Assembly: GCA_020632075.1 (NCBI GenBank)
Contig: JACKGH010000001.1
Coordinates: forward strand, 387,216-451,215
Length of the DNA: 64,000 nucleotides
Reading direction: 5' to 3'
Origin: Candidatus Nomurabacteria bacterium
GTDB lineage: Bacteria; Patescibacteriota; Minisyncoccia; Phycocordibacterales; UBA918
Shown here: in pieces, positions 1 to 64,000 of the stretch
How positions within the stretch are numbered: position 1 is the first letter of the stretch
How the letters are laid out: every line of letters begins with the position of its first letter
Translations under genes and position numbers: made by a program
Notes under the pieces: generated by a model
The model's input: the letters and a program-made list of their open reading frames with translations, nothing else
Told to the model about the DNA's origin: nothing
Database searches by the model: none

Positions 1-634
1 ATCTACCCAGGCTTGCCCTCTCTCAGGCACGATCTCCACCCGTATCGAATTTCCATCGACCACAAACCGGTACCAAGGCTGCCAATCAAGCTTTCCGTCC
101 TGGCACCACTGACCAAACTCCTTGCAGAGATCGGCTTCCGCGGCGACATCATCAGGAAACAGATCTTGGCTACCGAGTTCTTCGGCCAGATACCGTCTCA
201 CTTCGTTAGAAAACGTACCATCGATGAATATATCGACATGAGCACCATCAGCCGGATCAAAGGTCCCTTCAAGTGCATCAATGAGATAATCCTGAAGATC
301 TGCGACTGCGGATTGTTGCAACACACCATCGATCAGTTCACGAATATCCTCGTACGGATCAACAAGCTCACGAAATCGCTCTTCATTGATTCGCATTGGG
401 CCAGCCAGATCGGTCGTCCCCACCTGTTCGATCAGTCCCGACTTAAGTGCTTCCTCGATGTCACCGGCGTGCGAAATAAGACCACCGATCCCTCCCTCAC
501 TGAGGCGTTCTTGCCACGCGTCGAGTCGCATAGCGACAAAATCTTCGTGTGGCGCAACGTGCTGATTGAAGAATTCCTGACTCGGAAACCCTTTTATGTA
601 TTGCTCGTGAAGATCATCTTGTTGATCAGTCATT
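1..634 (-). CDS. hypothetical protein (5' part; gene runs off window start); weak paralog of next gene
   Basis: Minus-strand ATG at 634 preceded by AGAGGTG SD; open frame to position 1 (no stop in window, so absent from ORF track); acidic, protein-like composition; shares short conserved blocks (xYxxxFPSxxxx, RxxxxQxRLxE) with gene 763..1464; the overlapping + ORF 13..747 is R/L/I-rich antisense-like. Confidence 0.5.
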
Positions 635-666
635 TCACACCTCTTTGTGTAGAACTGTACGAGAGC

Positions 667-695
667 ACTATAGCTCTGCTGATTATTTTTGCAAG
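667..695 (-). promoter_or_regulatory. putative sigma70-type promoter (TTGCAA-N16-TATAGT) for gene 1..634
   Basis: Read on minus strand: cTTGCAAaaataatcagcagagcTATAGTgc, about 30 nt upstream of SD/ATG; same architecture upstream of paralog. Confidence 0.4.
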
Positions 696-700
696 GAACC

Positions 701-723
701 GGCCGGCCCCGAAGGGGCCGGCC
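701..723. terminator. GC-rich hairpin GGCCGGCCCC-GAA-GGGGCCGGCC (member of recurring hairpin family); terminator of gene 763..1464
   Basis: Perfect 10-bp stem, 3-nt loop, directly after stop of minus-strand gene; T-rich tract adjacent on minus strand. Confidence 0.6.
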
Positions 724-762
724 ACAACAAAAAACCAGGTCAAATGACCTGGTTGCATACCA

Positions 763-1464
763 TTACTCCTCTAGTGGAGTGAAGATGAGAGACTCTCGAA
801 ACGGATCATGACTCTTTTTTCTCGCGCGGATGAGCTGTTCTTCAGCCAGTTTATCTGGGTCAACCTCCATCCAGACCGAATCGTCGGCCACCACCCAGCG
901 CCACCACCAATCTGCGTAAAATGGCGTACTTACGCACCATGAAGCGAACTCTTGCCGCAAGCGTTGCCGCTGATCAGAAGGCATGTCGAGGTCCAAACCA
1001 TACATTTCAGCAGCGCGCAAACGCACCACTTCACCGAATTGTCCATCTTTGAAGATAAAGATCTTCTTGATATCAGAATCAGCATTCTCCGGCAGTAAGT
1101 TGGCCCGCATAATATGCATCAGGCCACTTCGTAACAACTGATCGAAGAGTCGTCTGATCCTTCTGAACGGATGACAATGAGCCTTGAATACCGATTCGTT
1201 GTACCGCAACGTTGGCACACCGTCTTCATCCACAGCTGCTTCAATCTCACCTATATCAATGGCGTGTGCGATCGCGACATCACTCATACCAAATACAGTG
1301 ACCAGCACACCCACTTGGTGTTCTGCTAGGATCCTTTGTCGATCTTGAAATTCCCGATCAATCAGATCCGCTTCAGGACCATACATCTCTGTCAGCAAAG
1401 CATCACTAGGAAACTGTGCTGCATATTTTTCGGACAATGATGGACGATCGCAAATATCGTGCAT
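763..1464 (-). CDS. hypothetical protein (233 aa), tandem paralog of 1..634
   Basis: ORF track 763..1512; probable ATG start at 1464 preceded by GGAGGT SD; acidic Trp-rich protein, no recognisable family. Confidence 0.55.
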   Translation of the reverse strand: MHDICDRPSLSEKYAAQFPSDALLTEMYGPEADLIDREFQDRQRILAEHQVGVLVTVFGMSDVAIAHAIDIGEIEAAVDEDGVPTLRYNESVFKAHCHPFRRIRRLFDQLLRSGLMHIMRANLLPENADSDIKKIFIFKDGQFGEVVRLRAAEMYGLDLDMPSDQRQRLRQEFASWCVSTPFYADWWWRWVVADDSVWMEVDPDKLAEEQLIRARKKSHDPFRESLIFTPLEE

Positions 1465-1497
1465 CTTAGTAACCTCCGCCTTTGTACACCTTTGTGT

Positions 1498-1527
1498 ACT
1501 ATAGCGAGACAAATTTGATTTGCAAGA
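1498..1527 (-). promoter_or_regulatory. putative promoter TTGCAA-N16-TATAGT for gene 763..1464
   Basis: Minus-strand cTTGCAAatcaaatttgtctcgcTATAGTac upstream of SD; homologous to promoter at 667..695. Confidence 0.4.
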
Positions 1528-1530
1528 AAA

Positions 1531-1554
1531 CGGCCGGCCCCGAAGGGGCCGGCA
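1531..1554. repeat. second exact copy of GGCCGGCCCCGAAGGGGCCGGC hairpin
   Basis: Identical 22/23-mer to 701..723, located about 68 nt upstream of gene start exactly as the first copy is upstream of gene 1..634. Confidence 0.6.
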
Positions 1555-1810
1555 GATCTTGGCAAAGACAATGTACTACTGATGTAAAAAGAATAGTATG
1601 TGAGCGTTTGACCAGTTCCAGGAATCTCCAAGAAACAACGAAACAGCATTCCTTTGCAGCTCGCTGCAGTCATATTCTCCCTAGGCAGGTCGAATCTGAC
1701 TAAGCGCCTGCATACTTTCGCCACCAGGGCACTTCCATTTTTATGGTCGCTATCACTCCCTAAAAATTTGGTCGCACATAGTCGCGCTTACGCACTCCTT
1801 TGTTCAAGCA

Positions 1811-2839
1811 TCACTTTTTAGACAACACCGCCCGCTTGTATACATCGAGATGTTCGAGCGCGATACCGGTTCCCTTTGCGACACAAAAGAGTGCCTGATC
1901 AGCCACTTGCGCCTTTACACCAGTACGACGACGGATGAGCTCAGGAAAATTACGCAACTGCGAAGTACCACCAGTCATAATGATGCCGCCGTCAATAATG
2001 TCGGCCGCCAGTTCAGGTGGAGTATTCTGAAACACATCCTTGATCGCCTTGACCATCTCTCGTAGCTCTTTACCGATCGCCTTCACTACCTCATTACTCC
2101 TCATTTCAGTTGTGCGTGGCAAGCCTGAGAGCATGTCACGTCCTTTAATCTCCATAGAAAGTTCTTCTTCAAGCGGCAACGCTGAACCGATCGTGATCTT
2201 GATCTCCTCTGCAGTCTTCTCACCGATCGAGAGATTGCGACTCTTTTTGACATAGTCTACGATCGCAGCATCGATACGGTTCCCCGCACACTTCACTGAG
2301 TTGGCCGCCACGATACCACCAAGCGAGATGACAGCCACATCGATCGTGCCGCCACCAATATCGACGATCATATGTCCTTGTGGCTCATAGATCTCTACTC
2401 CGGCGCCGATCGCAGCTAAGATCGGCTCTTTCACCACAAACGCATTCTTGGCGCCGGCTTTGATCGCCGCCTCCACCACCGCGCGCCGCTCAGTAGAAGT
2501 TACTCCGGCCGGCACCGACACCATCACATCAGGTCGAAACAGGTGATACTTACTCATCGACTTACGCATGAAGTACCGTAGCATTGCTTCGGTCACCCGG
2601 TAGTCAGCGATGACTCCGTCTTTCATTGGGCGATAGGCGCGAATACTCTCTGGCGTACGACCGATCATGAGCTTCGCTTCAGAACCGACTGCCAGCACTT
2701 TATTATCATCACTCACTGCCACCACCGATGGTTCATTGAGCACGATCCCTTGCCCGGGCACGAACACGAGAATATTGGTCGTACCAAGATCGATCCCCAC
2801 TTTTGGTGTAAAGTTGCCGAACATGTTTAGTATCGACAA
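1811..2839 (-). CDS. mreB: rod shape-determining protein MreB (actin-like ATPase)
   Basis: MFGNF...VGIDLGTTN phosphate-1 motif, DIGGGTID, GIVLNEPSVVA; full-length 342 aa; start could be the second ATG (2824). Confidence 0.9.
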   Translation of the reverse strand: MSILNMFGNFTPKVGIDLGTTNILVFVPGQGIVLNEPSVVAVSDDNKVLAVGSEAKLMIGRTPESIRAYRPMKDGVIADYRVTEAMLRYFMRKSMSKYHLFRPDVMVSVPAGVTSTERRAVVEAAIKAGAKNAFVVKEPILAAIGAGVEIYEPQGHMIVDIGGGTIDVAVISLGGIVAANSVKCAGNRIDAAIVDYVKKSRNLSIGEKTAEEIKITIGSALPLEEELSMEIKGRDMLSGLPRTTEMRSNEVVKAIGKELREMVKAIKDVFQNTPPELAADIIDGGIIMTGGTSQLRNFPELIRRRTGVKAQVADQALFCVAKGTGIALEHLDVYKRAVLSKK

Positions 2840-2890
2840 TAGTACCGGTTTTCAACAAATACACAACTCGCTTTGCTATTAAAAAATGAC

Positions 2891-2913
2891 GGGCGCTCAC
2901 CTTGTGAGCGCCC
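2891..2913 (-). terminator. rho-independent terminator (GGGCGCTCA/TGAGCGCCC hairpin + T-run on minus strand)
   Basis: 9-bp GC stem followed by TTTTTT on minus strand, downstream of gene 2946..3344. Confidence 0.55.
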
Positions 2914-2945
2914 AAATGACTTTCGCAGCAGACATCACCGCAGTC

Positions 2946-3344
2946 CTACCTGAACGGCATAAAACTTGACCACGGCATGGAATTGTTGATCTGCCGATTC
3001 ATCACTCCCATCTGCGCTGGCACCGCCTGTCCCATGTACCCCACTGAGTGTGACATATTATTAACGTTTACCTCCATACGCTGGACTGCGAGATTCATAT
3101 CTGCCACCGAGACTACTAGGCCAGGAAACGACTCAGACATCGGTTCCATGACCTTGCTGAAGCTGACAATGCTGTCAGTGATATCGTTCACATTGTCTGC
3201 GCCCCGCTGCCAGAGTCTCTCGTAGTACGGGATCTTTTCTCTCAACAACTCCCCATAGTAGATTCCATAGTGCGCAAGTATCCCGAGACACACGATCACC
3301 GAGATCAGTGCGCCAATGGTCAAAACTTGAATGGCTATTTTCAT
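2946..3344 (-). CDS. hypothetical small membrane/secreted protein (132 aa, N-terminal TM helix)
   Basis: ORF track; GGGGGT SD 6 nt upstream of ATG; hydrophobic N-terminus. Confidence 0.5.
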   Translation of the reverse strand: MKIAIQVLTIGALISVIVCLGILAHYGIYYGELLREKIPYYERLWQRGADNVNDITDSIVSFSKVMEPMSESFPGLVVSVADMNLAVQRMEVNVNNMSHSVGYMGQAVPAQMGVMNRQINNSMPWSSFMPFR

Positions 3345-3455
3345 AGTACCCCCGTCAAGTATCCAAACACGATCTGCGGACAGGATACACCTCCTGCGAG
3401 CAGAAGCAAGAAAAGCAAAAGTGTGTCATGTAGTGAAAAAGCTTTTACACAAAAA

Positions 3456-3475
3456 GCGCGCCGCAAGCGGCGCGC
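3456..3475 (-). terminator. rho-independent terminator (GCGCGCCG-CAAG-CGGCGCGC + T-run on minus strand)
   Basis: 8-bp GC stem, T-run CTTTTTGTG on minus strand just downstream of gene 3498..3875. Confidence 0.55.
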
Positions 3476-3497
3476 CCATAGAACAACCATAACGTGT

Positions 3498-3875
3498 TTA
3501 CTTCCTTGGCAAAGAAAGCGTAAAACCATACATCCCATCGATGGTCGATCGATAGGTGGTTTGCCATTCCTTCGCGTGAAAAATGTCGTGCGCCGACACC
3601 GCCACCTTATTCAACACTTCTTCCACTGCATCTGACTGGACCACGACCTTGCCGACGGATTCTCCTTCCTCCGCCGAAAGATCTGCATAGTACAGCACCT
3701 CGATCAAGACCTTTCCTTCTCCTTCAGCGAAACGCAAAAGAAACGTGTACTCGTCACGAATTCGCTCGCACATGAAAGCATGTGCCGCACGGCACACTTC
3801 TCGCGCCACCGATCCGATAACCCTTTGATGCCCGATCTTAACGGTTTCCACCGACAGATCCAATTCGTTTGCCAT
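3498..3875 (-). CDS. hypothetical protein (125 aa)
   Basis: ORF track; perfect AAGGAGG SD upstream of ATG; no family recognised. Confidence 0.55.
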   Translation of the reverse strand: MANELDLSVETVKIGHQRVIGSVAREVCRAAHAFMCERIRDEYTFLLRFAEGEGKVLIEVLYYADLSAEEGESVGKVVVQSDAVEEVLNKVAVSAHDIFHAKEWQTTYRSTIDGMYGFTLSLPRK

Positions 3876-3947
3876 GACTCCTCCTTATTAGGTAGTCTTG
3901 AAACACAAAATTCTATTCGGTACTATTTGTATCATAAATTTGTATTT

Positions 3948-3991
3948 TGTCAATGTGCGTATCGATGCATCTATCATAGCATATATGCTAT
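3948..3991 (+). promoter_or_regulatory. putative murA promoter (TTGTCA ... TATCAT) overlapped by 16-bp perfect palindrome ATAGCATATATGCTAT (3976..3991), candidate operator
   Basis: Palindrome read directly; lies between -10-like hexamer and ATG at 4003 of the HTH-MurA fusion gene. Confidence 0.4.
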
Positions 3992-4002
3992 ATTGATTAC
4001 CT

Positions 4003-5502
4003 ATGCAACACATTGGAACCCGCATCGCCGACGTCCGCGAGACCCTCGGCCTCACGCAGACAGACTTAGCCAAAAAGATCAAAACCACCCAGAGTGCGAT
4101 CGCTCGCATAGAAGCCGGCAGACAAAATGTCAGTGCTGATATGCTGAAGCGCATCAGCAAGGCTCTCGGGAAAAATCTCATCACCCTCTCCCCTGGTACC
4201 GTCAATGTACGGATCGGTGGTGGCAAAAAACTCACCGGCACCATTGAGACCAACACGTCAAAAAACGGTGCAGTCGGCCTCCTGTGTGCATCACTCCTCA
4301 ATAAAGGCACCACCACCCTTCACCGCATGCCACGCATCGAAGAGGTACACCGCATTATCGAGGTACTCGAGAGCATTGGTGTAAAAGTGGAATGGAAAGG
4401 CACTACCGTAACGATCACTCCGCCAAAAAAGTTTGAACTACAAAAGATCGACAAGGTTGCCGCCATGCGTACTCGCAGTATCGTGATGTTCATCGGCCCA
4501 CTCATGCATCACCTGAAGTCATTTTCGCTGCCACAGTCTGGCGGTTGTAAGCTTGGCAGCCGTACGGTGAAGCCGCATTTCTTTGCACTAGAACACTTCG
4601 GAGTGGATATTAAAGCGACTGAGGATTCGTTTGTTGTGAAGACTGTGCCACGGCCGGCCGGCGAGATCATTCTGTATGAATCTGGTGACACCGTGACCGA
4701 AAACGCACTCTTTGCAGCCGCCGGCCGGCCGGAGACCACCATCATCAAGTACGCCACTGCCAACTACATGGTGCAGGAAGTCTGCAACTTCCTGTGTCAG
4801 CTTGGAGTGAAGATCGAAGGCTATGGCACTACCACCTTGAAAGTAACTGGGGTTAAAGATATTGATCAGGATGTCGAATACACTCTATCTGAAGACCCGA
4901 CCGACAGTATGTTCTTCCTAGCTGCCGCGATCGTGACCAATTCCAGCATTACCATTACTCGTTGTCCGATCGAATTCCTTGAACTTGAGCTGCTCAAGCT
5001 TGAGAAGATGGGCTTTAAGTGTAAAAAGTCTAAGCCGTACCTGAGCCATAATGGCGCCACCAAGCTGGTCGATATCACCACCAAACCATCGAAGCTCGTG
5101 GCACTTCATGAAAAGATCCATCCGGCAGTGTACCCAGGACTCAACATGGACAATCTCCCCTTCTTTGCCGTGATTGCTACCCAAGCCGCTGGACAAACAC
5201 TCATTCATGACTGGGTGTACGAAAAGCGTGCAATCTACTTCACTGAGCTTGATAAACTTGGCGCCGATACCGTCCTCGCTGATCCACACCGCATCTTTAT
5301 CACCGGCCCGACCAAGCTACGCGCCACTGAGCTAGTGTGTCCACCTGCCCTTCGTCCAGCCACTATCTTACTCATTGCTATGCTTGGCGCTGAAGGAGAA
5401 TCGGTGCTGCGCAACATCTACAGCATCAACCGTGGCTATGAGAAATTGGTAGAACGACTCGCGAGCTTAGGTGCAGACATTTCGTATTTGGATGAGTTTT
5501 AA
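4003..5502 (+). CDS. murA: UDP-N-acetylglucosamine 1-carboxyvinyltransferase (MurA) with N-terminal XRE-family helix-turn-helix domain fused in frame (499 aa)
   Basis: Residues about 60-499 align with MurA throughout (KNGAVGLLCASLL, active-site loop LPQSGGCKLGSRTVKPH with Cys, C-terminal NRGYEKLVERLASLGADI); residues about 8-60 LGLTQTDLAKKIKTTQSAIARIEAGRQNVSADMLKRISKALG are a canonical Cro/C1-type HTH; single uninterrupted ORF. Confidence 0.85.
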   Translation: MQHIGTRIADVRETLGLTQTDLAKKIKTTQSAIARIEAGRQNVSADMLKRISKALGKNLITLSPGTVNVRIGGGKKLTGTIETNTSKNGAVGLLCASLLNKGTTTLHRMPRIEEVHRIIEVLESIGVKVEWKGTTVTITPPKKFELQKIDKVAAMRTRSIVMFIGPLMHHLKSFSLPQSGGCKLGSRTVKPHFFALEHFGVDIKATEDSFVVKTVPRPAGEIILYESGDTVTENALFAAAGRPETTIIKYATANYMVQEVCNFLCQLGVKIEGYGTTTLKVTGVKDIDQDVEYTLSEDPTDSMFFLAAAIVTNSSITITRCPIEFLELELLKLEKMGFKCKKSKPYLSHNGATKLVDITTKPSKLVALHEKIHPAVYPGLNMDNLPFFAVIATQAAGQTLIHDWVYEKRAIYFTELDKLGADTVLADPHRIFITGPTKLRATELVCPPALRPATILLIAMLGAEGESVLRNIYSINRGYEKLVERLASLGADISYLDEF

Positions 5503-5557
5503 ATGAGTCACAGAGCCGTAAGGCGACAATGACGAATTTATGCAGGCGCTTGGCCAC

Positions 5558-5585
5558 GATCCAGACCATTTCCTAGGTCTGGATC
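5558..5585. terminator. bidirectional terminator hairpin GATCCAGACC-N8-GGTCTGGATC between convergent murA and giant surface-protein gene
   Basis: Perfect 10-bp stem read directly; located in the 125-bp gap between convergent stops. Confidence 0.55.
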
Positions 5586-5627
5586 TGGTCGCAGCGAGCT
5601 GCAATAATATCTGAACCACCACGCACT

Positions 5628-8600
5628 TTATTCAAACTTAATATTCCCCCGCAGCAACAATTCCCCTTGCTGCTTGAACGACCCCTGTGCACGAGTCGCC
5701 GCTTCGGACATGATGATATACACTCGACCTTCATTTGAAGAATCGTCATATCCGTGTGCACCGATAACCAGATCATCAACCCCATCACCCGAAACGTCGC
5801 CAGCTGCGAGAGAAATACCAAAGTTACTATTTGTTGCTTCACCACTGATCTTCACACCGCTGTCGATTGCATCTGAGGTGTGTAAATTATCACCGTAAAA
5901 GAGGTAGACGTCTCCGGTAAAGGTGTCGCTGCGCCACGCACCCACTGCAAGATCGTCAACTCCGTCACGATCAAAGTCGCCAGTTGCAAGTGTTGTACCT
6001 AAGTTATCATCACTACTTGCCTCACCACTTAATATCACATCTGCAGACGATGCAGAGATCGATCCTGAGAGCGTCGCATTGTAGAAAACATACACTCGAC
6101 CACTAAATGAATCATATCGGTATGACCCAACCGCCAGATCGTCTTTGCCGTCGGCATTATAGTCACCCACTGTAAGAGCCCCACCAAAATACGCACTAGT
6201 ACCCACTCCCGTCATAATTACATCTGCCGTTGAAGCGTTTGCAGAACTCATCGAGCCGCCGTAGAAGACATAGGCGCGACCGGTATTGCTGTATACATAC
6301 GCCCCCACCACCAAGTCATCTATACCATCATTATCAAAATCACCTGTAGCCACCCTGTCTCCAAAGTAGTTACTCGTTCCTTCACCAGTGTATGTCACAT
6401 CTGCGCCGGTTGCGTTTTCATCGATCATTGAGCCGCCGTAGAAGACATAGGCGCGACCGGTATTACCACCGTTTGAATAACCATACGCACCAACTACGAG
6501 ATCATCGGTGCCGTCTGCATTGTAGTCACCTGTCGTAAGAGAATGTCCAAAGTAACCAAGTATCCCCTCACCGGTTAGCGTCACATCAGCATCACTCGCG
6601 TCACCGTCAGCTAAGCTGCCGCCATAGAAAATATAGGTGCGACCAGCACCACTTCCATACGAAGTAGCACTAACCACCAAGTCGTCAACTCCATCGTTGT
6701 TAAAGTCACCCTTAGTTAGGGCTGTTCCAAACGCCGTACCACTGTCGCCGGTCAGCGTTACATCTGCACTAGTCGTGGTTGTGGAATGTTTAACACCTCC
6801 ATAGAAGATGTAGGTGCGGCCTTGGTTTGAGTTGTATCCCGCAGCACTTACTGCCAAGTCATTTTTTCCATCATTATTAAAGTCTCCTACAACAACATCC
6901 TTACCGAGATCATCTTCAGACGCAGCACCGGTCACCTGCCAATCATTCGTCGTGTAGAAATACAACCGACCTTGGTTAGAATTATACAAATGTGCGCCTA
7001 TCACCAAATCGTCACCACCGTCGTTATTAATATCCCCTGCAGCCATGTAACGTCCGTAATACCCTGTCTCTCCGTCGAGAGTAACATCAGCACCAGAGGC
7101 GTTTTCAGTAATTATCGAACCACCGTAGAAGATGTAGGCACGGCCTTGGGAAGAGTTGTAGCCAACCGCACCGACTGCAAGATCCTCCATGCCGTCGTGA
7201 TTAAAATCACCCGAAATTAAATCAAGACTAAAACTGTTACTAGTCGCTTCACCGGTCAATGTCACATCAGCACCAGAGGCGTTTTCAGTAATTATCGAAC
7301 CACCGTAGAAGATGTAGGCACGGCCTTGGGAAGAGTTGTAGCCATGTGCACTAACTACCAAGTCATCACTCCCGTCTGAATTGAAATCACCCGAACTAAG
7401 TACAACACCTAGGTAACTATTTCCGGCTTCGCCGGTGATAATCGCATCCGCGCCCGATGCATTTTCAGAGATCATTGCACCACCGTAGAAGATGTAGGCA
7501 CGGCCCTCGTAACTGCCATATGTATTTGCCCCAACCGCGAGATCGTCTTCCCCGTCTGAATTGAAATCGCCAGTTGCTAGAGAGGTTCCAAAATTATTAG
7601 TGGTGGCTTGGCCAGTCAGTGTCACATCAGCACCAGAAGCGTTTTCAGTAATCATCGAACCACCATAGAAGATGTAGGCACGGCCAGTAGCAGAACTGTA
7701 GCTGTTAGCTGAAACGGCCAAGTCCTCTACACCGTCAGCATTAAAATCGCCAACGGCAAGTGCTGACCCAAAACTGTTACTCGCACCTTCACCAGTCAAT
7801 ACAACGTCAGCATCGGTTGCGTTTCCACTAGCTATACCACCTCCATAGAAGATATATGCCCGACCAACTGTACCACCATACAATGTCGCACCCACCACGA
7901 GATCATCTTTGCCATCATTGTTAAGGTCACCTATTTCCAAATTAACTCCAAAGTAGTTGGTAGCAGCTTCCCCCTCGATAATCACATCAGCTCGTCCGGC
8001 TTTGGTTTGATAACTCCCGTCGTTGTAGAAGATATACACTCTCCCAGCATTTGAATTGTAAGAGTAAGCCCCCACCACAAGATCATCCTTACCATCATTG
8101 TTAAGGTCACCGATCGCACTTGCTGCTGCAAAAAGATTTGAGGCACTTTCCCCCGTAATCTTCAGCTCATAGCCCATGATCGGATCAACCCGCAAGCCAT
8201 CAGATAGTGGCGAGCGCTGGATCTCCCAGGCGTAGTCCTCGCGGGTTTCGTAGAAATAGATGCGGCCGGTGTCGCCGCCATTGTTGTAGCCCGGAGCACC
8301 AATCACGAGGTCGTCTTTGCCGTCGGCGTTGAAGTCGCCAGTTATGAACGCGTGACCGAAGTCATCGTTGGTACTGTCTCCGGTGATGATGATGTCGGCG
8401 CTGGCGGCTGCAGTCGGGTACGAGCCGTCGTTGTAGAAGATGTAGGTGCGGCCTTGATAGGTATTGTATTGCCAGGCTCCTACCACGATATCTGTCTGAC
8501 CATCGTGATTGAGATCGCCGGCGGTCAACGCGGTACCAAAACTGCTTAAAGCTTCACCGGTCAAAGTCACATCTGCAGCGCTATCAGTAGTACTTGCCAG

Positions 8601-11600
8601 AATGTTCCCATAGAAAATGTACACTCGACCTTGATTTGAGCTGTAACCCGGGGCACCGATGACGAGGTCATCACGACCGTCGCTATTGAAGTCTCCGATA
8701 GTAAGAGCATTCGCAAAAGCAGATGCTGCGATAGTTCCAGTAAGTATGACATCTGCCAAGCTGTCAGATGAGCTCGCAAGCGAACCTCCGTAAAAAACGT
8801 AGGCACGACCAAGGTTGCTACTATAGCCTGTAGCGCCGACAATCAGATCGTCGATTCCGTCGGAATTAAGATCACCCGTCGCTAAAGAGTAGCCGAACGC
8901 TTCAGCTGTTCCGTCGTTTGTGTATAACACGTCACTGGTGCTTGCATATTCAGACACTAAGTCTCCATAAAACACATACGTCCGACCCTTGGAGCCACCA
9001 TATAAAAACGCACCAACTGCCAAATCATCTTTTCCATCAGCATCATAGTCTCCGACAGCGAGCGAAGAGCCAAAGAAACTCACAGTCGCCTCGCCAGTCA
9101 GAGTTACATCCGCACCTGAAGCGCCTTCTGACACCATAGCTCCACCATAAAATACATATACTTCTCCTGTAAGTGTTGTCTTGATCGACGCACCAACCAC
9201 CAAGTCATCAACTCCGTCACTGTTGAAGTCTCCGACAGCGAGCGCTCCGCCAAAATTACTCGAACTATCTCCTGTTAGAGTAACGTCACTCGTACTCGCC
9301 AAGGTAGTATAGTCTCCATCATTGTAAAAAATGTACACCTTACCTGCGTTGGAATTGTCTAAATATGCACCAACCGCAAGGTCATCTCTACCGTCGTTAT
9401 TAAAATCTCCTGTTGCAAAGGATTTACCAAAGTAGTCGCTCGTTCCCTCGCCGGTGATGTGCTGGTCGAGGTTCACCTGGCCAGATTGAGAGTAGAAGAT
9501 GTAGGTTCGGCCTTGGGAGGAGTTATAGGCATATGCTCCTGCCACCAAGTCTTCCTTGCCATCATGATTGAGATCAGCAACAGCAAGAGCGTTGTATCCA
9601 AAAAAATTCGACGTACTTTCACCGGTTATTATCAGATCTGCAGACGTTGCATTTCCGCTAATTATTGATCCACCGTAAAAAACATAGACTCGTCCTTCAT
9701 TAGTCGTCACATCATACCCAGGAGCACTTACAACGAGGTCATCACTACCATCAGCATTCAAGTCTCCCTGTGCAAGGGTAAAGCCAAACTGTCCATTGGT
9801 TGAAGATTCTCCTGTTAGGGTCACGTCTGCACCAGAAGCGCTTTCGCTCACCATCATACCGCCGTAAAAAATGTACACTGCTCCCTGACTACTACTAACA
9901 GCAATTGCTCCAATAGCAAGATCGTCGGTCCCGTCATTATTTAGGTCTCCTATCGTTACTGAGTTACCAAAAAACATGCTGGAAGCTCCTCCCGAAAGCA
10001 CAACATCCGCCGCGGAGGCACTCGAACTCGACATGCTACCACCATAAAAAACGTAGGCTCTTCCTTGAGTAACACTGTATGCACGAGCAGTCGCTACAAG
10101 ATCATCAATCCCATCGCTGTTCAAGTCTCCGCTTGTGATCGCATAACCAAAGAAATTGTTGCCAGCTTCTCCTGTGTACACTACATCGGCATTTGAAGTA
10201 ACATCAGACGAGACAGGTCCATAGAAAATATATGTGCGACCAGTCCGGCTCGTATATCCATACGCCCCGACCGCGACATCCTTCACCCCATCGCCATTGT
10301 AATCAGCAACTCCTATTGCTGTTCCTGTATTTTCACCTGCGATACTTCCTGTGAGGGTGACATCAGCAGTGTTAGCTGAGCCACTTTCGATCGGTCCTCC
10401 AAACCATATGTACACTCGACCCTCTGTATTTGACACGTCATAGTTATAGGCACCCACCAGGAGATCGTCGGTCCCGTCACCGTTTACATCACCACTCGTT
10501 AAAGAGTAACCAAACAGATCTCCTGCGACTTCGCCAGTAATGATAACCGGAGCATCGGCGGCATACCCCGTGCTTTCACCACCCCAAAAAATGTACACTC
10601 GTCCAATATCTGTAGAACCCCCATCATCGTAGTCATGTGCCCCTACAGCTAGATCTGTCTTCCCGTCGCTATTCCAGTCTCCGATTGCAACCGCCTTACC
10701 ATATTCACTATTAGTCGCTTCCCCCGTAATCACATCCCCTGAGTTACTCACCCCCGGCGCCGTAAACTGCAGCGTCGGATCAAGCGCAATTGGGTAGCCA
10801 AGGAGTGGTACATCAAAGGAGACGGAAAGAACATAGTCACCAGAGGTGTCATTTGGATCGATGGTAGAGGCTTTGGTCACCTGCCACTCATGGGTCTGTT
10901 GGTTGCCTTGAGCATCAATGGTGTATGGAGCCGGGATGATGAGGTCTGGGGCGCGGTTCTCAATATCAGCCAGCATATCAGCAGCAATCGTGCGCTGCGC
11001 TCTCGCCCAAAGGTCTTCTTCGACGCCCGGTTCGGGTGGCGTGTTGGTCGGAAGATAACGGACTTCGACCTCACCACGGTCGTTGGTGGTTAAGTGAGCG
11101 TTTGAGAAGGTGTATGACTGGGTTTCGTGACCAGTGCCGGTTTGGAAGATGGTCCAGTGTTTTAAGTTGCGGTACCCGGCAGCTTGGTCTTTCTGGTAGG
11201 CGTAGTAGGTGTGGAGGCGGTTGTCTTCGCTTGTGTACTTAAGGTATTGCGGCGACACAGCACCGGACACAACTTCGCTCAGGGAGCGCTCCGGGCCGCT
11301 AGGCCAAGTCATACTCCCTTCTCGAAGTGTGTCCGGTACCGTGTCTTCGTTTGTACCCGCTGTCAGTAGCGACGCACGATGTGGCTGGGTGGTGTTGTGT
11401 CGCACCGTGAACTGTCTGTTGCCAGGGAGCGTGATGGTGAGAGGTTCGTTGAGAGAATCTGGGAACTGGAGGGAGAGGGATTCACTAAGATCTGGTGAAG
11501 CAAAGGTAGTACTCGCTTGATTGCCATAGGTGATCTCTACCCCGTCTTTAAGGGTATCGGTGAGGGTACGTTCTTCGGAGAGTGAGACCAGTGGGTACTG

Positions 11601-11768
11601 AGAGAAGTCTTCTTCGACACGCTGTCCGACGAGATCGAATTGAGAGAGGTCGGTGGTGATGTCAGGTGCTTGATTTGGTTTAAAAAATCCAGAGAGATAC
11701 AACACGAAAAACACAACTGCTACTCCAGCCAACACAATTAACGTTCGGTACGTACCTGTACCTGGCAT
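5628..11768 (-). CDS. giant membrane-anchored surface protein with about 28 FG-GAP (integrin-alpha-like) repeats, about 2046 aa
   Basis: ORF track 5628..11810 (TTG); likely ATG start 11768 (MPGTGTYRTLIVLAGVAVVFFVLYL TM anchor); after a roughly 380-aa non-repeat region, repeated about 60-aa units FGxSLAxGDxNxDGxDDLxVGA...GRxYxFYG run to the C-terminus. Confidence 0.8.
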   Translation of the reverse strand: MPGTGTYRTLIVLAGVAVVFFVLYLSGFFKPNQAPDITTDLSQFDLVGQRVEEDFSQYPLVSLSEERTLTDTLKDGVEITYGNQASTTFASPDLSESLSLQFPDSLNEPLTITLPGNRQFTVRHNTTQPHRASLLTAGTNEDTVPDTLREGSMTWPSGPERSLSEVVSGAVSPQYLKYTSEDNRLHTYYAYQKDQAAGYRNLKHWTIFQTGTGHETQSYTFSNAHLTTNDRGEVEVRYLPTNTPPEPGVEEDLWARAQRTIAADMLADIENRAPDLIIPAPYTIDAQGNQQTHEWQVTKASTIDPNDTSGDYVLSVSFDVPLLGYPIALDPTLQFTAPGVSNSGDVITGEATNSEYGKAVAIGDWNSDGKTDLAVGAHDYDDGGSTDIGRVYIFWGGESTGYAADAPVIITGEVAGDLFGYSLTSGDVNGDGTDDLLVGAYNYDVSNTEGRVYIWFGGPIESGSANTADVTLTGSIAGENTGTAIGVADYNGDGVKDVAVGAYGYTSRTGRTYIFYGPVSSDVTSNADVVYTGEAGNNFFGYAITSGDLNSDGIDDLVATARAYSVTQGRAYVFYGGSMSSSSASAADVVLSGGASSMFFGNSVTIGDLNNDGTDDLAIGAIAVSSSQGAVYIFYGGMMVSESASGADVTLTGESSTNGQFGFTLAQGDLNADGSDDLVVSAPGYDVTTNEGRVYVFYGGSIISGNATSADLIITGESTSNFFGYNALAVADLNHDGKEDLVAGAYAYNSSQGRTYIFYSQSGQVNLDQHITGEGTSDYFGKSFATGDFNNDGRDDLAVGAYLDNSNAGKVYIFYNDGDYTTLASTSDVTLTGDSSSNFGGALAVGDFNSDGVDDLVVGASIKTTLTGEVYVFYGGAMVSEGASGADVTLTGEATVSFFGSSLAVGDYDADGKDDLAVGAFLYGGSKGRTYVFYGDLVSEYASTSDVLYTNDGTAEAFGYSLATGDLNSDGIDDLIVGATGYSSNLGRAYVFYGGSLASSSDSLADVILTGTIAASAFANALTIGDFNSDGRDDLVIGAPGYSSNQGRVYIFYGNILASTTDSAADVTLTGEALSSFGTALTAGDLNHDGQTDIVVGAWQYNTYQGRTYIFYNDGSYPTAAASADIIITGDSTNDDFGHAFITGDFNADGKDDLVIGAPGYNNGGDTGRIYFYETREDYAWEIQRSPLSDGLRVDPIMGYELKITGESASNLFAAASAIGDLNNDGKDDLVVGAYSYNSNAGRVYIFYNDGSYQTKAGRADVIIEGEAATNYFGVNLEIGDLNNDGKDDLVVGATLYGGTVGRAYIFYGGGIASGNATDADVVLTGEGASNSFGSALAVGDFNADGVEDLAVSANSYSSATGRAYIFYGGSMITENASGADVTLTGQATTNNFGTSLATGDFNSDGEDDLAVGANTYGSYEGRAYIFYGGAMISENASGADAIITGEAGNSYLGVVLSSGDFNSDGSDDLVVSAHGYNSSQGRAYIFYGGSIITENASGADVTLTGEATSNSFSLDLISGDFNHDGMEDLAVGAVGYNSSQGRAYIFYGGSIITENASGADVTLDGETGYYGRYMAAGDINNDGGDDLVIGAHLYNSNQGRLYFYTTNDWQVTGAASEDDLGKDVVVGDFNNDGKNDLAVSAAGYNSNQGRTYIFYGGVKHSTTTTSADVTLTGDSGTAFGTALTKGDFNNDGVDDLVVSATSYGSGAGRTYIFYGGSLADGDASDADVTLTGEGILGYFGHSLTTGDYNADGTDDLVVGAYGYSNGGNTGRAYVFYGGSMIDENATGADVTYTGEGTSNYFGDRVATGDFDNDGIDDLVVGAYVYSNTGRAYVFYGGSMSSANASTADVIMTGVGTSAYFGGALTVGDYNADGKDDLAVGSYRYDSFSGRVYVFYNATLSGSISASSADVILSGEASSDDNLGTTLATGDFDRDGVDDLAVGAWRSDTFTGDVYLFYGDNLHTSDAIDSGVKISGEATNSNFGISLAAGDVSGDGVDDLVIGAHGYDDSSNEGRVYIIMSEAATRAQGSFKQQGELLLRGNIKFE
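7081..7700. repeat. near-identical 84-nt DNA repeats with 180-bp period inside the FG-GAP gene
   Basis: 7081..7164 and 7261..7344 differ at 1 nt (gtaacatc vs gtcacatc); related copies start at about 7441 and about 7621; correspond to repeated protein segment GRAYIFYGGSIITENASGADVTLTGE. Confidence 0.8.
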
Positions 11769-11848
11769 GACACTAATAATAGCACTGCAACACCTGATCT
11801 TTTTCCACAAGTTAACAGTAAGATAGGGCTTTTGGAGCAGCCCGCTGC

Positions 11849-11888
11849 AGCTAGATTCAGGACTAGGACTAAAGTCCTGAATCTAGCT
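11849..11888. repeat. 40-nt perfect hairpin/palindrome AGCTAGATTCAGGACT-aggactaa-AGTCCTGAATCTAGCT in divergent promoter region
   Basis: 16-bp perfect inverted repeat read directly; between giant gene start and priA-like gene start. Confidence 0.6.
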
Positions 11889-11960
11889 AAGCGTCTGCAT
11901 AAGCAAAAATTAGTCGTCGCTTTGCTCCTCATGTTTTTGCTTATATAATGTCCTCTACCT

Positions 11961-13853
11961 ATGTTCGTGATCCAAGTAACCCCGCTTATTCGTGGCACCA
12001 AGCTTGAATCACTTTCCTATTTTTCAGGCACAGACTACGCCATCGGTAGCTTTATTGAAGTGCCGATTCGCGGAAAAAAGCAAGCGGCGATCGTCATTGA
12101 GACCAAGCCGGTCAGTAGTACGAAGACCGCTCTTAAGGCAGCCACTTTTTCATTACGAAAACTTCCCACTCAACCAGACCCAACCGTCCTCCCTGAAACG
12201 ATCCGTAAGACCGCTGACATGCTAACAAGGCACTACCCCGCCTCGGTCGGGGCGATCTTGTTTGGACTACTCCCGCCAGACATCCGCAATGGCAGTCGAC
12301 CATACCCACGCAGTGAGTTCATGCAACAGTGCGAAGAGACCACACCACAACTCCTGACAGCTCGAGTAGATGAACGATATGTAGCATATCAAAGCCTCAT
12401 CCGCACCACCTTCGCACATCGAGGATCGATCATGGTCGTAGTACCAACCGCCGTTGATGTGACCTATGCGCAAAAAGAACTAGGTGCGGGTATTAGTGAT
12501 CGCACGATCATATTTTCACCGAACCAGACGAAGCGACAACGAGACACGTCATACCAAAAACTCGCCGATACGACGACTGCAAAGCTGATCATTACCACCC
12601 CATCACACGCGTATCTAGAGCGTATCGATCTCATGACGATCGTCATTGAGCAAGCAGCCAGCAATCACTACGTGACTCGTCAACGCCCCTATCTGGATCA
12701 TCGCACTGCGCTCATTACCTTTGCTAAGCAAGCAGGACGCTCGATCGTACTCGGTGATACCGTACATCGCACTGAAGACGAAGTGCGGCGCCGTGAAGAG
12801 ATCTATCTTACTTATGGCGAAGAAGCGAAGCGAATTGCATTCACCGCGCCACTCTCGATCATCAAACAAAAGGATAAACCGCGACCTGACGTGCCGTTTC
12901 AGTTGTTTTCTGATGAGTTGGTGACCAGTGTGGAGCGGGCGCTTGAGGCGCGAGGCCACGTCTTTTTCTATGCCGCTCGTCGTGGCCTCGCGCCGGTTGT
13001 CGCCTGTATCGACTGCGGTCTTATTTTCCGCTGCCCTGACTCAAACACACCGTATTCACTAGTTCGCACAAACAAAAACGGCGAGGAAGAACGCTGGTTT
13101 GTCTCGAGTACGTCGGGTCGCCGCGTTCGCGCATCAGATGTCTGCGAGAAGTGCGGCTCATGGCGCCTGCGCGAACGCGGCATCGGCATTCAGCAAGTCT
13201 ACGATGAGTGGAAAAGCAAAATGCCGAGCTGCGACGTAACTATCATGGACAACACCACCGCCAGCACACCAAAGCAGGCTGAAAAAATGGCCAGGGAATT
13301 CTTTGAGAAGCGCTGCGGTGTACTGATAGGCACCCAGATAGCACTGCCGTTCTTAAGCCAAGGTGTTGAGGTGAGTGCGATCATTTCACTCGATGCAGCG
13401 AGAGCTATTCCAACCTGGCGCGCTGACGAATCACTCTTTCGTTTACTACTCCGCTTGCGCGAATGTACTTCAAAAGAAGTCTTGATACAGACACGTACCG
13501 AAACCGACAACCTCCTCATCCATGCGACACGCGGTGCGGTGGAACGTTTTTATGATGACGAGATCGCACTGCGAAAAATGGTGCAATATCCACCCTTCAA
13601 CATCTTCATTCTGCTTACCTGGGTTGGTACTGCTCAGTCTGCACTTGAACTCGAAAAGCCAGTACGAGAAACCCTTAAAGCCTTTCCGATCCAGTACTAC
13701 AACAACCCTAATTCTACCTACAGCAAAACCCAGCGACACGGGCTTATTCGTGTACCAGCCAGCGATAAAGCATTATTCCAAACTATCCTCACGACACTAC
13801 GCACTATTCCGCCGTATGTAAAGGTCGAGATCGATCCAGAGAGAATCGTGTAA
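11961..13853 (+). CDS. priA: primosomal protein N' (PriA)-like with degenerate helicase motifs
   Basis: N-terminal 3'-DNA-binding-like region (VIQVTPLIRG...YAIGSFIEVPIRGKKQAAIVIE), Cys-rich zinc region (CIDCG...CPDS...CEKCGS), YPPF motif near C-term; no GxGKT Walker A and DEEH replaced by IEQAA. Confidence 0.65.
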   Translation: MFVIQVTPLIRGTKLESLSYFSGTDYAIGSFIEVPIRGKKQAAIVIETKPVSSTKTALKAATFSLRKLPTQPDPTVLPETIRKTADMLTRHYPASVGAILFGLLPPDIRNGSRPYPRSEFMQQCEETTPQLLTARVDERYVAYQSLIRTTFAHRGSIMVVVPTAVDVTYAQKELGAGISDRTIIFSPNQTKRQRDTSYQKLADTTTAKLIITTPSHAYLERIDLMTIVIEQAASNHYVTRQRPYLDHRTALITFAKQAGRSIVLGDTVHRTEDEVRRREEIYLTYGEEAKRIAFTAPLSIIKQKDKPRPDVPFQLFSDELVTSVERALEARGHVFFYAARRGLAPVVACIDCGLIFRCPDSNTPYSLVRTNKNGEEERWFVSSTSGRRVRASDVCEKCGSWRLRERGIGIQQVYDEWKSKMPSCDVTIMDNTTASTPKQAEKMAREFFEKRCGVLIGTQIALPFLSQGVEVSAIISLDAARAIPTWRADESLFRLLLRLRECTSKEVLIQTRTETDNLLIHATRGAVERFYDDEIALRKMVQYPPFNIFILLTWVGTAQSALELEKPVRETLKAFPIQYYNNPNSTYSKTQRHGLIRVPASDKALFQTILTTLRTIPPYVKVEIDPERIV

Positions 13854-13925
13854 TTAACTTTACGCTCATTAAATCACGTGGTAATGTGCAGATGGTCATC
13901 TGTACGGTACTGATGGAGGAAAGTC

Positions 13926-14156
13926 ATGCTACTTGTGTACACAATTCTACATCTGCTTGTTTCAGCCATACTCTGGGAGTTGTGGCCTCAAATATTCGGA
14001 AAACGCACTGTTATCACGTATTTGGCGGTCTTATCAGGACCATCTTCTATCCTAATCGTAGGAATAGCTGCAACAGTACTGTTAACAATCGGATATATAA
14101 CATTCCTCTTCACTCCAATCTCTGCCCCACCTTGGGGAATCACTGGAGACGACTGA
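13926..14156 (+). CDS. hypothetical small membrane protein (76 aa, 2 TM)
   Basis: ATG preceded by GGAGGA SD at 5-nt spacing; two hydrophobic helices; in 360-bp gap otherwise unexplained. Confidence 0.35.
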   Translation: MLLVYTILHLLVSAILWELWPQIFGKRTVITYLAVLSGPSSILIVGIAATVLLTIGYITFLFTPISAPPWGITGDD

Positions 14157-14215
14157 GTGAATTAAAAATTTGAGAGTGGTCGACTAATCGCCGCTCTTTA
14201 TTTTTCCCTATCATT

Positions 14216-14764
14216 TTGTATAGTATTTTCATGAATAAATTAGTCCCGCAGAACCACCCTGCCCTACACACCATCGCCGAGGAAATCACCCCGGAGGAAT
14301 TTGCTAATGGCACCGTCGCGAAGATCCTCAAAGGCATGCGCAAAGCGATCAAGACCTACGACGTTGATGGCTATGCTGCGGTTGCGATTGCTGCACCGCA
14401 AGTTGGTGTTGCTAAGCGCCTGTTTCTGATTGAGGACCAAAACGCAGATCGTGAGGATCCACTCCCAACTATCGTTGCTATCAATCCTCGCATCACCAAA
14501 GTATCGAAAAAATCACATGAGGTTGGTGAAGGCTGTCTCTCAGTACCAAACAAGTATGGTGTCGTACTGCGCCATAAGAACGTGACTGTTGAGGCACTTG
14601 ATGAAAACGGCGAACCATTCACTCGTGGTGCTGGTGGCCTCTTGGCACAGATCATTCAGCATGAGTGCGATCACCTCGATGGCACCCTCTTTGTAGATCG
14701 CGCAGAAAAAGTGTGGGACAAAGACGACCGACCAAGTGGGTTAAGCGAGGCTGAAAATGAATAA
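14216..14764 (+). CDS. def: peptide deformylase
   Basis: IAAPQVGV (motif 1), EGCLSVP (motif 2), HECDHLDG (motif 3); start may be 14231 (MNKLVP). Confidence 0.85.
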   Translation: MYSIFMNKLVPQNHPALHTIAEEITPEEFANGTVAKILKGMRKAIKTYDVDGYAAVAIAAPQVGVAKRLFLIEDQNADREDPLPTIVAINPRITKVSKKSHEVGEGCLSVPNKYGVVLRHKNVTVEALDENGEPFTRGAGGLLAQIIQHECDHLDGTLFVDRAEKVWDKDDRPSGLSEAENE

Positions 14765-15638
14765 GGAAATAAAATTCGCATACTTTGGAGGCGAACCGCT
14801 TGGAGTGCCTGCGCTCGAAGAGTTGGCCGCGGCCGGCCTCATGCCGAGCTTGGTAGTTTGCAACCCCGATCGACCGGCCGGCCGCGGCCACAAACTCACG
14901 CCGCCGCCCGTCAAAATCTGGGCAGAAGCACACAATATTCCTGTCTTCCAACCAGATAGCTACAAGGCAGAAGTAACACGCCAACGACTTGAGAGCGAGT
15001 CTTGGGATGCATTTGTCGTAGTGGCCTACAATTTTATTCTACCCGAATGGTTACTTGAGATGCCGAAGCATGGCGTTTTGAATGCCCACCCTTCCCTACT
15101 ACCAAAACTCCGTGGAGCAAGCCCGATTCGCACTGCAATCCTGAAAGACTTGCGCGATGAAGTAGGAGTGACCGTGATGTTACTTGATAAGGAGATGGAC
15201 CACGGGCCAATTCTCGACCAGATGGCAATGGATATTTCTGACGAGAATTGGCCCGTATCAGGCCCGGATCTCGACCTCGCGCTCGCCCGTATGGGCGGTT
15301 CACTACTGGCCGACGTGCTACCAGCCTGGATCACCGGCGAACTCGCTCCACAAGAACAAGATCACGGCGCCGCTACCTACTGCGGTCGCTTCAAAAAGGG
15401 CGAAAATGAGCTCACGATCGATCCACTCGATCTTCCTACTGGCCAAGCAGCCTTGGCTGCTTGGCACACGATCAATGCCTGGGCTGGTATTGGCGATACA
15501 TACTTCATGCACAACGACAAGCGAGTGAAGGTAAAGATGGCCGAACTGACTAATAACGGCACGCTGCAGTTACTTCGTGTAACACCCGAGGGTAAACGTG
15601 AGATTGATTTTGATGACTACCTGAAGAGTGTTTCATAA
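14757..15638 (+). CDS. fmt: methionyl-tRNA formyltransferase
   Basis: N-terminal formyltransferase fold, NAHPSLLPKLRGASPI motif, C-terminal domain; ATG overlaps def stop (ATGAATAA). Confidence 0.9.
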   Translation: MNKEIKFAYFGGEPLGVPALEELAAAGLMPSLVVCNPDRPAGRGHKLTPPPVKIWAEAHNIPVFQPDSYKAEVTRQRLESESWDAFVVVAYNFILPEWLLEMPKHGVLNAHPSLLPKLRGASPIRTAILKDLRDEVGVTVMLLDKEMDHGPILDQMAMDISDENWPVSGPDLDLALARMGGSLLADVLPAWITGELAPQEQDHGAATYCGRFKKGENELTIDPLDLPTGQAALAAWHTINAWAGIGDTYFMHNDKRVKVKMAELTNNGTLQLLRVTPEGKREIDFDDYLKSVS

Positions 15639-15639
15639 A

Positions 15640-15672
15640 AAAACGGGCGGCCCCGAAGGGGCCGCCCGTTTC
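15640..15672. terminator. bidirectional rho-independent terminator AAAAAAACGGGCGGCCCC-GAA-GGGGCCGCCCGTTTCTT (variant of GC hairpin family)
   Basis: 12-bp stem flanked by A-run and T-run; between convergent fmt and hpf. Confidence 0.75.
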
Positions 15673-15683
15673 TTACTTCAGCT

Positions 15684-16052
15684 CTATACCTGAGCCTCCA
15701 TCATCATTTCCTTTGCTTCTCGTCCCGCTTGCTTATCTCTCGTTACCTGCTTTTCTTTAGCGGTGCGGAGCTCTTTATCGAGTTCGTCTCGGACTTCGTC
15801 GATCGCTTTCTCAAATGTTTCTTCCGTAGCTACTGCTCGATATAGCGTGCCATTGATCTGCAAATTTGCCTCAACCTGATGTACCTGACCATTCTGCTGT
15901 GGTGCCACCTTCTGAAATTCGATCTCACACGTTACCGCGTCATTGTCATGGAGATACTTGGAAAATGCTTCACATTTCTTTTCGATAAGTTCAGTCAATG
16001 CTTGCGCTTCTGCCAAATCATTGAATTTATAGTTGATTGATGGAAATGTCAT
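15684..16052 (-). CDS. hpf: ribosome hibernation promoting factor / RaiA (S30EA family)
   Basis: Length 122 aa; pattern NxKxxDLxEAxxLxELIEKKxxxFxKY...VxxEIEF...QVExNLxING typical of HPF. Confidence 0.75.
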   Translation of the reverse strand: MTFPSINYKFNDLAEAQALTELIEKKCEAFSKYLHDNDAVTCEIEFQKVAPQQNGQVHQVEANLQINGTLYRAVATEETFEKAIDEVRDELDKELRTAKEKQVTRDKQAGREAKEMMMEAQV

Positions 16053-16076
16053 AGAAATTTGTTGCTTCTTAGACTA

Positions 16077-16388
16077 TTAACCCTCACACGAAGTACACGT
16101 TGATCCACCCACATGCACCCGTGGCTTGGCCACGGCAGCTGTCGCGCCAGTATTTGCGTAGTTTTCGCGCAAATACTCGATAATGTCACTAGACTCAAAC
16201 ATCGCGACATCCTTTTCAGTATCGACGAGATACGGCACCTGTGACTTACCGGTTTTAACTTCCAGTTCAGCCAAGGCCGCTTCATCTTCGTCGATATCCT
16301 TCAGTTCTAGTGCCACGTTTAGATTTTCTGCCATTTGCATCACTCGCTGACAGAATGGACACGTTGAACGCATGTAAAGTGTTAGCAT
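16077..16388 (-). CDS. glutaredoxin-like protein (CPFC active site) with Cys-containing C-terminal tail
   Basis: MRSTCPFCQRV...GKSQVPYLVD...SSDIIEYL matches glutaredoxin/NrdH fold; extra CTSCEG at C-terminus. Confidence 0.65.
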   Translation of the reverse strand: MLTLYMRSTCPFCQRVMQMAENLNVALELKDIDEDEAALAELEVKTGKSQVPYLVDTEKDVAMFESSDIIEYLRENYANTGATAAVAKPRVHVGGSTCTSCEG

Positions 16389-16497
16389 GATTTCACTCTT
16401 CGTTATTTTGTAACCTTCCTACAGTATACTACGCAACCGCACCCACTGCCATTCAGCAACTCTGAACACGAAACACTCTCATTCTCTGTCAATGAAC

Positions 16498-16530
16498 TTT
16501 CTTGACATATGAAAAAATCAGCGCAGTATA
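16498..16530 (+). promoter_or_regulatory. putative promoter TTGACA-N17-AGTATA(TA) for lipoprotein gene
   Basis: Consensus -35 hexamer and TATA-rich -10 read directly about 40 nt upstream of SD/ATG at 16569. Confidence 0.4.
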
Positions 16531-16568
16531 TACCACAGGTACAGACAACTACCACTAGGAGGTGTGCC

Positions 16569-16847
16569 ATGTCCCGTTCTTTCGCACGTGCTCGTTTGCT
16601 GGTAGTCGTCCTACTGGCCACGCTATTGAGTAGTTGCGTGCTGTATGTTCCGGGCGTACATGTTCGCAGCCACGTACAACCGTACTACCGATACTACGAA
16701 CCACCTCGAGTCGAAACTCGCACCTACCACTGGGGTCTGCGGTACGATTACAACCGCCCCTCAAACCGCGAGTATCGAGACAACCACCGCAAGTGGCGTC
16801 GCAATCAAGAACGATACAACGACCGCTGGCGGTATCGGTATCGTTAA
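16569..16847 (+). CDS. small Arg/Tyr-rich putative lipoprotein (92 aa)
   Basis: TAGGAGGTG SD 7 nt upstream; signal peptide with lipobox-like LLSSC; mature part extremely R/Y-rich (RYRYR, YYRYYEPPR). Confidence 0.45.
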   Translation: MSRSFARARLLVVVLLATLLSSCVLYVPGVHVRSHVQPYYRYYEPPRVETRTYHWGLRYDYNRPSNREYRDNHRKWRRNQERYNDRWRYRYR

Positions 16848-16963
16848 AGAATCTGGACCGACTTATGTCGGTCTTTTTGTATGAAAAATCCCGCCGTGTG
16901 TGTTGCCAATTTGGCAACCACTTACGGCGGGTTTCATTCTGTGGTCATCCACGACCAACTTCA

Positions 16964-17302
16964 TCAGTGACGCACAACGTATTGTACGAACAACTGGCGA
17001 CACGATTGGCCAGCACTGCAAAGCACACGTGCTGCCAATGGTGCAGTGTGAGTAAGAAGCCACAGCAGGGCTTGAAGCAGCATGAGGAGCGGCGAGCTGA
17101 TCAACCCAAAGCGTTCTTCGCCATAGATCAGTGCAGCGGTCACCGGCAGGATATCGATCCCGGTCAGTGATGAAACTGCCACCAATGCCAACACGGCAAA
17201 GTATTCAGGCTGTTTATTCACAAACAGCTCAACCCAGCCCATCAGGGCTCCAAACAAAAAAAGAACACCGGCGGTGAACGAAATCATGGTGTCCATCGTC
17301 AA
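16964..17302 (-). CDS. hypothetical membrane protein (112 aa)
   Basis: ATAGGAGGTT SD upstream of ATG 17302; multiple hydrophobic helices. Confidence 0.45.
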   Translation of the reverse strand: MTMDTMISFTAGVLFLFGALMGWVELFVNKQPEYFAVLALVAVSSLTGIDILPVTAALIYGEERFGLISSPLLMLLQALLWLLTHTAPLAARVLCSAGQSCRQLFVQYVVRH

Positions 17303-17397
17303 AACCTCCTATCTTGGTGAAGTATCAATTTCCAAGATAAAAATATGATACCAGAGATATATATGACTGTCAATATTTATCCACAATAACAGTAAAA

Positions 17398-17421
17398 GCC
17401 ACGTCTCCATCGAGACGTGGC
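17398..17421 (-). terminator. rho-independent terminator GCCACGTCT-N5-AGACGTGGC followed by T-run on minus strand
   Basis: 9-bp stem; TTTTACTGT after hairpin on minus strand; downstream of gene 17450..17746. Confidence 0.55.
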
Positions 17422-17449
17422 CATATTCCTCAAACGTCTTTACACCGTA

Positions 17450-17746
17450 CTATGCAGCACACGGTCGCAGGCGCGCTCGGCTCCACAAGCAGCGGACTAC
17501 TTTGCCTGCACTGTGACGCGCAGAAACCAAGGGATCCGGGTGAAGGTTGATCCACACTCCAGCACCCAACACTGCGATCGCAGTCAGGAGTAGCCACACG
17601 ATCGGATCTCGCAACAACGAGACCAACAATGCGACACCACCAAACCAGAGTACGAGCCCAACGATCAGCATGATGCCGAGCAGAGCCAGTACTCGATGGA
17701 AAGAACGTTCACTCTTTTCGATACTTTTGAGCAAGCTATCATTCAT
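17450..17746 (-). CDS. hypothetical small membrane protein (98 aa, 2 TM)
   Basis: ORF track 17450..17824; probable ATG start 17746 (MNDSLLKS) with GGGAGA SD. Confidence 0.4.
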   Translation of the reverse strand: MNDSLLKSIEKSERSFHRVLALLGIMLIVGLVLWFGGVALLVSLLRDPIVWLLLTAIAVLGAGVWINLHPDPLVSARHSAGKVVRCLWSRARLRPCAA

Positions 17747-17838
17747 AAAAAATGATCTCCCAAAAATCCAGACAACCAGCGTCTGGCGCTTTCTATACCA
17801 TACAACATTTTTGTATTTTTGCAAGTTACATACGAAAA

Positions 17839-17863
17839 GGCCGGCAAGCTATGCTTGCCGGCC
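17839..17863. terminator. GC hairpin GGCCGGCAAGC-TAT-GCTTGCCGGCC (hairpin family variant); terminator of gene 17875..19017
   Basis: 11-bp perfect stem; TTTTCGTA follows on minus strand just after the stop of the minus-strand gene. Confidence 0.6.
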
Positions 17864-17874
17864 GGGACACCTCC

Positions 17875-19017
17875 TTACGCAGCGACCCGCTGCGAGATAC
17901 GTTTGATGCGATACCGCAGAGCAACACCCGGTGCGAGTTCGAGCCGATTCCAATCTACCCGACCACGCGGCAGACGATAACCGAGTTCCCACTCGGCGCC
18001 TTTCATCCACGGCGCGACGAAGAGGTCTTCGGCACCGTAGAGGAAGAAGGCAGCTTCGTCTGCTCGGATCACAAACTGCACCAAGGGACGCAGCGTGTAG
18101 GTGAAGAGCTTCTGCCGCTCATAGGCAGCCATCAGGCCTTCGACCGAATCCTCGACCGGTGCATACGCACCCGAGAACTCCGGCAGCTCAAGCACCATTT
18201 CCATGGTACCGACCTCGATCGATTTGCTCTCGCCCACCGACTCGGTCGAGACCGACGGAGCTTTCACGCCTTCCGGCAGTGTGAAGCCGAGCGCTTCGAG
18301 GCGCTTTACTTCACTACGGTAGAACGAGGCTTCGTCACGCAGGCGCTCCGAAAGCATCTTCAGTCGCAAGTACGGCGCACCGTAAATGCTCTGCCGACGG
18401 TTCGGGTGCACATAGTGCTCGAAGTAGACGGTATTGCCAGTAAAGAGACCATGCTCGGTCAGGAACTTGTTCTCCTTGGCAGTCGGATCGAAGACGATCT
18501 TCTTCCAGCCGTCATACCAGTAGCCGTCGACATCGACCAGCATGTAGTTGCGATGCGCACCGGTCGATTCCCGCTCAGTGATTGGATCGCGTACCACGAT
18601 GGTCTGGTCGAAGAGGCGCACCGAGAACGAGAAGACGTCCCGATTGGACGTGAGGCCGGTCAGGGAACCAAACTGATTCTGACCGATCTTGCGCTCGTTC
18701 TCTTTGCGCACGCTCTGGCGACGGTTGGTGTACTGAGGGATCTCGACCACCGCCCGGCGCTCGACCAGCGGCACCAAAAACGACAGCAAGTCGAGGTCGG
18801 TGACCTGGAAGTTGCCAGCAGCGTCGAGCGCCGGGCGCGGCGAACGGCCGGCCCAACTCATGATCGCGCCGTCAACCAACGAGCGAACGAAGTCGCTATC
18901 GATGGCCTGACTGCGGTCCATGATCTTGGCAGCGGCAGTATCGGTACGCGTTGCGACGTCTTTGACGGTTTTGGCAACGAAGTTGGAACCACGAACAATT
19001 TTCTTTTGAGTGCCCAC
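17875..19017 (-). CDS. hypothetical protein (380 aa), locally GC-rich
   Basis: Protein-like composition versus R/H-rich junk in the overlapping 510-aa + ORF; bracketed by terminator hairpin and 359-bp promoter region; hand GC count of two 60-nt lines about 58% vs about 42-52% in neighbours. Confidence 0.6.
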   Translation of the reverse strand: MGTQKKIVRGSNFVAKTVKDVATRTDTAAAKIMDRSQAIDSDFVRSLVDGAIMSWAGRSPRPALDAAGNFQVTDLDLLSFLVPLVERRAVVEIPQYTNRRQSVRKENERKIGQNQFGSLTGLTSNRDVFSFSVRLFDQTIVVRDPITERESTGAHRNYMLVDVDGYWYDGWKKIVFDPTAKENKFLTEHGLFTGNTVYFEHYVHPNRRQSIYGAPYLRLKMLSERLRDEASFYRSEVKRLEALGFTLPEGVKAPSVSTESVGESKSIEVGTMEMVLELPEFSGAYAPVEDSVEGLMAAYERQKLFTYTLRPLVQFVIRADEAAFFLYGAEDLFVAPWMKGAEWELGYRLPRGRVDWNRLELAPGVALRYRIKRISQRVAA

Positions 19018-19334
19018 TTAGCACCTCCATTCATGACAGTGATAGAATCCCCGCATCGGGTCTGTCCGAACCCTCAACACAACCTAATAACATCAAGTTG
19101 TTCCGGGTCGTCGCGACAAAAAATTTGGCTGCAACACTACGCTTCGTCTGCACTGAACTTGAGTTCACTACAGACTCCAGCTTGTGTCTCGCACAAATTT
19201 TTTGCCGCTTGGGACACCGGTGAGACTTCGTTCAAACCCTCAGGACGTTCGTGTTCAGCTGTGTCACTTCTTTGGTATCTGTGAAGAACTGAACTGTCAT
19301 GAGGATATTTCGAAATGCACTTTTTTGTTATTTG

Positions 19335-19373
19335 TTGACGAATTTCGACAAATTGCTATAGTACGTCGAAACC
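19335..19373 (+). promoter_or_regulatory. promoter TTGACG-N16-TATAGT for TrmB-family regulator with flanking inverted repeat TTTCGAC ... GTCGAAA
   Basis: Hexamers and 7-bp IR bracketing the -10 read directly; ATG only about 8 nt after predicted TSS. Confidence 0.4.
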
Positions 19374-19376
19374 ACT

Positions 19377-20132
19377 ATGGAAAAACTAACTACCATCCTT
19401 GGACTACTTGGACTCGCTACGCCTGAGCAGACCATCTACCTTTCCCTACTCCGCGAAGGTCAGTCCACTGCGCGCATGCTCGCTGCGCGCACAAGCATCA
19501 CTCGCCCATCGGTATACGACCAACTCAAATTGCTTCGCGGTAAAGGGCTAGTGGTCGAACTCGACATCGACGGCAAGACCTACTTCTCCCCCACCAACCC
19601 AGAGCAGCTCATCGTGCTTATGGACGAGCAGCTCGACGAACTCGAGTACGGCCGCGCAACTCTCAAGCAGAATCTTCCTGCTCTCCTCTCGTCACTCGAC
19701 CTCGTACAGCCAAAAGTGCGCTTCTTTGAGGGTCGAGATGGTGTCCAACAACTCATGAAAGACATGCTCTGGCACAACGACATAGAACTACAGATCTGCT
19801 GGCCGCACGACGCGATGCTCACCGTGCTCGGATCAGATTTCTTGCAGTGGTTCAATGAACGCCGCCAGAAACGACACATCACACTCAAGACCATTTGGCC
19901 ACAGAGTAACAAGAAGCAAGCGACGCAGACCTTTACTACCGACGCATCAGATGTAGAGCGACGGTATCTTTCGAGCATTCCCACTGACGGCATGGGATAC
20001 ATCATCTATGCAAACAAAGTAATGTTCATCAGTTCGAGCAAAGAAGCATTTGGCTTTGTGGTTGATAGTGCTGAATTTGCATCATTGCAACGACTCCAAT
20101 TCACCGCACTGTGGGAAAAGGCAAAATCGTAA
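19377..20132 (+). CDS. TrmB-family transcriptional regulator (N-terminal winged HTH + C-terminal TrmB-type domain)
   Basis: N-terminal LGLATPEQTIYLSLLREGQSTARMLAARTSITRPSVYDQLKLLRGKGLV matches TrmB/winged-helix pattern; 251 aa. Confidence 0.65.
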   Translation: MEKLTTILGLLGLATPEQTIYLSLLREGQSTARMLAARTSITRPSVYDQLKLLRGKGLVVELDIDGKTYFSPTNPEQLIVLMDEQLDELEYGRATLKQNLPALLSSLDLVQPKVRFFEGRDGVQQLMKDMLWHNDIELQICWPHDAMLTVLGSDFLQWFNERRQKRHITLKTIWPQSNKKQATQTFTTDASDVERRYLSSIPTDGMGYIIYANKVMFISSSKEAFGFVVDSAEFASLQRLQFTALWEKAKS

Positions 20133-20256
20133 AAGAGCCCTAAAACATTGACATTTTTAATATTTTAGTGTATAAATTTACACAAACGAGCATGGCTTCG
20201 CCTTGCTTTCCTGTTCCAAACCTGTTCATCAAAAGTTAAGAAAAGGAGAATCAAAG

Positions 20257-21750
20257 ATGGTACTCATTGCACCGCCAGTGTACCTGTTCCCCATTATGTG
20301 GCTCGTTTTTGGAGCCGGTGTGCTGGGGATGTTGTTTCGTTGGCACCTGAAGACATCGACCATCGTAGGCGTTGTGGCAGGTTTCCTGCTCTTCGCCTTG
20401 TTCGCTCACTACGATGACCCGTACCACGTGTACTGGGGTGTTACCGCTGCGTTCGTGCTCGGGCTGACCGGCATGGCTGTGAGTAAACACTTCAACATCT
20501 ACATGCTTGGGCTAGCTGCCGGAGTTTCATGGCTGCTGATCTTCATGACAACAGATGATCATACGCCGATCATGACTGCTCTGACTGACGTCAAGAACAG
20601 TATCACGGAACTCAACACGTTTTTAATTATGATCATGTTCGTGGTCGAGGCTGGTGTCCACATGGGCATCCTTAGCCCGATCTTGACGATCATTAACACA
20701 AACAGCAAGCGCACATTAATGATCATCATTGGACTGATGAGCTTTATCATGTCTGCAGTACTCGACAACCCGACTACTGCTGTTGTCATGGGTGCACTGT
20801 TGACTCAGTTGACCACCCGACCCGAAAACCGCTTGGTCTTCCTGGCGATCATCATTGCCGGCGCAAACGCTGGCGGCATACCGTCAGCTATCGGTAACAC
20901 AACCTCGCTCTTCCTATTCATGGGAGGACAGATCACGATTGATGCAATGTTCTTACATCTGATCGTACCATCGCTGGTATACATGCTGGTGATCTTCGCT
21001 TGGTTCTGGTTCAAACTCAGCGGCAACGTCGAACGACCAGTCCCTAATGAGCTGGATCCTCACGCGCTAGAGCAATCTCAACAGTTTCACCTGAAGACCT
21101 GGCAGCAGTTACTGCTCCTTGGGCTCGTACTGTCTGGCATTGCACTGATCGTGATTACGAAGCTGGTGTATCACTACGAGCCGTGGCTGGCAGGGATCCT
21201 GGTGTTCTCGATCTGGGGTATCTTGACCGGCAAGTTTCACGTTATTAAAGGTCACCATTTCGTCGAAAAGTTTAACGTGAAGAGTGCGCTGAGCGACGTC
21301 GATTTTGAAACGGTCGTAAAGTTCGCTTTCCTTATTGCTCTCGTGGGTGCCGCAAACTATGTTGGGGTCTTGAGAGATGTTGCGAACCTACTCGTCAACA
21401 CAATCACAGAACACGGTAGCGAAGATCTCGTCGCACCAGGCATTGCCCTCCTCGAAGGCATCGTCTCGGCGTTCATGTCGAACAGCGCACTCGTCGCTTC
21501 AAACCAGGCTATGTTTGGTCTCGATCAGTATCCAACCAACCACATTTTCTGGCTGATGCTGAACTACACCACCGGCGTAGGTGGGGCCTTCCTGCCGATC
21601 GGCACCGCGGCTGGGATGATCCTAATGTCTCGTTTCCACTCGGTTCTCACCATGGGTGCGTACATCAAGATGACGATCATTCCGTTTTTCCTCGCCTACG
21701 TGGCAGGCTTCGCCGTACTGTACGCTGACTATCTGATCAATATCTCCTGA
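20257..21750 (+). CDS. polytopic membrane transporter, ArsB/NhaD permease superfamily-like
   Basis: ORF track 20203..21750; likely ATG 20257 with AAGGAG SD; about 12 TM; SAVLDNPTTAVVMG motif resembling SAxLDNxT of ArsB/NhaD-type permeases. Confidence 0.55.
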   Translation: MVLIAPPVYLFPIMWLVFGAGVLGMLFRWHLKTSTIVGVVAGFLLFALFAHYDDPYHVYWGVTAAFVLGLTGMAVSKHFNIYMLGLAAGVSWLLIFMTTDDHTPIMTALTDVKNSITELNTFLIMIMFVVEAGVHMGILSPILTIINTNSKRTLMIIIGLMSFIMSAVLDNPTTAVVMGALLTQLTTRPENRLVFLAIIIAGANAGGIPSAIGNTTSLFLFMGGQITIDAMFLHLIVPSLVYMLVIFAWFWFKLSGNVERPVPNELDPHALEQSQQFHLKTWQQLLLLGLVLSGIALIVITKLVYHYEPWLAGILVFSIWGILTGKFHVIKGHHFVEKFNVKSALSDVDFETVVKFAFLIALVGAANYVGVLRDVANLLVNTITEHGSEDLVAPGIALLEGIVSAFMSNSALVASNQAMFGLDQYPTNHIFWLMLNYTTGVGGAFLPIGTAAGMILMSRFHSVLTMGAYIKMTIIPFFLAYVAGFAVLYADYLINIS

Positions 21751-21777
21751 TCTCCATCGCGCAACGCGATAGCAAAA

Positions 21778-21803
21778 GCCCCGACTCTCGTCGGGGCGTT
21801 TTT
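21778..21803. terminator. bidirectional terminator GCCCCGAC-TCTC-GTCGGGGC + TTTTTATTT
   Basis: 8-bp GC stem with T-run (plus) and A-run (minus read); between convergent transporter and response-regulator genes. Confidence 0.65.
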
Positions 21804-22215
21804 ATTTCTCTTTCTTGTCTCCTGTCTCTAGCTCTTTTTCGACTCGCTCCACGATCTCACTGAGTGCCATCTGTGCCTTGACCAAGAAATCATGCGCGCC
21901 GAGGTCTTTGGCTTTTTTAATATCAGTAGGCTCAGCCAAGTTCGATAGCACCAACACCGGAATATCACTCAAGTGCACACTTTGCTGCAGTGTCCGCAAG
22001 ATCTCAAAACCGTCAATATTTGGTAACACCAAGTCGGTCAAAATGATGTCTGGCTTATCCTCCTGCATGTGATCAAAGGCGGTCTGTGCATCTGGACAGC
22101 CAGTAACCACATATCCAAGTTCAGTGAAGTTTTCAGACAACGCTTCAAGCAGCATACTCTCATCTTCGATGATCAGGATCTTTTTGGGAGTTTGTTTCAT
22201 ATTCGTAACACTCAT
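21802..22215 (-). CDS. single-domain response regulator (CheY-like receiver)
   Basis: KILIIEDE, DIILTDLVLPNIDGFE (phospho-acceptor Asp region), PVLVLSN, K near end; no output domain. Confidence 0.75.
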   Translation of the reverse strand: MSVTNMKQTPKKILIIEDESMLLEALSENFTELGYVVTGCPDAQTAFDHMQEDKPDIILTDLVLPNIDGFEILRTLQQSVHLSDIPVLVLSNLAEPTDIKKAKDLGAHDFLVKAQMALSEIVERVEKELETGDKKEK

Positions 22216-22277
22216 TACTTATGACTGTCATTCTACCCTGTGCCGCAAGATAGTAAAACCAGTCCGCTCGAATAGGT

Positions 22278-23723
22278 CTAGTATCGTCGCCAGAAGTATG
22301 GCGTAAACAACATAAGAACCGTAAACAGTTCCAGTCGGCCCACGATCATCAGGCCCGAGAGATACCACTTCACTAAATCTGGCAACTGCGAGTAGTCGCC
22401 AACCGGGCCGACCTCACCGAGACCGGGACCAATATTCCCCAGCGTAGCAGCGACTGCACCAAAGGAAGTCGGTGTATCGATCCCAAACAAGAGCAGTACC
22501 ACCACCGACACTACCGCAATAAAGATGTACAACATAACGAATGCGATCACTCGATACAACACCGACTGCGGGACCAGCTTGCCGTTGAAACGAACCGGCA
22601 AGATCGCATCAGGGTGTAGCTGTTTGCGGAATTCTAAAAATGCGTCTTTAAAGAGAACCAGATGTCGCATGACCTTCACTCCTCCTGCGGTCGATCCTGT
22701 CATGCCGCCGACAAACATTAAAATAAACAAAATGTAGACCATCGGTGCCGCCCAGACGTAGTAATCAGCAGTCGCAAAACCAGTGGTGGTCACGATCGAC
22801 ACTACTTGGAACAATGCATCACGAAAGGCATGTTCGATCCCGGTACCGAGCGTCACTCCAAAGAGCCATAAGACCAAGGTTGCACCCACTACCACATACA
22901 CGTAGTAGCGAAACTCATCATTACGAAACAGCGCCGTGATCTTGGTGAACAGTGCAGTGTAGAGGAGCGCAAAGCTCGTCCCCGCTAAGAACATAAAGAA
23001 GATCACAATGTACTGCAGGTGCGGCGCAAAGGCAGCCATGCTCGCTTGTTTGGTTGAAAAGCCGCCAGTAGAAAGCGTGGTGAATGCGTGATTGATCGCA
23101 TCGAAAACAGACATGCCACCAAGCCACAAAAAGAAACCGAGTGCAAACGTAAGTACCACATACACCACCCACATGATCCCGGCAGTTTCTTTAATGCGTG
23201 GAGTGAGCTTGTCGACTGTTACTCCAGGCGATTCAGCATTGAAGAGCTGCATACCGCCAATCCCCAAGAGCGGCATGACTGCGATCATAAGCACTACAAT
23301 TCCCATTCCGCCGATCCACTGTGTCAAACTTCGCCACAACAAGATACTTTCTGGCTGCACCTCGATCGCGGTCAGCACTGACGCACCAGTCGTGGTAAAG
23401 CCAGAGACCGATTCAAAGAATGCATTAGCGAGCTGTGGGATAGCCCCTCCAAAAAGATACGGTAAAGCACCCATAAGGGAAAGGAGAACCCAACCACCGG
23501 TGACGATCAGATAGATGTCTCGTTTGTGGAGTTGGCGCTTACCACGGTTTGGCAACCACAGTGCAAGCCCGCACACAAACACCAACACGGCCGACACCAA
23601 GAACGCTGCGAATTGTCCATCGCCCCGGTACAAAGAATAGAACAGAGGCAGCAGCATGAACGAAGCCTGCAATAACAAGAGGATCCCTAGTATTTGCACA
23701 ATGGCTCGGACATTGAATGACAT
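22278..23723 (-). CDS. trkH: potassium uptake protein TrkH/KtrB family
   Basis: Multiple TM with repeated selectivity-like TTGF/TGGF/GG motifs (SGFTTTGASV, TTGFATAD, LSTGGFSTK). Confidence 0.85.
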   Translation of the reverse strand: MSFNVRAIVQILGILLLLQASFMLLPLFYSLYRGDGQFAAFLVSAVLVFVCGLALWLPNRGKRQLHKRDIYLIVTGGWVLLSLMGALPYLFGGAIPQLANAFFESVSGFTTTGASVLTAIEVQPESILLWRSLTQWIGGMGIVVLMIAVMPLLGIGGMQLFNAESPGVTVDKLTPRIKETAGIMWVVYVVLTFALGFFLWLGGMSVFDAINHAFTTLSTGGFSTKQASMAAFAPHLQYIVIFFMFLAGTSFALLYTALFTKITALFRNDEFRYYVYVVVGATLVLWLFGVTLGTGIEHAFRDALFQVVSIVTTTGFATADYYVWAAPMVYILFILMFVGGMTGSTAGGVKVMRHLVLFKDAFLEFRKQLHPDAILPVRFNGKLVPQSVLYRVIAFVMLYIFIAVVSVVVLLLFGIDTPTSFGAVAATLGNIGPGLGEVGPVGDYSQLPDLVKWYLSGLMIVGRLELFTVLMLFTPYFWRRY

Positions 23724-23725
23724 AC

Positions 23726-25072
23726 TTAGAGCATATTTTGAAACGCATCACGCACAGCATTGTGGCACGCAACAATGACCCGATCGTTTGGCTGGAAAAT
23801 ATATGAGGGATCAAGCTCAACCGGTTTGTTTTTGCGCAGCACCCCACCGATCACCACTTCGCTCTTTGCAATGAGTTCAATGCTCTTTTGGGGCATACCG
23901 GTGATCGGCGATCTGTCCTTCACTAAGAATTCGAAGATCTCCATATCGAGACCCGGGATACTCGCCACTGAAAGTACGTTACGCTTCTTTACATGACGAA
24001 AGATAAAGTCTGCCGCAATGTACTTTTTATTGATAAGCGTATCGACACCGAGCTCGTACGCGCCTTGCAAATAGTGTACGTCTTTCACAAACGCGATCGT
24101 ATGTCTGACACCGTGCTGTTTGGCGATCAGACATGAAATGATGTTGAGCTCTGGATTGCCGGTCGCAGCCACGATCGCGTCCATCTCATCGACGTCATGC
24201 TCTTCTAAGAACCCCGATTCTTGCATGTCGCCATGAATGACCAACGCCTCCGGCAAAAAATCTGCTAACTCCTCAGCAACTGATTTCTTCCCCTCTACCA
24301 TTGTCACCTGGTAGCCCTTTGCCTGCAGCCGTCTGGTCGTCTCAATCCCCGCGCGACTACCACCAAACACCATCGCTCGCTTGCGTCGACGTGTTTGTCC
24401 AGACTGTACTTTCGCCATCTTATGGAGACCGCCGGAAGAAGCTATGAAGTACAGATGATCAGTCTCTTTAAGCGGGAGGCGTTCGCTAGCATGATAGGTC
24501 ATACCATCACGCACGAGTGCGATCGGCTCTACCCCGGCCGCCCGATACTTGCGGGCAATTTGCTGCAATGTATGACCGATCAATGTACTGTACGCCGGGA
24601 CGATCAAACCAGCCAAAAAGTATTTCCCATGCTCAAATTTTACCAACTGTGAAAACGCCTGTGTATCGAGCAACATCGCGACCTCATCGGCAGCAAGCGA
24701 ATCCGGTGACACGATCTCATCGATACCGAGTCCAGCGAAATCAAACACATCATCGTGCAAGATCAATTTCGAATGACGCACACGAGCGATCACTCGCTTC
24801 GCACCAACCCGCTTGGCTAAGATCGCGGTCATGAGATTAAGCTCTTCACTCTCGGTCACGGACACAAACAGATCAGCTTTAGCCGCGCCTACTTCCATCA
24901 GATTGTCATATGAAAGTGCGTTACCCCGAAATGTCGCAACGTCATGCTTTTGTGCCAGACGCTCAAGTTTTTCTGCACTCTTGTCGATCACGCTCAGCTC
25001 GTGTCGCTCAGCAGAAAGCTGTGCAATGAGAAATGTGCCTAGGTCGCCGGCACCCGCTACTACGATGCGCAT
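23726..25072 (-). CDS. trkA: potassium uptake protein TrkA (two RCK/NAD-binding domains)
   Basis: MRIVVAGAGDLG Rossmann motif, second RAMVFGGSRAG Rossmann, 448 aa; 2-nt gap to trkH. Confidence 0.85.
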   Translation of the reverse strand: MRIVVAGAGDLGTFLIAQLSAERHELSVIDKSAEKLERLAQKHDVATFRGNALSYDNLMEVGAAKADLFVSVTESEELNLMTAILAKRVGAKRVIARVRHSKLILHDDVFDFAGLGIDEIVSPDSLAADEVAMLLDTQAFSQLVKFEHGKYFLAGLIVPAYSTLIGHTLQQIARKYRAAGVEPIALVRDGMTYHASERLPLKETDHLYFIASSGGLHKMAKVQSGQTRRRKRAMVFGGSRAGIETTRRLQAKGYQVTMVEGKKSVAEELADFLPEALVIHGDMQESGFLEEHDVDEMDAIVAATGNPELNIISCLIAKQHGVRHTIAFVKDVHYLQGAYELGVDTLINKKYIAADFIFRHVKKRNVLSVASIPGLDMEIFEFLVKDRSPITGMPQKSIELIAKSEVVIGGVLRKNKPVELDPSYIFQPNDRVIVACHNAVRDAFQNML

Positions 25073-25121
25073 AGAAGTTTGTACACTTCATTATAACGCC
25101 GCGCCGAAGGCTGCTTCAATG

Positions 25122-26468
25122 TTAGTTGGACACAGTGGAGCTAGTATTATCATTCAACGTGTACCAATCAAGATTGCGAGTGATAAACATGACCGTCGCC
25201 AGGACTCCAAAGAGTAGGACCGAACCAAACAGCAACGCATACTGATCCATTTGCAGCAGGATGTACAAGTAACCATACAATGCAGTGAGCAGGGTTGCGA
25301 TCGCTAGAGCACGCTTCTTAGCTTTAAGTACACTGAAACAATAGCCAGTAATGAGCAGCGTGGTCGCGATCATCGCCACCAAGTACGCCGGCAGAAATCC
25401 GATCACCTCAGCAAATGAAAGGAGGAGTAGATAAAAGAGCGCAATCGCCAGACCGACCAGGAGATACTGCACTGGATGGATCCGCAAACCGGCAAGCACC
25501 TCGTACATGAAGAAGGTCAAAAACGTGAGGCTGATGAAGAGTATTGCGTACTTTGTGGCGCGGTCGACCATAGTATAGAAGTCGACTTCCTGGAACAGGC
25601 TCACTCCAAACGCTTTTGCTTGCAGCGTTTCGTTGCCGTCAACCGCGCCACTGCCCAACCAGTACTGCGGGAGATTCTTCCCGTATGAAGTAACGTTCCA
25701 AGTCGCCTCAAAACCTTGCTCGGAGACCGTACGGTTCTCAGGCAAAAATTCTCCACTGAAGCTTGGTGCACTCCAGTCTGAACTAAGTGTCACGGCAGTA
25801 TTTTCTCCGAGTGGAATGAATGAGATCGACTGACTTCCCTTCAGCGGCAGCGCGAATGAAAATTGGCATGTCGCCTGACTTGGGTCGATCGTGACCGGAG
25901 TATGTACGCCGACAGTGTCGAGCGTTAAGAATTCAGAAGACGGTAACATCTTGTACTCTTTTTCTCCAAAGCTGAGTGGAAACGAAGACGTGATACCGCG
26001 CGTATCGGATACATTCAGCGAGAGGACTGCCTTGTCCCATAAGACCTTTGTATCTGCCGATGATCCCAGATCGATGACTGATATGTCGAAGCTACCGACC
26101 CCATTCACTGTCGTGGTGTAGACCGGTGTTTCATACACCCCTCTTGTGAGCAACTGGGTGCCGATCTCACTCTGATACGAAAGGTCCTGTGGCAGTAGCG
26201 TGAGGGTGGTCGTATTGACCACACGTTCACCCGTAGTGGTAACAGCTGTCTTTTCAACCGGAATTGTAATGACCGGACCAGCGATCGTCTGTGGCCGACT
26301 CCACTGTTCAGACACTTGATCTGACGCATCTCTTTGGGTGCTTTCTCGTTCTTGGACAATATTCCACACGAACATAGTGGCGACCCACGACACAAACACA
26401 AGTGCAGCCAGCACAATAAGCTTGGTTGTTAACTGACTCTGAAGCTTCGGTCGAGGAATTTCTCTCAT
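25122..26468 (-). CDS. creD: CreD-like inner membrane protein
   Basis: N-terminal TM, large extracytoplasmic domain, C-terminal cluster of TM helices (KYAILFISLTFLTFFMYEVL...HPVQYLLVGLAIALFYLLLLSFAEVIGF) matching CreD architecture. Confidence 0.6.
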   Translation of the reverse strand: MREIPRPKLQSQLTTKLIVLAALVFVSWVATMFVWNIVQERESTQRDASDQVSEQWSRPQTIAGPVITIPVEKTAVTTTGERVVNTTTLTLLPQDLSYQSEIGTQLLTRGVYETPVYTTTVNGVGSFDISVIDLGSSADTKVLWDKAVLSLNVSDTRGITSSFPLSFGEKEYKMLPSSEFLTLDTVGVHTPVTIDPSQATCQFSFALPLKGSQSISFIPLGENTAVTLSSDWSAPSFSGEFLPENRTVSEQGFEATWNVTSYGKNLPQYWLGSGAVDGNETLQAKAFGVSLFQEVDFYTMVDRATKYAILFISLTFLTFFMYEVLAGLRIHPVQYLLVGLAIALFYLLLLSFAEVIGFLPAYLVAMIATTLLITGYCFSVLKAKKRALAIATLLTALYGYLYILLQMDQYALLFGSVLLFGVLATVMFITRNLDWYTLNDNTSSTVSN

Positions 26469-26525
26469 AGTATTTGGTATTTACACATATTCATACTTCC
26501 CTTCTTGCCATTTAGTTACGAAAAC

Positions 26526-26549
26526 AGCCGCTCGATAAATCGAGCGGCT
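26526..26549 (-). terminator. rho-independent terminator AGCCGCTCGA-TAAA-TCGAGCGGCT
   Basis: 10-bp perfect stem directly downstream of minus-strand gene 26556..27269. Confidence 0.6.
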
Positions 26550-26555
26550 CTGTGA

Positions 26556-27269
26556 TTACTTGGAGGCGTGCACCGGAAAAAACTGGCTGATCCGATACTC
26601 CAACTGACGCGTGTCGTACTTATCAGCGACTTGAAGCTGCACTTCTCCGACAAAGAAATTCGGGAACGGGGCCATGATCGTATCGGGGTCACCCAATATT
26701 GAGTGAGTTTCGACCCCCAACTGCCTCAAGAGATCCGTCGCTTTGTCGACCGCCTCTTCTGCACTGATAGCCTCGATCTTGATCGGATCAGAGCCGACCG
26801 GACTCTTGAGTGCCGAGTACGAAATGACCGGACAACCATCAGCGTAGGTCACTGATAGTTTAAAAATACCAAAATGCATCATGTTGCTCCCTGAAGTTTC
26901 AGAAATCTCTCTCAAGTACCCTTGCGGTACATACTTAAGAGAAAGTACAGGTTTAGAATTCTCGTAGTCGATCTGGTAGCCCCAGACCCACTCTTCAATT
27001 CTTTGGTGGAAGATACGCTTGATATCTCGAACAACCCCAACGGCAGATTCGACCCACCCGACAACCAACACACGCTGCCCGAGCGAGAATTTCTGAGGCT
27101 GATCGGTACGGTCTGACCCATGTCGTTCACGAGCCTGCCGCGCGGCAGCTTCTGCTTCAGCACGAGGAATGCTCGTATAGAAACAGCAAGGTGCTATATG
27201 CATTGCGGGCGAATCAGCATCATGACAGCCGCAATCACACGGACCGTCAAAGCTGGTCTTATTACACAT
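26556..27269 (-). CDS. hypothetical protein with N-terminal Cys cluster (CDCGCH...CC)
   Basis: CAGGAGACT SD upstream; 237 aa; no family recognised. Confidence 0.5.
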   Translation of the reverse strand: MCNKTSFDGPCDCGCHDADSPAMHIAPCCFYTSIPRAEAEAAARQARERHGSDRTDQPQKFSLGQRVLVVGWVESAVGVVRDIKRIFHQRIEEWVWGYQIDYENSKPVLSLKYVPQGYLREISETSGSNMMHFGIFKLSVTYADGCPVISYSALKSPVGSDPIKIEAISAEEAVDKATDLLRQLGVETHSILGDPDTIMAPFPNFFVGEVQLQVADKYDTRQLEYRISQFFPVHASK

Positions 27270-27354
27270 GTTAAGTCTCCTGTAGGACCGAGTTTCTGAT
27301 AGGAAAAATACAATAATAAATTTAATACGTCAATGACATCTCACGTGCAGTTTC

Positions 27355-27948
27355 CTACTTTTTTCGTCGCACCACAAAAGCGAGCAGCACAACTACCAAA
27401 GTCAGTAGGAGGAACACGGTCGCATTTGATTCATCATCGTTACAGTTGTGACCGCTCGTAAAGGAATACACCACAGAATCAAAGGTCGTCCGGATCTCGG
27501 CGATATCGCTCTTGTCACCCGAAACCTGGATCATGATCGGCTGTCCATCAAGGACGATGTCTATAGACTCCGTTATTTGTACCGCTCCACCAGTCGTGTA
27601 GACCCTTTCTTCGATGTAATAGTATGCATCACACCCAACCACAGTCCGCTTCTCTGCCCCGAGGCCGTTCACGTAGTAGTCTTCCCAATCATCGTCATAC
27701 AGCGGGTCAGATAACTTCACTGCAACAAAGATACCGGTCCAACGGTTTCGAGCCAGGTCGCCACCCTTATTGAAGGTGTACAACCCGTAGTTTCCTCCAT
27801 TTTCAAGATAATCAGATGTATTGTACTGAACAAATGAGTCGTCGATCTGAAATGTGAAATCGTAGGTTTCATCAGTAATAACCGCAGCACCAACAACACT
27901 CGGCGCGAACAATATGAGTAAGCTGAGAATGACTATTTGACGTAGCAT
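27355..27948 (-). CDS. hypothetical secreted protein with C-terminal TM anchor + RRKK tail
   Basis: N-terminal signal peptide MLRQIVILSLLILFAPSVVGAAV; C-terminal LLLTLVVVLLAFVVRRKK. Confidence 0.5.
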   Translation of the reverse strand: MLRQIVILSLLILFAPSVVGAAVITDETYDFTFQIDDSFVQYNTSDYLENGGNYGLYTFNKGGDLARNRWTGIFVAVKLSDPLYDDDWEDYYVNGLGAEKRTVVGCDAYYYIEERVYTTGGAVQITESIDIVLDGQPIMIQVSGDKSDIAEIRTTFDSVVYSFTSGHNCNDDESNATVFLLLTLVVVLLAFVVRRKK

Positions 27949-28223
27949 ACCTATACACTATTCTGAACAACCCACCTCCGCAGTATTACCAGCCGCATCG
28001 GTCGCACTGATCGTAGTCGCCGAGCAGCAACCTCCACTCCAAGAGCTACCATCAGAGCAAACAACGCGATAAGTGGTCGAGCGAGTAAAGCTTTGGTTTT
28101 TGCTAACATACGTACTATGTAAAAAAGCACTAGTAATACGATCGGTGTCCTATTTGTTTAGTGTACCAAAAAAACTATGCCTCCCTTTATAGAACAGTGG
28201 ACATACCACTTCGATTTTTGATC

Positions 28224-30131
28224 CTACAGCTTTTTCACGATCTCGATCAGATCGGTCACCGACTCCGGATTCATGAGGGTGGAAACATCGCCGAGCGCAT
28301 CGTATTCTTTATTTGCGATCTTTCGTACAATTCGCCGCATGATCTTTCCTGATCGGGTCTTTGGTAATGCTGCGACAGCCACGATCTGATCCGGTCGTGC
28401 AAATGAACCAACCTGCTTTTTTACCAAGTCACCGAGCTCGACATATGTCTCCTCAGTGATCGTCGCAGAAGCCGTCGGACAGACAAAGACGCACATTGAG
28501 CACCCTTTAACTGGGTGAGGTATAGTGACTGCCGCCGCTTCGACAATATCCGGATGTAACACTAGAGCGCTCTCAACCTCTGCAGTACCGATCAGTCGAC
28601 CAGAGATATTCATAACATCATCGATCCTACCAGAGATCCACAGATGTCCATCAGCATCTCTACGCACACCATCTCCTGGTAAGTAATACCCTGGATACTG
28701 GCTGAAATACACCTCTAGATACCGCTCGTGATCGTTAAACAAATCTCTCATCTGCCCCGGCCACGAACCCTTAAGAAGCAGTATCCCTTCACACTCTCCT
28801 GTGAGCTCGTTTCCATCAGCATCCACGATCACAGGTTGAATACCAAAGAATGGTTGCATAGCTGCCCCCGGCTTTGGATCCACCGTTCCAGGAATAGGTG
28901 TCAGCGCGTGGCCACCCGTCTCGGTCTGCCACCAGGTATCGACAATGTAGCACTGTCCGCGACCAACCACATCGTGATACCAATGCCACGCTTCGGGGTT
29001 GATCGGCTCACCTACCGTACCCAAGATCTGAAGGCTCTGCCGCGACGTCTTGGTCACAAACTCATCTCCTTGCCCCATCAACATCCTGATCGCAGTCGGC
29101 GTACTGTAAAATGTCGTGACTGAATATTTGTCGATCACCTCCCAGTAACGAGATGCGTCGGGATAGGTCGGCACGCCCTCAAACAATACTGAGGTAGCAC
29201 CATTACAGAGGGGACCGTATACCATATAGGTATGCCCTGTGATCCAGCCGACATCGGCAGCACACCAGTACACATCGTCTGGCTGATAATCAAAGGTGTA
29301 GCGGTGTGTCATCGCTGCATACAGTAAGTACCCTCCCGTTGTATGCAAGACCCCCTTTGGCTTACCAGTTGAACCAGACGTATACAAGATAAACAACGGA
29401 TCTTCAGCCTCCATACTCTCTGGCTCGCACACCACATCTTGCTTCATAATTTCTGCACGATAATCGACACTTGTATCTCCAAGCACCAACGGTTCAGACC
29501 CGATCTGCACCACCACAGTGGTATGTACCGTGGGACAATCTGGCAAAATGGCATCGACATTGGCTTGTAGTGGATTTTGCTTTGGACCACGCTTCACATA
29601 ATCGGCAGTGATCACTGCTACACAAGCCGCATCATGAATCCGAGACTGTAGCGCTTCGGCTGAAAAACCACCAAACACCACCGTATGCACCGCTCCAATG
29701 CGTGCACACGCCAGCATGGCGTACACCGCCTCTGGTATCATCGGCATGTAAATACACACCCGATCACCCTTCGTAACACCACGAGATTTCAATAGATTAG
29801 CGAAACGAGACACCTCTTCTAATAGCTGTTGATACGTGATATCGATCCGCTGCCCTTCGTTACCTTCCCAGTAGTACGCTACTCGCGCACCCATACCAGC
29901 CTCGACATGTCGGTCTATACAGTTGTAGCTCACATTTAAAGTACCACCATCAAACCAACGCACCCTGCCCTGCTCGACATCATGCGTAAAGACAGTGTCC
30001 CACTTCGTATCCCACACCAACAACTCCTCAGCCTGCTCAGACCAAAACCCCTCTGGATCAGTGATCGATCGCTGATACATTTCTTGATACTTCTCTTGGT
30101 CTAGTCGTGTGGTTCGCTGTGCAAAATTCAT
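28224..30131 (-). CDS. acs: acetyl-CoA synthetase (AMP-forming)
   Basis: YTSGSTGKPKGV AMP-binding motif, N-terminal EQAEELLVWDTKW, 635 aa, overall ACS pattern. Confidence 0.9.
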   Translation of the reverse strand: MNFAQRTTRLDQEKYQEMYQRSITDPEGFWSEQAEELLVWDTKWDTVFTHDVEQGRVRWFDGGTLNVSYNCIDRHVEAGMGARVAYYWEGNEGQRIDITYQQLLEEVSRFANLLKSRGVTKGDRVCIYMPMIPEAVYAMLACARIGAVHTVVFGGFSAEALQSRIHDAACVAVITADYVKRGPKQNPLQANVDAILPDCPTVHTTVVVQIGSEPLVLGDTSVDYRAEIMKQDVVCEPESMEAEDPLFILYTSGSTGKPKGVLHTTGGYLLYAAMTHRYTFDYQPDDVYWCAADVGWITGHTYMVYGPLCNGATSVLFEGVPTYPDASRYWEVIDKYSVTTFYSTPTAIRMLMGQGDEFVTKTSRQSLQILGTVGEPINPEAWHWYHDVVGRGQCYIVDTWWQTETGGHALTPIPGTVDPKPGAAMQPFFGIQPVIVDADGNELTGECEGILLLKGSWPGQMRDLFNDHERYLEVYFSQYPGYYLPGDGVRRDADGHLWISGRIDDVMNISGRLIGTAEVESALVLHPDIVEAAAVTIPHPVKGCSMCVFVCPTASATITEETYVELGDLVKKQVGSFARPDQIVAVAALPKTRSGKIMRRIVRKIANKEYDALGDVSTLMNPESVTDLIEIVKKL

Positions 30132-30156
30132 ATTGTCTTAGGATAGCATATAGCAC

Positions 30157-32139
30157 TTAGTCTTCTTTTTGAGCAACGGCAAACGTGTCCATCATCCACG
30201 CATCAAACGTATCAGCGAGACGCGCCGCCATCTCCTTACTAATGTGATCATCATCCATGATCACCAACAAGTCTTCCTCCGAGACATACTTCCGACATAC
30301 CGACCCTGGACAAATATATTCATACGGGTCAAAAATAGACACATTGGCATACTCACGAGCTACCTCCGCATACAGATCTCGTATAAATGCAGCGCGTGCA
30401 AGATCGTCAGTTTTAGATAATTCGCAATGACGACCAAGTAGTGCGCACGACTGGGGTCCAGAAGCGAACACTGGCGTTGGCGCGATGAAGATCAGTTCGA
30501 CCGCTGGATCGAACCGCTCAATATACTCTCGTACACTTTTCTCAAGCACCTGAGCATATTGAGGCTGCTGATCAATATGTAGAGAAGTAACGTAGTACAC
30601 CGTTTCAAAGGATTCACTCACTCTGTTCACTTCGCTCGCACGAGCTTGTATCACGTCGCTACCCGCCACAAACTCAGACGTCAACGGCACTCTCGGAAAG
30701 CCGTCAAAATAAAACGCATCCACTACCCGAGACTCTTCAAACATCGGAATAAAGTGCGTCGCGTGGCTATCTCCGGTTAGATACAGCAAGGTGGAATCGC
30801 CTTGCTGACCAGCAACAAAACATTCTTCTCGTAAGCCATACCTATTAAGATCACTTGTAGTATCTCCATACCCACACACTGTCACGGATCTACCAAAAAA
30901 AGTCTGTGCTGGCTGAACTCGATCACCGAGCGAGAGTGTTCGTTCAATATAATTAATACTTTTGCTCGTATGAGAAAAATCATTGAGGGCTGTGTTGACC
31001 TGCAACCTGATCATATCGACCTGTGTCAGACTGAACACAACAATGGTGGCCGCGGTTACCATAATGAGCTTCCACCGACTAACTAGCGCAGATAAGAATT
31101 TCTCCAACCCACTTGAATAGCGGAGTGGCGTTTCTACCAGATGATACGAAAGCACCGCTGCTGCAACAGTTGCGACTGTCGCTACCAAAACAAAGGCTAC
31201 AGCATCCAGATACAGTCCTGCAAAATAGATCACCGGTAGGTGCCAGAGATACAATGAATACGATATTTTTCCGACGTACAAAACGACGCGATTACCTAGC
31301 ACCCTCTGATTCAGGAAAGCCGTCCCGCCAGCCAAGATGATAAAGACCACAGACAACACCGCGAAAAATATCTCCAGCTGCAAGCCAAATCTCGCCTCAG
31401 GGAAAAACTGCAGAATACCAATGATCGTCAATCCTGCAGCAGCAAAGTAGTTTGGTATAGCATACTGCTCCAGTTTCTCCCGCAAGAAAAACAAAGCACA
31501 ACCAACGCCCAACTCCCAAAAACGCGCAACTGGTGAATAGAACGCACCGATCAATTCATCGGCGTAATAGGTAGAGATCAGAAAAAACACACACGCCACC
31601 CCAGCAATAATAAAACCCGCAGTATGTATCGCCAGCTTCCGCTGGCGGACCCACCAGAGGATCCCAATGAGCAGAAGCGGGTACAGCACATAAAACTGCT
31701 CTTCCACACCTAGTGACCATGTATGCAGCAGCGGATTGATCAGATCCTGATGAAAGTATTCGTCACCACGGAATAAAAAGTATACATTCGAAAGCGCGAA
31801 GACTGAGCTGACTGCGCTTTTCACAAATAAATTTGTATCCCAAAGGAAGCCGAAAAACAGATACAGTACGGTAGTACCAAGCAGCATGCAAAGCAGCGCT
31901 GGATACAAACGCTTAAATCGCCGTACATAAAATTTCTTCAGATCGACCCTGCCGTTTTCTAGATACCCTTTGTAGAGCGACTGGGTAATAACATACCCCG
32001 ATATGACGAAGAAAATATCAACACCCAGGTACCCACCCTGAAAGTGGTCCGGATACATATGAAAAAGGATCACCGCGATCACCGCGATCGCTCGCAATCC
32101 ATCGATGTAAGGAATGTATTTCAAACTTGCTGCACGCAT
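30157..32139 (-). CDS. acyltransferase family 3 (OafA/YrhL-like O-acetyltransferase) with C-terminal SGNH-like domain
   Basis: MRAASLKYIPYIDGLRAIAVIAVILFH...GVDIFFVISGYV N-terminal AT3 signature, about 10 TM, then soluble about 300-aa domain (GDSHATHF). Confidence 0.8.
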   Translation of the reverse strand: MRAASLKYIPYIDGLRAIAVIAVILFHMYPDHFQGGYLGVDIFFVISGYVITQSLYKGYLENGRVDLKKFYVRRFKRLYPALLCMLLGTTVLYLFFGFLWDTNLFVKSAVSSVFALSNVYFLFRGDEYFHQDLINPLLHTWSLGVEEQFYVLYPLLLIGILWWVRQRKLAIHTAGFIIAGVACVFFLISTYYADELIGAFYSPVARFWELGVGCALFFLREKLEQYAIPNYFAAAGLTIIGILQFFPEARFGLQLEIFFAVLSVVFIILAGGTAFLNQRVLGNRVVLYVGKISYSLYLWHLPVIYFAGLYLDAVAFVLVATVATVAAAVLSYHLVETPLRYSSGLEKFLSALVSRWKLIMVTAATIVVFSLTQVDMIRLQVNTALNDFSHTSKSINYIERTLSLGDRVQPAQTFFGRSVTVCGYGDTTSDLNRYGLREECFVAGQQGDSTLLYLTGDSHATHFIPMFEESRVVDAFYFDGFPRVPLTSEFVAGSDVIQARASEVNRVSESFETVYYVTSLHIDQQPQYAQVLEKSVREYIERFDPAVELIFIAPTPVFASGPQSCALLGRHCELSKTDDLARAAFIRDLYAEVAREYANVSIFDPYEYICPGSVCRKYVSEEDLLVIMDDDHISKEMAARLADTFDAWMMDTFAVAQKED

Positions 32140-32337
32140 ACCCGATCCGTCATTCTGTCATTAATTAAAAGGTATTATACAGATGTCTCTGCCTCTCCAA
32201 TACCTAAAATTCGCCCTGGCAACAAAAAGGAGAAATGGCAAATTACAGATACTGCATCAGACTGTTGCACTTTAAGACTGACGCCACCAGGATTTCATAC
32301 ACAAATAACTTTATAGGCTCAAATCCATCAAACAGAA

Positions 32338-32362
32338 AGTCCAAGCATTTCATGCTTGGACT
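32338..32362. terminator. hairpin AGTCCAAGCAT-TTC-ATGCTTGGACT flanked by AAA/TTT (bidirectional terminator-like)
   Basis: 11-bp perfect stem read directly. Confidence 0.5.
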
Positions 32363-32417
32363 TTCTGTTATAAAGCTCTCCTTGTGGGATGATGTTCGAA
32401 CTTTTTGTACAAATGAG

Positions 32418-32446
32418 AAGACCCCGCGTACGTGACGCGGGGTCTT
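32418..32446. terminator. hairpin AAGACCCCGCG-N7-CGCGGGGTCTT immediately 3' of minus-strand gene 32463..32822
   Basis: 11-bp perfect stem read directly. Confidence 0.5.
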
Positions 32447-32462
32447 GGGTGTCCGATTAACA

Positions 32463-32822
32463 TCAATCGAGATCGAAGTCCCAGAAGTGGATATTGACCA
32501 ATGCACCGTTCTTGGCAACGAGACCGCCAAGTGCTTTGACCAACGCCTGAGCCTCAAGCGAGGTCTTGTTGTTGGGGTCAACATCTGACCAGCTGAGCAT
32601 GTAGTCGTACACACCCAACTCGGACAAAGACTGTCGCAAGGACTCTTCAGAATTTGCTTGCCCGACGAGATACCGCAGACTGGCTTCACGTTCAGTCTCG
32701 TCCATCTCGTACCAACCTTTCGTCTCCAGAAGATGTGGGACAACCGCATCAACGACCTGGTCAATCATTTCGTAGTGTTCGATTGCACCGTTAACAGCGG
32801 GACTATTGAGAACGTCTACCAT
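32463..32822 (-). CDS. hypothetical protein (119 aa)
   Basis: ORF track 32463..32882; likely ATG 32822 (MVDVLNSP) with GTGGAGGAAA SD. Confidence 0.45.
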   Translation of the reverse strand: MVDVLNSPAVNGAIEHYEMIDQVVDAVVPHLLETKGWYEMDETEREASLRYLVGQANSEESLRQSLSELGVYDYMLSWSDVDPNNKTSLEAQALVKALGGLVAKNGALVNIHFWDFDLD

Positions 32823-32912
32823 TGTTTGTTTCCTCCACAGAAAACTAGTCAGTTCATTTCGGAAATACCCTACACAAAACAATACGCTATAAATAGCGTA
32901 TTGTCAATAGTG

Positions 32913-33234
32913 CTCCGCCGGTAGGATTCGAACCTACGACCAATCGGTTACATCTTGTCCGAAAATTTCTTAACGGGATGGACTATATCATCATCCTGAT
33001 CTGATAACCGTGGGATGTGAGGGGCTTCGAGCAACTTCCTGCCCTACTTCCTTTCGGAATAGTCTCTGAACCTTCCTTGGATTACTCCTTGGCTTGGCTG
33101 CTGATTGCCCGCGCACGCGCTAGGGGTTCCAGCAATTCACCTCATGTTTCCGTACCTCATTACTGAGGAAGGCTGCTATTTAGAACATTTGTTCAATGTT
33201 ACAGCCGACTGCTCTACCACTGAGCTACGGCGGA
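32913..33234 (-). tRNA. tRNA gene (most consistent with tRNA-Asn, anticodon GUU) interrupted by a 250-nt group I intron; exon 1 33201..33234, exon 2 32913..32950
   Basis: Minus-strand 5' half UCCGCCG-UA-GCUC-AGUGGUA-GAGC-A-GUCGG-CUGU and 3' half UAA-CCGAU-UGGUC-GUAGG-UUCGAAU-CCUAC-CGGCGGA-G fold into a canonical cloverleaf (7-bp acceptor, TΨCGAAU loop, 5-nt variable loop); U1-A72 plus G73 and CUGUUAA loop match bacterial tRNA-Asn. Confidence 0.7.
32951..33200 (-). ncRNA. group I (self-splicing-type) intron in anticodon loop of tRNA, between anticodon positions 35 and 36
   Basis: 5' exon ends in U, intron ends in G; internal guide GCAGCC (intron nt about 24-29) pairs with exon end GGCUGU including the G·U wobble; conserved core elements present: P AAUUGCUGGAA, Q AAUCAGCAGCC, R GUUCAGAGACUA, S AUAUAGUCC. 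Confidence 0.75.
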
Positions 33235-33263
33235 ATATGTAATTGTTACTTGTACAAACAAGT

Positions 33264-33644
33264 ATGGCTATTTTACAGATTTTCAACCAATATACAACCT
33301 CCTCACCAACATGGTATACTACATGTTGTATGCCAAAGAAGGATACTCGAACATATGCAGATCGAGCAGAATATCTCAAGAGAGCCGTCGCTGAACGAAG
33401 ACGTCTTCTGCGTCAAAGAGCGGTTGAGTATGGAGGCGGAAAATGCCAGATCTGTGGATACAAGAAATGCATCAACGCCCTCTCCTTCCACCACAAGGAC
33501 CCTTCGCAGAAAGATTTTGGATTGTCAGCACGTGGTACGACAAGATCATGGGAAAAAATGAAAACTGAAATTGATAAATGCATTCTTGTATGTGCAAACT
33601 GTCACGCAGAAATACACGCCGGAATAACAAAACTACGAAATTAA
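33264..33644 (+). CDS. free-standing HNH endonuclease adjacent to intron-containing tRNA
   Basis: CQICGY...SFHHKDPSQKDFGL...N...CILVCANCHAEIH motif set; ORF track 33243 (TTG); ATG candidates 33264 or 33330. Confidence 0.7.
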   Translation: MAILQIFNQYTTSSPTWYTTCCMPKKDTRTYADRAEYLKRAVAERRRLLRQRAVEYGGGKCQICGYKKCINALSFHHKDPSQKDFGLSARGTTRSWEKMKTEIDKCILVCANCHAEIHAGITKLRN

Positions 33645-33747
33645 CTGACCAAAATCTCATTGCTCTAAAAGTTGCTTTTTAAAAAAATTATTGTACTATT
33701 TCACCCAGCTTGAACCTGTTACTTACACACCACAGAGGAGTGTGCAC

Positions 33748-34374
33748 ATGTCGACAAACGACATCGACCAAAAAGATCCGCTCTGTCCCGAGCGCCGGTA
33801 CGCAGCTGGCTATGCTGAAGAAGAGGGCCGGCAAGCCGCTGGCCTGAAGTGGATGATCATCAAGTATGGACTCATCGTGCTGGTGATCAGTGGCGCTGGC
33901 TGGACCGCATGGTCATATGTTGGCAACGCAACAGCCGGTGCTATGGAAAAAGTCACCCCTTGTTTCATGTCGGAGACCAAGCGCTGCGGCGCGTGGGCGC
34001 ATCCTTCCGAATGGAATATTCCCTTCTTCGGTGATGATGCAGAGGAGGAAACGCAAGTCGCTGCTCCTGAGCCGGAAAATGACGATCCGTCATGGTTCGC
34101 CAGAAAGAAAGCGGGAATCGCAGAATGGTGGAACAAGTCGGATGATAAGCCAGAAACGGCATCGATCGAAAGCACTACCGCTGAGACCATAGACGTCGCA
34201 CCGCCGGCAGATACCAGCCTGAAGACAGCAGACAAACCACCGGTCGTCGTCGCTGAAGCAGCGGCATCCGAGCCTCCGAAGGCAAGTCAGGCGACAGAAG
34301 CCACGACCACCGAGGTCGAAGTCGCCTCGACCAACGCCGACTGCAAGTGGTGGAAATTCTGTTTCGGTGAGTAG
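33748..34374 (+). CDS. hypothetical membrane-anchored protein with acidic Pro/Ala/Thr/Glu-rich low-complexity C-terminal region
   Basis: ORF track 33691..34374; likely ATG 33748 with AGAGGAG SD; single TM (LKWMIIKYGLIVLVISGAGWTAW); GC-rich coding. Confidence 0.5.
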   Translation: MSTNDIDQKDPLCPERRYAAGYAEEEGRQAAGLKWMIIKYGLIVLVISGAGWTAWSYVGNATAGAMEKVTPCFMSETKRCGAWAHPSEWNIPFFGDDAEEETQVAAPEPENDDPSWFARKKAGIAEWWNKSDDKPETASIESTTAETIDVAPPADTSLKTADKPPVVVAEAAASEPPKASQATEATTTEVEVASTNADCKWWKFCFGE

Positions 34375-34386
34375 CACCGTACACAA

Positions 34387-34418
34387 ACGTCGTTCGCAAA
34401 TGCGGACGGCGTTTTTTT
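34387..34418 (+). terminator. rho-independent terminator ACGTCGTTCGC-AAAT-GCGGACGGCGT + TTTTTTT
   Basis: 11-bp stem (2 G·U) and 7-T run read directly after stop of 33748..34374. Confidence 0.7.
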
Positions 34419-34435
34419 GAGGTATGATGCGACTC

Positions 34436-35299
34436 ATGCCAGAACTACCAGAAGTGGAAACCGTACGACTGCAATTACTGCGAAAAGTGGTCGGGAAAAC
34501 GATCGATTCGGTCGAGGTATTTCACAATAAGACGGTCAGTCATGATGTAGAGATCGAAGATCGATTGCGTGGAAAAACGATCGAACACATCGACCGGGTT
34601 GGCAAACTCATGATCTTCTCTTTTGTGAGCGAAGAAGATCTATTTCTTTTGGCGCACCTCAAGATGACTGGGCAGTTTTTTTATGTCGGGAAAGATGCGG
34701 CGGTGACGGGCGGCGGTCATTCCATGACCGCCGCCGATATGAACCTACCAATGAAGCACACTCGTGTTGCATTTCATTTCACCGATCACACCACTCTCTA
34801 CTTCAATGACATGCGTCTCTTTGGGTATACAAAAGTAGTCGACCGGGCGGAAATGGAACGAGCAAGAAACGGGTTTGGGCCGGAGCCGATCAGCGACGAT
34901 TTTGATTGTGCATGGTTCGCTGATCGGCTCCGGAGAAGAAAGACTTCAGTCAAAGCCGCGCTCCTTGATCAATCATTCATCGCAGGCCTCGGGAATATTT
35001 ATGTCGACGAAGCACTGTGGCGTGCGCAAGTACGACCGACCAGGCGAGCTGATAAGGTGACCAAGAAGGCTGCGGTCGCTCTCTGCCGCGCTGCCGGAGA
35101 CGTGATGAAAGAATCGATCGCCGTCGGCGGCACTACCTTCCAACACTTCAAAGACACTGGTGGCGAAAACGGCAATTTCACCGACTATCTCAAGGTTTTT
35201 GGTCAGCACGGCACCAAGTGCCCCCGCTGTGGAACCCTCATCAAAAAGATCCGCTGCGCCGGCCGCGGGACACACTATTGTCCAGGGTGTCAGAAGTAA
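34436..35299 (+). CDS. mutM: formamidopyrimidine-DNA glycosylase (Fpg/MutM, Fpg/Nei family)
   Basis: N-terminal MPELPEVE catalytic Pro2/Glu3, H2TH region, C-terminal zinc finger CPRCGTLIKKIRCAGRGTHYCPGCQ. Confidence 0.85.
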   Translation: MPELPEVETVRLQLLRKVVGKTIDSVEVFHNKTVSHDVEIEDRLRGKTIEHIDRVGKLMIFSFVSEEDLFLLAHLKMTGQFFYVGKDAAVTGGGHSMTAADMNLPMKHTRVAFHFTDHTTLYFNDMRLFGYTKVVDRAEMERARNGFGPEPISDDFDCAWFADRLRRRKTSVKAALLDQSFIAGLGNIYVDEALWRAQVRPTRRADKVTKKAAVALCRAAGDVMKESIAVGGTTFQHFKDTGGENGNFTDYLKVFGQHGTKCPRCGTLIKKIRCAGRGTHYCPGCQK

Positions 35300-35518
35300 T
35301 TAATCGACTTTCACACTGGCACGACCCCAGGCCACTCTTCCCCACGCTCGTTCGTGGCCGTAATAGAACAGGAGTTTCAGCACCACATCGAGCACAATAA
35401 ATGACGCGGCTAGCTCGTGACTACCAGTGAGGAAGTACGTGATTCCTGCCCCGGTACCGGTAGCGATAAACCGCCAGGTGATACCCTTAACAAAACTTCG
35501 TATTCGTGAATCTTTCAT
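35300..35518 (-). CDS. hypothetical small membrane protein (72 aa)
   Basis: ORF track 35300..35617; likely ATG 35518 (MKDSRIRSFVKGITWRFIATGTGAGITYFLTG...HERAW); 2 TM. Confidence 0.4.
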   Translation of the reverse strand: MKDSRIRSFVKGITWRFIATGTGAGITYFLTGSHELAASFIVLDVVLKLLFYYGHERAWGRVAWGRASVKVD

Positions 35519-35538
35519 GACTTTAGTATACTGCGGAG

Positions 35539-36201
35539 ATGGAAGTAAAAATCGAACCATCGTGGAAAGCTGCCCTGAAGGAGGAATTTGAAAAGCCTTA
35601 TTTTGCCGATCTCTCACAGAAGGTGAAAGAAGCGTATCTTTCGAAGGCCATCTATCCTGCTCCGAAAAATGTCTTCAATGCGTTTACACTCTGTCCGTTT
35701 GATCAGGTGAAGGTGGTGATCCTTGGACAAGACCCATACCACGGACCCGGCCAAGCTCACGGGCTTTCCTTCTCCGTGCAAGATGATGTAAAGATCCCAC
35801 CCTCACTCCAAAATATCTATAAAGAGATCAAAGCCGATATTGGTACTAGTGTACCAGAAAGTGGAAATCTTGAGCGCTGGGCCAAGCAAGGAGTCCTACT
35901 TCTCAACGCCACGCTAACGGTAGAACAAAGCAAGCCCGGCTCACACCAAGGACTCGGCTGGGAGCAGTTTACCGACTCGGTGATCAAAACTATCTCAGAC
36001 CAAAAAGAGCATGTGGTCTTTCTACTCTGGGGCAACTTCGCGCGCTCAAAGGCAGCCCTCATTGATACTACAAAACACCTTGTGCTCGAAGCCCCTCACC
36101 CCTCCCCTTTCTCGGCTCACTCTGGCTTCTTTGGCTGCAAACATTTCAGCAAGACCAATGAGTACCTAGAAAAACAAAAACTATCTCCAATCGACTGGTA
36201 A
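35539..36201 (+). CDS. ung: uracil-DNA glycosylase (family 1)
   Basis: VVILGQDPYHGPGQAHGLSFSV water-activating loop motif, HPSPFSA C-terminal motif; GCGGAG SD. Confidence 0.9.
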   Translation: MEVKIEPSWKAALKEEFEKPYFADLSQKVKEAYLSKAIYPAPKNVFNAFTLCPFDQVKVVILGQDPYHGPGQAHGLSFSVQDDVKIPPSLQNIYKEIKADIGTSVPESGNLERWAKQGVLLLNATLTVEQSKPGSHQGLGWEQFTDSVIKTISDQKEHVVFLLWGNFARSKAALIDTTKHLVLEAPHPSPFSAHSGFFGCKHFSKTNEYLEKQKLSPIDW

Positions 36202-36206
36202 TAGAA

Positions 36207-36233
36207 AAGGCGTCCGAAGACGCCTTTGTTGTG
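36207..36233 (+). terminator. rho-independent terminator AAGGCGTC-CGAA-GACGCCTT + TGTTGTG
   Basis: 8-bp stem after ung stop. Confidence 0.6.
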
Positions 36234-36255
36234 CTCCCGAAGGAGCGTGAGAAGA

Positions 36256-36549
36256 TCAGTAGTAGTCCAGCTTGCTGCCGAAACGTTCGATCTCGGAGAC
36301 GCGGAAGTTTTTGGTCTTTCCGCCATCCGCATCGACAACGACCACAAGGGTCGTTCCTTCGAACGCCGCACCAGCATCGAGTGCGATGGACTGACCATTG
36401 GTCAGAACCACGTACTTGCCGGGCATACCGTCATGAAGACCGAGCTCGCGCTTCAGTCGCCGCGCACGAAACAGTGCCTGACTCCAGCCAAGCAAGCGCT
36501 CGTGGAGCGGCTTCTGCAGCACAGCGTGGTTGCGAAGAACTTCGCCCAT
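36256..36549 (-). CDS. hypothetical protein (97 aa), last gene of GH26-GT2 operon
   Basis: Protein-like composition whereas overlapping + ORFs are Arg-rich antisense junk; no family confidently assigned. Confidence 0.4.
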   Translation of the reverse strand: MGEVLRNHAVLQKPLHERLLGWSQALFRARRLKRELGLHDGMPGKYVVLTNGQSIALDAGAAFEGTTLVVVVDADGGKTKNFRVSEIERFGSKLDYY

Positions 36550-36627
36550 AAGTCACCTCCTCAGCTACTGCTGAATTGCATTGAACATAGATCACCTACC
36601 TACAGTTTGCCAGTATTTTCCAGGCTG

Positions 36628-38049
36628 TCAAGCCGGGCACACAAACTCCTCGAACGGAATGAACCACACCTCGCCCTTTGACTCATCCGCACCCTTGCGC
36701 GATCCCCAGACACTAATGCGACCGGGTGTGAACAACGCTTGAAAGCGAATGAATTGCCACCAAGTGACCAGGACCACGAACATCGGCAACACCATGAGAC
36801 GACGCGGATGTCGTACCAGGTGCCACAGTTGCCGTGAACCAAAGGTCAGCATGGTCCCAAGGAACGAAAAGACGATCAGGAAGAACAGTGGCATAAGCGG
36901 CTCTCGCTCACTGAAGAACAAAAGCCAAAACCACCGTCCGACCAAGAACACCGTGATCAGTGTCAGCAAGAGATCCGTGTAGTACTGATACATCACGAAC
37001 CACTGCTTCCGGAACCACGAATACTTGGTCGAGATGAAGGTCAGCCACTGACTCGAGGTTGCCCAACGGCGGAAGATGCGATTGATCTGCCGAAGCCGCT
37101 TTGGCATTGAGGTCACCACAGTCGCCCGAGGGTTCATGACTGTGTGATAGCCCAACTGTTCCACTCGAAGCGTCATCTCGCGGTCATCGCCAGCATGTAG
37201 CTGCACACGACGCATACCAACAAACGGGAATGTACTTTTCAGAAACGGTACATTCCAATAGTGCTCGACGAGTTGATCCATCCAACCAACGATGATCTCG
37301 GACCGGATCATATACAACCGACCAGGCAGACAGCCAACCTGTCCAAACAACGTGCCAGCCGCCATCGACGAGCCGATACGCGAATCCTCCAGCCAGTCGA
37401 GCACCTGCAGCAATGGCGTATCCGGATTACGAATACGCTGGGCCGTGGTCACTCCACCGATCTTCGGATCTGCAAACGGCCTGAGCAGTTCACCGACAAT
37501 ATCATCGTTTGGTGTCGTGGGGACCGTGTCAGAATCGTGGAAAGCTGAAAATTCATACAGCAACCCTCGATCCTTCGCCCACTCCACCGCTGCTTCGAGC
37601 ACCTTACCCTTTGCTTCTGGGTCCTTAGCCCACCGAACGCCGTTTCGCAGATTTTTCCGCTTACTCCGCGCATTGGTCATAAAGACGTGCGCATCATACT
37701 GCTTTGCGATCTTCGCGAGCTCGATCCCCTCCTCAGGATAAATATCTGCCGCATCAATGATGCAGACGATCGCATATTTGTCGGTCCACTTCTCGTACGA
37801 AGCGCACATCAGCCTAAGCGACTCATGCATCACTGCATGATCCTCGAGATAGACCGGCATGAAGTGAGTCACACCACCAGCCGACTTTTGCATGGGGTAC
37901 TGCATGAACAGTTCCCCACGCGCCAACTTTCGATGTGCCCACCAGCCGAGTATCTGCCGCGGTATCACGATCAGTGATACGAGCAAAAACATTGAGACAA
38001 AGAGTGTGAACTCCATATAGAAGAACACATCCCTACTGAATGTGAACAT
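36628..38049 (-). CDS. membrane glycosyltransferase family 2 (processive, cellulose/chitin/hyaluronan-synthase-like)
   Basis: N-terminal TMs, catalytic region with DAAD..., GDDREMT, QRIRNPDT, FRRWATSSQW (QxxRW-like), C-terminal TMs; GGGAGGGG SD. Confidence 0.8.
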   Translation of the reverse strand: MFTFSRDVFFYMEFTLFVSMFLLVSLIVIPRQILGWWAHRKLARGELFMQYPMQKSAGGVTHFMPVYLEDHAVMHESLRLMCASYEKWTDKYAIVCIIDAADIYPEEGIELAKIAKQYDAHVFMTNARSKRKNLRNGVRWAKDPEAKGKVLEAAVEWAKDRGLLYEFSAFHDSDTVPTTPNDDIVGELLRPFADPKIGGVTTAQRIRNPDTPLLQVLDWLEDSRIGSSMAAGTLFGQVGCLPGRLYMIRSEIIVGWMDQLVEHYWNVPFLKSTFPFVGMRRVQLHAGDDREMTLRVEQLGYHTVMNPRATVVTSMPKRLRQINRIFRRWATSSQWLTFISTKYSWFRKQWFVMYQYYTDLLLTLITVFLVGRWFWLLFFSEREPLMPLFFLIVFSFLGTMLTFGSRQLWHLVRHPRRLMVLPMFVVLVTWWQFIRFQALFTPGRISVWGSRKGADESKGEVWFIPFEEFVCPA

Positions 38050-38063
38050 ATACTGTCCCCTCC

Positions 38064-39569
38064 CTAGCGAGCCAGATCGACTTCGCCACTCACTGTGAAT
38101 TGAAGACCGACGTAGTTATCTTGTCGGTCACTGTATCGATCCGGCGTTGCACCAGTAGTGAACCAGGTCTGACGACCAACGAGTTCCAATGACCAGTTAC
38201 CCCAAACCAAGCTATCGTGTGGCAGCTTACCGTACGTTCCAAGTGAAGCCTCAGCATACGTTTGGTTATTCCACCACTGCTCATTATTGTCTGGAGCTTC
38301 CACAAACCCAAACTTCAAGCCCGGGCCAGCTTCGACATCTTCAGCAATACCCCAGAGAGCACGCTGTCTCACATGACCACGGATCAGTGGACCGGCCTTG
38401 CCAAACGGCTGACCAGAGGCTGGATTGATTGCTGGATTATCAGCTTCATCAAATGGAAGCGTCATTTTAACGTAGAAGTTAAAGGGTGCACGAAAATCTT
38501 TCCGTACCGATCTTTCTTGCTCAGGCACATCAATCGTACCTGCCCACTTCTGCCGATATTCGCTCAACAGATCGCGAAATGCTCTGCGTTCAGCGTCATC
38601 AGAAAGCCCCCAGTCAATAACAACCGTATTGGAAGCCTTTCCGACTGGCACTTGACCAAAGTAGAACGTGATCATCTCGACCCGCGGAAAATCAGTATGA
38701 ATTGATTCCAACATCTTCCGGAACCACGCCACCTTCTTTCCGCCAGTACACTGACCAGAGGTCGACACCTCCGCAATATTGATCGGACCGGCGACACCTC
38801 GACGAATGAGCTCGTTGTAGATTGGACGAAACTCGTACTGAAACGAACGTTCGTACCTATACTTCGGCGCAGTACCACATCGATTGTACGTCGAAATGGC
38901 TGTGGCGGGCATAAAGCGGTTTATTTGAGCGACATACCGATCACCATCTTTTAAAACCCCTTCACCTCCTGCGTCAGTGCGATTGTAGTTCACCTCGTAG
39001 TAGCGCACGTTCACCTTTTCTCGTTCGAAAATGGAGACTATGTGACTCTCTGCTGCTACCGCCAGTTCTGGAGTGTTCCCCGTTGCGTACATGCCCCAGG
39101 GATACCAGTTGCCATTGAGCTCATGCATAACACGAAGCGCCGCCAGCTGCCGACCGTCTTTCTTGATTTTGGCCGACAGCTCATACAGCGCTTCGTCGTA
39201 CACACCAGTAAGCACTTGCCAGTGTATCCCAGCAACTTCATTACCAAGGCTCGTCGCCTCGCTTGAACCGACAGTAGACGTAACACCATCATCAACGATG
39301 ACAGTGAGGACCACTTCGTAACCATGATCAAGATACTCGCGCCGCACCCATTCGTAGGGATTAGCTCGGTTCTCATCCGACATAAGCTTGTAGTACAGGG
39401 TGGCACAGGTGATCCCCACCTCTGTCATTCGCTGCTTGTGCTCTGTCGCACTCCACATATCATCCTTGCCAAGACAAAACTCCCGTTTTGCCTGAGAAGG
39501 TGCCGCAGTGGAAACGCCCGACAAGACTAGCGAACACAGCAGTAACCACCACACATGTTTTCTGATCAT
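38064..39569 (-). CDS. secreted glycoside hydrolase, GH26-like (beta-mannanase fold) candidate
   Basis: Signal peptide MIRKHVWWLLLCSLVLSGVSTAAP; RVMHELNGNWYPWG resembles the GH26 HE(M/F)NGxW(F/Y)WWG catalytic-acid motif; AAGGAG SD. Confidence 0.55.
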   Translation of the reverse strand: MIRKHVWWLLLCSLVLSGVSTAAPSQAKREFCLGKDDMWSATEHKQRMTEVGITCATLYYKLMSDENRANPYEWVRREYLDHGYEVVLTVIVDDGVTSTVGSSEATSLGNEVAGIHWQVLTGVYDEALYELSAKIKKDGRQLAALRVMHELNGNWYPWGMYATGNTPELAVAAESHIVSIFEREKVNVRYYEVNYNRTDAGGEGVLKDGDRYVAQINRFMPATAISTYNRCGTAPKYRYERSFQYEFRPIYNELIRRGVAGPINIAEVSTSGQCTGGKKVAWFRKMLESIHTDFPRVEMITFYFGQVPVGKASNTVVIDWGLSDDAERRAFRDLLSEYRQKWAGTIDVPEQERSVRKDFRAPFNFYVKMTLPFDEADNPAINPASGQPFGKAGPLIRGHVRQRALWGIAEDVEAGPGLKFGFVEAPDNNEQWWNNQTYAEASLGTYGKLPHDSLVWGNWSLELVGRQTWFTTGATPDRYSDRQDNYVGLQFTVSGEVDLAR

Positions 39570-39607
39570 TTGTCTGATCTCCTTTTCAAAGGACTATGAA
39601 AAACACA

Positions 39608-39626
39608 GCCGGCCCAAGGGGCCGGC
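39608..39626. terminator. GC hairpin GCCGGCCC-AAG-GGGCCGGC (hairpin family variant) + T-run on minus strand; terminator of tailspike-like gene
   Basis: Read directly; TGTGTTTTTC follows on minus strand. Confidence 0.6.
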
Positions 39627-39669
39627 CACTCCTGTGCCTAAAGTACAATAGAATTATTACTATGTAAAG

Positions 39670-42600
39670 CTATTCGTTTGGAGGAGATTCGACTACTTCT
39701 TCTGGGTTTTCGTTTGCTGTTTCTTCCGCACTGACCTCGTCAGCTGGAAGAGGTTCGTTTGGTACTTCCTCCTCAATAACCTCCTCCTGCTCATCAGACA
39801 CAGCTTCGTCTTCAGAGTCTCCTGAAACCTCTTCGTCGTCTTCAATCACTTCATCTGTAGTGGTCGAAGTGTCTTCCAAAACCTCTTCCGTACCAGCAGC
39901 AGATGTCGTCGCAGTCTCTTCGTCTGTTGGAAGCACGCCAACTGGCTCAACCACCTTGTCTTCGTCATCTTCTTCAACTGGTTGTTGTTCAACTCCCAAC
40001 TCAGCTTCTACTTCAGCCAATCTCTCTTCAAGCTCGGCAATACGCTGCTGGTTGCCAGTCACAGTCTGCCAGATCTCTTGAATAGCAGTTACCACTGCCG
40101 CCAAGATCGGCCTCGTTGAAAGAGTTTTGTAGCCATCAGGATTTTCTCCCACTGCTTCTGGCAGGAAGTCTTCTATGTTTTGTGCCGAGAATCCAGCATA
40201 GATGGTGGTTTGATCATAGCCACTTTTTTCGTTCCAACTGTAACGAATTGGCCTGATACTGAGTATTTCGTCGAGCCCAGCTTCGTATGCCCCTAGAATA
40301 TTCTTAAGTCGTTCGTCGGAACTGACTGTCACATTACCGACTGCGTCAGTTTCAAGCGTACCGCCAACAATACCCGCAAAACGCACACCACTGGCTACAG
40401 TAAGCATAGCTGTTGGACTAGTGGTACCAATCCCAACATACCCGTTGGTATCGATAGTGAGACGCGAGGTGTTGTTGGTCTGGAAGCGTAACTGATGATT
40501 TGAGAAGGTGCCAAAGAAGCCTTGGAAGTCTTCCGCACGCATATCGAAGATCACGTCGTTGGTCGTATCACGGAAGCGAGCTCCGGCGCCGGCCGGCGCT
40601 ACGATATTCAAAAGTCGACTATCAGTACTGCTACCGATGTTGATCTGCCCATCGTAGATCAAGCCGCCGATCGTACTCGAAGCCACCCACTTGTTGTGAT
40701 AGAGCGGCGGCGGGGTTTCGGTCACACCATCCTCACCAACCTTCACGATCGATCCTTCTTCGATTATAAAATTATCATTACCACCATCGTCGCTGTACGC
40801 TTCGTTCATACCCCAAAGCTGCCCTTCGACTTTTACATATGACGCATTTGAGACACGCACGCCAGTCAATGGTGCAACTGGCGGATTGCTACTGTCGTCT
40901 TCACCAATAATCTGCGAAAGGCCGTTGATAAAGACAGGCGCAACTTGTGCGGTCGATGAACCAATGATCGCTACGCCGGCATATGGTGTCTCGGTACCAC
41001 CACTAGAGTTTGGTCCGTCACGGCGCGTAAGGAGGCCGTTGAAGGTTACGGTAGTTGTACCCGTCAGTGAGATACGTACGCCATGACGGTCGTTGCGGTC
41101 GGTTGAGAAGTCAGTGAACATCATACCGCCGTTGCTTGACGATCCGTCGATGTAGAGACCAGTGAGTCCATTGAATACAGCACGTGAGTTGTTGATCTTG
41201 GTTTCACCCATCGAAGAGAGGTAGATTCCTCGAAGCGCATTACCAACTGCCAAGAGATCCTCAATGTATGAGTCGTTGAGTGCAGTGGCTCGAAAGCCGT
41301 GACCATCGGCACTATAAATAGAAAGACCACGGATAGTGAACCCGCGAGGGTTACCACTACCCGTACCAACTGCCGCTTCAAAACCATTACCGGTCACCTG
41401 CGAAATATCGACGTCAGTCAGTTTCCAATCGCGCACCAAACCTTCAAAATAGACACCGTCCACATCAACGCTGGCCGAACCACCATCGAGACTGAGGTAC
41501 TCGAGTCGACCACCGTTGTTGTGGTTAGTTTCGCCTGAGATAGTGCGGTCGCGCACATGGATCAATGCTGCACCCGAGAAGGTCCCAAAGTCAGCCCGGA
41601 TCGAGCTGCGTGGTGTCGAGCTATACGACCAACGCGGTGAGTACGCACCACGAAGCGTGACTGGCGTATCGAGTACGATCGGACTTGAAATACGATACTC
41701 GCCCATTGGGAAATAGACAGTACCACCTTCGCCACACGCGGCGATCGCTGACGCGATCGCCGCGTCATTGATCGTACTATTGTCACCCACCGCACCATAC
41801 GCCTCCACGTTACACACCTGCCCACCCGTATCGACGAGTCGTGCAGTGGTCGTACCAGCCGAAAGCGTACCTGCGACAGTGAGTGTTTCACTCGGGGTAC
41901 TGGTGCCAATACCAACATTGCCTGTAAGCCGAAAGACGTCACCACTGACAGCAGACCAGTTGGCGGTTGATGAACCAGCCAAGACAACTCCACCCCAGTA
42001 CAGATCACCACCAAAATTGTAGAGGCGATTCACAACATTACTCGGTGACACTTCAGCCAAGTACAGCGCACCTGCCAAAGACAGTGAATCAGCCGGGCTG
42101 CTGGTACCAATACCAAGACGACCAGTCACGTATGAGGTACCCGAGAGGATCGCATCAGCCAGCGTCGGTGTAGTGAGTTCTGCCTGTACAAAAATATCCT
42201 GTTGCACAGCATCGACTCGCTCATAGATACGATCGACTGATTTGAGGACATAATCTCTTGTCGAAAGTGAGCTCGTCGCTTGCACTCCGTCAGCAGTCGC
42301 AATCGCTGCACTGTGTGGTAAAGAATTAATGTATTGCAACACCTCTGTGATGCGTTGATTCAGCAATGATTCTGAAACGCCCGACTGCTGGATCGTTACG
42401 TACTCGTTGGTGATCGTCTCATAAGTGACTGGGTACGTACTTGTCGCAAGCTCTGGATCTTTTTGTGTCACTGATTCACCAAGCACTACTGGATCTGGGT
42501 TTGGTTCATCGAGATGCTGGATCGGCGTAGCTACCGCTACTGATTGTGCACATCCTCCAAAGGGGCGCACCATCCATCCAAACCAGTCACAGAAAAATCC

Positions 42601-42690
42601 TTGTTCACCGGTATTCGCACTCGCAAAAAACGGTGTGGTCAGAGTACTAACCAAAAACACCACCGCTACCATCCGAAGTGCGATTCGCAT
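39670..42690 (-). CDS. secreted right-handed beta-helix (pectate-lyase-superfamily) protein with C-terminal intramolecular-chaperone (peptidase S74-type) domain and acidic low-complexity tail; tailspike/depolymerase-like (1006 aa)
   Basis: Signal peptide; VEAYGAVGDNSTINDAAIASAIAACGEGGTVYFPMGEYRI pectate_lyase_3-type N-terminal signature; long Gly/Asn/Thr-rich beta-helix region; SDERLKNILGAYEAGLDEILSIRPIRYSW...RIAELEERLAEVEAEL chaperone-domain signature; then about 120 aa of E/D/T-rich low complexity. Confidence 0.75.
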   Translation of the reverse strand: MRIALRMVAVVFLVSTLTTPFFASANTGEQGFFCDWFGWMVRPFGGCAQSVAVATPIQHLDEPNPDPVVLGESVTQKDPELATSTYPVTYETITNEYVTIQQSGVSESLLNQRITEVLQYINSLPHSAAIATADGVQATSSLSTRDYVLKSVDRIYERVDAVQQDIFVQAELTTPTLADAILSGTSYVTGRLGIGTSSPADSLSLAGALYLAEVSPSNVVNRLYNFGGDLYWGGVVLAGSSTANWSAVSGDVFRLTGNVGIGTSTPSETLTVAGTLSAGTTTARLVDTGGQVCNVEAYGAVGDNSTINDAAIASAIAACGEGGTVYFPMGEYRISSPIVLDTPVTLRGAYSPRWSYSSTPRSSIRADFGTFSGAALIHVRDRTISGETNHNNGGRLEYLSLDGGSASVDVDGVYFEGLVRDWKLTDVDISQVTGNGFEAAVGTGSGNPRGFTIRGLSIYSADGHGFRATALNDSYIEDLLAVGNALRGIYLSSMGETKINNSRAVFNGLTGLYIDGSSSNGGMMFTDFSTDRNDRHGVRISLTGTTTVTFNGLLTRRDGPNSSGGTETPYAGVAIIGSSTAQVAPVFINGLSQIIGEDDSSNPPVAPLTGVRVSNASYVKVEGQLWGMNEAYSDDGGNDNFIIEEGSIVKVGEDGVTETPPPLYHNKWVASSTIGGLIYDGQINIGSSTDSRLLNIVAPAGAGARFRDTTNDVIFDMRAEDFQGFFGTFSNHQLRFQTNNTSRLTIDTNGYVGIGTTSPTAMLTVASGVRFAGIVGGTLETDAVGNVTVSSDERLKNILGAYEAGLDEILSIRPIRYSWNEKSGYDQTTIYAGFSAQNIEDFLPEAVGENPDGYKTLSTRPILAAVVTAIQEIWQTVTGNQQRIAELEERLAEVEAELGVEQQPVEEDDEDKVVEPVGVLPTDEETATTSAAGTEEVLEDTSTTTDEVIEDDEEVSGDSEDEAVSDEQEEVIEEEVPNEPLPADEVSAEETANENPEEVVESPPNE

Positions 42691-42744
42691 AGCTCTATTG
42701 TATCAATATTATCGCTGTGGTTTTGGCGACCTGGGTACAGCAAC

Positions 42745-44277
42745 TTACGCCAACCCAGGGAAGAAATCTCGAACGATCTGACTTTTTGGAACACCTGCGC
42801 TCTGGAGTAGTTTTGTGTACGCATTGACCATTGGTGGCGGCCCAGAGAGATACCAGGTACGCTCAAGATAATCAGGTGCTCGACGCTTGAGCATTTCGAT
42901 CGTGACATACCCTTCCTCAGCTGGCGCATTCACCGCTTCCTTTGCGATCACTGGGATCACTTCAAGTGGCATGTTATCAAGGGCTGACATAAACTCATCG
43001 ACGTAGGCCAACTCATCTGCAACATTACAGCAGTAAAACAGCTTTGTGTCGTGCTTCTTGCCACTATCAACCATATACTGAATATGACTACGGAACGGCG
43101 TCACTCCAATCCCTCCCGCAATCAGACCAAGCTTCACCTCTTCATCCTTTGGTAGCACAAAGTCGCCAGCCAATTGACTCGCAACGATCTTCTCCCCAGC
43201 ATCGAGCTTCATGAGTTCACACTTGTATGAACTTCCCTTTTCTACCAGCTTAAACGCCAATCGGATCTTGTCTTCGGTCGGCGATGAAGCGATCGTAAAG
43301 TAGCGACGGGTTCCACGACTATCTGCTGCTTCGTGATGTAACATCCACTCGAGGTACTGACCTGCTTTGAAGGTGAAGCCTTTCGGTTTCGCAAACACAA
43401 ACTCCCAAGTATCCTGAGCGATCTGTCGCTTTCCTTCAAAGGTCAAAAACAACTTCTGACGGACTCGCCACGGCAGCATGATGACATTGGCGATCACTAG
43501 TGCCAATTCTGGCGAAACATACAAGAAGGAAGAAAAGATAGACGAGTGTGACAGAAAGCCGACCAATCCACCATACAACGCCTGCGGTCCTTTCATAGCT
43601 GGCATGGTGAATGGCTCAGTGAGCATGTAAAAAGCCAAGAAGAGTACTGGCCATGAAAGGAAGAAGGTGCGAACAGCTTCACTGACTGGCACCTCATGGC
43701 TGATCGACTCAGCAATGTAAATAACCAAACTGACACCTATAAATGTGAGTACCGGCACCCACTTGCGGACTTTCATTACAACCAGTGAACCAAGTATCAC
43801 AAGAGGAATGAACAATGTCGGATTCCCTACCCACCAACTAAAAGTGTAGACTCCGGTAACGCTAAGCGCGGCTGCACCAAAGGCAGCTGGATTAAGAAAA
43901 TGCTGCTTCTTGGTCACAATGACAAACTTCGAAATGACAGCGATCATCACTGCTAAGACAAGTGGCCAGTTGTCGAAGATGTTTTCTTCCGGAATAGCAA
44001 GGAAAAACAAGATCACCGCCGTAATAGCGGCGGATTCATGGTTGGCTGGTATCTTTGTTATAAGCGCGATGATCCAGTTGAGAGACAGCGCCACCAGTAG
44101 CGCAAGTGCCAGAGCAAAAATTTGTGACAGACCACTATAGGCAATCAAGCCAGTGAATCCAGCAATGATCGAACAGGCTGCGAGAGTAAAGAGGGACCCG
44201 AGAACGAGTCGATACATTCCGATCCGGTCAACGAACTGTTGCACGAAATGAAATGGTTTTGAAATTAATGTCATCAT
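42745..44277 (-). CDS. membrane oxidoreductase: N-terminal polytopic RnfD/NqrB-like domain fused to C-terminal FNR-like FAD/NAD(P)H-binding domain
   Basis: N-terminal about 270 aa with about 8 TM and FYMLTEPFTMP (resembles FFMATDPVT of NqrB/RnfD family); C-terminal RRYFTIASSP (RxYS/T FAD motif), GGIGVTPFRS (NAD(P) motif), CCNV region typical of ferredoxin-NADP reductase fold. Confidence 0.65.
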   Translation of the reverse strand: MMTLISKPFHFVQQFVDRIGMYRLVLGSLFTLAACSIIAGFTGLIAYSGLSQIFALALALLVALSLNWIIALITKIPANHESAAITAVILFFLAIPEENIFDNWPLVLAVMIAVISKFVIVTKKQHFLNPAAFGAAALSVTGVYTFSWWVGNPTLFIPLVILGSLVVMKVRKWVPVLTFIGVSLVIYIAESISHEVPVSEAVRTFFLSWPVLFLAFYMLTEPFTMPAMKGPQALYGGLVGFLSHSSIFSSFLYVSPELALVIANVIMLPWRVRQKLFLTFEGKRQIAQDTWEFVFAKPKGFTFKAGQYLEWMLHHEAADSRGTRRYFTIASSPTEDKIRLAFKLVEKGSSYKCELMKLDAGEKIVASQLAGDFVLPKDEEVKLGLIAGGIGVTPFRSHIQYMVDSGKKHDTKLFYCCNVADELAYVDEFMSALDNMPLEVIPVIAKEAVNAPAEEGYVTIEMLKRRAPDYLERTWYLSGPPPMVNAYTKLLQSAGVPKSQIVRDFFPGLA

Positions 44278-44375
44278 GTAACGTATTTAGTGTATCACTG
44301 CATTTAATTAACGAAAGCCAAATGTTCAATACCATATCAGTACGCCTGTTACAATAAATAATTTCATCTTCTTAC

Positions 44376-45032
44376 ATGCCTTATATCATTGCTGTTCTTG
44401 CTCTCGTAGTTGTCGGTGTTGGATACACGCTCTACCAACCCGAACAATCAACTGAAGAACTCGTTTCAAACACACCAACACTATCTGAACTTAAAGAAAC
44501 CATCGCTACCGAACTTGCTGAGGTGACTGACGCAACCTCTACCGACATAGTGACCCTTGCACTCGAAGAAGTAGAAGAGATCATTGCGGAAGAACCAGAG
44601 CCTGACGTTCCCGCACCAACCCCAACACCCACGATCGTAACACCGATACCTGAACCCGCGCCAGAGCCGGCAGCGCCCGTAGTAACACCTGCACCAGAGC
44701 CGGTTGTGACCACCCCGCCACCGACGGCACCTACAAACGACTTTGCTGATGGGACCTATTCTTCATCAGTAGACTATCGCGTACCAAGTCACAGTTACTC
44801 AATGGATGTCTCAGTGACCGTCAAGAACGACATCATCACTGCAGTGAATGTAGCGTATGATTCGAGCACTGCGCGCGATTCATACACCCGCCGTTTTGAT
44901 AAGTCGTATGCGAGTTACGTGATCGGAAAAGACCTCCAAGGCATCAACGTCTCACGCATTGGCGGTGCGTCGCTTACTACCAAAGCTTTCAATAAGGCAC
45001 TCGATAGCATTGAAGCACAAGCTGCTGCATAG
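44376..45032 (+). CDS. membrane-anchored FMN-binding domain protein (NqrC/RnfG-like FMN_bind), Pro/Thr-rich linker
   Basis: N-terminal TM, PEPAPEP/PTPTP linker, C-terminal about 90-aa domain ending SRIGGASLTTKAFNKALDSI matching the D-x-x-[ST]GA[TS]-x-T flavinylation-site region of FMN_bind domains. Confidence 0.6.
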   Translation: MPYIIAVLALVVVGVGYTLYQPEQSTEELVSNTPTLSELKETIATELAEVTDATSTDIVTLALEEVEEIIAEEPEPDVPAPTPTPTIVTPIPEPAPEPAAPVVTPAPEPVVTTPPPTAPTNDFADGTYSSSVDYRVPSHSYSMDVSVTVKNDIITAVNVAYDSSTARDSYTRRFDKSYASYVIGKDLQGINVSRIGGASLTTKAFNKALDSIEAQAAA

Positions 45033-45105
45033 CAACTATACTTGCAATAGTTCGCGAGTATATTATTATTGCTATATTAGTTTAAATTTTAAAGTAATAT
45101 AGATC

Positions 45106-45567
45106 ATGGCGTATATCATTGGAATCATCGTTGTAGTGCTGATCGCAGTTGGTTTTGCAATGACAAAATCAAGCGACACACCAACTACCATCACTACCGA
45201 ACCTGAAACAAGCTTACCAGTAGCTGAGACACCAGCAGTCACCGACACAGAATCAGCTGACACGATGACCACAGTGATAGCTGATGGTGTTCATACTACT
45301 GCAGTTACCTATCTCACGCCCGCCAACAATGAGTACCTACTCGACGTATCGCTCACTACTGAGAATGGCGTGATCACCGATGCAAATATCGTGTACAGTC
45401 AGGGTGCTGAAAAAGATCCAAACGCGCAGCGCTTTGAAGGAGCATACAAGGAAGAGATCATTGGCAAGAAGATCGACGAACTCGACCTGTCTCGTGTCGG
45501 TGGTGCATCACTTACTACAGGTGCATTCAATGGGGCAGTTGACAACATCCTCGCAGAAAATGCATAG
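45106..45567 (+). CDS. membrane-anchored FMN-binding domain protein, tandem paralog
   Basis: Same architecture; C-terminal SRVGGASLTTGAFNGAVDNI. Confidence 0.6.
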   Translation: MAYIIGIIVVVLIAVGFAMTKSSDTPTTITTEPETSLPVAETPAVTDTESADTMTTVIADGVHTTAVTYLTPANNEYLLDVSLTTENGVITDANIVYSQGAEKDPNAQRFEGAYKEEIIGKKIDELDLSRVGGASLTTGAFNGAVDNILAENA

Positions 45568-45574
45568 TACCTAA

Positions 45575-46447
45575 ATGCAAAAAGAATTCGAAGCCCTCGG
45601 CACAAAATGGTGGATCACTATTTTTGATGAGACTTCAACAGAAACCCTCGAGGCGGCCTTCGGCCGCCTCGAGGGTTTTACGCGCGCGTATGAAGCAAAA
45701 TACTCTCGCTTTAAGCCAGATTCGCTCATTTCCACCCTCAACCGTGAGCGGGTATTGGAGCAGCCAGATCAGGACTGCCGCGCGCTTCTGACGTACGGCA
45801 AGTCACTCTATCTGCGCACCAACACGCACTTCAACCTCCTCACCGGCCACATCCTCGAAGCGCGCGGCTACAACGCCACCTACACATTTGAATCGCACGA
45901 ACCGGAAAAAGAAACACCAGGCAACCCAATCACCGACCTACTTATTTCAGAAGAAAAAATCGAACTGCTCCACGGCAACGTCGACATCGGTGGTTTTGGT
46001 AAAGGCTACCTGATCGACGAGCTCGCAAAGATCCTGCGTGAAGAATTTTCACTGCAGTACTTTTTGATCAATGGTGGTGGTGATATGTACGCTTCAAGCG
46101 AACAAGAAAAGCCGATCGAGATCTATCTTGAACACCCAACCAAGGCACGTCATTTCATCCATCGCACTACTCTCCTCAATCAAGGCTTCGCGGCCTCAAG
46201 TCCTTTTAAGCGTGTCTGGCAAAGCCATGACCAGACCTACACGCACATCGTGACCAATGAAGCCGCACCGCGGGTTGCGTCGTTCATCAAAGCAGGGACA
46301 GCGCGCGACGCTGATGCGTTTGCAACCACCGCGCTCATGCTGTCTGAAACTGAGCTTGCCACACTCTCCCAAACAGAAAACTTCAGCGTCGCGCGCTTTA
46401 CCCCCGCCACCAACCAACTCTGGCAAACCAACTCCTTCAATACTTGA
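45575..46447 (+). CDS. apbE: FAD:protein FMN transferase (ApbE family)
   Basis: DIGGFGKGYLIDE (ApbE DxGGxxKGY motif), overall about 290 aa ApbE pattern; directly downstream of its putative substrates. Confidence 0.8.
   Translation: MQKEFEALGTKWWITIFDETSTETLEAAFGRLEGFTRAYEAKYSRFKPDSLISTLNRERVLEQPDQDCRALLTYGKSLYLRTNTHFNLLTGHILEARGYNATYTFESHEPEKETPGNPITDLLISEEKIELLHGNVDIGGFGKGYLIDELAKILREEFSLQYFLINGGGDMYASSEQEKPIEIYLEHPTKARHFIHRTTLLNQGFAASSPFKRVWQSHDQTYTHIVTNEAAPRVASFIKAGTARDADAFATTALMLSETELATLSQTENFSVARFTPATNQLWQTNSFNT
45642..45678. repeat. 37-nt perfect hairpin AAACCCTCGAGGCGGCC-TTC-GGCCGCCTCGAGGGTTT embedded in apbE coding sequence (codons about 23-35)
   Basis: 17-bp perfect inverted repeat read directly; encodes ETLEAAFGRLEGF; resembles the intergenic GC hairpin family. 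Confidence 0.7.
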
Positions 46448-46500
46448 CTTTAGACCTCATAAATGTCATTGATATACCTGAACACAAACGGAGGTTCACC

Positions 46501-46755
46501 ATGAAAAAACTGCTTGCGGTTATTCTGTTCTTCAGCACATCGTTCGCCTACGCAGGCGAGCTCGTCTACAACAATCAACGCGTAACGTTTCCAGGTACGG
46601 TCACCATGGCAGGTGGCGGACCAAACATTTTGGTCATCAACGACTGCGAGATCACCTTCGCCCCCGACCAGCCAATGATGCTCACGACGCCGAAAACCTG
46701 CGAAGGCTTCAACATCTCTCCACCGCTCGCTCGCTCCGTGATCAGTGATCGCTAA
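46501..46755 (+). CDS. hypothetical small secreted protein (85 aa)
   Basis: ORF track 46444..46755; likely ATG 46501 (MKKLLAVILFFSTSFAYAG signal peptide) with GGAGG SD. Confidence 0.4.
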   Translation: MKKLLAVILFFSTSFAYAGELVYNNQRVTFPGTVTMAGGGPNILVINDCEITFAPDQPMMLTTPKTCEGFNISPPLARSVISDR

Positions 46756-46780
46756 TGCGGTGGAACACACAACAACGCAA

Positions 46781-46809
46781 AAGTCCGGCGAACCTGCCGG
46801 ACTTTTTTA
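46781..46809. terminator. bidirectional terminator AAGTCCGGC-N6-GCCGGACTT + TTTTT
   Basis: 9-bp stem + T-run; between convergent small gene and atpD. Confidence 0.7.
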
Positions 46810-46828
46810 GTTTCAATATGAGAGAATT

Positions 46829-47464
46829 CTACGCAACTTCCTCCTTCGCCATAATCATTGCCTTCACACGCATGGTCGATACCACTGCGTCTCGGTTGCG
46901 CTCATCGAGCTGCATGGTGATGAACTTGATCGTGTCTTTGAGGTTTGGAATACGAACGTTCTCAAGCGCAGATACACGACGACGAGTCTTCTCGATCTCC
47001 TCTGCGAGGTTTTCAGCCGTCTTCTCAAGCTCCGCGAGCTTCAGGATATCTACGAACACCGCGTCGAATTTCACCATGGCGTTGTCAAGGTCCCCCGTCG
47101 TTTCAAGCATACCGTATGAAAAGGCTGAACCAGTCTTTTCAATCGTGAACTCAGGAATCTTCACTGACATTACGCTGTTGATCTTCACCCCAAGATCGAT
47201 CTTCGCGTTTGGCACCATGAAGGCGGTGTTGAGTGCTGCAGCAGACGCCATACCACTCGCCCGAGCATATGAGTCAAACGCAGAACCGAGCCGCTCCTCA
47301 ACGCTCTCGCGTAGTGCCTTGGTCTCGTGGATGATCGCCATGAACTTCTTCACGAGTCCATCTCGCTTATCTTTGAGTAGCTTATGTCCCTTCTGCGCAG
47401 TCTTGAGCTCCTTCTTGAGCCGAAGGAGCGAGACGCGAGTTGGGTTAACTTTTAAAATCGCCAT
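46829..47464 (-). CDS. atpD: V/A-type ATP synthase subunit D
   Basis: MAILKVNPTRVSLLRLKKELKTAQKGHKLLKDKRDGL canonical subunit D N-terminus. Confidence 0.85.
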   Translation of the reverse strand: MAILKVNPTRVSLLRLKKELKTAQKGHKLLKDKRDGLVKKFMAIIHETKALRESVEERLGSAFDSYARASGMASAAALNTAFMVPNAKIDLGVKINSVMSVKIPEFTIEKTGSAFSYGMLETTGDLDNAMVKFDAVFVDILKLAELEKTAENLAEEIEKTRRRVSALENVRIPNLKDTIKFITMQLDERNRDAVVSTMRVKAMIMAKEEVA

Positions 47465-47472
47465 ACGACAAC

Positions 47473-48867
47473 TTATCCAGTTACCTCTTCTGCAGTCTTC
47501 GGCATGTACTGCTCAATCTGTTCTGGCTTCACACGCTTGAGTGAGGTCTTTGGTAGCATTGTGAGCAACTTCCAACCAATATCAAGTGATTCTTCTACTG
47601 AACGGTTTTCAAATTCTCCCTGGCCCACGAACTCTCGTTCGAAGGCATCAGCAAACTTCAGGTGTGCGCGGTCAGTGTCATCAAGTGACGCTTCACCAAG
47701 CACCACCGCGAGCTCGCGTACTTCACGACCAGTTGCGTATGACGCAAAGAGCTGGTCCTTCAGTGCTGAGTGATCAGCGCGAGTCTTCCCCTCACCGACT
47801 CCGGCAGACCAGAGTCGTGAAAGTGAACCTTGTACGTCAACTGGTGGAAATACACCCTTACGGTAGAGTTCGCGAGACACCACGAACTGCCCCTCGGTAA
47901 TGTAGCCAGTGAGGTCTGGTACCGGGTGAGTCTTGTCGTCGTCTGGCATGGTAAGGATTGGGATCTGCGTGATGGTTCCCTGCTTGCCCTTTACGCGTCC
48001 TGCTCGCTCGTAAATAGTTGAAAGGTCGGTGTAGAGGTAACCTGGGTACCCGCGGCGTCCTGGCACTTCCTTACGAGCTGAAGACACTTCACGAAGTGCC
48101 TCACAGTAGTTGGTAAGGTCAGTGAGGATCACGAGCACGTGCTTACCTTTTTCAAAGGCGAGGTACTCAGCTGTGGTGAGTGCCATACGTGGAGTTGATA
48201 CACGTTCTACCACTGGGTCAGCTGCCGTGTTGATGAAGAGCACTGAACGCTCGAGCGCTCCTGCCTCTTCGAATTCACGACGGAAGTATTCTGCTTCCTC
48301 AAATGACACACCAAGCGTCGCGAAGACAATCGCAAAGTCTGAACCATCCTTCACCGATGCCTGACGCGCGATCTGTGCCGCGAGGCGTGAGTGTGGAAGA
48401 CCAGCACCTGAGAAAATCGGAAGCTTCTGTCCACGCACGAGCGTGTTCATCACATCGATTGATGACACGCCAGTCTGAATGAAGTCGTTCGGGAATTCGC
48501 GTGAGTATGGATTGATCGGCTCACCCGCGATATCTCGACGCTGTTCTGGCACGATCTCTGGGCCACCGTCTGCTACTTCACCAGCACCATTGAACACGCG
48601 ACCAAGCATGTCTTCTGACACGCCGAGCTTGAGTGTTTCACCACGGAAGCGAGCGCGTGTACCTTCAGCTGTCATACCACTGGTTGACGCAAACATCTGT
48701 ACCACTGCCTTATCTTTTGCAATGTCGAGCACTTTACCGAAGCGTGGCGTGCTTTCTCCGGCCACATTAACCTCTACGAGTTCTTCGTACTTCACTCCTT
48801 CTACCCCCTCTACCACCATTAGCGGTCCAGCGATTGAAGAAATGTCTGTGTATTCTTTGTTACTCAT
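47473..48867 (-). CDS. atpB: V/A-type ATP synthase subunit B (regulatory)
   Basis: 464 aa, nucleotide-binding-fold motifs ([15 protein letters not shown] region) typical of B subunit without full P-loop. Confidence 0.9.
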
Positions 48868-48881
48868 GATACTGCTATTAC

Positions 48882-50675
48882 TTAGGCGGTTAGAGCGGCA
48901 ATTTCAGCACGCACGGTTTCCTGGAATTTCTGATAATCCTCCTTCTTCCACTCAAGCTTCTCCTTAAGTCGTGCTACTTCACTGTAGCTTGGGATAGAAG
49001 TGAACGTTGCAAATTCAAACTCTGGCTGCGCCACTACAGACTGACCAGCTTCGAAGATGGTCACGATTGACTTGAGGATACCGTACTGTCGCTCAAGCGG
49101 TGTGTACGCGTCGTCCTTATCGAATGCGTTCTGGAAGAGGAAGTCTTCACGGATCATACGAGCCGTTTCGAGAATGAGTCGGTCACCGTTTGAGAGTGAC
49201 TCCATACCCACGAGACGAACGATCTCGAGAAGCTTTGATTCCTTTTCAAGGAGTGTCATAGCGGTGGCACGCACTGCAGCAAAATCATCTGCGATCTGTT
49301 CTTTCCAGAATCCCTCAAAGTTCTGAGCGTAGAGTGAGTATGAGTTCAACCAGTTGATTGATGGGAAGTGCTTCTTGTATGCTAAGTCAGCGTCGAGTGA
49401 CCAGAAGGTCTTGGTTACACGAAGTGTCGCCTGTGACACAGGCTCTGAAAGGTCTCCACCTGGAGGCGACACCGCACCGATCACGGTCAGTGATCCAACG
49501 CGTCCTTCGCTACCAAGTGTCTTTACAATACCTGCTCGTTCGTAGAATTCAGCAGTCCGTGATGAGAGGTACGCTGGGTATCCTTCTTCACCTGGCATTT
49601 CTTCGAGGCGTCCTGAGATCTCACGCATCGCTTCTGCCCAACGTGAGGTTGAGTCAGCCATGAGCGCTACGTTGTAACCCATGTCGCGGTAGTATTCTGC
49701 AATCGTGATACCAGTATAGACCGACGCTTCACGCGCCGCCACTGGCATGTTTGACGTGTTGGCGATAAGGATCGTTCGCTTCATGAGCGGCTCGCCAGAG
49801 TTTGGGTCAATGAGGTGCGGGAATTCATCGAGCACTTCAGTCATCTCATTTCCACGCTCACCACAACCAATGTACACAATGATCTCCGCGTCACAGAACT
49901 TCGCGATAGACTGCTGGGTCACGGTCTTACCGGCACCGAACGGACCAGGAATACAGCCGGCACCACCCTTGGCGATTGGGAAGAAGGTGTCGATCGAACG
50001 ACCACCAGTACGAAGCGGCTCCGCTGGGAAGATCTTGCTCGTCTTTGGACGCGCGGCACGAATTGGCCAGTATTGAAGCATCGCGATCGATGCTACAGAC
50101 TCATCGGCACGAGTGAGTGTCGCAATCTCTTCGGTTACATTGAAATCACCACTTTGGATAGACGCAACCACGCCGCCTTCTCCTGGTGGCACCATGACCT
50201 TGTGCATGATGAGCGAAGTTTCCTGTACTTCACCAAGCACATCACCTTCTACTACGGTGTCGCCCACTTTTACGACTGGCTTGAAGGTCCACTTCTTTTC
50301 GAGGTCGATTGGCTGTGCTTCGATACCGCGCTTGATGTAACAATCGCCTGACGCAGCCTGAATATCCTTCAGTGGTCGCTGCACACCGTCGTAGATAGAC
50401 TCAAGGAGCCCTGGCGCAAGCGCTGCTGACATCGTGCGGCCAGTGCGATACACCACATCACCTGGGCCGATACCCGCGGTTTCTTCGTACACCTGGATCG
50501 CAGCGACATCGCCGTGAAGCTCGATGATCTCACCGAGTAGTTTTTCTTCTGATACTTTTACCACCTCGTAGAGCTTCGCTTCGCTCATACCATTGGCACG
50601 AACGAGCGGACCGGTTACGCGTAGGATCTCTCCTGCTTTGATATCACCAGTGGTGGTTGTTTCTGTGTTGGTCAT
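48882..50675 (-). CDS. atpA: V/A-type ATP synthase subunit A (catalytic)
   Basis: [10 protein letters not shown]-loop, 597 aa with non-homologous insert region typical of A subunits. Confidence 0.9.
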
Positions 50676-50729
50676 GGTTTCTATTAAATGTTTCTAAATT
50701 TCTAGTAATGAATAAATGATTGTGTTTCT

Positions 50730-50752
50730 GGCCGGCGCCGAAGGCGCCGGCC
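50730..50752. repeat. GC hairpin GGCCGGCGCC-GAA-GGCGCCGGCC inside the ATPase operon between atpF and atpA (hairpin family member)
   Basis: 10-bp perfect stem read directly; no T-run on minus strand. Confidence 0.6.
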
Positions 50753-50757
50753 TTCGT

Positions 50758-51108
50758 CTAAATAATGGCTGCGCCGACTGCCTTCTCTGCGAGACTGCGG
50801 AGTCGTTCGACAGCAAACCCGCTACTTCCCTCTGGCCCTGGTAGTGGTACTACCGCTGGAAGCGGACCGTCTACTACCTTGGCATACTCATGTTGATCGA
50901 CCAGAGCGATCAGATCTTCGATCACACACACGATCGCATACTTGGTGTCAGACTCTGGATCGAGAGTTTGCTTCTTGATCGCGCGAAGCTGCTCAAGTGC
51001 TTCGTCTGCCGTCCGAGCCGGAAAGGCAGTAGCGCCGAGTGCCCGAAAGCCTGAGACTGTGTCTTCAGGGCCAACAATGGCGATCTTGTATTCGTTAGTC
51101 GTTGACAT
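50758..51108 (-). CDS. atpF: V/A-type ATP synthase subunit F
   Basis: KIAIVGPEDTVSGFRALG canonical F-subunit N-terminus; ATG 51108 overlaps end of atpC by about 14 nt (track start 51114 is TTG). Confidence 0.8.
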   Translation of the reverse strand: MSTTNEYKIAIVGPEDTVSGFRALGATAFPARTADEALEQLRAIKKQTLDPESDTKYAIVCVIEDLIALVDQHEYAKVVDGPLPAVVPLPGPEGSSGFAVERLRSLAEKAVGAAII

Positions 51109-52078
51109 ACGCAAGTCGTAAATTAGATCGAATATCCTCCACGGTGAGACCGTTATTCTTCCCTACCACGATCGCACGCACATTGGCTGCAGCTTGGCGA
51201 CACTTGAGGTAATACAGCACCAATGACGCTGACGAGAACATGTCGTAGCTCGCCTCTTTCGCTACCGCAAGTAGACAGTCAGCGCTTCGAGCGTCGATCT
51301 GTGTGAAGTTGCCCGTTGCCGTAAAGTACTCAAGCGCATTCTTCCAGTACTCCACTCCACCGTGACGCGCAAACATCGCCAGTGTCGCTTCTTCTGTCTC
51401 GATCGCGTCAGCCGCAAACGTACCACCAGTCACAAATGACGGTGAGAAACTCACGTCGTTCTTGAGGTGTCGTAGTCGACTCTTGAGATTGTAGAGATCA
51501 ACGAGTGTGGCGAAGTAGGTCTTCATGAAGGCATCACCAAGCGTGTCGACGATGCGCTTGCTGGTCGTGAAGTAGAGTTCATCGAAAACTCCGTCTACCT
51601 CATCGAGTTTGCCAGCAGTTGAAAGCTCTACCGCTGCGTCGTACGCCTTCTGCCATTCGATCTGGAGCGATGCAAGTGCTCGCGCTTCGATCTGTGCGTA
51701 GAGATACTCTGGCTGGTAGATACCGCGCTCAGAGAGATATGGCTTGCAGTCCTCGTACGAGAGACCCTTCGCTGCCGCTTTCGCAAACACACGAAGATTA
51801 TGCACATCATACTGCACCCACATGATCCGGAACATGTCACCCTTTGGTGCGAGTTTGTGGATCAAGCGCTTGGCATCGATCAATGTCTGCTCTACCGCAA
51901 GCGGTACGCTTTCGTTTGGTACACGAAGCACATATGGAGCCAAGTAGGTTTCCTTCAGCGCAGACTGCAAATCCTCACCTGGATCAGCCACCAAGAGACG
52001 CTCCACGTCAGTCTTGCTCAGCAAGAACTGCGTTAACGCGTTCACTCGACTTACACTGTAGATATACGAGGTTTGCAT
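51095..52078 (-). CDS. atpC: V/A-type ATP synthase subunit C (V0 d-like)
   Basis: 327 aa all-helical; position between E and F in conserved operon order. Confidence 0.75.
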   Translation of the reverse strand: MQTSYIYSVSRVNALTQFLLSKTDVERLLVADPGEDLQSALKETYLAPYVLRVPNESVPLAVEQTLIDAKRLIHKLAPKGDMFRIMWVQYDVHNLRVFAKAAAKGLSYEDCKPYLSERGIYQPEYLYAQIEARALASLQIEWQKAYDAAVELSTAGKLDEVDGVFDELYFTTSKRIVDTLGDAFMKTYFATLVDLYNLKSRLRHLKNDVSFSPSFVTGGTFAADAIETEEATLAMFARHGGVEYWKNALEYFTATGNFTQIDARSADCLLAVAKEASYDMFSSASLVLYYLKCRQAAANVRAIVVGKNNGLTVEDIRSNLRLAYVND

Positions 52079-52087
52079 GATTGATTA

Positions 52088-52657
52088 TTAGCCAATTACC
52101 TTCTCTACGATCTCCATCTCAAGCTCAGCTCGCTTGTCATTGATCAGACGCGCAAGTGTGATGTCATATACACCATCAAGAGCTGTGATCATAAGACCAG
52201 CCTTGATACGTGCATCAGCCACCACTTCACCAGAGAGCCCTAGCTCCTTGAGGATATCTGTAGTTTCAGCAGTGCGGGCTGCAGGGGCAGCTACACGCTT
52301 CACTGCAGCATCCTTTGGCACAATTGCCGCTGCGTACTTTGCGAAAAACGCTACATACTCGGCAGCAGATGCACCTGCAATATCTTCAGTCACCGCGACA
52401 AACGCGTTGTCGATCTCCTCGCGCTTTGCACTCTGGAGGGCGATCTTCGCTGCCTGCTTTGCCTTTGATACTGCGACAAGCTCAGCTTGTGCAAGCTCTT
52501 TCTTCAGCGCTGCGCTATGCGCTTCTTTTCGAGCAGTCACGGCCGCATCGGTCTCACGCCGCACAGCCTCCACCTTAGCATCGCCTTCGGCTTTGATCTC
52601 CGCGACTTCTAGAGCTGCGTCTTGTTTGATTTTTTCGATCAGCGTGATATCCGACAT
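52088..52657 (-). CDS. atpE: V/A-type ATP synthase subunit E
   Basis: 189 aa, N-terminal Ala/Glu/Lys-rich coiled coil (IEKIKQDAALEVAEIKAEGDAKVEAVRRE) then globular C-term. Confidence 0.8.
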   Translation of the reverse strand: MSDITLIEKIKQDAALEVAEIKAEGDAKVEAVRRETDAAVTARKEAHSAALKKELAQAELVAVSKAKQAAKIALQSAKREEIDNAFVAVTEDIAGASAAEYVAFFAKYAAAIVPKDAAVKRVAAPAARTAETTDILKELGLSGEVVADARIKAGLMITALDGVYDITLARLINDKRAELEMEIVEKVIG

Positions 52658-52668
52658 GTTCGTGATAC

Positions 52669-53151
52669 TTAGTTAGTAATTGAGATAAGCAAGATGAAGC
52701 TGATGAGCACACCGAAGATAGCCCATGTTTCCACCATCGCTGCGAGGGTTACTGCGCGACCAGTGTTCGCTTCGTCTTTTGCGATCAGTGAAATACCTGA
52801 CGCAGCTACGATACCCTGGTAGATACCTGAAAGCAGACCAGCGATCGCGATCGGAAGACCTGCCACGAGGTACATAAGACCGGTTGCAGTTGAGATCACG
52901 AGCGTACCGTCGTTGCCGAGTACACCTGAGAAGTTGAGGATAAGGAAGGCACCTACGAGGCCGTAAATTCCCTGTGAACCAGGAAGCGCCTGCATAAGCA
53001 GCATCTTACCGAAGAGTGTTGGCTTCTCGCCTACTACTCCAGCCGCTGCCTGACCAGCGTATCCCATACCTACTACTGACCCGAGAAATCCGAGGATAGC
53101 AGTGATCGCTGCTCCAACGAATACGAGTACAATTCCTGTTAATGATTCCAT
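52669..53151 (-). CDS. atpK: V/A-type ATP synthase subunit K (proteolipid c)
   Basis: 160 aa, four TM helices, Gly/Ala-rich GxGxGxG packing motifs. Confidence 0.8.
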   Translation of the reverse strand: MESLTGIVLVFVGAAITAILGFLGSVVGMGYAGQAAAGVVGEKPTLFGKMLLMQALPGSQGIYGLVGAFLILNFSGVLGNDGTLVISTATGLMYLVAGLPIAIAGLLSGIYQGIVAASGISLIAKDEANTGRAVTLAAMVETWAIFGVLISFILLISITN

Positions 53152-53206
53152 ACTAATTTTGTTAACGTTTGATAATTTTAATCATTTATTCATTACGACC
53201 AGACGG

Positions 53207-55213
53207 TCAATCGTCTTTGATCGTAATGTAATCTTCTGAGCGTTTGAGAGGAGAGAATTCTTTACCAGTTCCGGCGATGAATTTACCGAAGAACTCGACG
53301 AATTGGAGACGAGCGCTGTGCACGAAAGCACCGAGCGTGTTGATCGCAAGTGTAAACGCGTGTCCAATGAAGAGAATAGTTGCTGTAAAGATGAAGCCAA
53401 CGTACGGCACACCAGAAACCATGCCAGCAATAAGATTGACCGCGAAGGCAAGCGCAGAAGTTGCAAGACCAAGCGCCAAGAGACGTGAGTATGAAAGAAT
53501 GTCTGAGAAGTGACCAACTCCAGCATAGAGACCAGCGAGCGCTGAGATGATCTTACCGACAATACCGGTACCGTTGCGGCCGCTACCAAGTAGGATGAGA
53601 GCCACAGCCACCAATGCAAGATTAGACAATTGCGATGCACTTAGGAAAGCGAGCACGCCAATGATCATTGAGAAAAATTCACTTGTGACCGCACCAGATT
53701 CAGCCAAGGTCGTGCAGAGATACAAGATACCGACTACAAACATAAAGAGCCATGGGCCCTGATCAAGAACACCATCCATCAAGCGACCATTGCGGTACTC
53801 GCTGTAGATCTTGAGCATCATACCAACCATTACCTGGAAGACACCGAGGCCAAGCGCAAGATAGAACACTGGCAGTGGATTGCCGATCGGGTCAAAGAGT
53901 GCAATTGCCTGCAGTGGCGCAGGAAGCTGATCGATCGCGATACCAAAGTACCCACCAAAGAGTGCGCCCACAAAGACGGTCGCAATACCAACATAGAAAA
54001 GAAGCTTTGCAAACGAACGAGTCGCCTTTGAAAGCTTCGCAAATAGCAAAAGAAAACCAGTGACGAGCACAAGCGCAAGACCATATCCAACGTCAGTCAG
54101 TGACATACCAAAGAAGAGGAAGAAAAATGCAGCGAGATACGCAGTCGGGTCGAGATCAGAGTAACCCGGCATACCGTAGAGACGAGTCACCGCTTCAAAC
54201 GGTTGCGCGATACCAGTGTTGCGAATTTCTACCGGTGGCTCTTCACCGTCTTCGAGCGGTACTTCGGCAAAAGCGGCCGCAATGCCCTTTTCTGCAAATG
54301 CTGCTTCGATCGCCGTGCGATGATCAGCCATGAGCCAGCCATCAAATACCACAGTGTAGCGAGTCGCTGCTGCATCATCGACTACCGCAAAGCGGTCCCG
54401 CTGCCACGCGAGCACCTCTGACGCAACCCGAAGGGTCTTGTAGTGCGTGATCGCAAAATGTTCTGCTTGGTCATGCAGGAGCGCAAGGTCACCCTTGGCT
54501 TTTGCAAGCTGTTCTTCAACTGCGGTGAGTTCTACTTCGACTGTTTCAATTCCTTCTGGCAGTGTAATCACTTCTGCATCAGCAGCCTCGAGAATCCCCT
54601 TCGCTTTCGTGACAAGGTCAGGATCATTCGCGATCGTCAGTGCGATCTGCTGGACTGATATTTCGGTGATGACGTGTGCAGTGCCTTCACTCTCACACAA
54701 ATTAGCCACCATCTCCTTGAGCGGATGTTTGTCGGTTGCCTGATGACCCTTCAAGAGGAAGGTCACGGTACGCATAGTTGCGAGATCAGATAGCTTAATT
54801 GGAAGTTTCTTCCATTCTGCAAACAGATCACGCTTTTCCTCAAGCACACGCACTCGCTCTTCAGTCTCTGCAAATTCAACCTGAAGCCTTTCGAGATCGT
54901 CGGCAACCGATGCGACCACATCAGTGTCTGCCAATTGCTTCGCGACTGCTTCTTCAGTGAGTTCAGCTCGAGTTCCTTCGCGCAGCTTTTGCCACGCTCC
55001 TACTTCTGGCGCGTACGGCGCAAGCCACTGTACGGCGTGCTGTACGCGTGGCAAAAGCTGCGCATGCGGGAAGTAGAGCTCTGGCTCAGTAGTATCTGCT
55101 AGCTTGGTCGCACGAAACTCCACCGCGCCCGAGCGCTGAATGAGATCGAGTGCCGCGTCTACCTGAGTACCATGTACTACTAAACGCACCTTCTGCATGG
55201 GAACTACTGCCAT
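53207..55213 (-). CDS. atpI: V/A-type ATP synthase subunit I (a-subunit)
   Basis: 668 aa: N-terminal about 330-aa cytoplasmic coiled-coil domain then about 8 TM C-terminal domain with conserved Arg region. Confidence 0.85.
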   Translation of the reverse strand: MAVVPMQKVRLVVHGTQVDAALDLIQRSGAVEFRATKLADTTEPELYFPHAQLLPRVQHAVQWLAPYAPEVGAWQKLREGTRAELTEEAVAKQLADTDVVASVADDLERLQVEFAETEERVRVLEEKRDLFAEWKKLPIKLSDLATMRTVTFLLKGHQATDKHPLKEMVANLCESEGTAHVITEISVQQIALTIANDPDLVTKAKGILEAADAEVITLPEGIETVEVELTAVEEQLAKAKGDLALLHDQAEHFAITHYKTLRVASEVLAWQRDRFAVVDDAAATRYTVVFDGWLMADHRTAIEAAFAEKGIAAAFAEVPLEDGEEPPVEIRNTGIAQPFEAVTRLYGMPGYSDLDPTAYLAAFFFLFFGMSLTDVGYGLALVLVTGFLLLFAKLSKATRSFAKLLFYVGIATVFVGALFGGYFGIAIDQLPAPLQAIALFDPIGNPLPVFYLALGLGVFQVMVGMMLKIYSEYRNGRLMDGVLDQGPWLFMFVVGILYLCTTLAESGAVTSEFFSMIIGVLAFLSASQLSNLALVAVALILLGSGRNGTGIVGKIISALAGLYAGVGHFSDILSYSRLLALGLATSALAFAVNLIAGMVSGVPYVGFIFTATILFIGHAFTLAINTLGAFVHSARLQFVEFFGKFIAGTGKEFSPLKRSEDYITIKDD

Positions 55214-55223
55214 ATATCTCTAT

Positions 55224-55526
55224 TTATTGAAAACGCTGTTTCAAAAGCGTGGTTACCTCTCCTTTCTTAGCAGCAAATTTCTGCCGCACGTCAGCCACTT
55301 CTGCTTCCGCAGCCGCAGTGATCTTAGTAACGGTCGCTGCTACTTGTTTGTCATTGATTGCACGCTCGGCTTCTTCAACCTGTTTTAATTCACCCTCGAG
55401 TGTTTCGAGTGTTGATCGGCGATCTGACTCTGCGGTAGCAAGCGCTGCGGTAGCTGCTTCCTTGGCAGCTTCGATAGCTTGCGCTGCTTCTGCCTCAGCG
55501 GTCATGACATCATTGAATGCGGTCAT
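55224..55526 (-). CDS. V/A-type ATP synthase subunit G/H (stator stalk, Ala/Glu-rich coiled coil)
   Basis: ORF track 55224..55592; ATG at 55526 (MTAFNDVMTAEAEAAQAIEAAKEA...); 100 aa A/E-rich; first gene of operon. Confidence 0.6.
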   Translation of the reverse strand: MTAFNDVMTAEAEAAQAIEAAKEAATAALATAESDRRSTLETLEGELKQVEEAERAINDKQVAATVTKITAAAEAEVADVRQKFAAKKGEVTTLLKQRFQ

Positions 55527-55756
55527 AAAATAAAAAAGCGTTGAAAATCGTAAATGAATACCGTCACAAGGCGCGTGGCGGTTGGCGCGCAAAACCGCAA
55601 ATGGAGTATCCTGTCGGCATAACCCGACCGGTCTTGCGACTGCATACTACTACTTTGCAACCCACAGTCAAGCGGCTGGCCTTGATAACACGATGAAAAA
55701 TCTGACCGTCAAACAAAAAAGCTCAACGATTGTCGAGCTTTTGTTCCTTTAACCGG

Positions 55757-56140
55757 TTACAGACCTGCTTTGATGAATTTTTGGCGTCCCATCAAAACAT
55801 ATCCGATCAACATCATGTACACGCCAACGCCAGAAAACAGCATCATGATGTTGTCGGGATCGCTTGGATCAACCCCAAACTCGTAACCCGCCTTGAACAT
55901 CACCCCGCCAAACGTCCAATACAGGACTTTCCGAAGTGCAGTACTCCTCAGCAGCTCTGCTGGCAGCAGCCCGAGCCCGATAAGAAACAGGCAGGCCATA
56001 GAGGCAAACCCGACGAAGCCGATCCATTCTGCCCATTCCGTTGATACATACGGCTCCATGAAATAACCGAGTAAAATAGCGAGAGTCAGGTACACACCAT
56101 ACAGAAAGACGTTTCTGTAGAATTTACGACGTGGAGTCAT
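55757..56140 (-). CDS. hypothetical small membrane protein (127 aa, 4 TM)
   Basis: ACGGAGGTAAT SD; followed on minus strand by hairpin AGCTC...GAGCT + TTTTTTG terminator at about 55718..55747. Confidence 0.45.
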   Translation of the reverse strand: MTPRRKFYRNVFLYGVYLTLAILLGYFMEPYVSTEWAEWIGFVGFASMACLFLIGLGLLPAELLRSTALRKVLYWTFGGVMFKAGYEFGVDPSDPDNIMMLFSGVGVYMMLIGYVLMGRQKFIKAGL

Positions 56141-56267
56141 GTATTACCTCCGTAACAGTAGGAACTCCAAATTGAAATATAGAGCACGCTCACAGTTAGT
56201 CAAGTAAAGTCTCAAAATACATACCACAAACACACCCAACAAGTCTTAGACCGAATAAAACAAAAAA

Positions 56268-56289
56268 GCAGCAAGTTCTCACTTGCTGC
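56268..56289 (-). terminator. rho-independent terminator GCAGCAAGT-TCTC-ACTTGCTGC with T-run on minus strand
   Basis: 9-bp stem flanked by A6 (plus) = T6 (minus) downstream of gene 56297..57115. Confidence 0.65.
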
Positions 56290-56296
56290 TTTGTTT

Positions 56297-57115
56297 TCAA
56301 CCGTTCGTTATTTGTGCATACCCACCGGCATACCCACGCTCTGGCACACCATATATATCGACAAGACCTCGCTTTGGCGCCCACGTGTCCATAAATACCC
56401 TTGCCGTACTCGGACGCACATTGCCACCACACAGATGGAAACGTTCTCGTTCACCGGCCGCATTACGACTGCGCAGAATGATCGGCATCCCCAGTTCTGT
56501 TGCCACCTGAATTGCCTTCAGGTAGCTATGAGAGTATCCGTCACCCAAGTCCTCATCGAAGATCCAGACCTCTTGCCCAGCAATGCGATCTGTTACTGAT
56601 AGCATGATCCGCTCGACAAACTGCGCATCCTCTGCCGCGCGAACCTCTTCCAGACTGGCTCGCTTAAGACGGATCACTTCTTTGGGATCGATCTCGGGAC
56701 AGCAACCATGCACTGCAGCACTGAAACAGTGATCCATCGCTGCGATGTACAGATCTTCTGTCGACGCACACAGGTCAAGCAACGAAAACAGCTGGCCTAG
56801 CGAGGAAGCCTTCCAGAATTCTTTCGCGCCGAGTTCGTACCCCGGATCACCTTCTCGATGGTGATCGATGATCTTGTATGGCGTGACACCTGGAATGCCA
56901 CACTCGACGCACACCAACTTACGTAAACCAGGTCTGGGTTTCCAATAAGCGCTATCGACCGTATCTGCTCGATACGCATTACCGGGGTTGGCTCGAACCC
57001 CATTTACCGTCGCATACGCATAGGAACACCCAAGCAAGTGCAACACCGCTTCAATGCGGCGCATCTCGGGGTCATCTGCCCCGAGCAAGAAAGTCAGACC
57101 ACCAAAGTGTGACAT
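56297..57115 (-). CDS. hypothetical protein, possible DHH-motif phosphoesterase-like (272 aa)
   Basis: ORF track 56297..57133; ATG 57115 with GTGGAGGAC SD; LLGADDPEM and IIDHH strings resemble DHH family motifs I and III, but length is short; low confidence on family. Confidence 0.45.
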   Translation of the reverse strand: MSHFGGLTFLLGADDPEMRRIEAVLHLLGCSYAYATVNGVRANPGNAYRADTVDSAYWKPRPGLRKLVCVECGIPGVTPYKIIDHHREGDPGYELGAKEFWKASSLGQLFSLLDLCASTEDLYIAAMDHCFSAAVHGCCPEIDPKEVIRLKRASLEEVRAAEDAQFVERIMLSVTDRIAGQEVWIFDEDLGDGYSHSYLKAIQVATELGMPIILRSRNAAGERERFHLCGGNVRPSTARVFMDTWAPKRGLVDIYGVPERGYAGGYAQITNG

Positions 57116-57242
57116 ATTGTCCTCCACGTACAAGGTTTTTGATCAAAAATGATCTCCCGGCAAAAGAATGTACTAGCTACTCACAACTGTCAACAACTTC
57201 CGCCTTGGTGCTATACTTTCCATACATATGAAAGTTTTGATC

Positions 57243-57665
57243 CTAGTACTCGGAGCATTTATTTTGCTTGCCATCCTGAACAAGTTTTTGGGTGGAAATC
57301 CGTTTGGGTAAACCGGGAAGCCAGATCCGGTAACGATTGCGTGCGACCCAGTGATAAAAACGGTTGCCCATCTTTTGCACAAAAGAAAATCTAGCCAGTG
57401 GCGTAAGCCACCCTAAAAGCGGTGAGTGTCTTGCGGCTTCTACTCCAGCTGCAAACGCGATAAACATCTCACCCTTTTCATTGACTACCACCCAAGAGTC
57501 TTCCGCTTGCATGAGCGCAAACACAGCTGCATCTGAACAACCTGGTGCGATCTGTTCGGTACGGATCATGCACCACTTCACCAACAATTCGACACCACGA
57601 GCACAAAACCCACAACCTCCGTCGTAGTAGATCGACACTTTTGGTTTTGGTTGTTTTCTGAACAT
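57243..57665 (-). CDS. DCC-family thiol-disulfide oxidoreductase (DUF393)
   Basis: VSIYYDGGCGFCARGVELL matches YDGxCxxC signature of DCC1-like proteins. Confidence 0.65.
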   Translation of the reverse strand: MFRKQPKPKVSIYYDGGCGFCARGVELLVKWCMIRTEQIAPGCSDAAVFALMQAEDSWVVVNEKGEMFIAFAAGVEAARHSPLLGWLTPLARFSFVQKMGNRFYHWVARNRYRIWLPGLPKRISTQKLVQDGKQNKCSEY

Positions 57666-57762
57666 ATTACTGACTCAGTATACTACGCAAAAGAAAAACA
57701 CGGTCATAGTAGACCGTGTCTGTTTGTACACCAGATGATTACGACACCTGCTGCTCTACCAC

Positions 57763-58059
57763 CTAGGCAGACTCAGCGGAAGATCTTTCATCTTCGAGCT
57801 CTTCCTCCACTGCGGCATCTGCGTCGATCTCGGCTTGCGCGCGAGCAAACGGAAGCAACTCGAGGAGCACTTCGCGAGACAATTCAGCCCCATCAAACAC
57901 TGCCAATTCTCCTTCAGGTTCATCGCTTCGACAGACTTCAATCGCCTCATCGAGTGATGTTCCAGCCTGCAGCCAGAGAGCTTGATCGACATAGACCGTT
58001 CCATCTGCAGAGGTCTCTTCTGCGACCGCTGCTGCAGCAATCATAAACAACTTACTCAT
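57763..58059 (-). CDS. hypothetical small acidic protein (98 aa)
   Basis: GAGGTGAGG SD upstream of ATG. Confidence 0.4.
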   Translation of the reverse strand: MSKLFMIAAAAVAEETSADGTVYVDQALWLQAGTSLDEAIEVCRSDEPEGELAVFDGAELSREVLLELLPFARAQAEIDADAAVEEELEDERSSAESA

Positions 58060-58100
58060 GTACGCCTCACCTCAAAATGACTTGAACGAAATTATTGGAA

Positions 58101-58433
58101 TCAGGTTCCGCGCACACTCGGCGGCGGCTCGGTGGTCAGACGTCCACCGTTGGCATACAACTGCGGCGGCTTGTAATCGGGATTGAACGACTGCACTTTG
58201 TAGACCCGATAAGTACGGCCATACTGCAGGTTGCTTCCGAGAGCGTCTTTGGCCGCCTGCTCAGTGTCGAAGTTGCCGATGTACTGCTTTGGCGCATCTT
58301 TGTTGCCTTCTGGTTGGAACGAACCAGACCAATACTGAACAACCTCCGCGGCATATTTGTTCCCCTCACCATCAACGATGGTGATTCTTTGCGGCACCAG
58401 TCCTTCCGGCAGTGTCACGATCAACTGTTGCAT
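58101..58433 (-). CDS. hypothetical protein (110 aa)
   Basis: GAGGAAG SD 6 nt upstream of ATG; overlaps only the junk N-terminal extension of + ORF 58095..59474. Confidence 0.4.
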   Translation of the reverse strand: MQQLIVTLPEGLVPQRITIVDGEGNKYAAEVVQYWSGSFQPEGNKDAPKQYIGNFDTEQAAKDALGSNLQYGRTYRVYKVQSFNPDYKPPQLYANGGRLTTEPPPSVRGT

Positions 58434-58574
58434 TTGTCTTCCTCGCTTGTTTGTGAATGTTCTAGTGCGACTGTAGCAATGCTACGCCCAATGCTTAATA
58501 CCACTGATTGTTTATTGTGTCAATCATTACCTTTTTATATCGACCTACTTTCAAAAGCATGGCAAGATGGCCGT

Positions 58575-59474
58575 ATGCAAAAGTACATCGTACTAGAAAA
58601 GAAAGTTGGAGAAACACCGCTCTCTTGTGCTGAGAAGTGGCGGGCGACTGCGTCGCCCGCCTTCAAAGATGTCCCTTTGACATACGCCGGACGTCTTGAC
58701 CCGATGGCATCAGGAAAGCTTCTAGTGCTCATTGGTGAGGAGTGTAAAAACCAAGAGCAGTACCATGGGCTCGATAAAGAGTATGAGTTTTCGGTACTAC
58801 TTGGTATCACGTCTGATACGCATGATGTGTTAGGTAGATTATCTGTGACTCCTCAAAAAACAGATGTACCAGTGCCTACTGAGGTTGTCAGACTTGGCTT
58901 AGCGGCCCGGAGCGCAACCGAAGGAGGCACTGGTACATCTGTTTTCACCAAAGAAAATCTAACGATGCTTACAAGAAACCTCGTCGGACAAATTTCACTC
59001 CCCTACCCACTTTTTTCTTCAAAAACAGTTAAAGGAAAACCGCTCCACACCTGGACTCTTGAAGGTCGACTTGACGAGATTGAAATTCCAACCAATGAAT
59101 CTACGATCTACGAACTTGAACTCATTAAGATCGAGGCGAAACATCGTACGGACGTCGCGCGCGAAGCGCGCGACAAAATAGATACTATTCCCCCAGTAAC
59201 CGACCTTCGTAAAGCACTTGGAAATGATTTCCGTCGAGTGGATGTGCGTAAGGACTGGGCCGAAATTGCCTCCGGCAATTTCGGCCCGGCCCCCCTCCCT
59301 GACACCTACACCATCGCACACTTTCGTTGCGTCGCTTCTTCTGGTACCTACATGCGCTCCCTCGCCCACCTCATCGGCCAAAAACTCGGTGCCTGTGGAC
59401 TGGCCTGGCACATTCACCGCACCGTCATCGGCACCTACAACCAAACCAACAAGGATTGGAGTCACACTTTTTAA
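58575..59474 (+). CDS. truB: tRNA pseudouridine(55) synthase TruB
   Basis: YAGRLDPMASGKLLVLIGEE catalytic-Asp motif, LDKEYEF; true start ATG 58575 (track ORF starts far upstream at 58095 with non-protein-like residues). Confidence 0.85.
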   Translation: MQKYIVLEKKVGETPLSCAEKWRATASPAFKDVPLTYAGRLDPMASGKLLVLIGEECKNQEQYHGLDKEYEFSVLLGITSDTHDVLGRLSVTPQKTDVPVPTEVVRLGLAARSATEGGTGTSVFTKENLTMLTRNLVGQISLPYPLFSSKTVKGKPLHTWTLEGRLDEIEIPTNESTIYELELIKIEAKHRTDVAREARDKIDTIPPVTDLRKALGNDFRRVDVRKDWAEIASGNFGPAPLPDTYTIAHFRCVASSGTYMRSLAHLIGQKLGACGLAWHIHRTVIGTYNQTNKDWSHTF

Positions 59475-59477
59475 ATA

Positions 59478-61454
59478 TTACTTCTGTTCGTTGATCGCTT
59501 CGACGCGATCCAGGTATGCTCGCACCGCGAGCACAAACTCTGCATGACTCCATACTAGAGGCGAGGTAGACAGCTGTTGTCTCGTATCAGGATGCATCTG
59601 CTCAGCTAAGAGACCGCCATGGTTTGCATGAGAAGCCGTCCACTGCAACAACTCAAGTGGATACTTCAAGTCCTTTAGTTTCTCAGCCTTTTCAATGTAG
59701 TATCGTGCCACCCACAGTGTAGTGATCACCCACGGATTAGGGCTACCAGCATCTTGTTGTTGATAGTACGCATCACCTTCGTACCGCACAAAGCCTTCGC
59801 TATTGCCTTTCACCTGCAGATTAGCCAAGACCGCTTTGCACATCCGTTCCATCTTTTCATCTTCGCTATCAAATACACGGAAGAGTTGGAGTCCGTACAA
59901 ACTACTCGTATCGAGTGTACGATCAAACTCCAAGTCACCATCAGAGGTGTGCAGCACATGCTTCATAAACACACCCTTCTGCTCATCAAACAGCACATCT
60001 CCGATCGCTCGCTGCATGCGCTGTGCAACTGCCTGATAGGTACGAGATGCTTCGTCCTTTCCAAGCGTATTTGCAAACTTTGCTGCTGCCATGAGGCCGC
60101 CATATACTGAAGCGGCGGTGTACGTAGAAGTACCGTACTTCTCTTCCCACAGATCAAATGAAGCTTGCGGCAATCCCGTCAGCGACTCAATATACTCACA
60201 CATAAACTCAGCAGCCGGCTCGATGAACTTGTTGTACATCGATTCAATAAATTCAACATCATGATAGCGCTCATAGTGCTCCCACAGCATAAAGACGACT
60301 GTTGCGGTCTCATCTTCTTGGATAGGTAATCTTGGTTCACCATTGATGATCCAAGGATGCCACGAACTACCAAGGGCGCCATCACTCCGATACTTGTGCA
60401 TTAAGTATCCACTTGGATCGAGACGTTCAGCAATGAATTCAAAGAACCGTCGAGAGACATCTCGATACCCTGCCACGTCAAAGGCGTGTGCGATCACTGC
60501 TGCATCCCGTGGCCAGACATAGCTGTATGTGTCACGACCATGATGCAACATATCGGTATCGCTTGATGCGATAATCCCACCTCGATTGTCGGTATGTACC
60601 CGCATAACAAGCAACGACCGTCGGTACAGTGTCTGAAGTTCGGCTGACAAGAGTGATAGATCGGTCTGTTCCTTTTCAAGCCACGCATGCCAGTAGGCTT
60701 CAGTCGAAGCGATCAGACGCTCTGGTTCTTCGGTCAGTACATGCTCATCAAGCATATGTACCTCTGCAATCGATTTACCAAATACGACCCAGTAGTACGC
60801 ATCATTTGAGGACTGTCCTGCTATCTGAAAACTAAGCCCCAGTACTGAATCAACCGAACCGTGCTCGATCGGATTACACTCCAAAACACCATCTACCGCA
60901 TCAAGATACGTCCCCTCCCTTCCTTCGATACCAAACAATCCAATGTTGTACTCTTGGAACTGTTGTTTACCACTCATCGCGTTTACCAAGATCGTCGTAT
61001 CACCCTTGTAGTGAATGATCGCATTTACACGTGGATCGTAGAAACCAGTGTCACCTCGTTGCGATTCAAATATACGAAATTGCTGCGAAAGAAAAAGCTT
61101 TACCATTCGAGTTTCACTGCGGTGGTTGTGAACGGTAAAATGTCGCAAAAAGATGTTCTGTTCATTATGTACCGCATCTCGACTAGAGATCGAAATGCCT
61201 AATTCAAGATTCTCCGCAAACAGAGAACCAATACAAGTACCCTCTTCTGATCCAACACTAACCTTCCAACCTGGATCATCCAACCAAGAAATATGACCAT
61301 CAACAAACACACCAATGCGATGCACGTAATTCCCACTAGCACCACTCACGTGATTTGCTTCCCCAACAAATGGGTAGTACAGATCACGAACTTGCCCGCG
61401 ACCATCAAGGCCGACCAAGAGGTTGCCGTTTCCAATTGTGACCGCTCGTGCCAT
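59478..61454 (-). CDS. glycoside hydrolase family 15 (glucoamylase/glucodextranase-like) with N-terminal beta-sandwich domain
   Basis: N-terminal IGNGNLLVGLDGRGQVRDLYYPFVGEANHV typical of COG3387 GH15 proteins; (alpha/alpha)6 region with conserved W/E residues. Confidence 0.75.
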   Translation of the reverse strand: MARAVTIGNGNLLVGLDGRGQVRDLYYPFVGEANHVSGASGNYVHRIGVFVDGHISWLDDPGWKVSVGSEEGTCIGSLFAENLELGISISSRDAVHNEQNIFLRHFTVHNHRSETRMVKLFLSQQFRIFESQRGDTGFYDPRVNAIIHYKGDTTILVNAMSGKQQFQEYNIGLFGIEGREGTYLDAVDGVLECNPIEHGSVDSVLGLSFQIAGQSSNDAYYWVVFGKSIAEVHMLDEHVLTEEPERLIASTEAYWHAWLEKEQTDLSLLSAELQTLYRRSLLVMRVHTDNRGGIIASSDTDMLHHGRDTYSYVWPRDAAVIAHAFDVAGYRDVSRRFFEFIAERLDPSGYLMHKYRSDGALGSSWHPWIINGEPRLPIQEDETATVVFMLWEHYERYHDVEFIESMYNKFIEPAAEFMCEYIESLTGLPQASFDLWEEKYGTSTYTAASVYGGLMAAAKFANTLGKDEASRTYQAVAQRMQRAIGDVLFDEQKGVFMKHVLHTSDGDLEFDRTLDTSSLYGLQLFRVFDSEDEKMERMCKAVLANLQVKGNSEGFVRYEGDAYYQQQDAGSPNPWVITTLWVARYYIEKAEKLKDLKYPLELLQWTASHANHGGLLAEQMHPDTRQQLSTSPLVWSHAEFVLAVRAYLDRVEAINEQK

Positions 61455-61458
61455 GAAC

Positions 61459-61845
61459 TTACACTGCGTAGTACTTAAGATGCTTCACCACGACAGTCTT
61501 TGCAGACTTTGGCGTCTTTGCTTTTGCTAGATCAGCAGCACACACATTGTCACACAGCACTTGCTCAACCCAGTTTGCAAAATCATTGCTGTCTCCACCG
61601 GTGTGATACACGTAAACTTCCTTCTCCATCTCTTCGAGTGCATCCTTGAGTGCTACAAGACTATTGAGGACCTGACCATTCTTTACCCAAAATGATTTGG
61701 TGTTACTCGCATACACGAGTGGCTTCTTAGTACCAGTCTTTACTGCAGCTTTTTTTGCAGGTGCCTTCTTCACCGCTTTCTTGACCACCTTCTTAGCAGC
61801 TGCTTTTTTTGCAGGTGCTGTTTTAGTCGTTTTTTTTGTTGGCAT
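61459..61845 (-). CDS. histone H1-like Lys/Ala-rich DNA-binding protein (putative)
   Basis: N-terminal about 45 aa of KKAAAKK/AKKA repeats followed by a globular about 80-aa domain. Confidence 0.45.
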   Translation of the reverse strand: MPTKKTTKTAPAKKAAAKKVVKKAVKKAPAKKAAVKTGTKKPLVYASNTKSFWVKNGQVLNSLVALKDALEEMEKEVYVYHTGGDSNDFANWVEQVLCDNVCAADLAKAKTPKSAKTVVVKHLKYYAV

Positions 61846-61852
61846 ACTTCGT

Positions 61853-63259
61853 TTAAGAACTTACTTGTCCCCGCTTGGGGCTTCTAAAGAACGGTAATGA
61901 GTCCAGGATCTTTTGCCACCACCGCTTCAGTGCTGACAATGGTTCTGGCTCAACAACAGGAGCTTCAACAACCTTATCTACATCGGTTGGTGTAGCATCA
62001 TCCTCCTTTGTAATTGCTTCGTCGACCGCTTGTTTGGCAGCCTCCTTAGCATCACGTTCAGCCACCGCATGGCTTACCCTTAATTGTAAATCACTCAGCG
62101 CATTCATAAAGGCGATATACGCATCATATGGGGATTGGTACGGAGAGAAGTACGCATGTACATCTCCATCCTGTGACCACTTGGTACACATGTAATAGAA
62201 GTGATCTGACGTCTGTAACTTACGCCAGGTCTCGATCAGGCTGCGCTTGCGCGTCTTCATGACATCAGACTCCATACCATACGTCGCAGCGATCGCGTCA
62301 CGCTGAATATCATTACCAACCCACGCAGTCAGGTCGCGGTCGGTATCTGCCCACGTGAGCACATCTGGCACATCATACTCGCCCGCTGGATCATAGCTTT
62401 CGACTGTTTCAGTCGCGGTCTTGAAAGTAGTATCTGGGTGACGCAGCACCATCTCTGGCATTGCGCGCAAGAAATCGAAGATACCAGTATCTTCCCACTG
62501 ATGTTCACCAAAGCTCTCGTAGTCCATGAAAAGATTCACCGTCTGCCCATCACCATGGTGCGCATGAATCCAGTTAGCATACGTGTCCGCAGACAACGGC
62601 CAACTTGCCCACTGCTTATTCCCGAATCGAAATGCAATGTCATCAGAGAGTTTGTAGTTTTTAAGAAGGACCTTGATCTTAGAACAGCCAGCTGGTCGGT
62701 ACAGATAGTTCGGGCTACGCCACCCAAGATACTTATCCCAACCTTCAGCCATGATGCCAAGATAGTCATTGTCTTCACACCACTTAGCGAGATCGTTACG
62801 GTATGAAAGTTCAGTATTACGAAACACTCGTGGTCGCACTCCAAAGAGTTGCTTCACACGTCGTTCATGCTGCTTCACTTGTCGCTCAAACTCCGGCACA
62901 GAGTAGAAGAACGCGAGTGAGTGATGATAGGTGTCAGCCAAGATCTCGACTCGACCAGTTGCGACCAACTCCTGGAAAGACTCGAGCACATCCGGCGCGT
63001 ATTCTTCAAATTGATCAAGGACCGTACCCGAAAACGAAAGATTGAAACGGAACTCTGGATGTCGATCCAAGAGTTCTTTGAGTACACGGTTGGTTGGACG
63101 ATACGACTTCTCGGCTACCTTTTCAACAATGAAACGGTTATCGAGATCAGTGCCACTGGTGTCATTGAAATATTCAGTGTCATTTCCGATATCAAACACT
63201 CGATACCGCTTTACACGGTATGGCTGATGAACATGAAAGTAAGGACAAACTGAAAGCAT
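61853..63259 (-). CDS. glycoside hydrolase family 57 (alpha-glucan-active enzyme)
   Basis: N-terminal FHVHQPYR signature (GH57 region I), ...GRVEILADTYHHS..., overall about 470 aa; ATG 63259 (track 63331 start lies inside upstream GT4 gene). Confidence 0.75.
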   Translation of the reverse strand: MLSVCPYFHVHQPYRVKRYRVFDIGNDTEYFNDTSGTDLDNRFIVEKVAEKSYRPTNRVLKELLDRHPEFRFNLSFSGTVLDQFEEYAPDVLESFQELVATGRVEILADTYHHSLAFFYSVPEFERQVKQHERRVKQLFGVRPRVFRNTELSYRNDLAKWCEDNDYLGIMAEGWDKYLGWRSPNYLYRPAGCSKIKVLLKNYKLSDDIAFRFGNKQWASWPLSADTYANWIHAHHGDGQTVNLFMDYESFGEHQWEDTGIFDFLRAMPEMVLRHPDTTFKTATETVESYDPAGEYDVPDVLTWADTDRDLTAWVGNDIQRDAIAATYGMESDVMKTRKRSLIETWRKLQTSDHFYYMCTKWSQDGDVHAYFSPYQSPYDAYIAFMNALSDLQLRVSHAVAERDAKEAAKQAVDEAITKEDDATPTDVDKVVEAPVVEPEPLSALKRWWQKILDSLPFFRSPKRGQVSS

Positions 63260-63264
63260 ATGCA

Positions 63265-64000
63265 CTATGGTGTAACGTATTGTACCAGACTTCGATAGAT
63301 CTGTTTGATCTTTTCCGCCGCATGCTTCCATGAAATGTTAAGCATCTGCCACTTTCCTTCTTTGACGATCTGCTGACTCATCACCGGATAGCGCAATGCA
63401 GCTAAGATCTGATTAGCCATTTCGTCTACATCCCAAAAATCTACCTTGAGTGCATGCGAGAGTACTTCTGCTACACCAGACTGTTTCGTGATGACTGAAG
63501 GTGTACCGTGCTGAAGCGCCTCAAGTGGCACAAGACCGAACGGTTCTGAAACTGATGGCATCACGATGAGATCGGCACTTTGGTACATGCGGTCACGATC
63601 TTCGTACCAAAGTGCTCCAGCGAACAGTACGTTCTGGGACAATCCCAGTGAACCAACCATCTCAATGATCTGCCTGGTCATGTCTCCAGAACCGGAGATG
63701 ACAAAGACTACATTTGGATCGACATCTACCACACGTCTAGCGGCTCGAATGAAGTGGTCAACACCCTTCTGGATCGTGATACGTCCGTGATACAACACGA
63801 TCTTCTTGCCTTGCCGCTTGAGTTCGGTCAAAGTCGGTTCATGTCGCAATGGCTCGTGAGTATCACAACCATTATGCACTACCTCAACTCGATCTGCTGA
63901 TGCACCATGCTTGGTGACAATGATGTTCTTCGTAAAGTTGCTGACGGTCACGATCTTATCAGCCATAGCAAATGCCTCACGCTCGATCTTGTAGATCGAT
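63265..64000 (-). CDS. glycosyltransferase family 4 (GT-B, glycogen/alpha-glucan synthase-like), 3' part; gene continues beyond window end
   Basis: Frame stays open upstream of the track ATG at 63966 to the window edge (...SIYKIEREAFAMADKIV); C-terminal GT4 motifs EPFGLVPLEALQHGTP (E-x7-E). Confidence 0.75.
   Translation of the reverse strand, partial: SIYKIEREAFAMADKIVTVSNFTKNIIVTKHGASADRVEVVHNGCDTHEPLRHEPTLTELKRQGKKIVLYHGRITIQKGVDHFIRAARRVVDVDPNVVFVISGSGDMTRQIIEMVGSLGLSQNVLFAGALWYEDRDRMYQSADLIVMPSVSEPFGLVPLEALQHGTPSVITKQSGVAEVLSHALKVDFWDVDEMANQILAALRYPVMSQQIVKEGKWQMLNISWKHAAEKIKQIYRSLVQYVTP

Follow-up and report, generated by a model that had tools for sequence, protein, structure and literature searches.

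A stereotyped G/C-only hairpin at gene 3′ ends in Patescibacteria, probably an intrinsic terminator

The window analysed here is a 64,000-nucleotide stretch of contig JACKGH010000001.1 from a Candidatus Nomurabacteria bacterium. At its left end the genes lie on the minus strand, and transcription meets in turn a hairpin, a promoter and a gene. Downstream of mreB (stop at 1811), a 257-nt spacer leads to a hairpin (1554–1532), which is followed by CGTTTTC, a promoter-like TTGCAA-N16-TATAGT element (1525–1498) and gene 2 (1464–766 on the minus strand, 233 aa, with a TAA stop at 765–763). Next come the canonical terminator of gene 2 (754–733, minus strand), consisting of AACCAGGTCATTTGACCTGGTT and TTTTGTTGT with its T-run, and, directly downstream of it in the transcript, a further hairpin (723–701). 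This hairpin is followed by GGTTCC and by a second TTGCAA-N16-TATAGT element (694–667), which begins 6 nt past the hairpin and precedes gene 1. The latter starts at 633 and runs off the window at position 1; its full length of 236 aa is found in the Logan contig L002, which reaches further left. The conserved promoter that the preliminary description had placed before both genes was thus recovered at both positions.

The spacer between the mreB stop codon and the hairpin (1555–1810, minus strand) contains no ORF, and an Rfam search returned no family over this spacer or over the hairpins. It folds modestly better than its shuffled versions (z = −2.7, hairpin included). This stretch may represent a long 3′ UTR, or else a small RNA with the hairpin at its end.

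The 23-mer GGCCGGCCCCGAAGGGGCCGGCC has an exact match at 701–723, where the minus strand forms a 10-bp G/C-only stem closed by a cUUCGg loop and followed by GGTTCCTTGC, without a U-tract. The copy at 1532–1554 had been taken for a second exact occurrence; it matches at 22 of 23 positions, the sole mismatch being the last base of the plus strand, A for C. Its perfect stem is 9 bp long (1533–1553), and it is followed on the minus strand by CGTTTTCTTG, in which the U-tract extends into the −35 box. On the minus strand of these left-end genes, the loop and its closing pair read C(UUCG)G, a classic hyperstable RNA tetraloop.

Four variants announced elsewhere in the window are real, as all six sites were picked up by a scan for perfect hairpins. 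The first (15641–15671, described earlier from 15643) is a 14-bp perfect stem that can be read in both directions, AAACGGGCGGCCCC-GAA-GGGGCCGCCCGTTT, built around the core GGGCGGCCCC-GAA-GGGGCCGCCC. The second (17839–17863, minus strand) has an 11-bp stem, GGCCGGCAAGC-ATA-GCTTGCCGGCC, and a TTTTCG tail; it has only the outer GGCCGGC/GCCGGCC in common with the 23-mer. The third (39608–39626, minus strand) has an 8-bp stem, GCCGGCCC-CTT-GGGCCGGC, with AAG as the plus-strand loop, and the tail TGTGTTTTTC. The fourth (50730–50752, minus strand) has a 10-bp stem, GGCCGGCGCC-TTC-GGCGCCGGCC, with GAA as the plus-strand loop and a U-tract on neither strand. Two of these sites are two-mismatch variants of the 23-mer (15645–15667 and 50730–50752).

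The stems are perfect in all variants, with 8 to 14 bp across the six copies, since departures from the 23-mer are paired across both arms. The predicted RNA folds have energies of −24 to −33 kcal/mol and z-scores of −4 to −6, with the exception of the weaker hairpin at 39608 (z = −1.7). Shuffled sequence had been named earlier as the standard of comparison: no match to the 23-mer occurred in any of 100 dinucleotide shuffles. The heptamer GGCCGGC and its complement occur 31 times in the window (5.1 ± 2.6 in shuffles). Roughly half of these occurrences belong to hairpins, and the remainder are intragenic and encode Pro-Ala-Gly-type peptides.

The proteins encoded by genes 1 and 2 were correctly recognized as weak paralogs, with 28% identity (E = 4e-19). 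They are orphans: no Pfam domain was found in either, and a word-based search for homologs returned the protein itself only. A profile search of 1.84 billion representative proteins retrieved 18 remote relatives, also without Pfam domain. The two upstream regions were aligned, as had been proposed. The spacing from hairpin to ATG, given previously as 67–68 nt, is indeed identical in both units, at 67 nt without a gap. Within this length the hairpins agree at 22 of 23 positions, the −35 blocks G-TT-CTTGCAAA at 12 of 14 and the −10 blocks GCTATAGT at 8 of 8, and the rest is 25–45% identical. That the hairpin, the −35 block and GCTATAGT alone are conserved, at identical spacing, supports an old duplicated unit. 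At the left end, one gene's terminator directly adjoins the next gene's sigma70-like promoter (TTGCAA-16-TATAGT) in a compact junction. It is plausible that this junction was duplicated long ago together with its gene, the functional blocks alone being kept.

The tandem duplication of a whole cassette that had been suggested accounts for the two paralogous units and leaves out a third. In L002, gene 1 is followed by an ordinary terminator and then by an imperfect hairpin, GGCCGGCCGCGAAGCGGCCTGCC (L002 1699–1721), a TATAGT box and a non-paralogous gene encoding a 922-aa DUF8128/DUF87 ATPase. The presence of this unit before an unrelated gene indicates that the hairpin–promoter junction is a general intergenic layout, beyond duplication alone. 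In the third unit (L002 1699–1790) the TATAGT box is just 5 nt ahead of the ATG, which suggests that the ATPase gene has a leaderless mRNA. Within the window, five TTGCAA-N15-18-TAnnnT sites were counted; four are intergenic and correctly oriented, and three follow hairpins of the family.

All six hairpins lie between ORFs at gene ends, as initially described. In the orientation of the upstream gene they follow the stop codon by 5–45 nt, except the copy at 1532–1554, 257 nt after mreB. A U-rich tail is present at four of the six: 1532–1554, 15641–15671 (on both strands), 17839–17863 and 39608–39626. The hairpin at 15641–15671, flanked by an A-tract and a T-tract on opposite sides, is located between a convergent fmt-like gene (plus strand) and hpf (minus strand). 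The one at 17839–17863 stands 12 nt after a stop codon and is followed by TTGCAA-N16-TATGGT (17824–17797). That at 39608–39626 is 44 nt past the stop of a gene encoding a 1006-aa beta-helix/Peptidase_S74 protein and 38 nt before the next ATG; no promoter is visible in these 38 nt, so that a terminator at this place would have to be leaky.

Four hairpins with U-tracts at such distances from stop codons point to canonical, partly bidirectional intrinsic terminators. We therefore regard the hairpins as ordinary Rho-independent terminators with a probability of roughly 0.75, termination itself being deduced from structure and position. Transcription of the G/C-only palindrome by RNA polymerase would yield a hairpin of 8–14 bp, capped by a cUUCGg tetraloop on the gene strand and a GAA triloop on the opposite strand, and the U-tract behind it would allow release of the transcript. 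Where A- and T-tracts flank both sides, as at 15641–15671, termination could serve both convergent genes. The claim of terminator-type elements at gene ends is supported by structure, by position and by these U-tracts. It does not describe every copy, since 701–723 and 50730–50752 lack a U-tract.

These two copies have distinct settings. The hairpin at 701–723 sits behind the separate complete terminator at 733–754. The hairpin at 50730–50752 is inside a V/A-ATPase operon, 5 nt past the atpF stop and 54 nt ahead of the atpA start. The same junction was compared in four relatives. In three of them a strong hairpin of unrelated sequence, also without a U-tract, comes right after atpF; the fourth (L106) is hairpin-less, and the window spacer corresponds to an L106-type spacer plus 38 nt that hold the hairpin. 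As hairpins of unrelated sequence occur in three of four relatives, the atpF–atpA slot seems, from this comparison, to call for a stable structure rather than for a given sequence. The most likely role of both copies would be that of a stable 3′ structure protecting the upstream mRNA or dampening read-through, and not that of a full terminator. The copy at 701–723 may be a retained piece of the duplicated junction that now works as a back-up or an insulator.

The hairpin had been described as genome-specific. A search for the 21-mer GCCGGCCCCTTCGGGGCCGGC in 185,579 species, each represented by a single genome, gave 102 matches in 99 stretches. Of these matches, 69 are in 23 other Patescibacteria genomes, and the source species is not among the genomes matched. 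The core was found in Kaiserbacteria, Nomurabacteria, Minisyncoccia, Paceibacteria, Parcubacteria, Saccharibacteria and Elulimicrobium, in genomes of about 41–52% G+C, with a maximum of 11 exact cores per genome (Minisyncoccia D2.bin.5 and Kaiserbacteria HKST-UBA39). Most of the other 33 matches are isolated ones in high-GC taxa such as Actinomycetota and Gemmatimonadota, and 18 of the 33 are inside ORFs. By a rough, uncomputed estimate, Patescibacteria contribute about 1% of the bases of the scanned genome collection; if so, the enrichment of the core in this group is very large. A single exact match was found in viral contigs. A metagenome scan for GGGGCCGGCC-N4-10-CTTGCAA gave at least 120 matches, mostly in high-GC contigs, with no full hairpin among those listed.

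The cores of these Candidate Phyla Radiation (CPR) genomes are nearly always extended by site-specific palindromic A/T sequence, such as AAAAG...CTTTT, AAACG...CGTTT or AAATG...CATTT, resulting in perfect stems of up to 21 bp, and the flanks further out are unrelated. The 57 sites that could be classified by crude ORF calls are all at gene 3′ ends: the neighbouring genes are convergent at 32 of them and tandem at 25, and no site has divergent neighbours. A distance of 7–30 nt usually separates the stop codon from the core. Read in the direction of the upstream gene, 15 sites have a UUCG loop and 10 a GAA loop, so a tetraloop on the sense strand is not required. These 69 cores in 23 genomes refute genome specificity, and their location at 3′ ends wherever it could be classified strongly supports the terminator reading. 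The GGCCGGC(C/G)CC arm is a house style of many Patescibacteria rather than a private element. Among the loci fetched, the closest relative of the window comes from Patescibacteria bacterium UBA3466, which carries the exact core 4 times; window positions 59749–63999 are 71% identical at the DNA level, over 4.3 kb, to positions 3686–7990 of this locus (L044).

The same CPR loci contain 32 other G/C-core hairpins, of which 15 are within one mismatch of GGCCGGCCCC, compared with 6.4% expected for random G/C arms. The exact variant of position 50730, GGCCGGCGCC-TTC-GGCGCCGGCC, is one of these hairpins, in Minisyncoccia. The preference for one G/C arm (the 9-bp form GCCGGCCCC and its neighbours) is real, and either copying or selection may be the cause. 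A thermodynamic optimum as the sole cause was rejected: with a UUCG loop, the arm ranks 56th of the 1024 G/C-only 10-mers, and all 1024 arms fall within about 4 kcal/mol, from −24.6 to −28.7 kcal/mol.

The palindromes also coincide with discontinuities in assemblies. Gene 2 and atpF are present on contigs of the metagenome-assembled genome GCA_020428695.1 as well. Its contig JAGQMK010000019.1 is identical to the window through atpF, the hairpin and AGA, and then continues with a DUF5671 gene instead of atpA, the divergence starting 3 nt past the hairpin (L110 10357–10382 against window 50730–50752). One Logan contig keeps atpA after the hairpin at 50730, and another begins exactly at the hairpin, at position 1533. 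The switch in JAGQMK010000019.1, probably a chimera joined at a repeated palindrome, points to further identical copies of the 50730-type hairpin elsewhere in the genome and, together with the contig starting at 1533, to palindromes breaking or chimerising short-read assemblies.

Perfect hairpins are abundant in the window beyond this family. There are 20 with a stem of at least 10 bp, against 0.5 in shuffles, and at least 6 of the 20 are inside Pfam-supported genes. Such palindromes are found at 45642–45678 (apbE), 34709–34735 (fpg), 41736–41765, 15442–15465 (fmt), 58639–58661 and 59257–59287 (truB). The palindrome in apbE has 17 bp and a TTC loop and encodes TLEAAFGRLEGF; a length comparison by hand with E. 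coli ApbE revealed no insertion. This abundance suggests some process or selection that perfects palindromes in the genome. A group I intron (RF00028, 65.3 bits, E = 2.6e-14) was detected at 32959–33210 on the minus strand, with long perfect palindromes nearby at 32331–32369 (18 bp), 32418–32446 and 32879–32904; no tRNA was detected in the whole window. A 16-bp perfect palindrome at 11849–11888, AGCTAGATTCAGGACT...AGTCCTGAATCTAGCT, is a candidate operator, lying in the divergent region between a gene encoding a 2060-aa FG-GAP repeat protein and a gene starting at 11961. The tetramer GATC is the most over-represented in the window, with 580 occurrences against 247 expected from base composition, and CGATCG occurs 65 times against 15 expected.

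It was considered whether the hairpins could descend from a small dispersed palindromic element, one that insertion, gene conversion or recombination at the palindrome carries to new sites and that was co-opted as a terminator like REP/BIME or Correia elements. The recurrence of the 21–23-nt core in many unrelated places, across 23 Patescibacteria genomes, would fit, as would the clustering of the other G/C hairpins of those loci around this core (15 of 32), the 38-nt insertion relative to L106 and the additional genomic copy implied by the locus switch 3 nt past the 50730-type hairpin. However, conservation stops at the G/C core, each site having A/T flanks of its own length and sequence; neither target-site duplications nor a terminal motif such as GTAG were found; exact copies do not exceed 11 per genome; and about 40 window ORFs scanned with Pfam include no transposase. 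Every copy is at a gene 3′ end, as selection for termination predicts. The genome also has many intragenic perfect palindromes, the one in apbE being no insertion relative to E. coli ApbE by the length comparison. We find this origin unlikely. In a related form, the GGCCGGC(C/G)CC hairpin would be a "portable terminator" of about 23–38 nt, multiplied inside Patescibacteria genomes and passed from one to another through a copying process, for example insertion, palindrome-templated strand switching or palindrome recombination. The same process would also explain the large excess of perfect palindromes, intragenic ones included; this too is doubtful.

The left-end palindrome might instead be a DNA site, just upstream of the −35 box, at which a dimeric regulator acts as repressor or activator. 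Its conservation between old paralogs at a fixed 6–7 nt from the −35 box would then make sense, as would the fact that the copy at 701–723 is unneeded for termination, being preceded by a separate terminator. This is very improbable, as in many genomes the core is downstream of unrelated genes, often convergent, with no adjoining promoter; transcription-factor sites do not typically consist of 10-bp G/C-only arms around a 3-nt spacer; and the variants preserve base pairing without a fixed half-site. It is barely credible that terminators have recruited the arm from a DNA uptake signal comparable to the Neisseria DUS or the Pasteurellaceae USS: inverted pairs of such signals are known to form terminator hairpins (PMC1852404) and some Patescibacteria are described as naturally competent (PMC10187176), but in 506 kb of CPR loci 72 occurrences of the 9-mer arm are hairpin pairs and just 6 are solitary, within the window it occurs only in hairpins and never in coding sequence, and there are tens of copies per genome instead of the at least 1,000 typical of USS (PMC1852404).

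Read as an intrinsic terminator, the motif offers a marker of the ends of transcription units in Kaiserbacteria and other mid-GC Patescibacteria, where transcript maps are absent. It accounts for breaks and mis-joins of short-read assemblies at palindromes in these genomes. For genetic tools in CPR bacteria, it provides compact natural terminators that can be used along with the TTGCAA-16-TATAGT promoter. It also raises a small but testable question, namely why, out of hundreds of G/C arms that are nearly equally stable, a single one is shared by, or has been reached convergently in, reduced genomes from several CPR classes. In the searchable literature, no description was found of this hairpin sequence or of terminators in CPR/Patescibacteria.

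Several known systems are comparable. The loop on the gene strand at the left end is that of cUUCGg tetraloop hairpins. As in DUS and USS, one short sequence recurs in many terminator stems (PMC1852404). Those signals number at least 1,000 per genome, are mostly single and are often in coding DNA (PMC1852404), whereas the present arm is almost never single. Its likeness to REP elements is one of location: both are short palindromes outside genes, placed at gene 3′ ends and in some cases within operons, where REPs stabilise the upstream mRNA; the copy between atpF and atpA resembles such intra-operon REPs. In Enterobacteria and Pseudomonas, REP/BIME elements are imperfect palindromes with a GT(A/G)G head, are mobilised by RAYTs and occur by the hundreds, frequently in clusters whose members alternate in orientation. 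The present palindromes are perfect and in single copies without clusters, the sequence outside the G/C core is different at each of the 102 sites, no GT(A/G)G or GTAG-type head was found and a Pfam scan of roughly 40 ORFs of the window showed no RAYT (Y1 transposase) gene. The REP-like character proposed in the preliminary description is therefore not supported. Nor do the hairpins resemble MITEs or Correia elements, which have terminal inverted repeats around a conserved body and target-site duplications: just the 21–23-nt core is common to the sites and no duplications are visible. The closest match is to intrinsic terminators of the d'Aubenton-Carafa type, as modelled by TransTermHP (PMC1852404), which likewise have a G/C-rich perfect stem, a loop of 3–4 nt and a 3′ U-tract, with a 5′ A-tract if bidirectional, and are located a few to tens of nt past stop codons between tandem or convergent genes. 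The hairpins differ from usual intrinsic terminators in that two window copies have no U-tract and in that the stem is unusually stereotyped, with one G/C-only arm and its one-mismatch neighbours recurring both inside single Patescibacteria genomes and across them. The element type itself is ordinary; the mildly new point is this stereotyped G/C core common to Patescibacteria.

Follow-up and report, generated by a model that had tools for sequence, protein, structure and literature searches.

Can the enzyme that opens peptidoglycan synthesis also act as a repressor of its own gene? The question is raised by a locus of Candidatus Nomurabacteria bacterium, situated within the analysed stretch of DNA (64,000 nucleotides; hereafter the window), in which an XRE-family helix-turn-helix (HTH) domain is joined to MurA, the enzyme of the first committed step of this pathway and the target of fosfomycin. 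An earlier note, made from the sequence alone, had claimed that an HTH at about residues 8-60 and a full-length MurA with the catalytic Cys are encoded by one open reading frame (ORF), and that a perfect 16-bp palindrome lies at its promoter, 12 nt from the ATG. Both domain claims held when examined with Pfam and NCBIfam and by a check of individual residues, the HTH_3 match exceeding its threshold. The palindrome was also confirmed, at a distance of 11 nt rather than 12. The ORF contains no internal stop and no frameshift. Coordinates of the distinguished features are summarized in Table 1.

Table 1. Features of the HTH-murA locus (positions are those of the window).
Feature	Position	Strand	Remarks
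mreB, divergent neighbour	1811..2839	-	Pfam MreB_Mbl, E 4e-130
Lineage-specific insertion between mreB and operator	2946..3875	-	two ORFs: 2946..3344 and 3498..3875
Terminator-like hairpin between the two insertion ORFs	3454-3477		found in terminator/promoter site scan
Operator, perfect 16-bp palindrome ATAGCATATATGCTAT	3976..3991	.	half-sites ATAGC/GCTAT (5 bp each) around a 6-bp spacer
Putative extended -10 element TGcTATATT	3986..3994	+	overlaps right arm of operator; inferred, not mapped
HTH-MurA fusion gene	4003..5502	+	499 aa plus stop, one unbroken reading frame
XRE/Cro-C1-type HTH domain	4012..4179	+	residues 4-59; HTH_3, HTH_31 and HTH_19 all above cut-off
Recognition helix T28-T29-Q30-S31-A32-I33-A34-R35-I36-E37	4084..4113	+	aligns with TTQQSIEQLE of 434 repressor
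Short linker ITLSPGTV	4180..4203	+	residues 60-67; pLDDT <50 at residues 61-65 (AlphaFold2)
MurA (UDP-GlcNAc enolpyruvyl transferase) domain	4204..5499	+	residues 68-499; NF006873, key residues, Foldseek

The N-terminal part of the protein matches Pfam HTH_3 at residues 8-59 (E 1e-14, 54.7 bits; gathering score 23), as well as HTH_31 (40.7 vs. a cut-off of 27) and HTH_19 (35.0 vs. 30.2). In the AlphaFold2 prediction, helices occupy residues 4-14, 19-25, 30-37 and 45-55 (pLDDT 76-94). The HTH of the fusion, TTQSAIARIEAG, was aligned against the N-terminal domain of the phage 434 repressor, TTQQSIEQLENG, with an E value of 3e-5. On the evidence of the model and this alignment, the protein meets the XRE-family criterion of a compact helical HTH fold. 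The linker that follows is fairly well conserved among orthologues, despite its low pLDDT.

The Pfam EPSP_synthase match spans residues 73-486, corresponding to profile positions 3-417 of 417. The NCBIfam MurA subfamily model NF006873 was passed (306.7 vs. a cut-off of 297), and two MurA equivalog models, TIGR01072 (296 vs. 392.7) and NF009470 (212 vs. 552), remained below cut-off; since TIGR01072 was not reached, the window protein is regarded as a divergent MurA. All eight checked MurA residues are intact: the equivalents of K22, N23, R91, C115, R120, D305, R371 and R397 (E. coli numbering) are K87, N88, R156 or R158, C182, R187, D383, R409 and R451. The catalytic Cys182 (codon 4546-4548) lies in the motif GGCKLGSR. 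The AlphaFold2 model of the whole protein (mean pLDDT 92.1, pTM 0.84) was compared with solved structures using Foldseek, which gave target-normalised TM-scores of up to 0.95 to MurA (6q03, 1a2n), 0.83-0.84 to NikO and 0.76-0.81 to EPSP synthases. The predicted fold is that of a two-domain enolpyruvyl transferase, nearer to MurA than to EPSP synthase. The fusion shares its fold and catalytic residues with canonical MurA, and differs from it in the built-in DNA-binding domain and in missing the TIGR01072 cut-off. The intact residues and the fold make it likely that the C-terminal 430 residues form a catalytically competent MurA; no enzyme assay supports this inference.

Within the window alone, the palindrome is statistically unremarkable: one perfect 16-bp palindrome was found, and about one is obtained from shuffles of the 64-kb sequence. 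No second copy was detected in the window, either at up to three mismatches or as ATAGC-N6-GCTAT. The significance of the element rests on its conservation across relatives.

A generic promoter scan of the upstream DNA returned a single non-significant site, TTGAAA-17-TACTAT, at 3898-3926 (2.9 expected). If this were a real promoter, the operator would fall within the 5′ leader, which counts against placing it over the promoter. The putative extended -10 element was missed by the scan because it has no -35 box. Among the related loci, a TATAnT hexamer begins within the final 3 nt of the palindrome in 62 cases (TATACT in 23, TATATT in 11, TATAGT in 7) and ends 6-11 nt, most commonly 8-9 nt, before the ATG; a Shine-Dalgarno-like tetramer is present in just one of these 62. 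A -10 box this close to the ATG, together with the lack of a ribosome-binding site, points to an mRNA with little or no leader, its start being inferred from sequence comparison rather than mapped.

For comparison, 80 loci from different species were used, encoding proteins with 56-90% identity to the window protein; upstream DNA was readable in 79 of them. The fusion is carried by 80 genomes of ultra-small uncultured bacteria (Patescibacteria/CPR) and by the cultured actinomycete Nonomuraea. In the 80 independently assembled genomes it forms a contiguous ORF of 499-509 aa, metagenome proteins with this architecture number in the thousands, and finished genomes of cultured Nonomuraea encode it as well. 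The best 120 protein matches are all HTH-MurA fusions, 82-91% identical bar one partial sequence with 100% identity, and each of the 8000 database candidates that were scored was a match to MurA. Mean identity across orthologues is 70% in the HTH region and 77% in the enzyme part, which shows that the fusion is real and under selection. Judging from the relatives examined, Paceibacteria and their relatives, a large uncultured group, have the fusion as their standard form of MurA.

The operator is conserved with the gene. All 79 loci have an operator-like palindrome ahead of the orthologue, and in 62 it is placed at -25 to -30; this satisfies the XRE-family criterion that a regulator should have a palindromic operator in or close to the promoter of its own gene. 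Copies were sought in 64 kb of this genome and in about 7.5 kb per relative (562 kb in total). All 66 related loci of this half-site class have ATAGC-N6-GCTAT at the orthologous promoter, and the 562 kb of related loci contain no copy beyond these. The half-sites ATAGC/GCTAT are invariant in 67 loci, and the central 6 bp takes 23 forms, many not self-complementary; invariant half-sites around a variable centre are the anatomy of a two-half-site protein-binding site.

Autoregulation and palindromes are general features of the XRE family (PMC12565409), and the operator of the fusion, like that of a typical XRE regulator, is located at its own promoter. The operators of phage 434 consist of short conserved outer half-sites with a variable spacer of ~6 bp. 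By analogy, the fusion operator has the same layout, but its half-site is ATAGC, in contrast to ACAA of 434. A further difference concerns the C-terminal partner, which in known members is a dimerisation, peptidase or cupin domain and here is a complete 430-residue enzyme.

In 68 of the 80 loci mreB is located on the opposite strand, and in most of these a mere 40-65 nt separates the operator from the mreB ATG on its left. The gap shared by mreB and HTH-murA is 75-95 bp in most genomes and contains the operator. In the window, mreB is displaced by about 1.1 kb from the operator. Neither ORF of the intervening insertion has a Pfam match or a homologue in the 80 related loci. None of the other ORFs sampled in the window is a cell-wall precursor gene; they encode Trk transporters, CreD, acetyl-CoA synthetase, an acyltransferase and a glycosyltransferase.

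Evidence linking the HTH to the palindrome comes from their joint variation, transfer and loss. The 67 loci with ATAGC half-sites all have T immediately before Q30, the 12 with ATATC, ATCTC or ATACC all have S, and this pairing (xTQS-ATAGC, xSQS-ATATC/ATCTC/ATACC) has no exception among 79 loci. The pattern is broken by one protein of the catalytically dead class II described below, P0137, which has a TSQS helix with the hybrid site ATAAC...GCTAT. As a caveat, the association reflects one deep phylogenetic split plus Nonomuraea and class II, so few independent events underlie it. The orthologue of Nonomuraea phyllanthi (WP_139636312.1; 54% identity, in a genome of 70% GC) has ATCTCATATGTGAGAT at -28 and a TSQS helix, without an adjacent mreB; comparison shows that the operator moved into Nonomuraea together with the gene. 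Conversely, no operator was found upstream of two HTH-less relatives, L063 and L206; in L063 both HTH and operator are gone and the mreB synteny is kept. Four independent comparative lines, namely the conserved position and half-sites, the co-variation with the helix, the co-transfer to Nonomuraea and the co-loss with the HTH, point to the palindrome as the operator of the fused XRE domain, a reading that comparison strongly supports and that we consider likely in the absence of DNA-binding data.

A metagenome scan for the exact 16-mer, aimed at further target genes, yielded at least 120 matches. About 50 of 120 belong to an unrelated repeat family and four are true HTH-murA loci; the scan therefore provides no answer concerning a regulon. 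An XRE-type HTH is encoded within 1.5 kb of the 16-mer in 39 of the 120 loci, and in many of these the exact ATAGCATATATGCTAT adjoins small stand-alone XRE genes (helix T[TK]QS.I[AS]R). That other proteins share this pair of helix and site speaks for the operator reading. Their products, of about 100 aa with the recognition helix GT[KT]QS[VA]I[SA]R, reach no curated NCBIfam cut-off. It is likely that the HTH-operator pair of the fusion was recruited from such a small-XRE module, of the Gp49/HigB-like toxin-antitoxin type. The fusion resembles these systems in that small XRE antitoxins adjoin the same 16-mer, and differs in having no adjacent toxin gene in the window and an enzyme fused in cis as partner. 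It scores below the antitoxin models (TIGR03070, 41 vs. 71.65; HigA, 28 vs. 47.7), and its neighbours are ORFs without a family match and mreB, so antitoxin membership is not met.

The fusions fall into two classes. In every class I relative examined, all eight MurA residues are intact, including the Cys loop GGCKLGSR, and no second EPSP_synthase-type gene was found beside class I fusions, whose neighbours are mreB and a 630-aa gene. Class II fusions (P0131, P0132, P0137, P0145, P0146, P0214 and P0232) retain the HTH and the operator, but C115, R120 and most of the remaining catalytic residues are gone. They adjoin canonical murA-murB and Mur-ligase or ddl genes; a canonical murA is next door in L203, L207 and L208. 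Inferred from sequence alone, class II argues for a regulatory role that is independent of catalysis.

Three further claims of the earlier note can now be assessed. Its view of the palindrome as an autoregulatory operator is supported by comparison, without binding data. Its proposal to search related genomes for the same fusion was borne out in 80 loci, which disposes of an artefact. Its claim that the architecture is undescribed failed as to rarity, while a functional description does seem to be missing: NCBI and JGI label the fusion as MurA or "helix-turn-helix domain-containing protein", and HTH_3 appears in a survey of Pfam architectures as a "promiscuous EPSPS-associated domain" (PMC9394408). 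This domain-architecture tally was the only relevant match in the literature searched, in which no functional study of HTH-MurA was found. The note had missed the context, i.e. the 75-95-bp gap shared with mreB and the class II fusions beside canonical mur genes.

We consider it likely that the window protein is catalytically active as MurA and at the same time a repressor of its own gene. The N-terminal 60 residues would serve as a 434-repressor/XRE-type DNA-binding domain, and two copies of the protein would occupy the 16-bp operator, one at ATAGC and one at GCTAT. At the gene's own promoter, inferred to be leaderless, this operator would cover the -10 element and probably the start site as well; because of the overlap, bound protein would block RNA polymerase, and the enzyme level would be set by negative autoregulation. 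In most relatives the operator is shared with the divergent mreB, so both genes would probably be controlled, and in the window the ~1.1-kb insertion has parted mreB from it. Physical binding, binding as a dimer, and repression as opposed to activation are all inferred. MurA enzymes are mostly described as monomers, and the unexplained means by which two HTH domains would be brought together counts against dimer binding.

A bolder reading, which we offer tentatively and would on balance hesitate to back, is that HTH-MurA constitutes an unrecognised transcriptional feedback on cell-wall precursor supply, with the MurA fold as the sensor. MurA passes from an open to a closed form on binding UDP-GlcNAc, PEP or UDP-MurNAc. 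Many solved MurA structures (3su9, 3swd, 3swg, 8d84, 6q03) hold UDP-MurNAc and a PEP-Cys adduct, and the MurA fold therefore binds a downstream product of the pathway. In model bacteria, the known control of MurA is post-translational, by feedback inhibition through UDP-MurNAc and, in Firmicutes, by ClpCP proteolysis. Under the bolder reading, this conformational switch would affect the way in which a pair of HTH domains contacts the operator. The working enzyme of class I would tune its own synthesis, and in most relatives that of MreB, to precursor levels, and the duplicated class II copy, no longer catalytic, would act solely as a sensor-type repressor for the canonical murA-murB, ddl and Mur-ligase operons. 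If true, the family captures intermediate stages of a transition from enzyme to regulator. Control by MurA ligands (UDP-GlcNAc, PEP, UDP-MurNAc) is inferred.

Several alternatives to autorepression by an active MurA were considered. The one that survives best, and is still unlikely, holds that the protein is mainly a transcription factor, its MurA fold sensing precursors while a separate canonical MurA elsewhere performs catalysis. Class II fusions clearly took that route, and the window protein is under the MurA equivalog cut-off. However, the eight residues are intact both here and throughout the class I relatives examined, the enzyme part is highly conserved across species (77% mean identity), and class I fusions have no second EPSP_synthase-type gene beside them.

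According to a second alternative, which we regard as very unlikely, the HTH is a RodZ-like protein-protein module that tethers MurA to MreB, and the palindrome is a promoter element or the site of another regulator. The XRE-like HTH of RodZ binds MreB and not DNA, and mreB is the divergent neighbour of most fusions (68 of 80 loci). RodZ and the fusion are alike in having an N-terminal XRE-like HTH in a protein of the cell wall or cell shape, with a genetic link to mreB. Unlike RodZ, which is anchored in the membrane, the fusion contains no membrane segment and no hydrophobic stretch after the HTH. Furthermore, there is no match at E 0.01 or better to HTH_25, which we take to be the Pfam model of the RodZ-type HTH, while HTH_3, HTH_31 and HTH_19 pass, and the fusion has a conserved, co-varying operator. 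Among solved relatives that have a natural operator, the 434 repressor is the closest, and the counterpart of its helix-start Gln (Q28) is kept. A RodZ-like role also leaves unexplained the co-variation of helix and half-site, the co-transfer to Nonomuraea (no adjacent mreB) and the co-loss in L063 (mreB adjacent). Nevertheless, tethering to MreB and binding to DNA are not mutually exclusive, and the HTH could possibly do both.

A third alternative, also very unlikely, interprets the palindrome as a DNA or mRNA-leader hairpin, or as an AT-rich promoter core kept for RNA polymerase. A 5-bp stem would likewise survive symmetric changes on both arms, and the palindrome, which includes TATA-like sequence, overlaps the putative -10. 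Against a hairpin, an AU-rich stem of only 5 bp closing a 6-nt loop would be marginal, and transcription in most loci probably starts at the sequence or downstream of it. A promoter core leaves unexplained the exact two-fold symmetry, the link with T or S in the recognition helix, the presence of the 16-mer at unrelated XRE genes or its absence where the HTH is lacking. Finally, an assembly or frameshift artefact joining a small XRE gene to murA has nothing in its favour and is all but excluded by the same ORF in 80 genomes, thousands of metagenome proteins and finished Nonomuraea genomes.

Trigger enzymes such as BirA, PutA and NadR combine an enzyme with a DNA-binding domain and repress genes of their own pathway; their repression ties transcription to the state of substrate or product, and control by ligand is established. 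"Trigger enzyme" denotes a functional class, so membership of a sequence family does not apply. HTH-MurA likewise joins an enzyme to a DNA-binding domain, with an operator at its own promoter that in relatives is shared with mreB or mur genes, its regulation being inferred. In contrast to HTH-MurA, none of BirA, PutA and NadR involves MurA or peptidoglycan, and ligand control of the fusion is conjecture.

If the autoregulatory reading is true, a direct transcriptional feedback loop would be built into the entry enzyme of the peptidoglycan pathway, and the promoter region shared with mreB would link precursor supply to the cell-shape machinery. The catalytically dead fusions next to canonical murA illustrate the evolution of an enzyme into a transcription factor of the sensor type. 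A cultured host, Nonomuraea, with its 54%-identical orthologue and own operator, makes the idea directly testable. The small genomes of Paceibacteria and their relatives presumably encode few regulators, and the fusion informs how such ultra-small bacteria regulate essential functions.

The XRE-type helix-turn-helix (HTH) domain and the MurA enzyme are encoded by a single gene, HTH-murA, whose features and surroundings are summarized in the table below. The earlier note had proposed, from sequence alone, an XRE HTH joined to a full-length MurA in one uninterrupted frame. This held: the Pfam profiles HTH_3 and EPSP_synthase were both matched, and HTH_31 and HTH_19 likewise scored above cut-off at the N-terminus. 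The N-terminal domain belongs to the XRE/Cro-C1 family, meeting all defining features that are open to sequence-based testing; its DNA binding is inferred. The AlphaFold2 model (mean pLDDT 92.1, pTM 0.84) predicts an HTH of four helices, joined by a low-confidence linker (residues 61-65) to the MurA body. The two domains are about equally conserved across orthologues (mean identity 70% for the HTH vs 77% for the enzyme).

Features of the HTH-murA region in the window
Feature	Position	Strand	Remarks
mreB	1811..2839		
Inserted ORF, 132 aa	2946..3344	-	gap normally ~80 bp here
Inserted ORF, 125 aa	3498..3875	-	gap normally ~80 bp here
Perfect palindrome	3976..3991		ATAGCATATATGCTAT
Extended -10-like TGcTATATT	3986-3994		sequence resemblance
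HTH-murA ORF	4003..5502	+	one open frame, 499 codons
XRE/Cro-C1 HTH	residues 8-59		Pfam HTH_3, E 1e-14, 54.7 bits vs gathering score 23
EPSP_synthase-superfamily domain, full-length	residues 73-486		Pfam
FG-GAP repeat gene, 2060 aa	5628..11810	-	28 repeat matches, nearly whole protein
630-aa gene	11961..13853		usual direct downstream neighbour of murA in most relatives

The enzyme part is called MurA by the NCBIfam subfamily model NF006873 (306.7 vs a cut-off of 297) and misses the equivalog model TIGR01072 (296 vs 392.7), and is therefore regarded as a divergent MurA. Eight residues were checked (K22, N23, R91, C115, R120, D305, R371 and R397 in E. coli numbering); all are conserved in the window protein (K87, N88, R156 or R158, C182, R187, D383, R409 and R451, respectively) and intact in every examined relative of class I, i.e. 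the fusions with intact catalytic residues. The E. coli MurA sequence used for numbering carries the expected residue at every checked position. In Foldseek the modelled MurA body came nearest to solved structures of MurA, with TM-scores as high as 0.95 (6q03, 1a2n); many MurA structures contain UDP-MurNAc plus a PEP-Cys adduct. NikO (0.83-0.84) and EPSP synthases (0.76-0.81) scored lower. Membership of the MurA family thus rests on the subfamily model, catalytic residues and fold, the equivalog score not being met. The enzyme is probably active, as inferred from its residues and predicted fold.

The fusion is genuine, ancient and widely distributed. Every one of the 8000 candidates scored in the database protein search was significant; the best 120 are 82-91% identical, are about 499 aa long, all carry both domains and include one 100%-identical partial sequence. 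These best matches are labelled by their sources as MurA from Candidatus Nomurabacteria, Kaiserbacteria, Paceibacterota or Parcubacteria. The search of related genomes that the earlier note had called for found the same fusion at 80 loci (one genome per species, 56-90% identity), all in Patescibacteria-type assemblies. Among the representatives of a library clustered at 50% identity, full-length fusions are found down to 32-39% identity, and P0122 (59%) and P0123 (50%) are unfused close relatives. The best representative in this library, P0121 (54% identity, 509 aa, a cluster of 246 members), comes from Nonomuraea, a cultured genus of actinomycetes. In Nonomuraea phyllanthi (L081; CP045572, 4282-8657) the HTH-MurA, with 54% identity, is encoded 15 nt after a formyltransferase/enoyl-CoA-hydratase fusion gene, with a phage-type integrase gene on its 3' side. 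The adjoining integrase suggests horizontal acquisition, by transfer between Patescibacteria-like bacteria and Actinomycetota, and in Nonomuraea the protein might have a role other than that of a housekeeping MurA.

The earlier note had further claimed a perfect 16-bp palindrome upstream of the ATG, serving as an XRE autoregulatory operator. The palindrome is present, the gap being 11 nt, not 12. Shuffled sequence yields on average 1.03 such palindromes per 64 kb and one was observed; the functional case therefore depends on what relatives show. In the window the HTH-murA ATG has no Shine-Dalgarno sequence before it, unlike the divergent ORF at 3875, where a strong one, AAGGAGGAG, is present. 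From the position of the -10-like element, the transcript is predicted to start at or adjacent to the ATG.

All 79 loci with readable upstream DNA have a site matching AT..C-N6-G..AT, which starts 25-30 nt before the ATG in 62 of them. In those 62 loci a TATAnT hexamer (TATACT 23, TATATT 11, TATAGT 7) starts within the last three palindrome bases and ends 6-11 nt, most often 8-9 nt, before the ATG, and a Shine-Dalgarno-like tetramer occurs only once. The hexamer overlap and near-absent Shine-Dalgarno sequences point to a conserved layout, inferred here, in which the operator overlaps the -10 box of a promoter giving leaderless transcripts. Sixty-seven loci share the same outer half-sites, ATAGC/GCTAT, while the central six bases take 23 forms, many of which lack self-complementarity; such a build fits recognition by two protein subunits spaced by one helical turn, and not a hairpin. 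ATAGC-N6-GCTAT was found in 66 promoter copies, and no copy exists beyond those promoters in 562 kb of related loci.

Sites and recognition helices change together. The helix xTQSA(I/V)AR is paired with ATAGC half-sites in 67/67 proteins, and xSQSA(V/I)(A/P)R with ATATC, ATCTC or ATACC in 12/12, the change affecting both arms; two Taylorbacteria loci (63% identity) sort with helix type, not with overall divergence. In the Nonomuraea orthologue the helix reads TSQS and ATCTCATATGTGAGAT lies 28 nt before the start, in a genome with 70% GC. A natural HTH-less variant (L063, 2880-3010), whose MurA start is MDKPIVNIEVQGG, shows the same divergent mreB synteny, and its intergenic region contains no operator-like palindrome; the operator is also absent at the unfused relative in L206. 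The fusion, fold and intact active site, together with conservation, co-variation, co-transfer and co-loss of the operator, are shown by sequence and comparison. The last four back the operator claim, and the palindrome most likely behaves as the operator of the fused HTH, although the evidence is comparative, without binding data, and binding is inferred.

Independent evidence comes from a metagenome scan for the exact 16-mer, which returned at least 120 loci. An XRE-type HTH gene lies within 1.5 kb of the 16-mer in 39 of these 120, many encoding small stand-alone XRE proteins with a matching helix (T[TK]QS.I[AS]R), mostly antitoxin partners of Gp49/HigB-like toxins. The HTH-operator pair is therefore also used by other proteins, and the fusion probably took over an existing autoregulatory module.

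Several settings of the 16-mer were observed. The identical palindrome occurs at Gp49/HigB-like and XRE pairs in L145 (363-378), L148, L151, L084, L112, L171, L136, L195 and L142, either across the first gene's stop and the XRE ATG or upstream of the pair. The XRE partners are ~100 aa long with the helix GT[KT]QS[VA]I[SA]R, and none of these pair proteins reached curated NCBIfam cut-offs. Tandem palindromes, (AT)GTTGCATTAATGCTAC then ATAGCATATATGCTAT, lie directly 5' of a gene whose product begins MSRNPEEP... in L083 (344-377), L095, L105, L150, L157 and L193, and in reverse orientation in L108, L129 and L169; in L083 a weak XRE-like HTH follows 35 nt downstream. They could represent a double operator of another regulator family. 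In L085 (e.g. 1704-1719), L086, L090, L098, L102 and ~45 more metagenome loci, ATAGCATATATGCTAT lies within the repeat '...GACGGACGGACGGGCGATGGCATATAGCGCGCT[16-mer]CGCGCGCTAAAAA', which has GACR microsatellite flanks and occurs abundantly in a small number of sample sets (Ga0056131/2, Ga0209681, Ga0209788). This family looks like a eukaryotic host genome repeat and is unrelated to murA.

mreB is located on the opposite strand in 68 of the 80 loci, in most of these with its ATG only 40-65 nt left of the operator. The mreB-HTH-murA gap is then ~75-95 bp with the operator in the middle, a position from which it could act on both promoters. An insertion of ~1 kb lies between mreB and the operator in the window and a few relatives (e.g. 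L001, L003, L006, L012, L015), so mreB is probably uncoupled from it in the window genome. The two inserted window ORFs, with a terminator-like hairpin between them, match no family and have no homologue in the 80 related loci. Several relatives carry other insertions at this position, so the gap seems to be an insertion hot spot. Downstream, the FG-GAP gene, on the strand opposite murA, separates murA from the 630-aa gene. A 10-bp inverted repeat with a 9-nt loop (GATCCAGACC...GGTCTGGATC, 5558-5586) lies between the convergent murA and FG-GAP gene ends; it may be a two-way terminator, but it has no T-run and was not reported by the terminator scan.

Seven deep-branching, catalytically dead fusions (P0131, P0132, P0137, P0145, P0146, P0214, P0232) constitute class II, which has kept the HTH helix (T/S)SQSA.. 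and lost the Cys loop and most arginines. Three of their genes (L203, L207, L208) are head-to-head with a canonical 438-452-aa murA or its operon (murA-murB in L203 and L208; small ORF, Mur ligase and murA in L207), and each is followed by a Mur ligase or ddl gene with an overlapping start. The operator ATATCATATATGATAT is located at -28 in L203, immediately 3' of a TTGACA hexamer and inside the promoter core, and at -16 in L207; L208 has ATAACATATATGCTAT at -26 and L210 ATATCAGATATGATAT at -21. That dead fusions keep HTH and operator supports a regulatory role of the HTH independent of catalysis. Sequence and context imply that in these lineages, with cell-wall precursor genes as neighbours, the protein can only be a regulator; class II also suggests that the MurA fold can serve as a ligand-sensing domain.

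In L205 the dead fusion P0145 shares an operon with a sugar-nucleotidyl-transferase gene and occupies the second place in it. Sites resembling the operator (1686-1701, 2242-2257) precede the upstream NUDIX gene (ATATCATATAGGATAT, 7/8 symmetric) and the transferase gene (ATAACAAGTATGATAT), a possible hint of a small nucleotide-sugar regulon.

In the proposed mechanism, two HTH-MurA molecules would occupy the two half-sites, and the bound protein would occlude the -10 box and transcription start, repressing the gene. The outcome would be negative autoregulation of the pathway entry enzyme, reaching mreB where it is adjacent. More speculatively, ligand-driven open-to-closed movement of MurA, which is normally monomeric, may alter DNA binding and give precursor-pool feedback. 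Among solved relatives of the HTH that have a natural operator, the phage 434 repressor DNA-binding domain is closest (E 3e-5; TTQSAIARIEAG vs TTQQSIEQLENG); the single best PDB match is DBP48. Operators of 434, too, are short outer half-sites around a six-base spacer. HTH-MurA resembles the enzyme-repressors BirA, PutA and NadR functionally; what unites this class is function and not a shared sequence family. A RodZ-type HTH was rejected as the identity of the fused domain, and a toxin-antitoxin antitoxin as that of HTH-MurA.

The view that this architecture is undescribed was only partly upheld: it is abundant in public databases, and a survey tallied HTH_3 as 'EPSPS-associated' (PMC9394408), but no functional description of HTH-MurA was found in the literature searched. 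What appears new, in the absence of binding data, is an XRE autoregulator with the first peptidoglycan-synthesis enzyme as its partner domain, accompanied by a pseudo-enzyme sister class. Precedents exist for the regulatory logic, and there are no binding data; the comparative evidence itself is unusually clean. The cultured host, Nonomuraea, makes the idea of regulation by HTH-MurA testable.

Follow-up and report, generated by a model that had tools for sequence, protein, structure and literature searches.

In integrin alpha subunits, FG-GAP repeats of about 60 aa are arranged seven to a propeller, with hairpin loops of the form DxDxDGxxD that bind Ca2+. An alpha subunit has one such propeller with 3-4 Ca2+ motifs, as well as thigh, calf-1 and calf-2 domains, a C-terminal transmembrane (TM) helix and a GFFKR motif, and it always pairs with a beta subunit that bears a vWA-like beta-I domain. 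Chouhan et al. 2011 (PMC3192720) reported bacterial seven-bladed propellers of the integrin type, in which a propeller again consists of seven FG-GAP repeats, each blade has a Ca2+ site, the loop lengths are regular and propellers occur in tandem. These proteins were reported with at most two tandem propellers (14 repeats) and no TM segment and were assumed to be cytoplasmic, and a role as a Ca2+ buffer or store was raised for them. Among CPR bacteria, giant membrane proteins of the predator Vampirococcus lugosii carry integrin domains along with other adhesion domains, and were proposed to be host-attachment factors (PMC8080830). Large membrane or extracellular proteins with integrin- or FG-GAP-type domains, for which a part in recognition and attachment was likewise inferred, are also found in Peregrinibacteria (PMC4736985).

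The gene studied here, which lies in a 64,000-nt stretch of DNA (the window), is a complete CDS at 5628..11768 on the minus strand, with an ATG at position 11768, 2046 codons and a stop codon. Its 6141 nt make up 9.6% of the window, so an earlier note, which had reported a 2046-aa protein encoded by about 10% of the window, was accurate on both points. The open reading frame extends to 5628..11810 (minus strand), and an in-frame TTG at 11810, 14 codons upstream of the ATG, is a mechanically possible start. We favour the ATG because the N-termini of homologs, which share M-x-G-T..R followed by about 20 hydrophobic residues, fit a start at this codon. The encoded protein has a mass of 213 kDa and a pI of 4.05, with 275 Asp and Glu residues against 82 Lys and Arg residues, and contains no Cys. 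Promoter and terminator scans of both gene flanks found nothing.

The Pfam FG-GAP family (PF01839) matches the protein in 28 stretches (E=7.6e-225, 725 bits, cut-off 22.1), and the regular expression [GA]D.[NDS].DG also matches it 28 times. The number of repeats, previously given as about 28, is therefore exactly 28, and the array of repeats of about 60 aa is uninterrupted, as had been claimed, though three junctions are irregular. The spacing of the repeats is 59-63 aa except after repeats 7, 14 and 21, where it is 56, 76 and 50 aa, respectively. A consensus of 61 homologs, from which the present protein was excluded, has the pattern 6x60, 56, 6x60, 75, 6x60, 50 and 6x60 aa, and many individual homologs have the same spacing. 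(A search for the second and third linker motifs across homologs with regular expressions was too strict, and was replaced by this consensus analysis.) In an AF2 model of aa 330-1215, which covers repeats 1-14 (pLDDT 86.9), each blade is four-stranded. The best fold matches of this model in Foldseek were integrin alpha chains consisting only of the propeller (441-455 aa), with target-normalised TM scores of 0.69-0.73 and scores of 0.36-0.38 when the two-propeller query was the reference, and one half of the model superposes on whole integrin alpha propellers. The periodicity of the junctions, the family consensus, the AF2 model and the integrin matches thus make the prediction of four seven-bladed propellers, also proposed in the earlier note, well supported.

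The predicted propellers are all encoded on the minus strand. Propeller 1 (repeats 1-7, aa 346-769, 9462..10733) ends in a short junction, ...YIFYSQSGQVNLDQ, and propeller 2 (repeats 8-14, aa 770-1202, 8163..9461) includes the long junction; both were delimited using Pfam, repeat spacing, AF2 and Foldseek. The long linker that follows repeat 14 and leads to the next propeller (aa 1174-1202, ETREDYAWEIQRSPLSDGLRVDPIMGYEL, 8163..8249) is recognizable by the 76-aa spacing and by the family consensus, which reads YETRxNFAWQxQ... at this place, and has pLDDT<50 in the truncated AF2 model. Propeller 3 (repeats 15-21, aa 1203-1610, 6939..8162), which ends in the short junction ...LYFYTTNDW, and propeller 4 (repeats 22-28, aa 1611-2046 with the C-terminal tail included, 5631..6938) were placed using Pfam and spacing. 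The NCBIfam XAC2610_fam domain also passed its cut-off of 35 bits, scoring 152, but matched only single stretches resembling FG-GAP repeats and Ca2+ loops, and is regarded as a cross-match. The SaoC and pallilysin-like families of NCBIfam scored below their cut-offs, and are likewise cross-matches to the repeat motif rather than memberships.

The Ca2+-loop motif Dx[DN]x[DN]GxxD is present in 27 of the 28 blades in its strict form and in all 28 in a relaxed form, and the PDB sequences that match best (E about 1e-17) are blades of the integrins alpha5, alphaV and alphaIIb that bind Ca2+. The protein is a predicted calcium-binding chain of integrin-like propellers. It is not, however, an integrin alpha subunit proper, since it has four propellers instead of one, and its only TM helix is N-terminal. 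Ca2+ motifs are found in nearly every blade rather than in 3-4 per propeller, the blades (about 46% identical to each other) are far more regular than those of integrin alpha, and Pfam matched propeller-repeat families only, in contrast to the thigh and calf domains of integrins. Among the 41 window ORFs scanned with Pfam, none encodes a vWA or integrin-beta (beta-subunit-like) domain.

Compared with the proteins of Chouhan et al. 2011 (PMC3192720), the present protein adds a conserved, predicted N-terminal anchor, a family-specific N-terminal domain and conserved linkers to its four propellers. The next-best relatives by sequence are proteins of about 1300 aa from Bacteroidota and Ignavibacteria (P0095-P0119) with FG-GAP and FG-GAP_2 repeats, which are 33-42% identical across some 40% of the query. 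Their arrays comprise 14-15 repeats, each 58-61 aa long; this is half the present number and would give two propellers. They lack the N-terminal domain found here, carry extra FG-GAP_2, PF18962 or PF13860 domains and in some cases a C-terminal T9SS domain, and differ in their route of export and anchoring. The proteins of V. lugosii and Peregrinibacteria belong to other phyla and have other architectures, and none has been described as a fixed family of four times seven repeats; moreover, the Peregrinibacterial FG-GAP proteins are rich in Cys (PMC4736985), whereas the present protein has none.

The protein begins with a putative signal-anchor (aa 9-29, TLIVLAGVAVVFFVLYLSGFF, 11682..11744, minus strand), a predicted TM helix with a Kyte-Doolittle value of 2.6. 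As the remainder of the 2046-aa protein never exceeds 1.6, this is the sole hydrophobic window above that value. Eight residues, including R8, precede the helix, and the predicted topology is type II, with the N-terminus inside and the rest of the protein outside (C-out). A matching hydrophobic segment is found in every full-length homolog with an intact N-terminus, in agreement with the N-terminal anchor claimed previously. At the other end is a conserved basic tail (aa 2021-2046, SEAATRAQGSFKQQGELLLRGNIKFE, 5631..5708, minus strand) with the family pattern xEAxx...G(T/S)xKxxGxxxx(K/R). Sortase-anchored adhesins of Gram-positive bacteria combine a C-terminal LPXTG motif with a hydrophobic segment and a basic tail, but a search across the protein found no LPx[TSA][GAN] motif, and there is no C-terminal hydrophobic segment or second TM helix. 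Similarly, FG-GAP proteins secreted by the T9SS carry a C-terminal sorting domain, while neither PF18962 nor TIGR04183 is among the Pfam and NCBIfam results for the present protein.

Between the anchor and the first repeat, which begins at about aa 346, lies a family-specific domain of 316 aa (aa 30-345, 10734..11681, minus strand), somewhat shorter than the unique region of about 380 aa given in the earlier note. Its AF2 model (pLDDT 83.8, pTM 0.80) is rich in beta-strands, includes two long helices and falls into two sub-domains, between which lies a loop of low confidence (about aa 140-170). Fifteen residues are invariant in 62 sequences (R184, K203, W205, E215, Y219, G232, L253, R256, W295, Y325, P326, D330, P331, T332 and F335), and the domain closes with the motif YPIALDPTLQF (family form YP(I/V)A(L/V)DPTLxF). 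Pfam has no match to the domain even at E<=10, a sequence search of the PDB yielded none, and a fold search of the PDB and BFVD gave nothing above TM 0.40. Weak Foldseek matches to beta-sandwich domains of glycoside phosphorylases, GH38 enzymes and polysaccharide lyases (TM 0.13-0.30, E>1e-3) are not significant. A profile of the domain searched against 1.84 billion representatives gave 131 matches, including the cluster of the present protein (P0001), and the domain occurs only ahead of FG-GAP propellers. It has no detectable relative in Pfam, PDB or BFVD, and would lend itself to structural work.

Some 50 full-length homologs, 1950-2120 aa in length, are found in Kaiser-, Nomura-, Pace- and Moranbacteria, and all those with names belong to CPR bacteria of the Parcubacteria group, in keeping with the reduced-genome or epibiotic bacteria that the earlier note had in mind. 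The present protein has every feature of this unnamed four-propeller family, namely the anchor, an N-terminal domain of about 310 aa, 28 repeats, junctions of about 56, 75 and 50 aa, and the basic tail. Thirteen related loci are titled 'uncultured Bdellovibrionales', but since their N-terminal domains are interspersed among those of Moraniibacteriota, with identities of up to 79%, we did not count them as family members outside CPR bacteria. The JGI name 'formylmethanofuran dehydrogenase subunit C', attached to some homologs, was disregarded. The gene's neighbours in the window are housekeeping genes (MreB, an HTH-MurA-like protein and PriA-def-fmt), with no cluster of surface-protein or pilus genes, and a divergent 630-aa neighbour considered as a conserved operon partner is the PriA of the priA-def-fmt cluster. 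Of the relatives, only the closest (L002 and L003) keep the synteny, which is lost in more distant Nomura- and Moranbacteria. Neighbours in other genomes include giant surface proteins with Laminin_G_3, NosD/beta-helix or Peptidase_S74 domains, a tandem paralog and a 5209-aa protein.

Within the repeats, conservation is high in the propeller scaffold and in the Ca2+ loops. Across 519 canonical repeats, entropy peaks at positions 5-10, 13, 33-34 and 38, and is approximately zero in the Ca2+ loop. In comparisons with orthologs, the Ca2+ loop and strands 2 and 3 have identities of 0.65-0.81, the 4-1 and 2-3 loops have 0.28-0.39, and position 13 has 0.04-0.12. The hypervariable sites, namely the 4-1 and 2-3 loops and the residue after FG+1, are rich in Ser, Asn and Thr, with Ser (20.5%) and Asn (14%) enriched about twofold at variable positions. 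In integrins, the 4-1 and 2-3 loops form the ligand-binding face, and by analogy the variable loops would lie on a ligand face of the integrin type. Their variability could instead reflect relaxed constraint rather than ligand specificity.

On balance, we favour the reading that a Kaiserbacteria (CPR/Patescibacteria) cell carries this protein on its surface, anchored in the membrane as a type-II protein with four Ca2+ propellers, and uses it as an adhesin or receptor that depends on Ca2+. It is probably a surface binding protein, and a role in attachment to a host or partner, as the earlier note suggested, or in Ca2+-dependent adhesion, would fit the signal-anchor, the Ca2+ motifs of extracellular type, the variable loops of the ligand face, the giant surface proteins encoded nearby in other genomes and the attachment role proposed for the giant proteins of V. 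lugosii; the housekeeping neighbourhood in the present genome counts against it. The single N-terminal helix would tether the protein, followed by the beta-rich domain and then the propellers. Extracellular Ca2+ could occupy up to 27-28 sites and stiffen the propellers, which would form an acidic rod or string extending a few tens of nanometres from the membrane out through the envelope. The variable face loops might then bind ligands, the likeliest being glycans or proteins of a host or partner cell, or those of a surface. Integrin-style signalling would probably not be involved, because the cytoplasmic part consists of only 8 residues and no partner resembling a beta subunit is encoded nearby.

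As short-read MAGs are prone to misassembly of repetitive genes, the long ORF could in principle be an artefact, in which two genes were fused or the repeat array was collapsed or expanded. We give this almost no credence. The length and the number of repeats recur in more than 50 independent assemblies, some with contigs of 0.36-0.74 Mb, and the pattern of 28 repeats is also that of the family consensus. The best match, a public Candidatus Kaiserbacteria protein (P0001), is 100% identical across the N-terminal 1368 aa. Furthermore, identity between repeats at the DNA level is at most 74%, and local (one array found by TRF), which makes collapse during assembly unlikely. The homologs of similar length, the identical public protein and the low DNA-level identity thus support a single real gene. 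A different role for such a gene product, which we consider unlikely, is that of a structural component of the envelope (a spacer, scaffold or S-layer-like protein) whose fixed length acts as a ruler. The strictly kept length and four-times-seven architecture of the family, with equal linker lengths, and the regularity of the mutually similar, near-consensus repeats would fit this role, as would the location near MreB, the MurA-like protein and YceG in the window and in L002 and L003. However, Nomura- and Moranbacteria do not keep the gene in synteny with these cell-wall genes, copy number varies (some genomes have two paralogs), and the hypervariability of the face loops among orthologs fits recognition better than contacts within a lattice.

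Some carbohydrate-active enzymes are beta-propellers, and the N-terminal domain has invariant charged and aromatic residues (R184, K203, E215, R256, W205 and W295) as well as the weak Foldseek matches mentioned above. The protein could thus be a surface-anchored enzyme, such as a polysaccharide lyase or glycosidase with an active site in a propeller, or a catalytic N-terminal domain on a propeller stalk. We regard this as very improbable, given that those fold matches are not significant, that no catalytic family was matched in Pfam, NCBIfam or PDB sequences, and that the 28 Ca2+ blades, which are near-identical and have variable loops on their face, bear little resemblance to a single conserved active site. 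The suggestion of a Ca2+ buffer or store (PMC3192720) has in its favour up to 28 Ca2+ motifs in a very acidic protein, but it was based on the lack of a TM segment in those proteins, whereas the present family has a conserved putative signal-anchor. Buffering would also have no need of a conserved N-terminal domain, fixed linkers or variable face loops, and is more improbable still.

Returning to the adhesin or receptor that we favour, the 213-kDa protein is a concrete candidate that could be expressed and used to find partners by pull-down or in binding experiments. It extends the bacterial integrin-type propellers, with their assumed cytoplasmic location, to a form with four propellers whose predicted topology is clearly extracytoplasmic. 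Current ideas are not overturned, as CPR bacteria were already expected to have giant surface proteins with adhesion-type repeats. A bolder proposal, of which we are doubtful, is that the family is the principal receptor for host or partner recognition in Parcubacteria, integrin-like but independent of a beta subunit and of fixed length, with the four Ca2+-stiffened propellers setting the distance to the partner cell and the fast-evolving face loops (position 13, 4-1 and 2-3) setting the range of partners. If so, genomes with a pair of paralogs would have a wider range. The hosts of Parcubacteria, most of which are uncultured, could on the same proposal be fished for with recombinant ectodomains.

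The history of the repeats was also considered. When propellers were compared with those of orthologs, the most similar one had the same index in 39 of 56 cases, where chance would give 25%, which supports an ancient origin of the fixed four-propeller architecture. The corresponding analysis by blade failed (the same-index blade was best in only 1-6 of 28 cases) because blades are too close to the consensus. Concerted evolution was considered and rejected, as the identity of blades within the protein (0.46) equals the off-diagonal identity between proteins (0.41-0.48), so there is no general homogenisation. The sole local signal comes from blades 17-20, which are the most alike in the protein (67-71% amino acid identity). 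They coincide with the only tandem array at the DNA level (TRF, period 180, 3.4 copies, 74% matches; 7084..7685, minus strand), which lies inside repeats 16-20 and is fullest over 17-20, and the two observations together suggest local duplication or gene conversion within propeller 3.

The gene at 5628-11768 (minus strand) was held in an earlier note to make up about 10% of the window and to encode a membrane-anchored protein of about 28 FG-GAP repeats. The gene indeed takes up 6141 nt (9.6%), and the repeats of its 2046-aa product number exactly 28, both by Pfam FG-GAP (PF01839; E=7.6e-225, 28 separate stretches) and by 28 occurrences of the pattern [GA]D.[NDS].DG. Strongly hydrophobic 19-residue windows are found only at aa 4-31 (Kyte-Doolittle maximum 2.6; next best anywhere 1.57), which bears out the proposed N-terminal transmembrane anchor. 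Since the first repeat begins at about aa 346, the unique region after the anchor spans aa 30-345 (316 aa), and is thus somewhat shorter than the roughly 380 aa originally supposed. The protein is very acidic (pI 4.05, with 275 D+E versus 82 K+R) and has no cysteine.

The array had been described as uninterrupted, with repeats of about 60 aa that could form four seven-bladed propellers. Successive motifs lie 59-63 aa apart, the exceptions being the steps that follow repeats 7, 14 and 21 (56, 76 and 50 aa, respectively). These irregularities fall at exact multiples of seven, which is the expectation for four consecutive seven-bladed propellers. In a majority consensus derived from 61 homologs with the window protein left out, there are 28 Ca2+-loop motifs with spacings of 6x60, 56, 6x60, 75, 6x60, 50 and 6x60, and the same 4x7 pattern is directly visible in many individual homologs. 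The junction sequences YSQNGQVN, YETRxNFAWQxQ... and YTFND are conserved across homologs, as is a basic C-terminal tail. An AlphaFold2 model of repeats 1-14 (aa 330-1215), built from a 62-sequence alignment, is regular, with four strands per blade (mean pLDDT 86.9, pTM 0.67) and pLDDT below 50 in the long linker after repeat 14. When this two-propeller model was compared with the PDB using Foldseek, only integrin alpha chains were returned. Propeller-only chains (441-455 aa; alpha5, alphaIIb, alphaV) matched with TM-scores of 0.69-0.73 when normalised to the target but 0.36-0.38 when normalised to the query, so a complete seven-bladed integrin propeller corresponds to one half of the model. 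The spacing breaks, the homolog consensus, the model and the structural matches thus support the prediction of four consecutive seven-bladed propellers.

The minus-strand ORF extends over 5628..11810, and translation from the ATG at 11768 gives 2046 residues before the stop codon. A TTG that lies in frame 14 codons 5′ of this ATG is possible in principle as an alternative start. The ATG product begins with MPGTGTYR-TLIVLAGVAVVFFVLYLSGFF, and full-length homologs with an intact N-terminus start with a short segment that is often basic and then have about 20 hydrophobic residues; because of this resemblance, we retained the ATG. An ORF of this length could also have arisen by misassembly or by fusion of two genes. 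However, repetition at the DNA level is weak, with a single array found by TRF (7084-7685, 74% matches, inside blades 16-20), and independent assemblies have yielded more than 50 homologs of 1950-2120 aa, several of them located on contigs of 0.36-0.74 Mb. Furthermore, P0001, a public Candidatus Kaiserbacteria protein known as a partial sequence because its 8-kb contig ends there, matches the window protein with 100% identity over its 1368 aa. On these sequence comparisons, an artefact or two-gene fusion is therefore very unlikely, and we give it practically no credence. The P0001 match also assigns the window's genome to Candidatus Kaiserbacteria, in the Parcubacteria group of the candidate phyla radiation (Patescibacteria).

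Residues 30-345 (the N-domain) gave no Pfam match even at E<=10, and a family profile of the region found no sequence match in the PDB. AlphaFold2 nonetheless models it with confidence from a 62-sequence alignment (pLDDT 83.8, pTM 0.80) as a beta-rich fold with two long helices, in which two sub-domains are separated by a low-confidence loop. Fifteen residues are invariant in the 62 sequences (R184, K203, W205, E215, Y219, G232, L253, R256, W295, Y325, P326, D330, P331, T332 and F335). Among 1.84 billion representative proteins, the N-domain profile found just 131, mostly members of the four-propeller family or their fragments. We checked four other long proteins: in all of them FG-GAP repeats again accompany the C-terminal sub-domain, and in three the repeats begin near its end. 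A few further very large proteins contain the N-terminal sub-domain as a tandem module. We interpret the N-domain as a pedestal close to the membrane or as a cap for propeller 1. A domain without detectable relatives is one of the two main uses of the finding.

Full-length homologs with names (40-57% identity) belong to Nomura-, Pace- or Moranbacteria or to the ‘Parcubacteria group’, and public databases already label family members ‘FG-GAP repeat protein’. A motif scan for the N-domain in 185,579 species-representative genomes found 28 loci, from Nomurabacteria, Paceibacterota, Moraniibacteriota and ‘bacterium’ MAGs, plus 13 TPA MAGs titled ‘uncultured Bdellovibrionales’ (L010, L011, L013-L016, L023-L025 and L028-L031). 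Because the N-domains of these 13 loci interleave with Moraniibacteriota sequences, with up to 79% identity, we consider their label unreliable; the sequences suggest that the record titles (‘uncultured Bdellovibrionales bacterium’) are wrong, and we did not accept a wider range of the family on their account. Two more loci, titled Micavibrio and Saccharibacteria, match only in an 18-21-residue pre-propeller motif. Some genomes carry two paralogs, in tandem (2057 and 2050 aa, at 1674-14153 of locus L006) or dispersed; the N-domains of a pair in one Nomurabacteria genome (L007/L008) are 86% identical, and the corresponding value is 79% for a pair on a single Moraniibacteriota contig (L019/L020). 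The next relatives, Bacteroidota and Ignavibacteria proteins of about 1300 aa, differ in architecture from the four-propeller family: their 14-15 repeats are combined with FG-GAP_2 domains and, in some members, with T9SS tail domains.

All three of the defining features of the FG-GAP/integrin-alpha-type propeller superfamily that we looked for were found, the third by prediction only, and judged from sequence and model the protein is a member of this superfamily. We rejected the idea that it is an integrin alpha subunit proper, since it has four propellers and an N-terminal anchor, Pfam detected no thigh or calf domains in it, and no beta partner was seen: among the 41 window ORFs scanned, Pfam identified no vWA or integrin-beta-like protein. 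Chouhan et al. 2011 (PMC3192720) described integrin-type propellers of bacteria, sometimes in two tandem copies, in which each blade has a Ca2+ site; they found no transmembrane segment and took the role to be cytoplasmic. The present family extends this kind to four propellers with a membrane anchor. Papers on the candidate phyla radiation (PMC8080830, PMC4736985) mention giant integrin/FG-GAP proteins only in passing, and our full-text literature searches returned no description of the four-propeller family.

The strict integrin-type Ca2+ motif, Dx[DN]x[DN]GxxD, is present in 27 of the 28 blades, and a relaxed form in all of them. Across 519 canonical 60-aa family repeats, entropy is approximately zero in the Ca2+ loop and greatest at positions 5-10 (the loop before FG), 13, and 33-34 and 38 (the strand 2-3 loop). 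Identity to six orthologs is 0.65-0.81 in the Ca2+ loop and strands 2 and 3 versus 0.28-0.39 in both variable loops, and at position 13 it is 0.04-0.12, even for a 57%-identical Nomurabacteria protein. Ser and Asn are enriched about twofold at the variable positions. In integrin structures, ligand binds on the ‘top’ face, which is built from the 4-1 and 2-3 loops, and the Ca2+ hairpins are on the reverse side. General concerted evolution of the blades is ruled out because their mean identity within the window protein (46%) is not above that between proteins (0.41-0.48); only blades 17-20 (67-71% identical) look recently homogenised. Positional orthology is weak for blades, with the same index giving the best match in 1-6 of 28. 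For propellers, the same index is best in 39 of 56 comparisons, versus a chance expectation of 25%, so the four-propeller arrangement is older than the divergence of these lineages.

These data support a single N-terminal signal-anchor followed by a large ectodomain of extracytoplasmic type, predicted to comprise a beta-rich domain and four integrin-type propellers. Each blade has one Ca2+ motif, and the scaffold is conserved, with variable loops on the putative ligand-binding face. The protein is probably an adhesin or receptor. With Ca2+ bound, the propellers would become a stiff acidic rod or string, some tens of nanometres in length, whose variable faces may recognise ligands (glycans or proteins) carried by a partner cell or a surface. 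Transmembrane signalling would be absent, because the cytoplasmic part consists of 8 residues. A rod of this kind might instead act as a structural spacer or scaffold, which we consider unlikely given the choice. A binding or catalytic role is possible for the N-domain; that the protein as a whole is an enzyme seems to us distinctly improbable, and that its Ca2+ motifs make it a Ca2+ buffer is harder still to credit. The other main use of the finding lies in the search for partners of uncultured Parcubacteria, for which the protein is a well-defined candidate.

The gene is convergent with one at 4003-5502 (plus strand), in which an HTH_3 (Cro/C1-type) domain is fused N-terminally to an EPSP-synthase/MurA-family enzyme, and which adjoins mreB. 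This fusion (499-505 aa) also adjoins mreB in the two closest relatives (L002 and L003), where the window arrangement is retained with insertions. The divergent neighbour, a 630-aa gene, is priA, part of a housekeeping priA-def-fmt cluster. The arrangement is absent in Nomura- and Moranbacteria, where neighbours include giant surface-type proteins (Laminin_G_3, NosD/beta-helix, Peptidase_S74, a tandem paralog and a 5209-aa protein), TPR proteins and a Y1 transposase. Consensus scans for promoters and terminators gave no hit in either flank. The divergent intergenic region between priA and the FG-GAP gene contains, about 80 bp upstream of the FG-GAP ATG, a perfect 15-bp inverted repeat with an 8-nt spacer (GCTAGATTCAGGACT ... 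AGTCCTGAATCTAGC, 11850-11887), which might serve as an operator or form an RNA hairpin.

Elsewhere in the window, a 1006-aa protein (39670-42690, minus strand) combines a pectate-lyase-like/right-handed beta-helix region with Peptidase_S74 (endosialidase intramolecular chaperone), a tailspike-like architecture in a cellular genome; at locus L004, a 2700-aa Peptidase_S74 protein adjoins the FG-GAP homolog. A group I intron (32911-33233, minus strand; Rfam RF00028, 65.3 bits versus a gathering score of 50) splits the anticodon loop of a tRNA gene missed by ARAGORN. By the usual rule, U is the last base of the 5′ exon and G that of the intron; exon 1 (end 33201) joined on this basis to exon 2 (start 32950) gives a 73-nt tRNA-Asn(GUU), an identity that is probable rather than certain because other junctions yield other anticodons. 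V/A-type ATPase genes (A and B subunits, AC39/d subunit and I subunit) occupy 47473-55213 (minus strand). Finally, at 25122-26468 and 22278-25072 (both minus strand), a gene for a CreD-family inner-membrane protein (475 bits) adjoins TrkA/TrkH potassium-uptake genes, and CreD seems unexpected in a reduced genome of the candidate phyla radiation.
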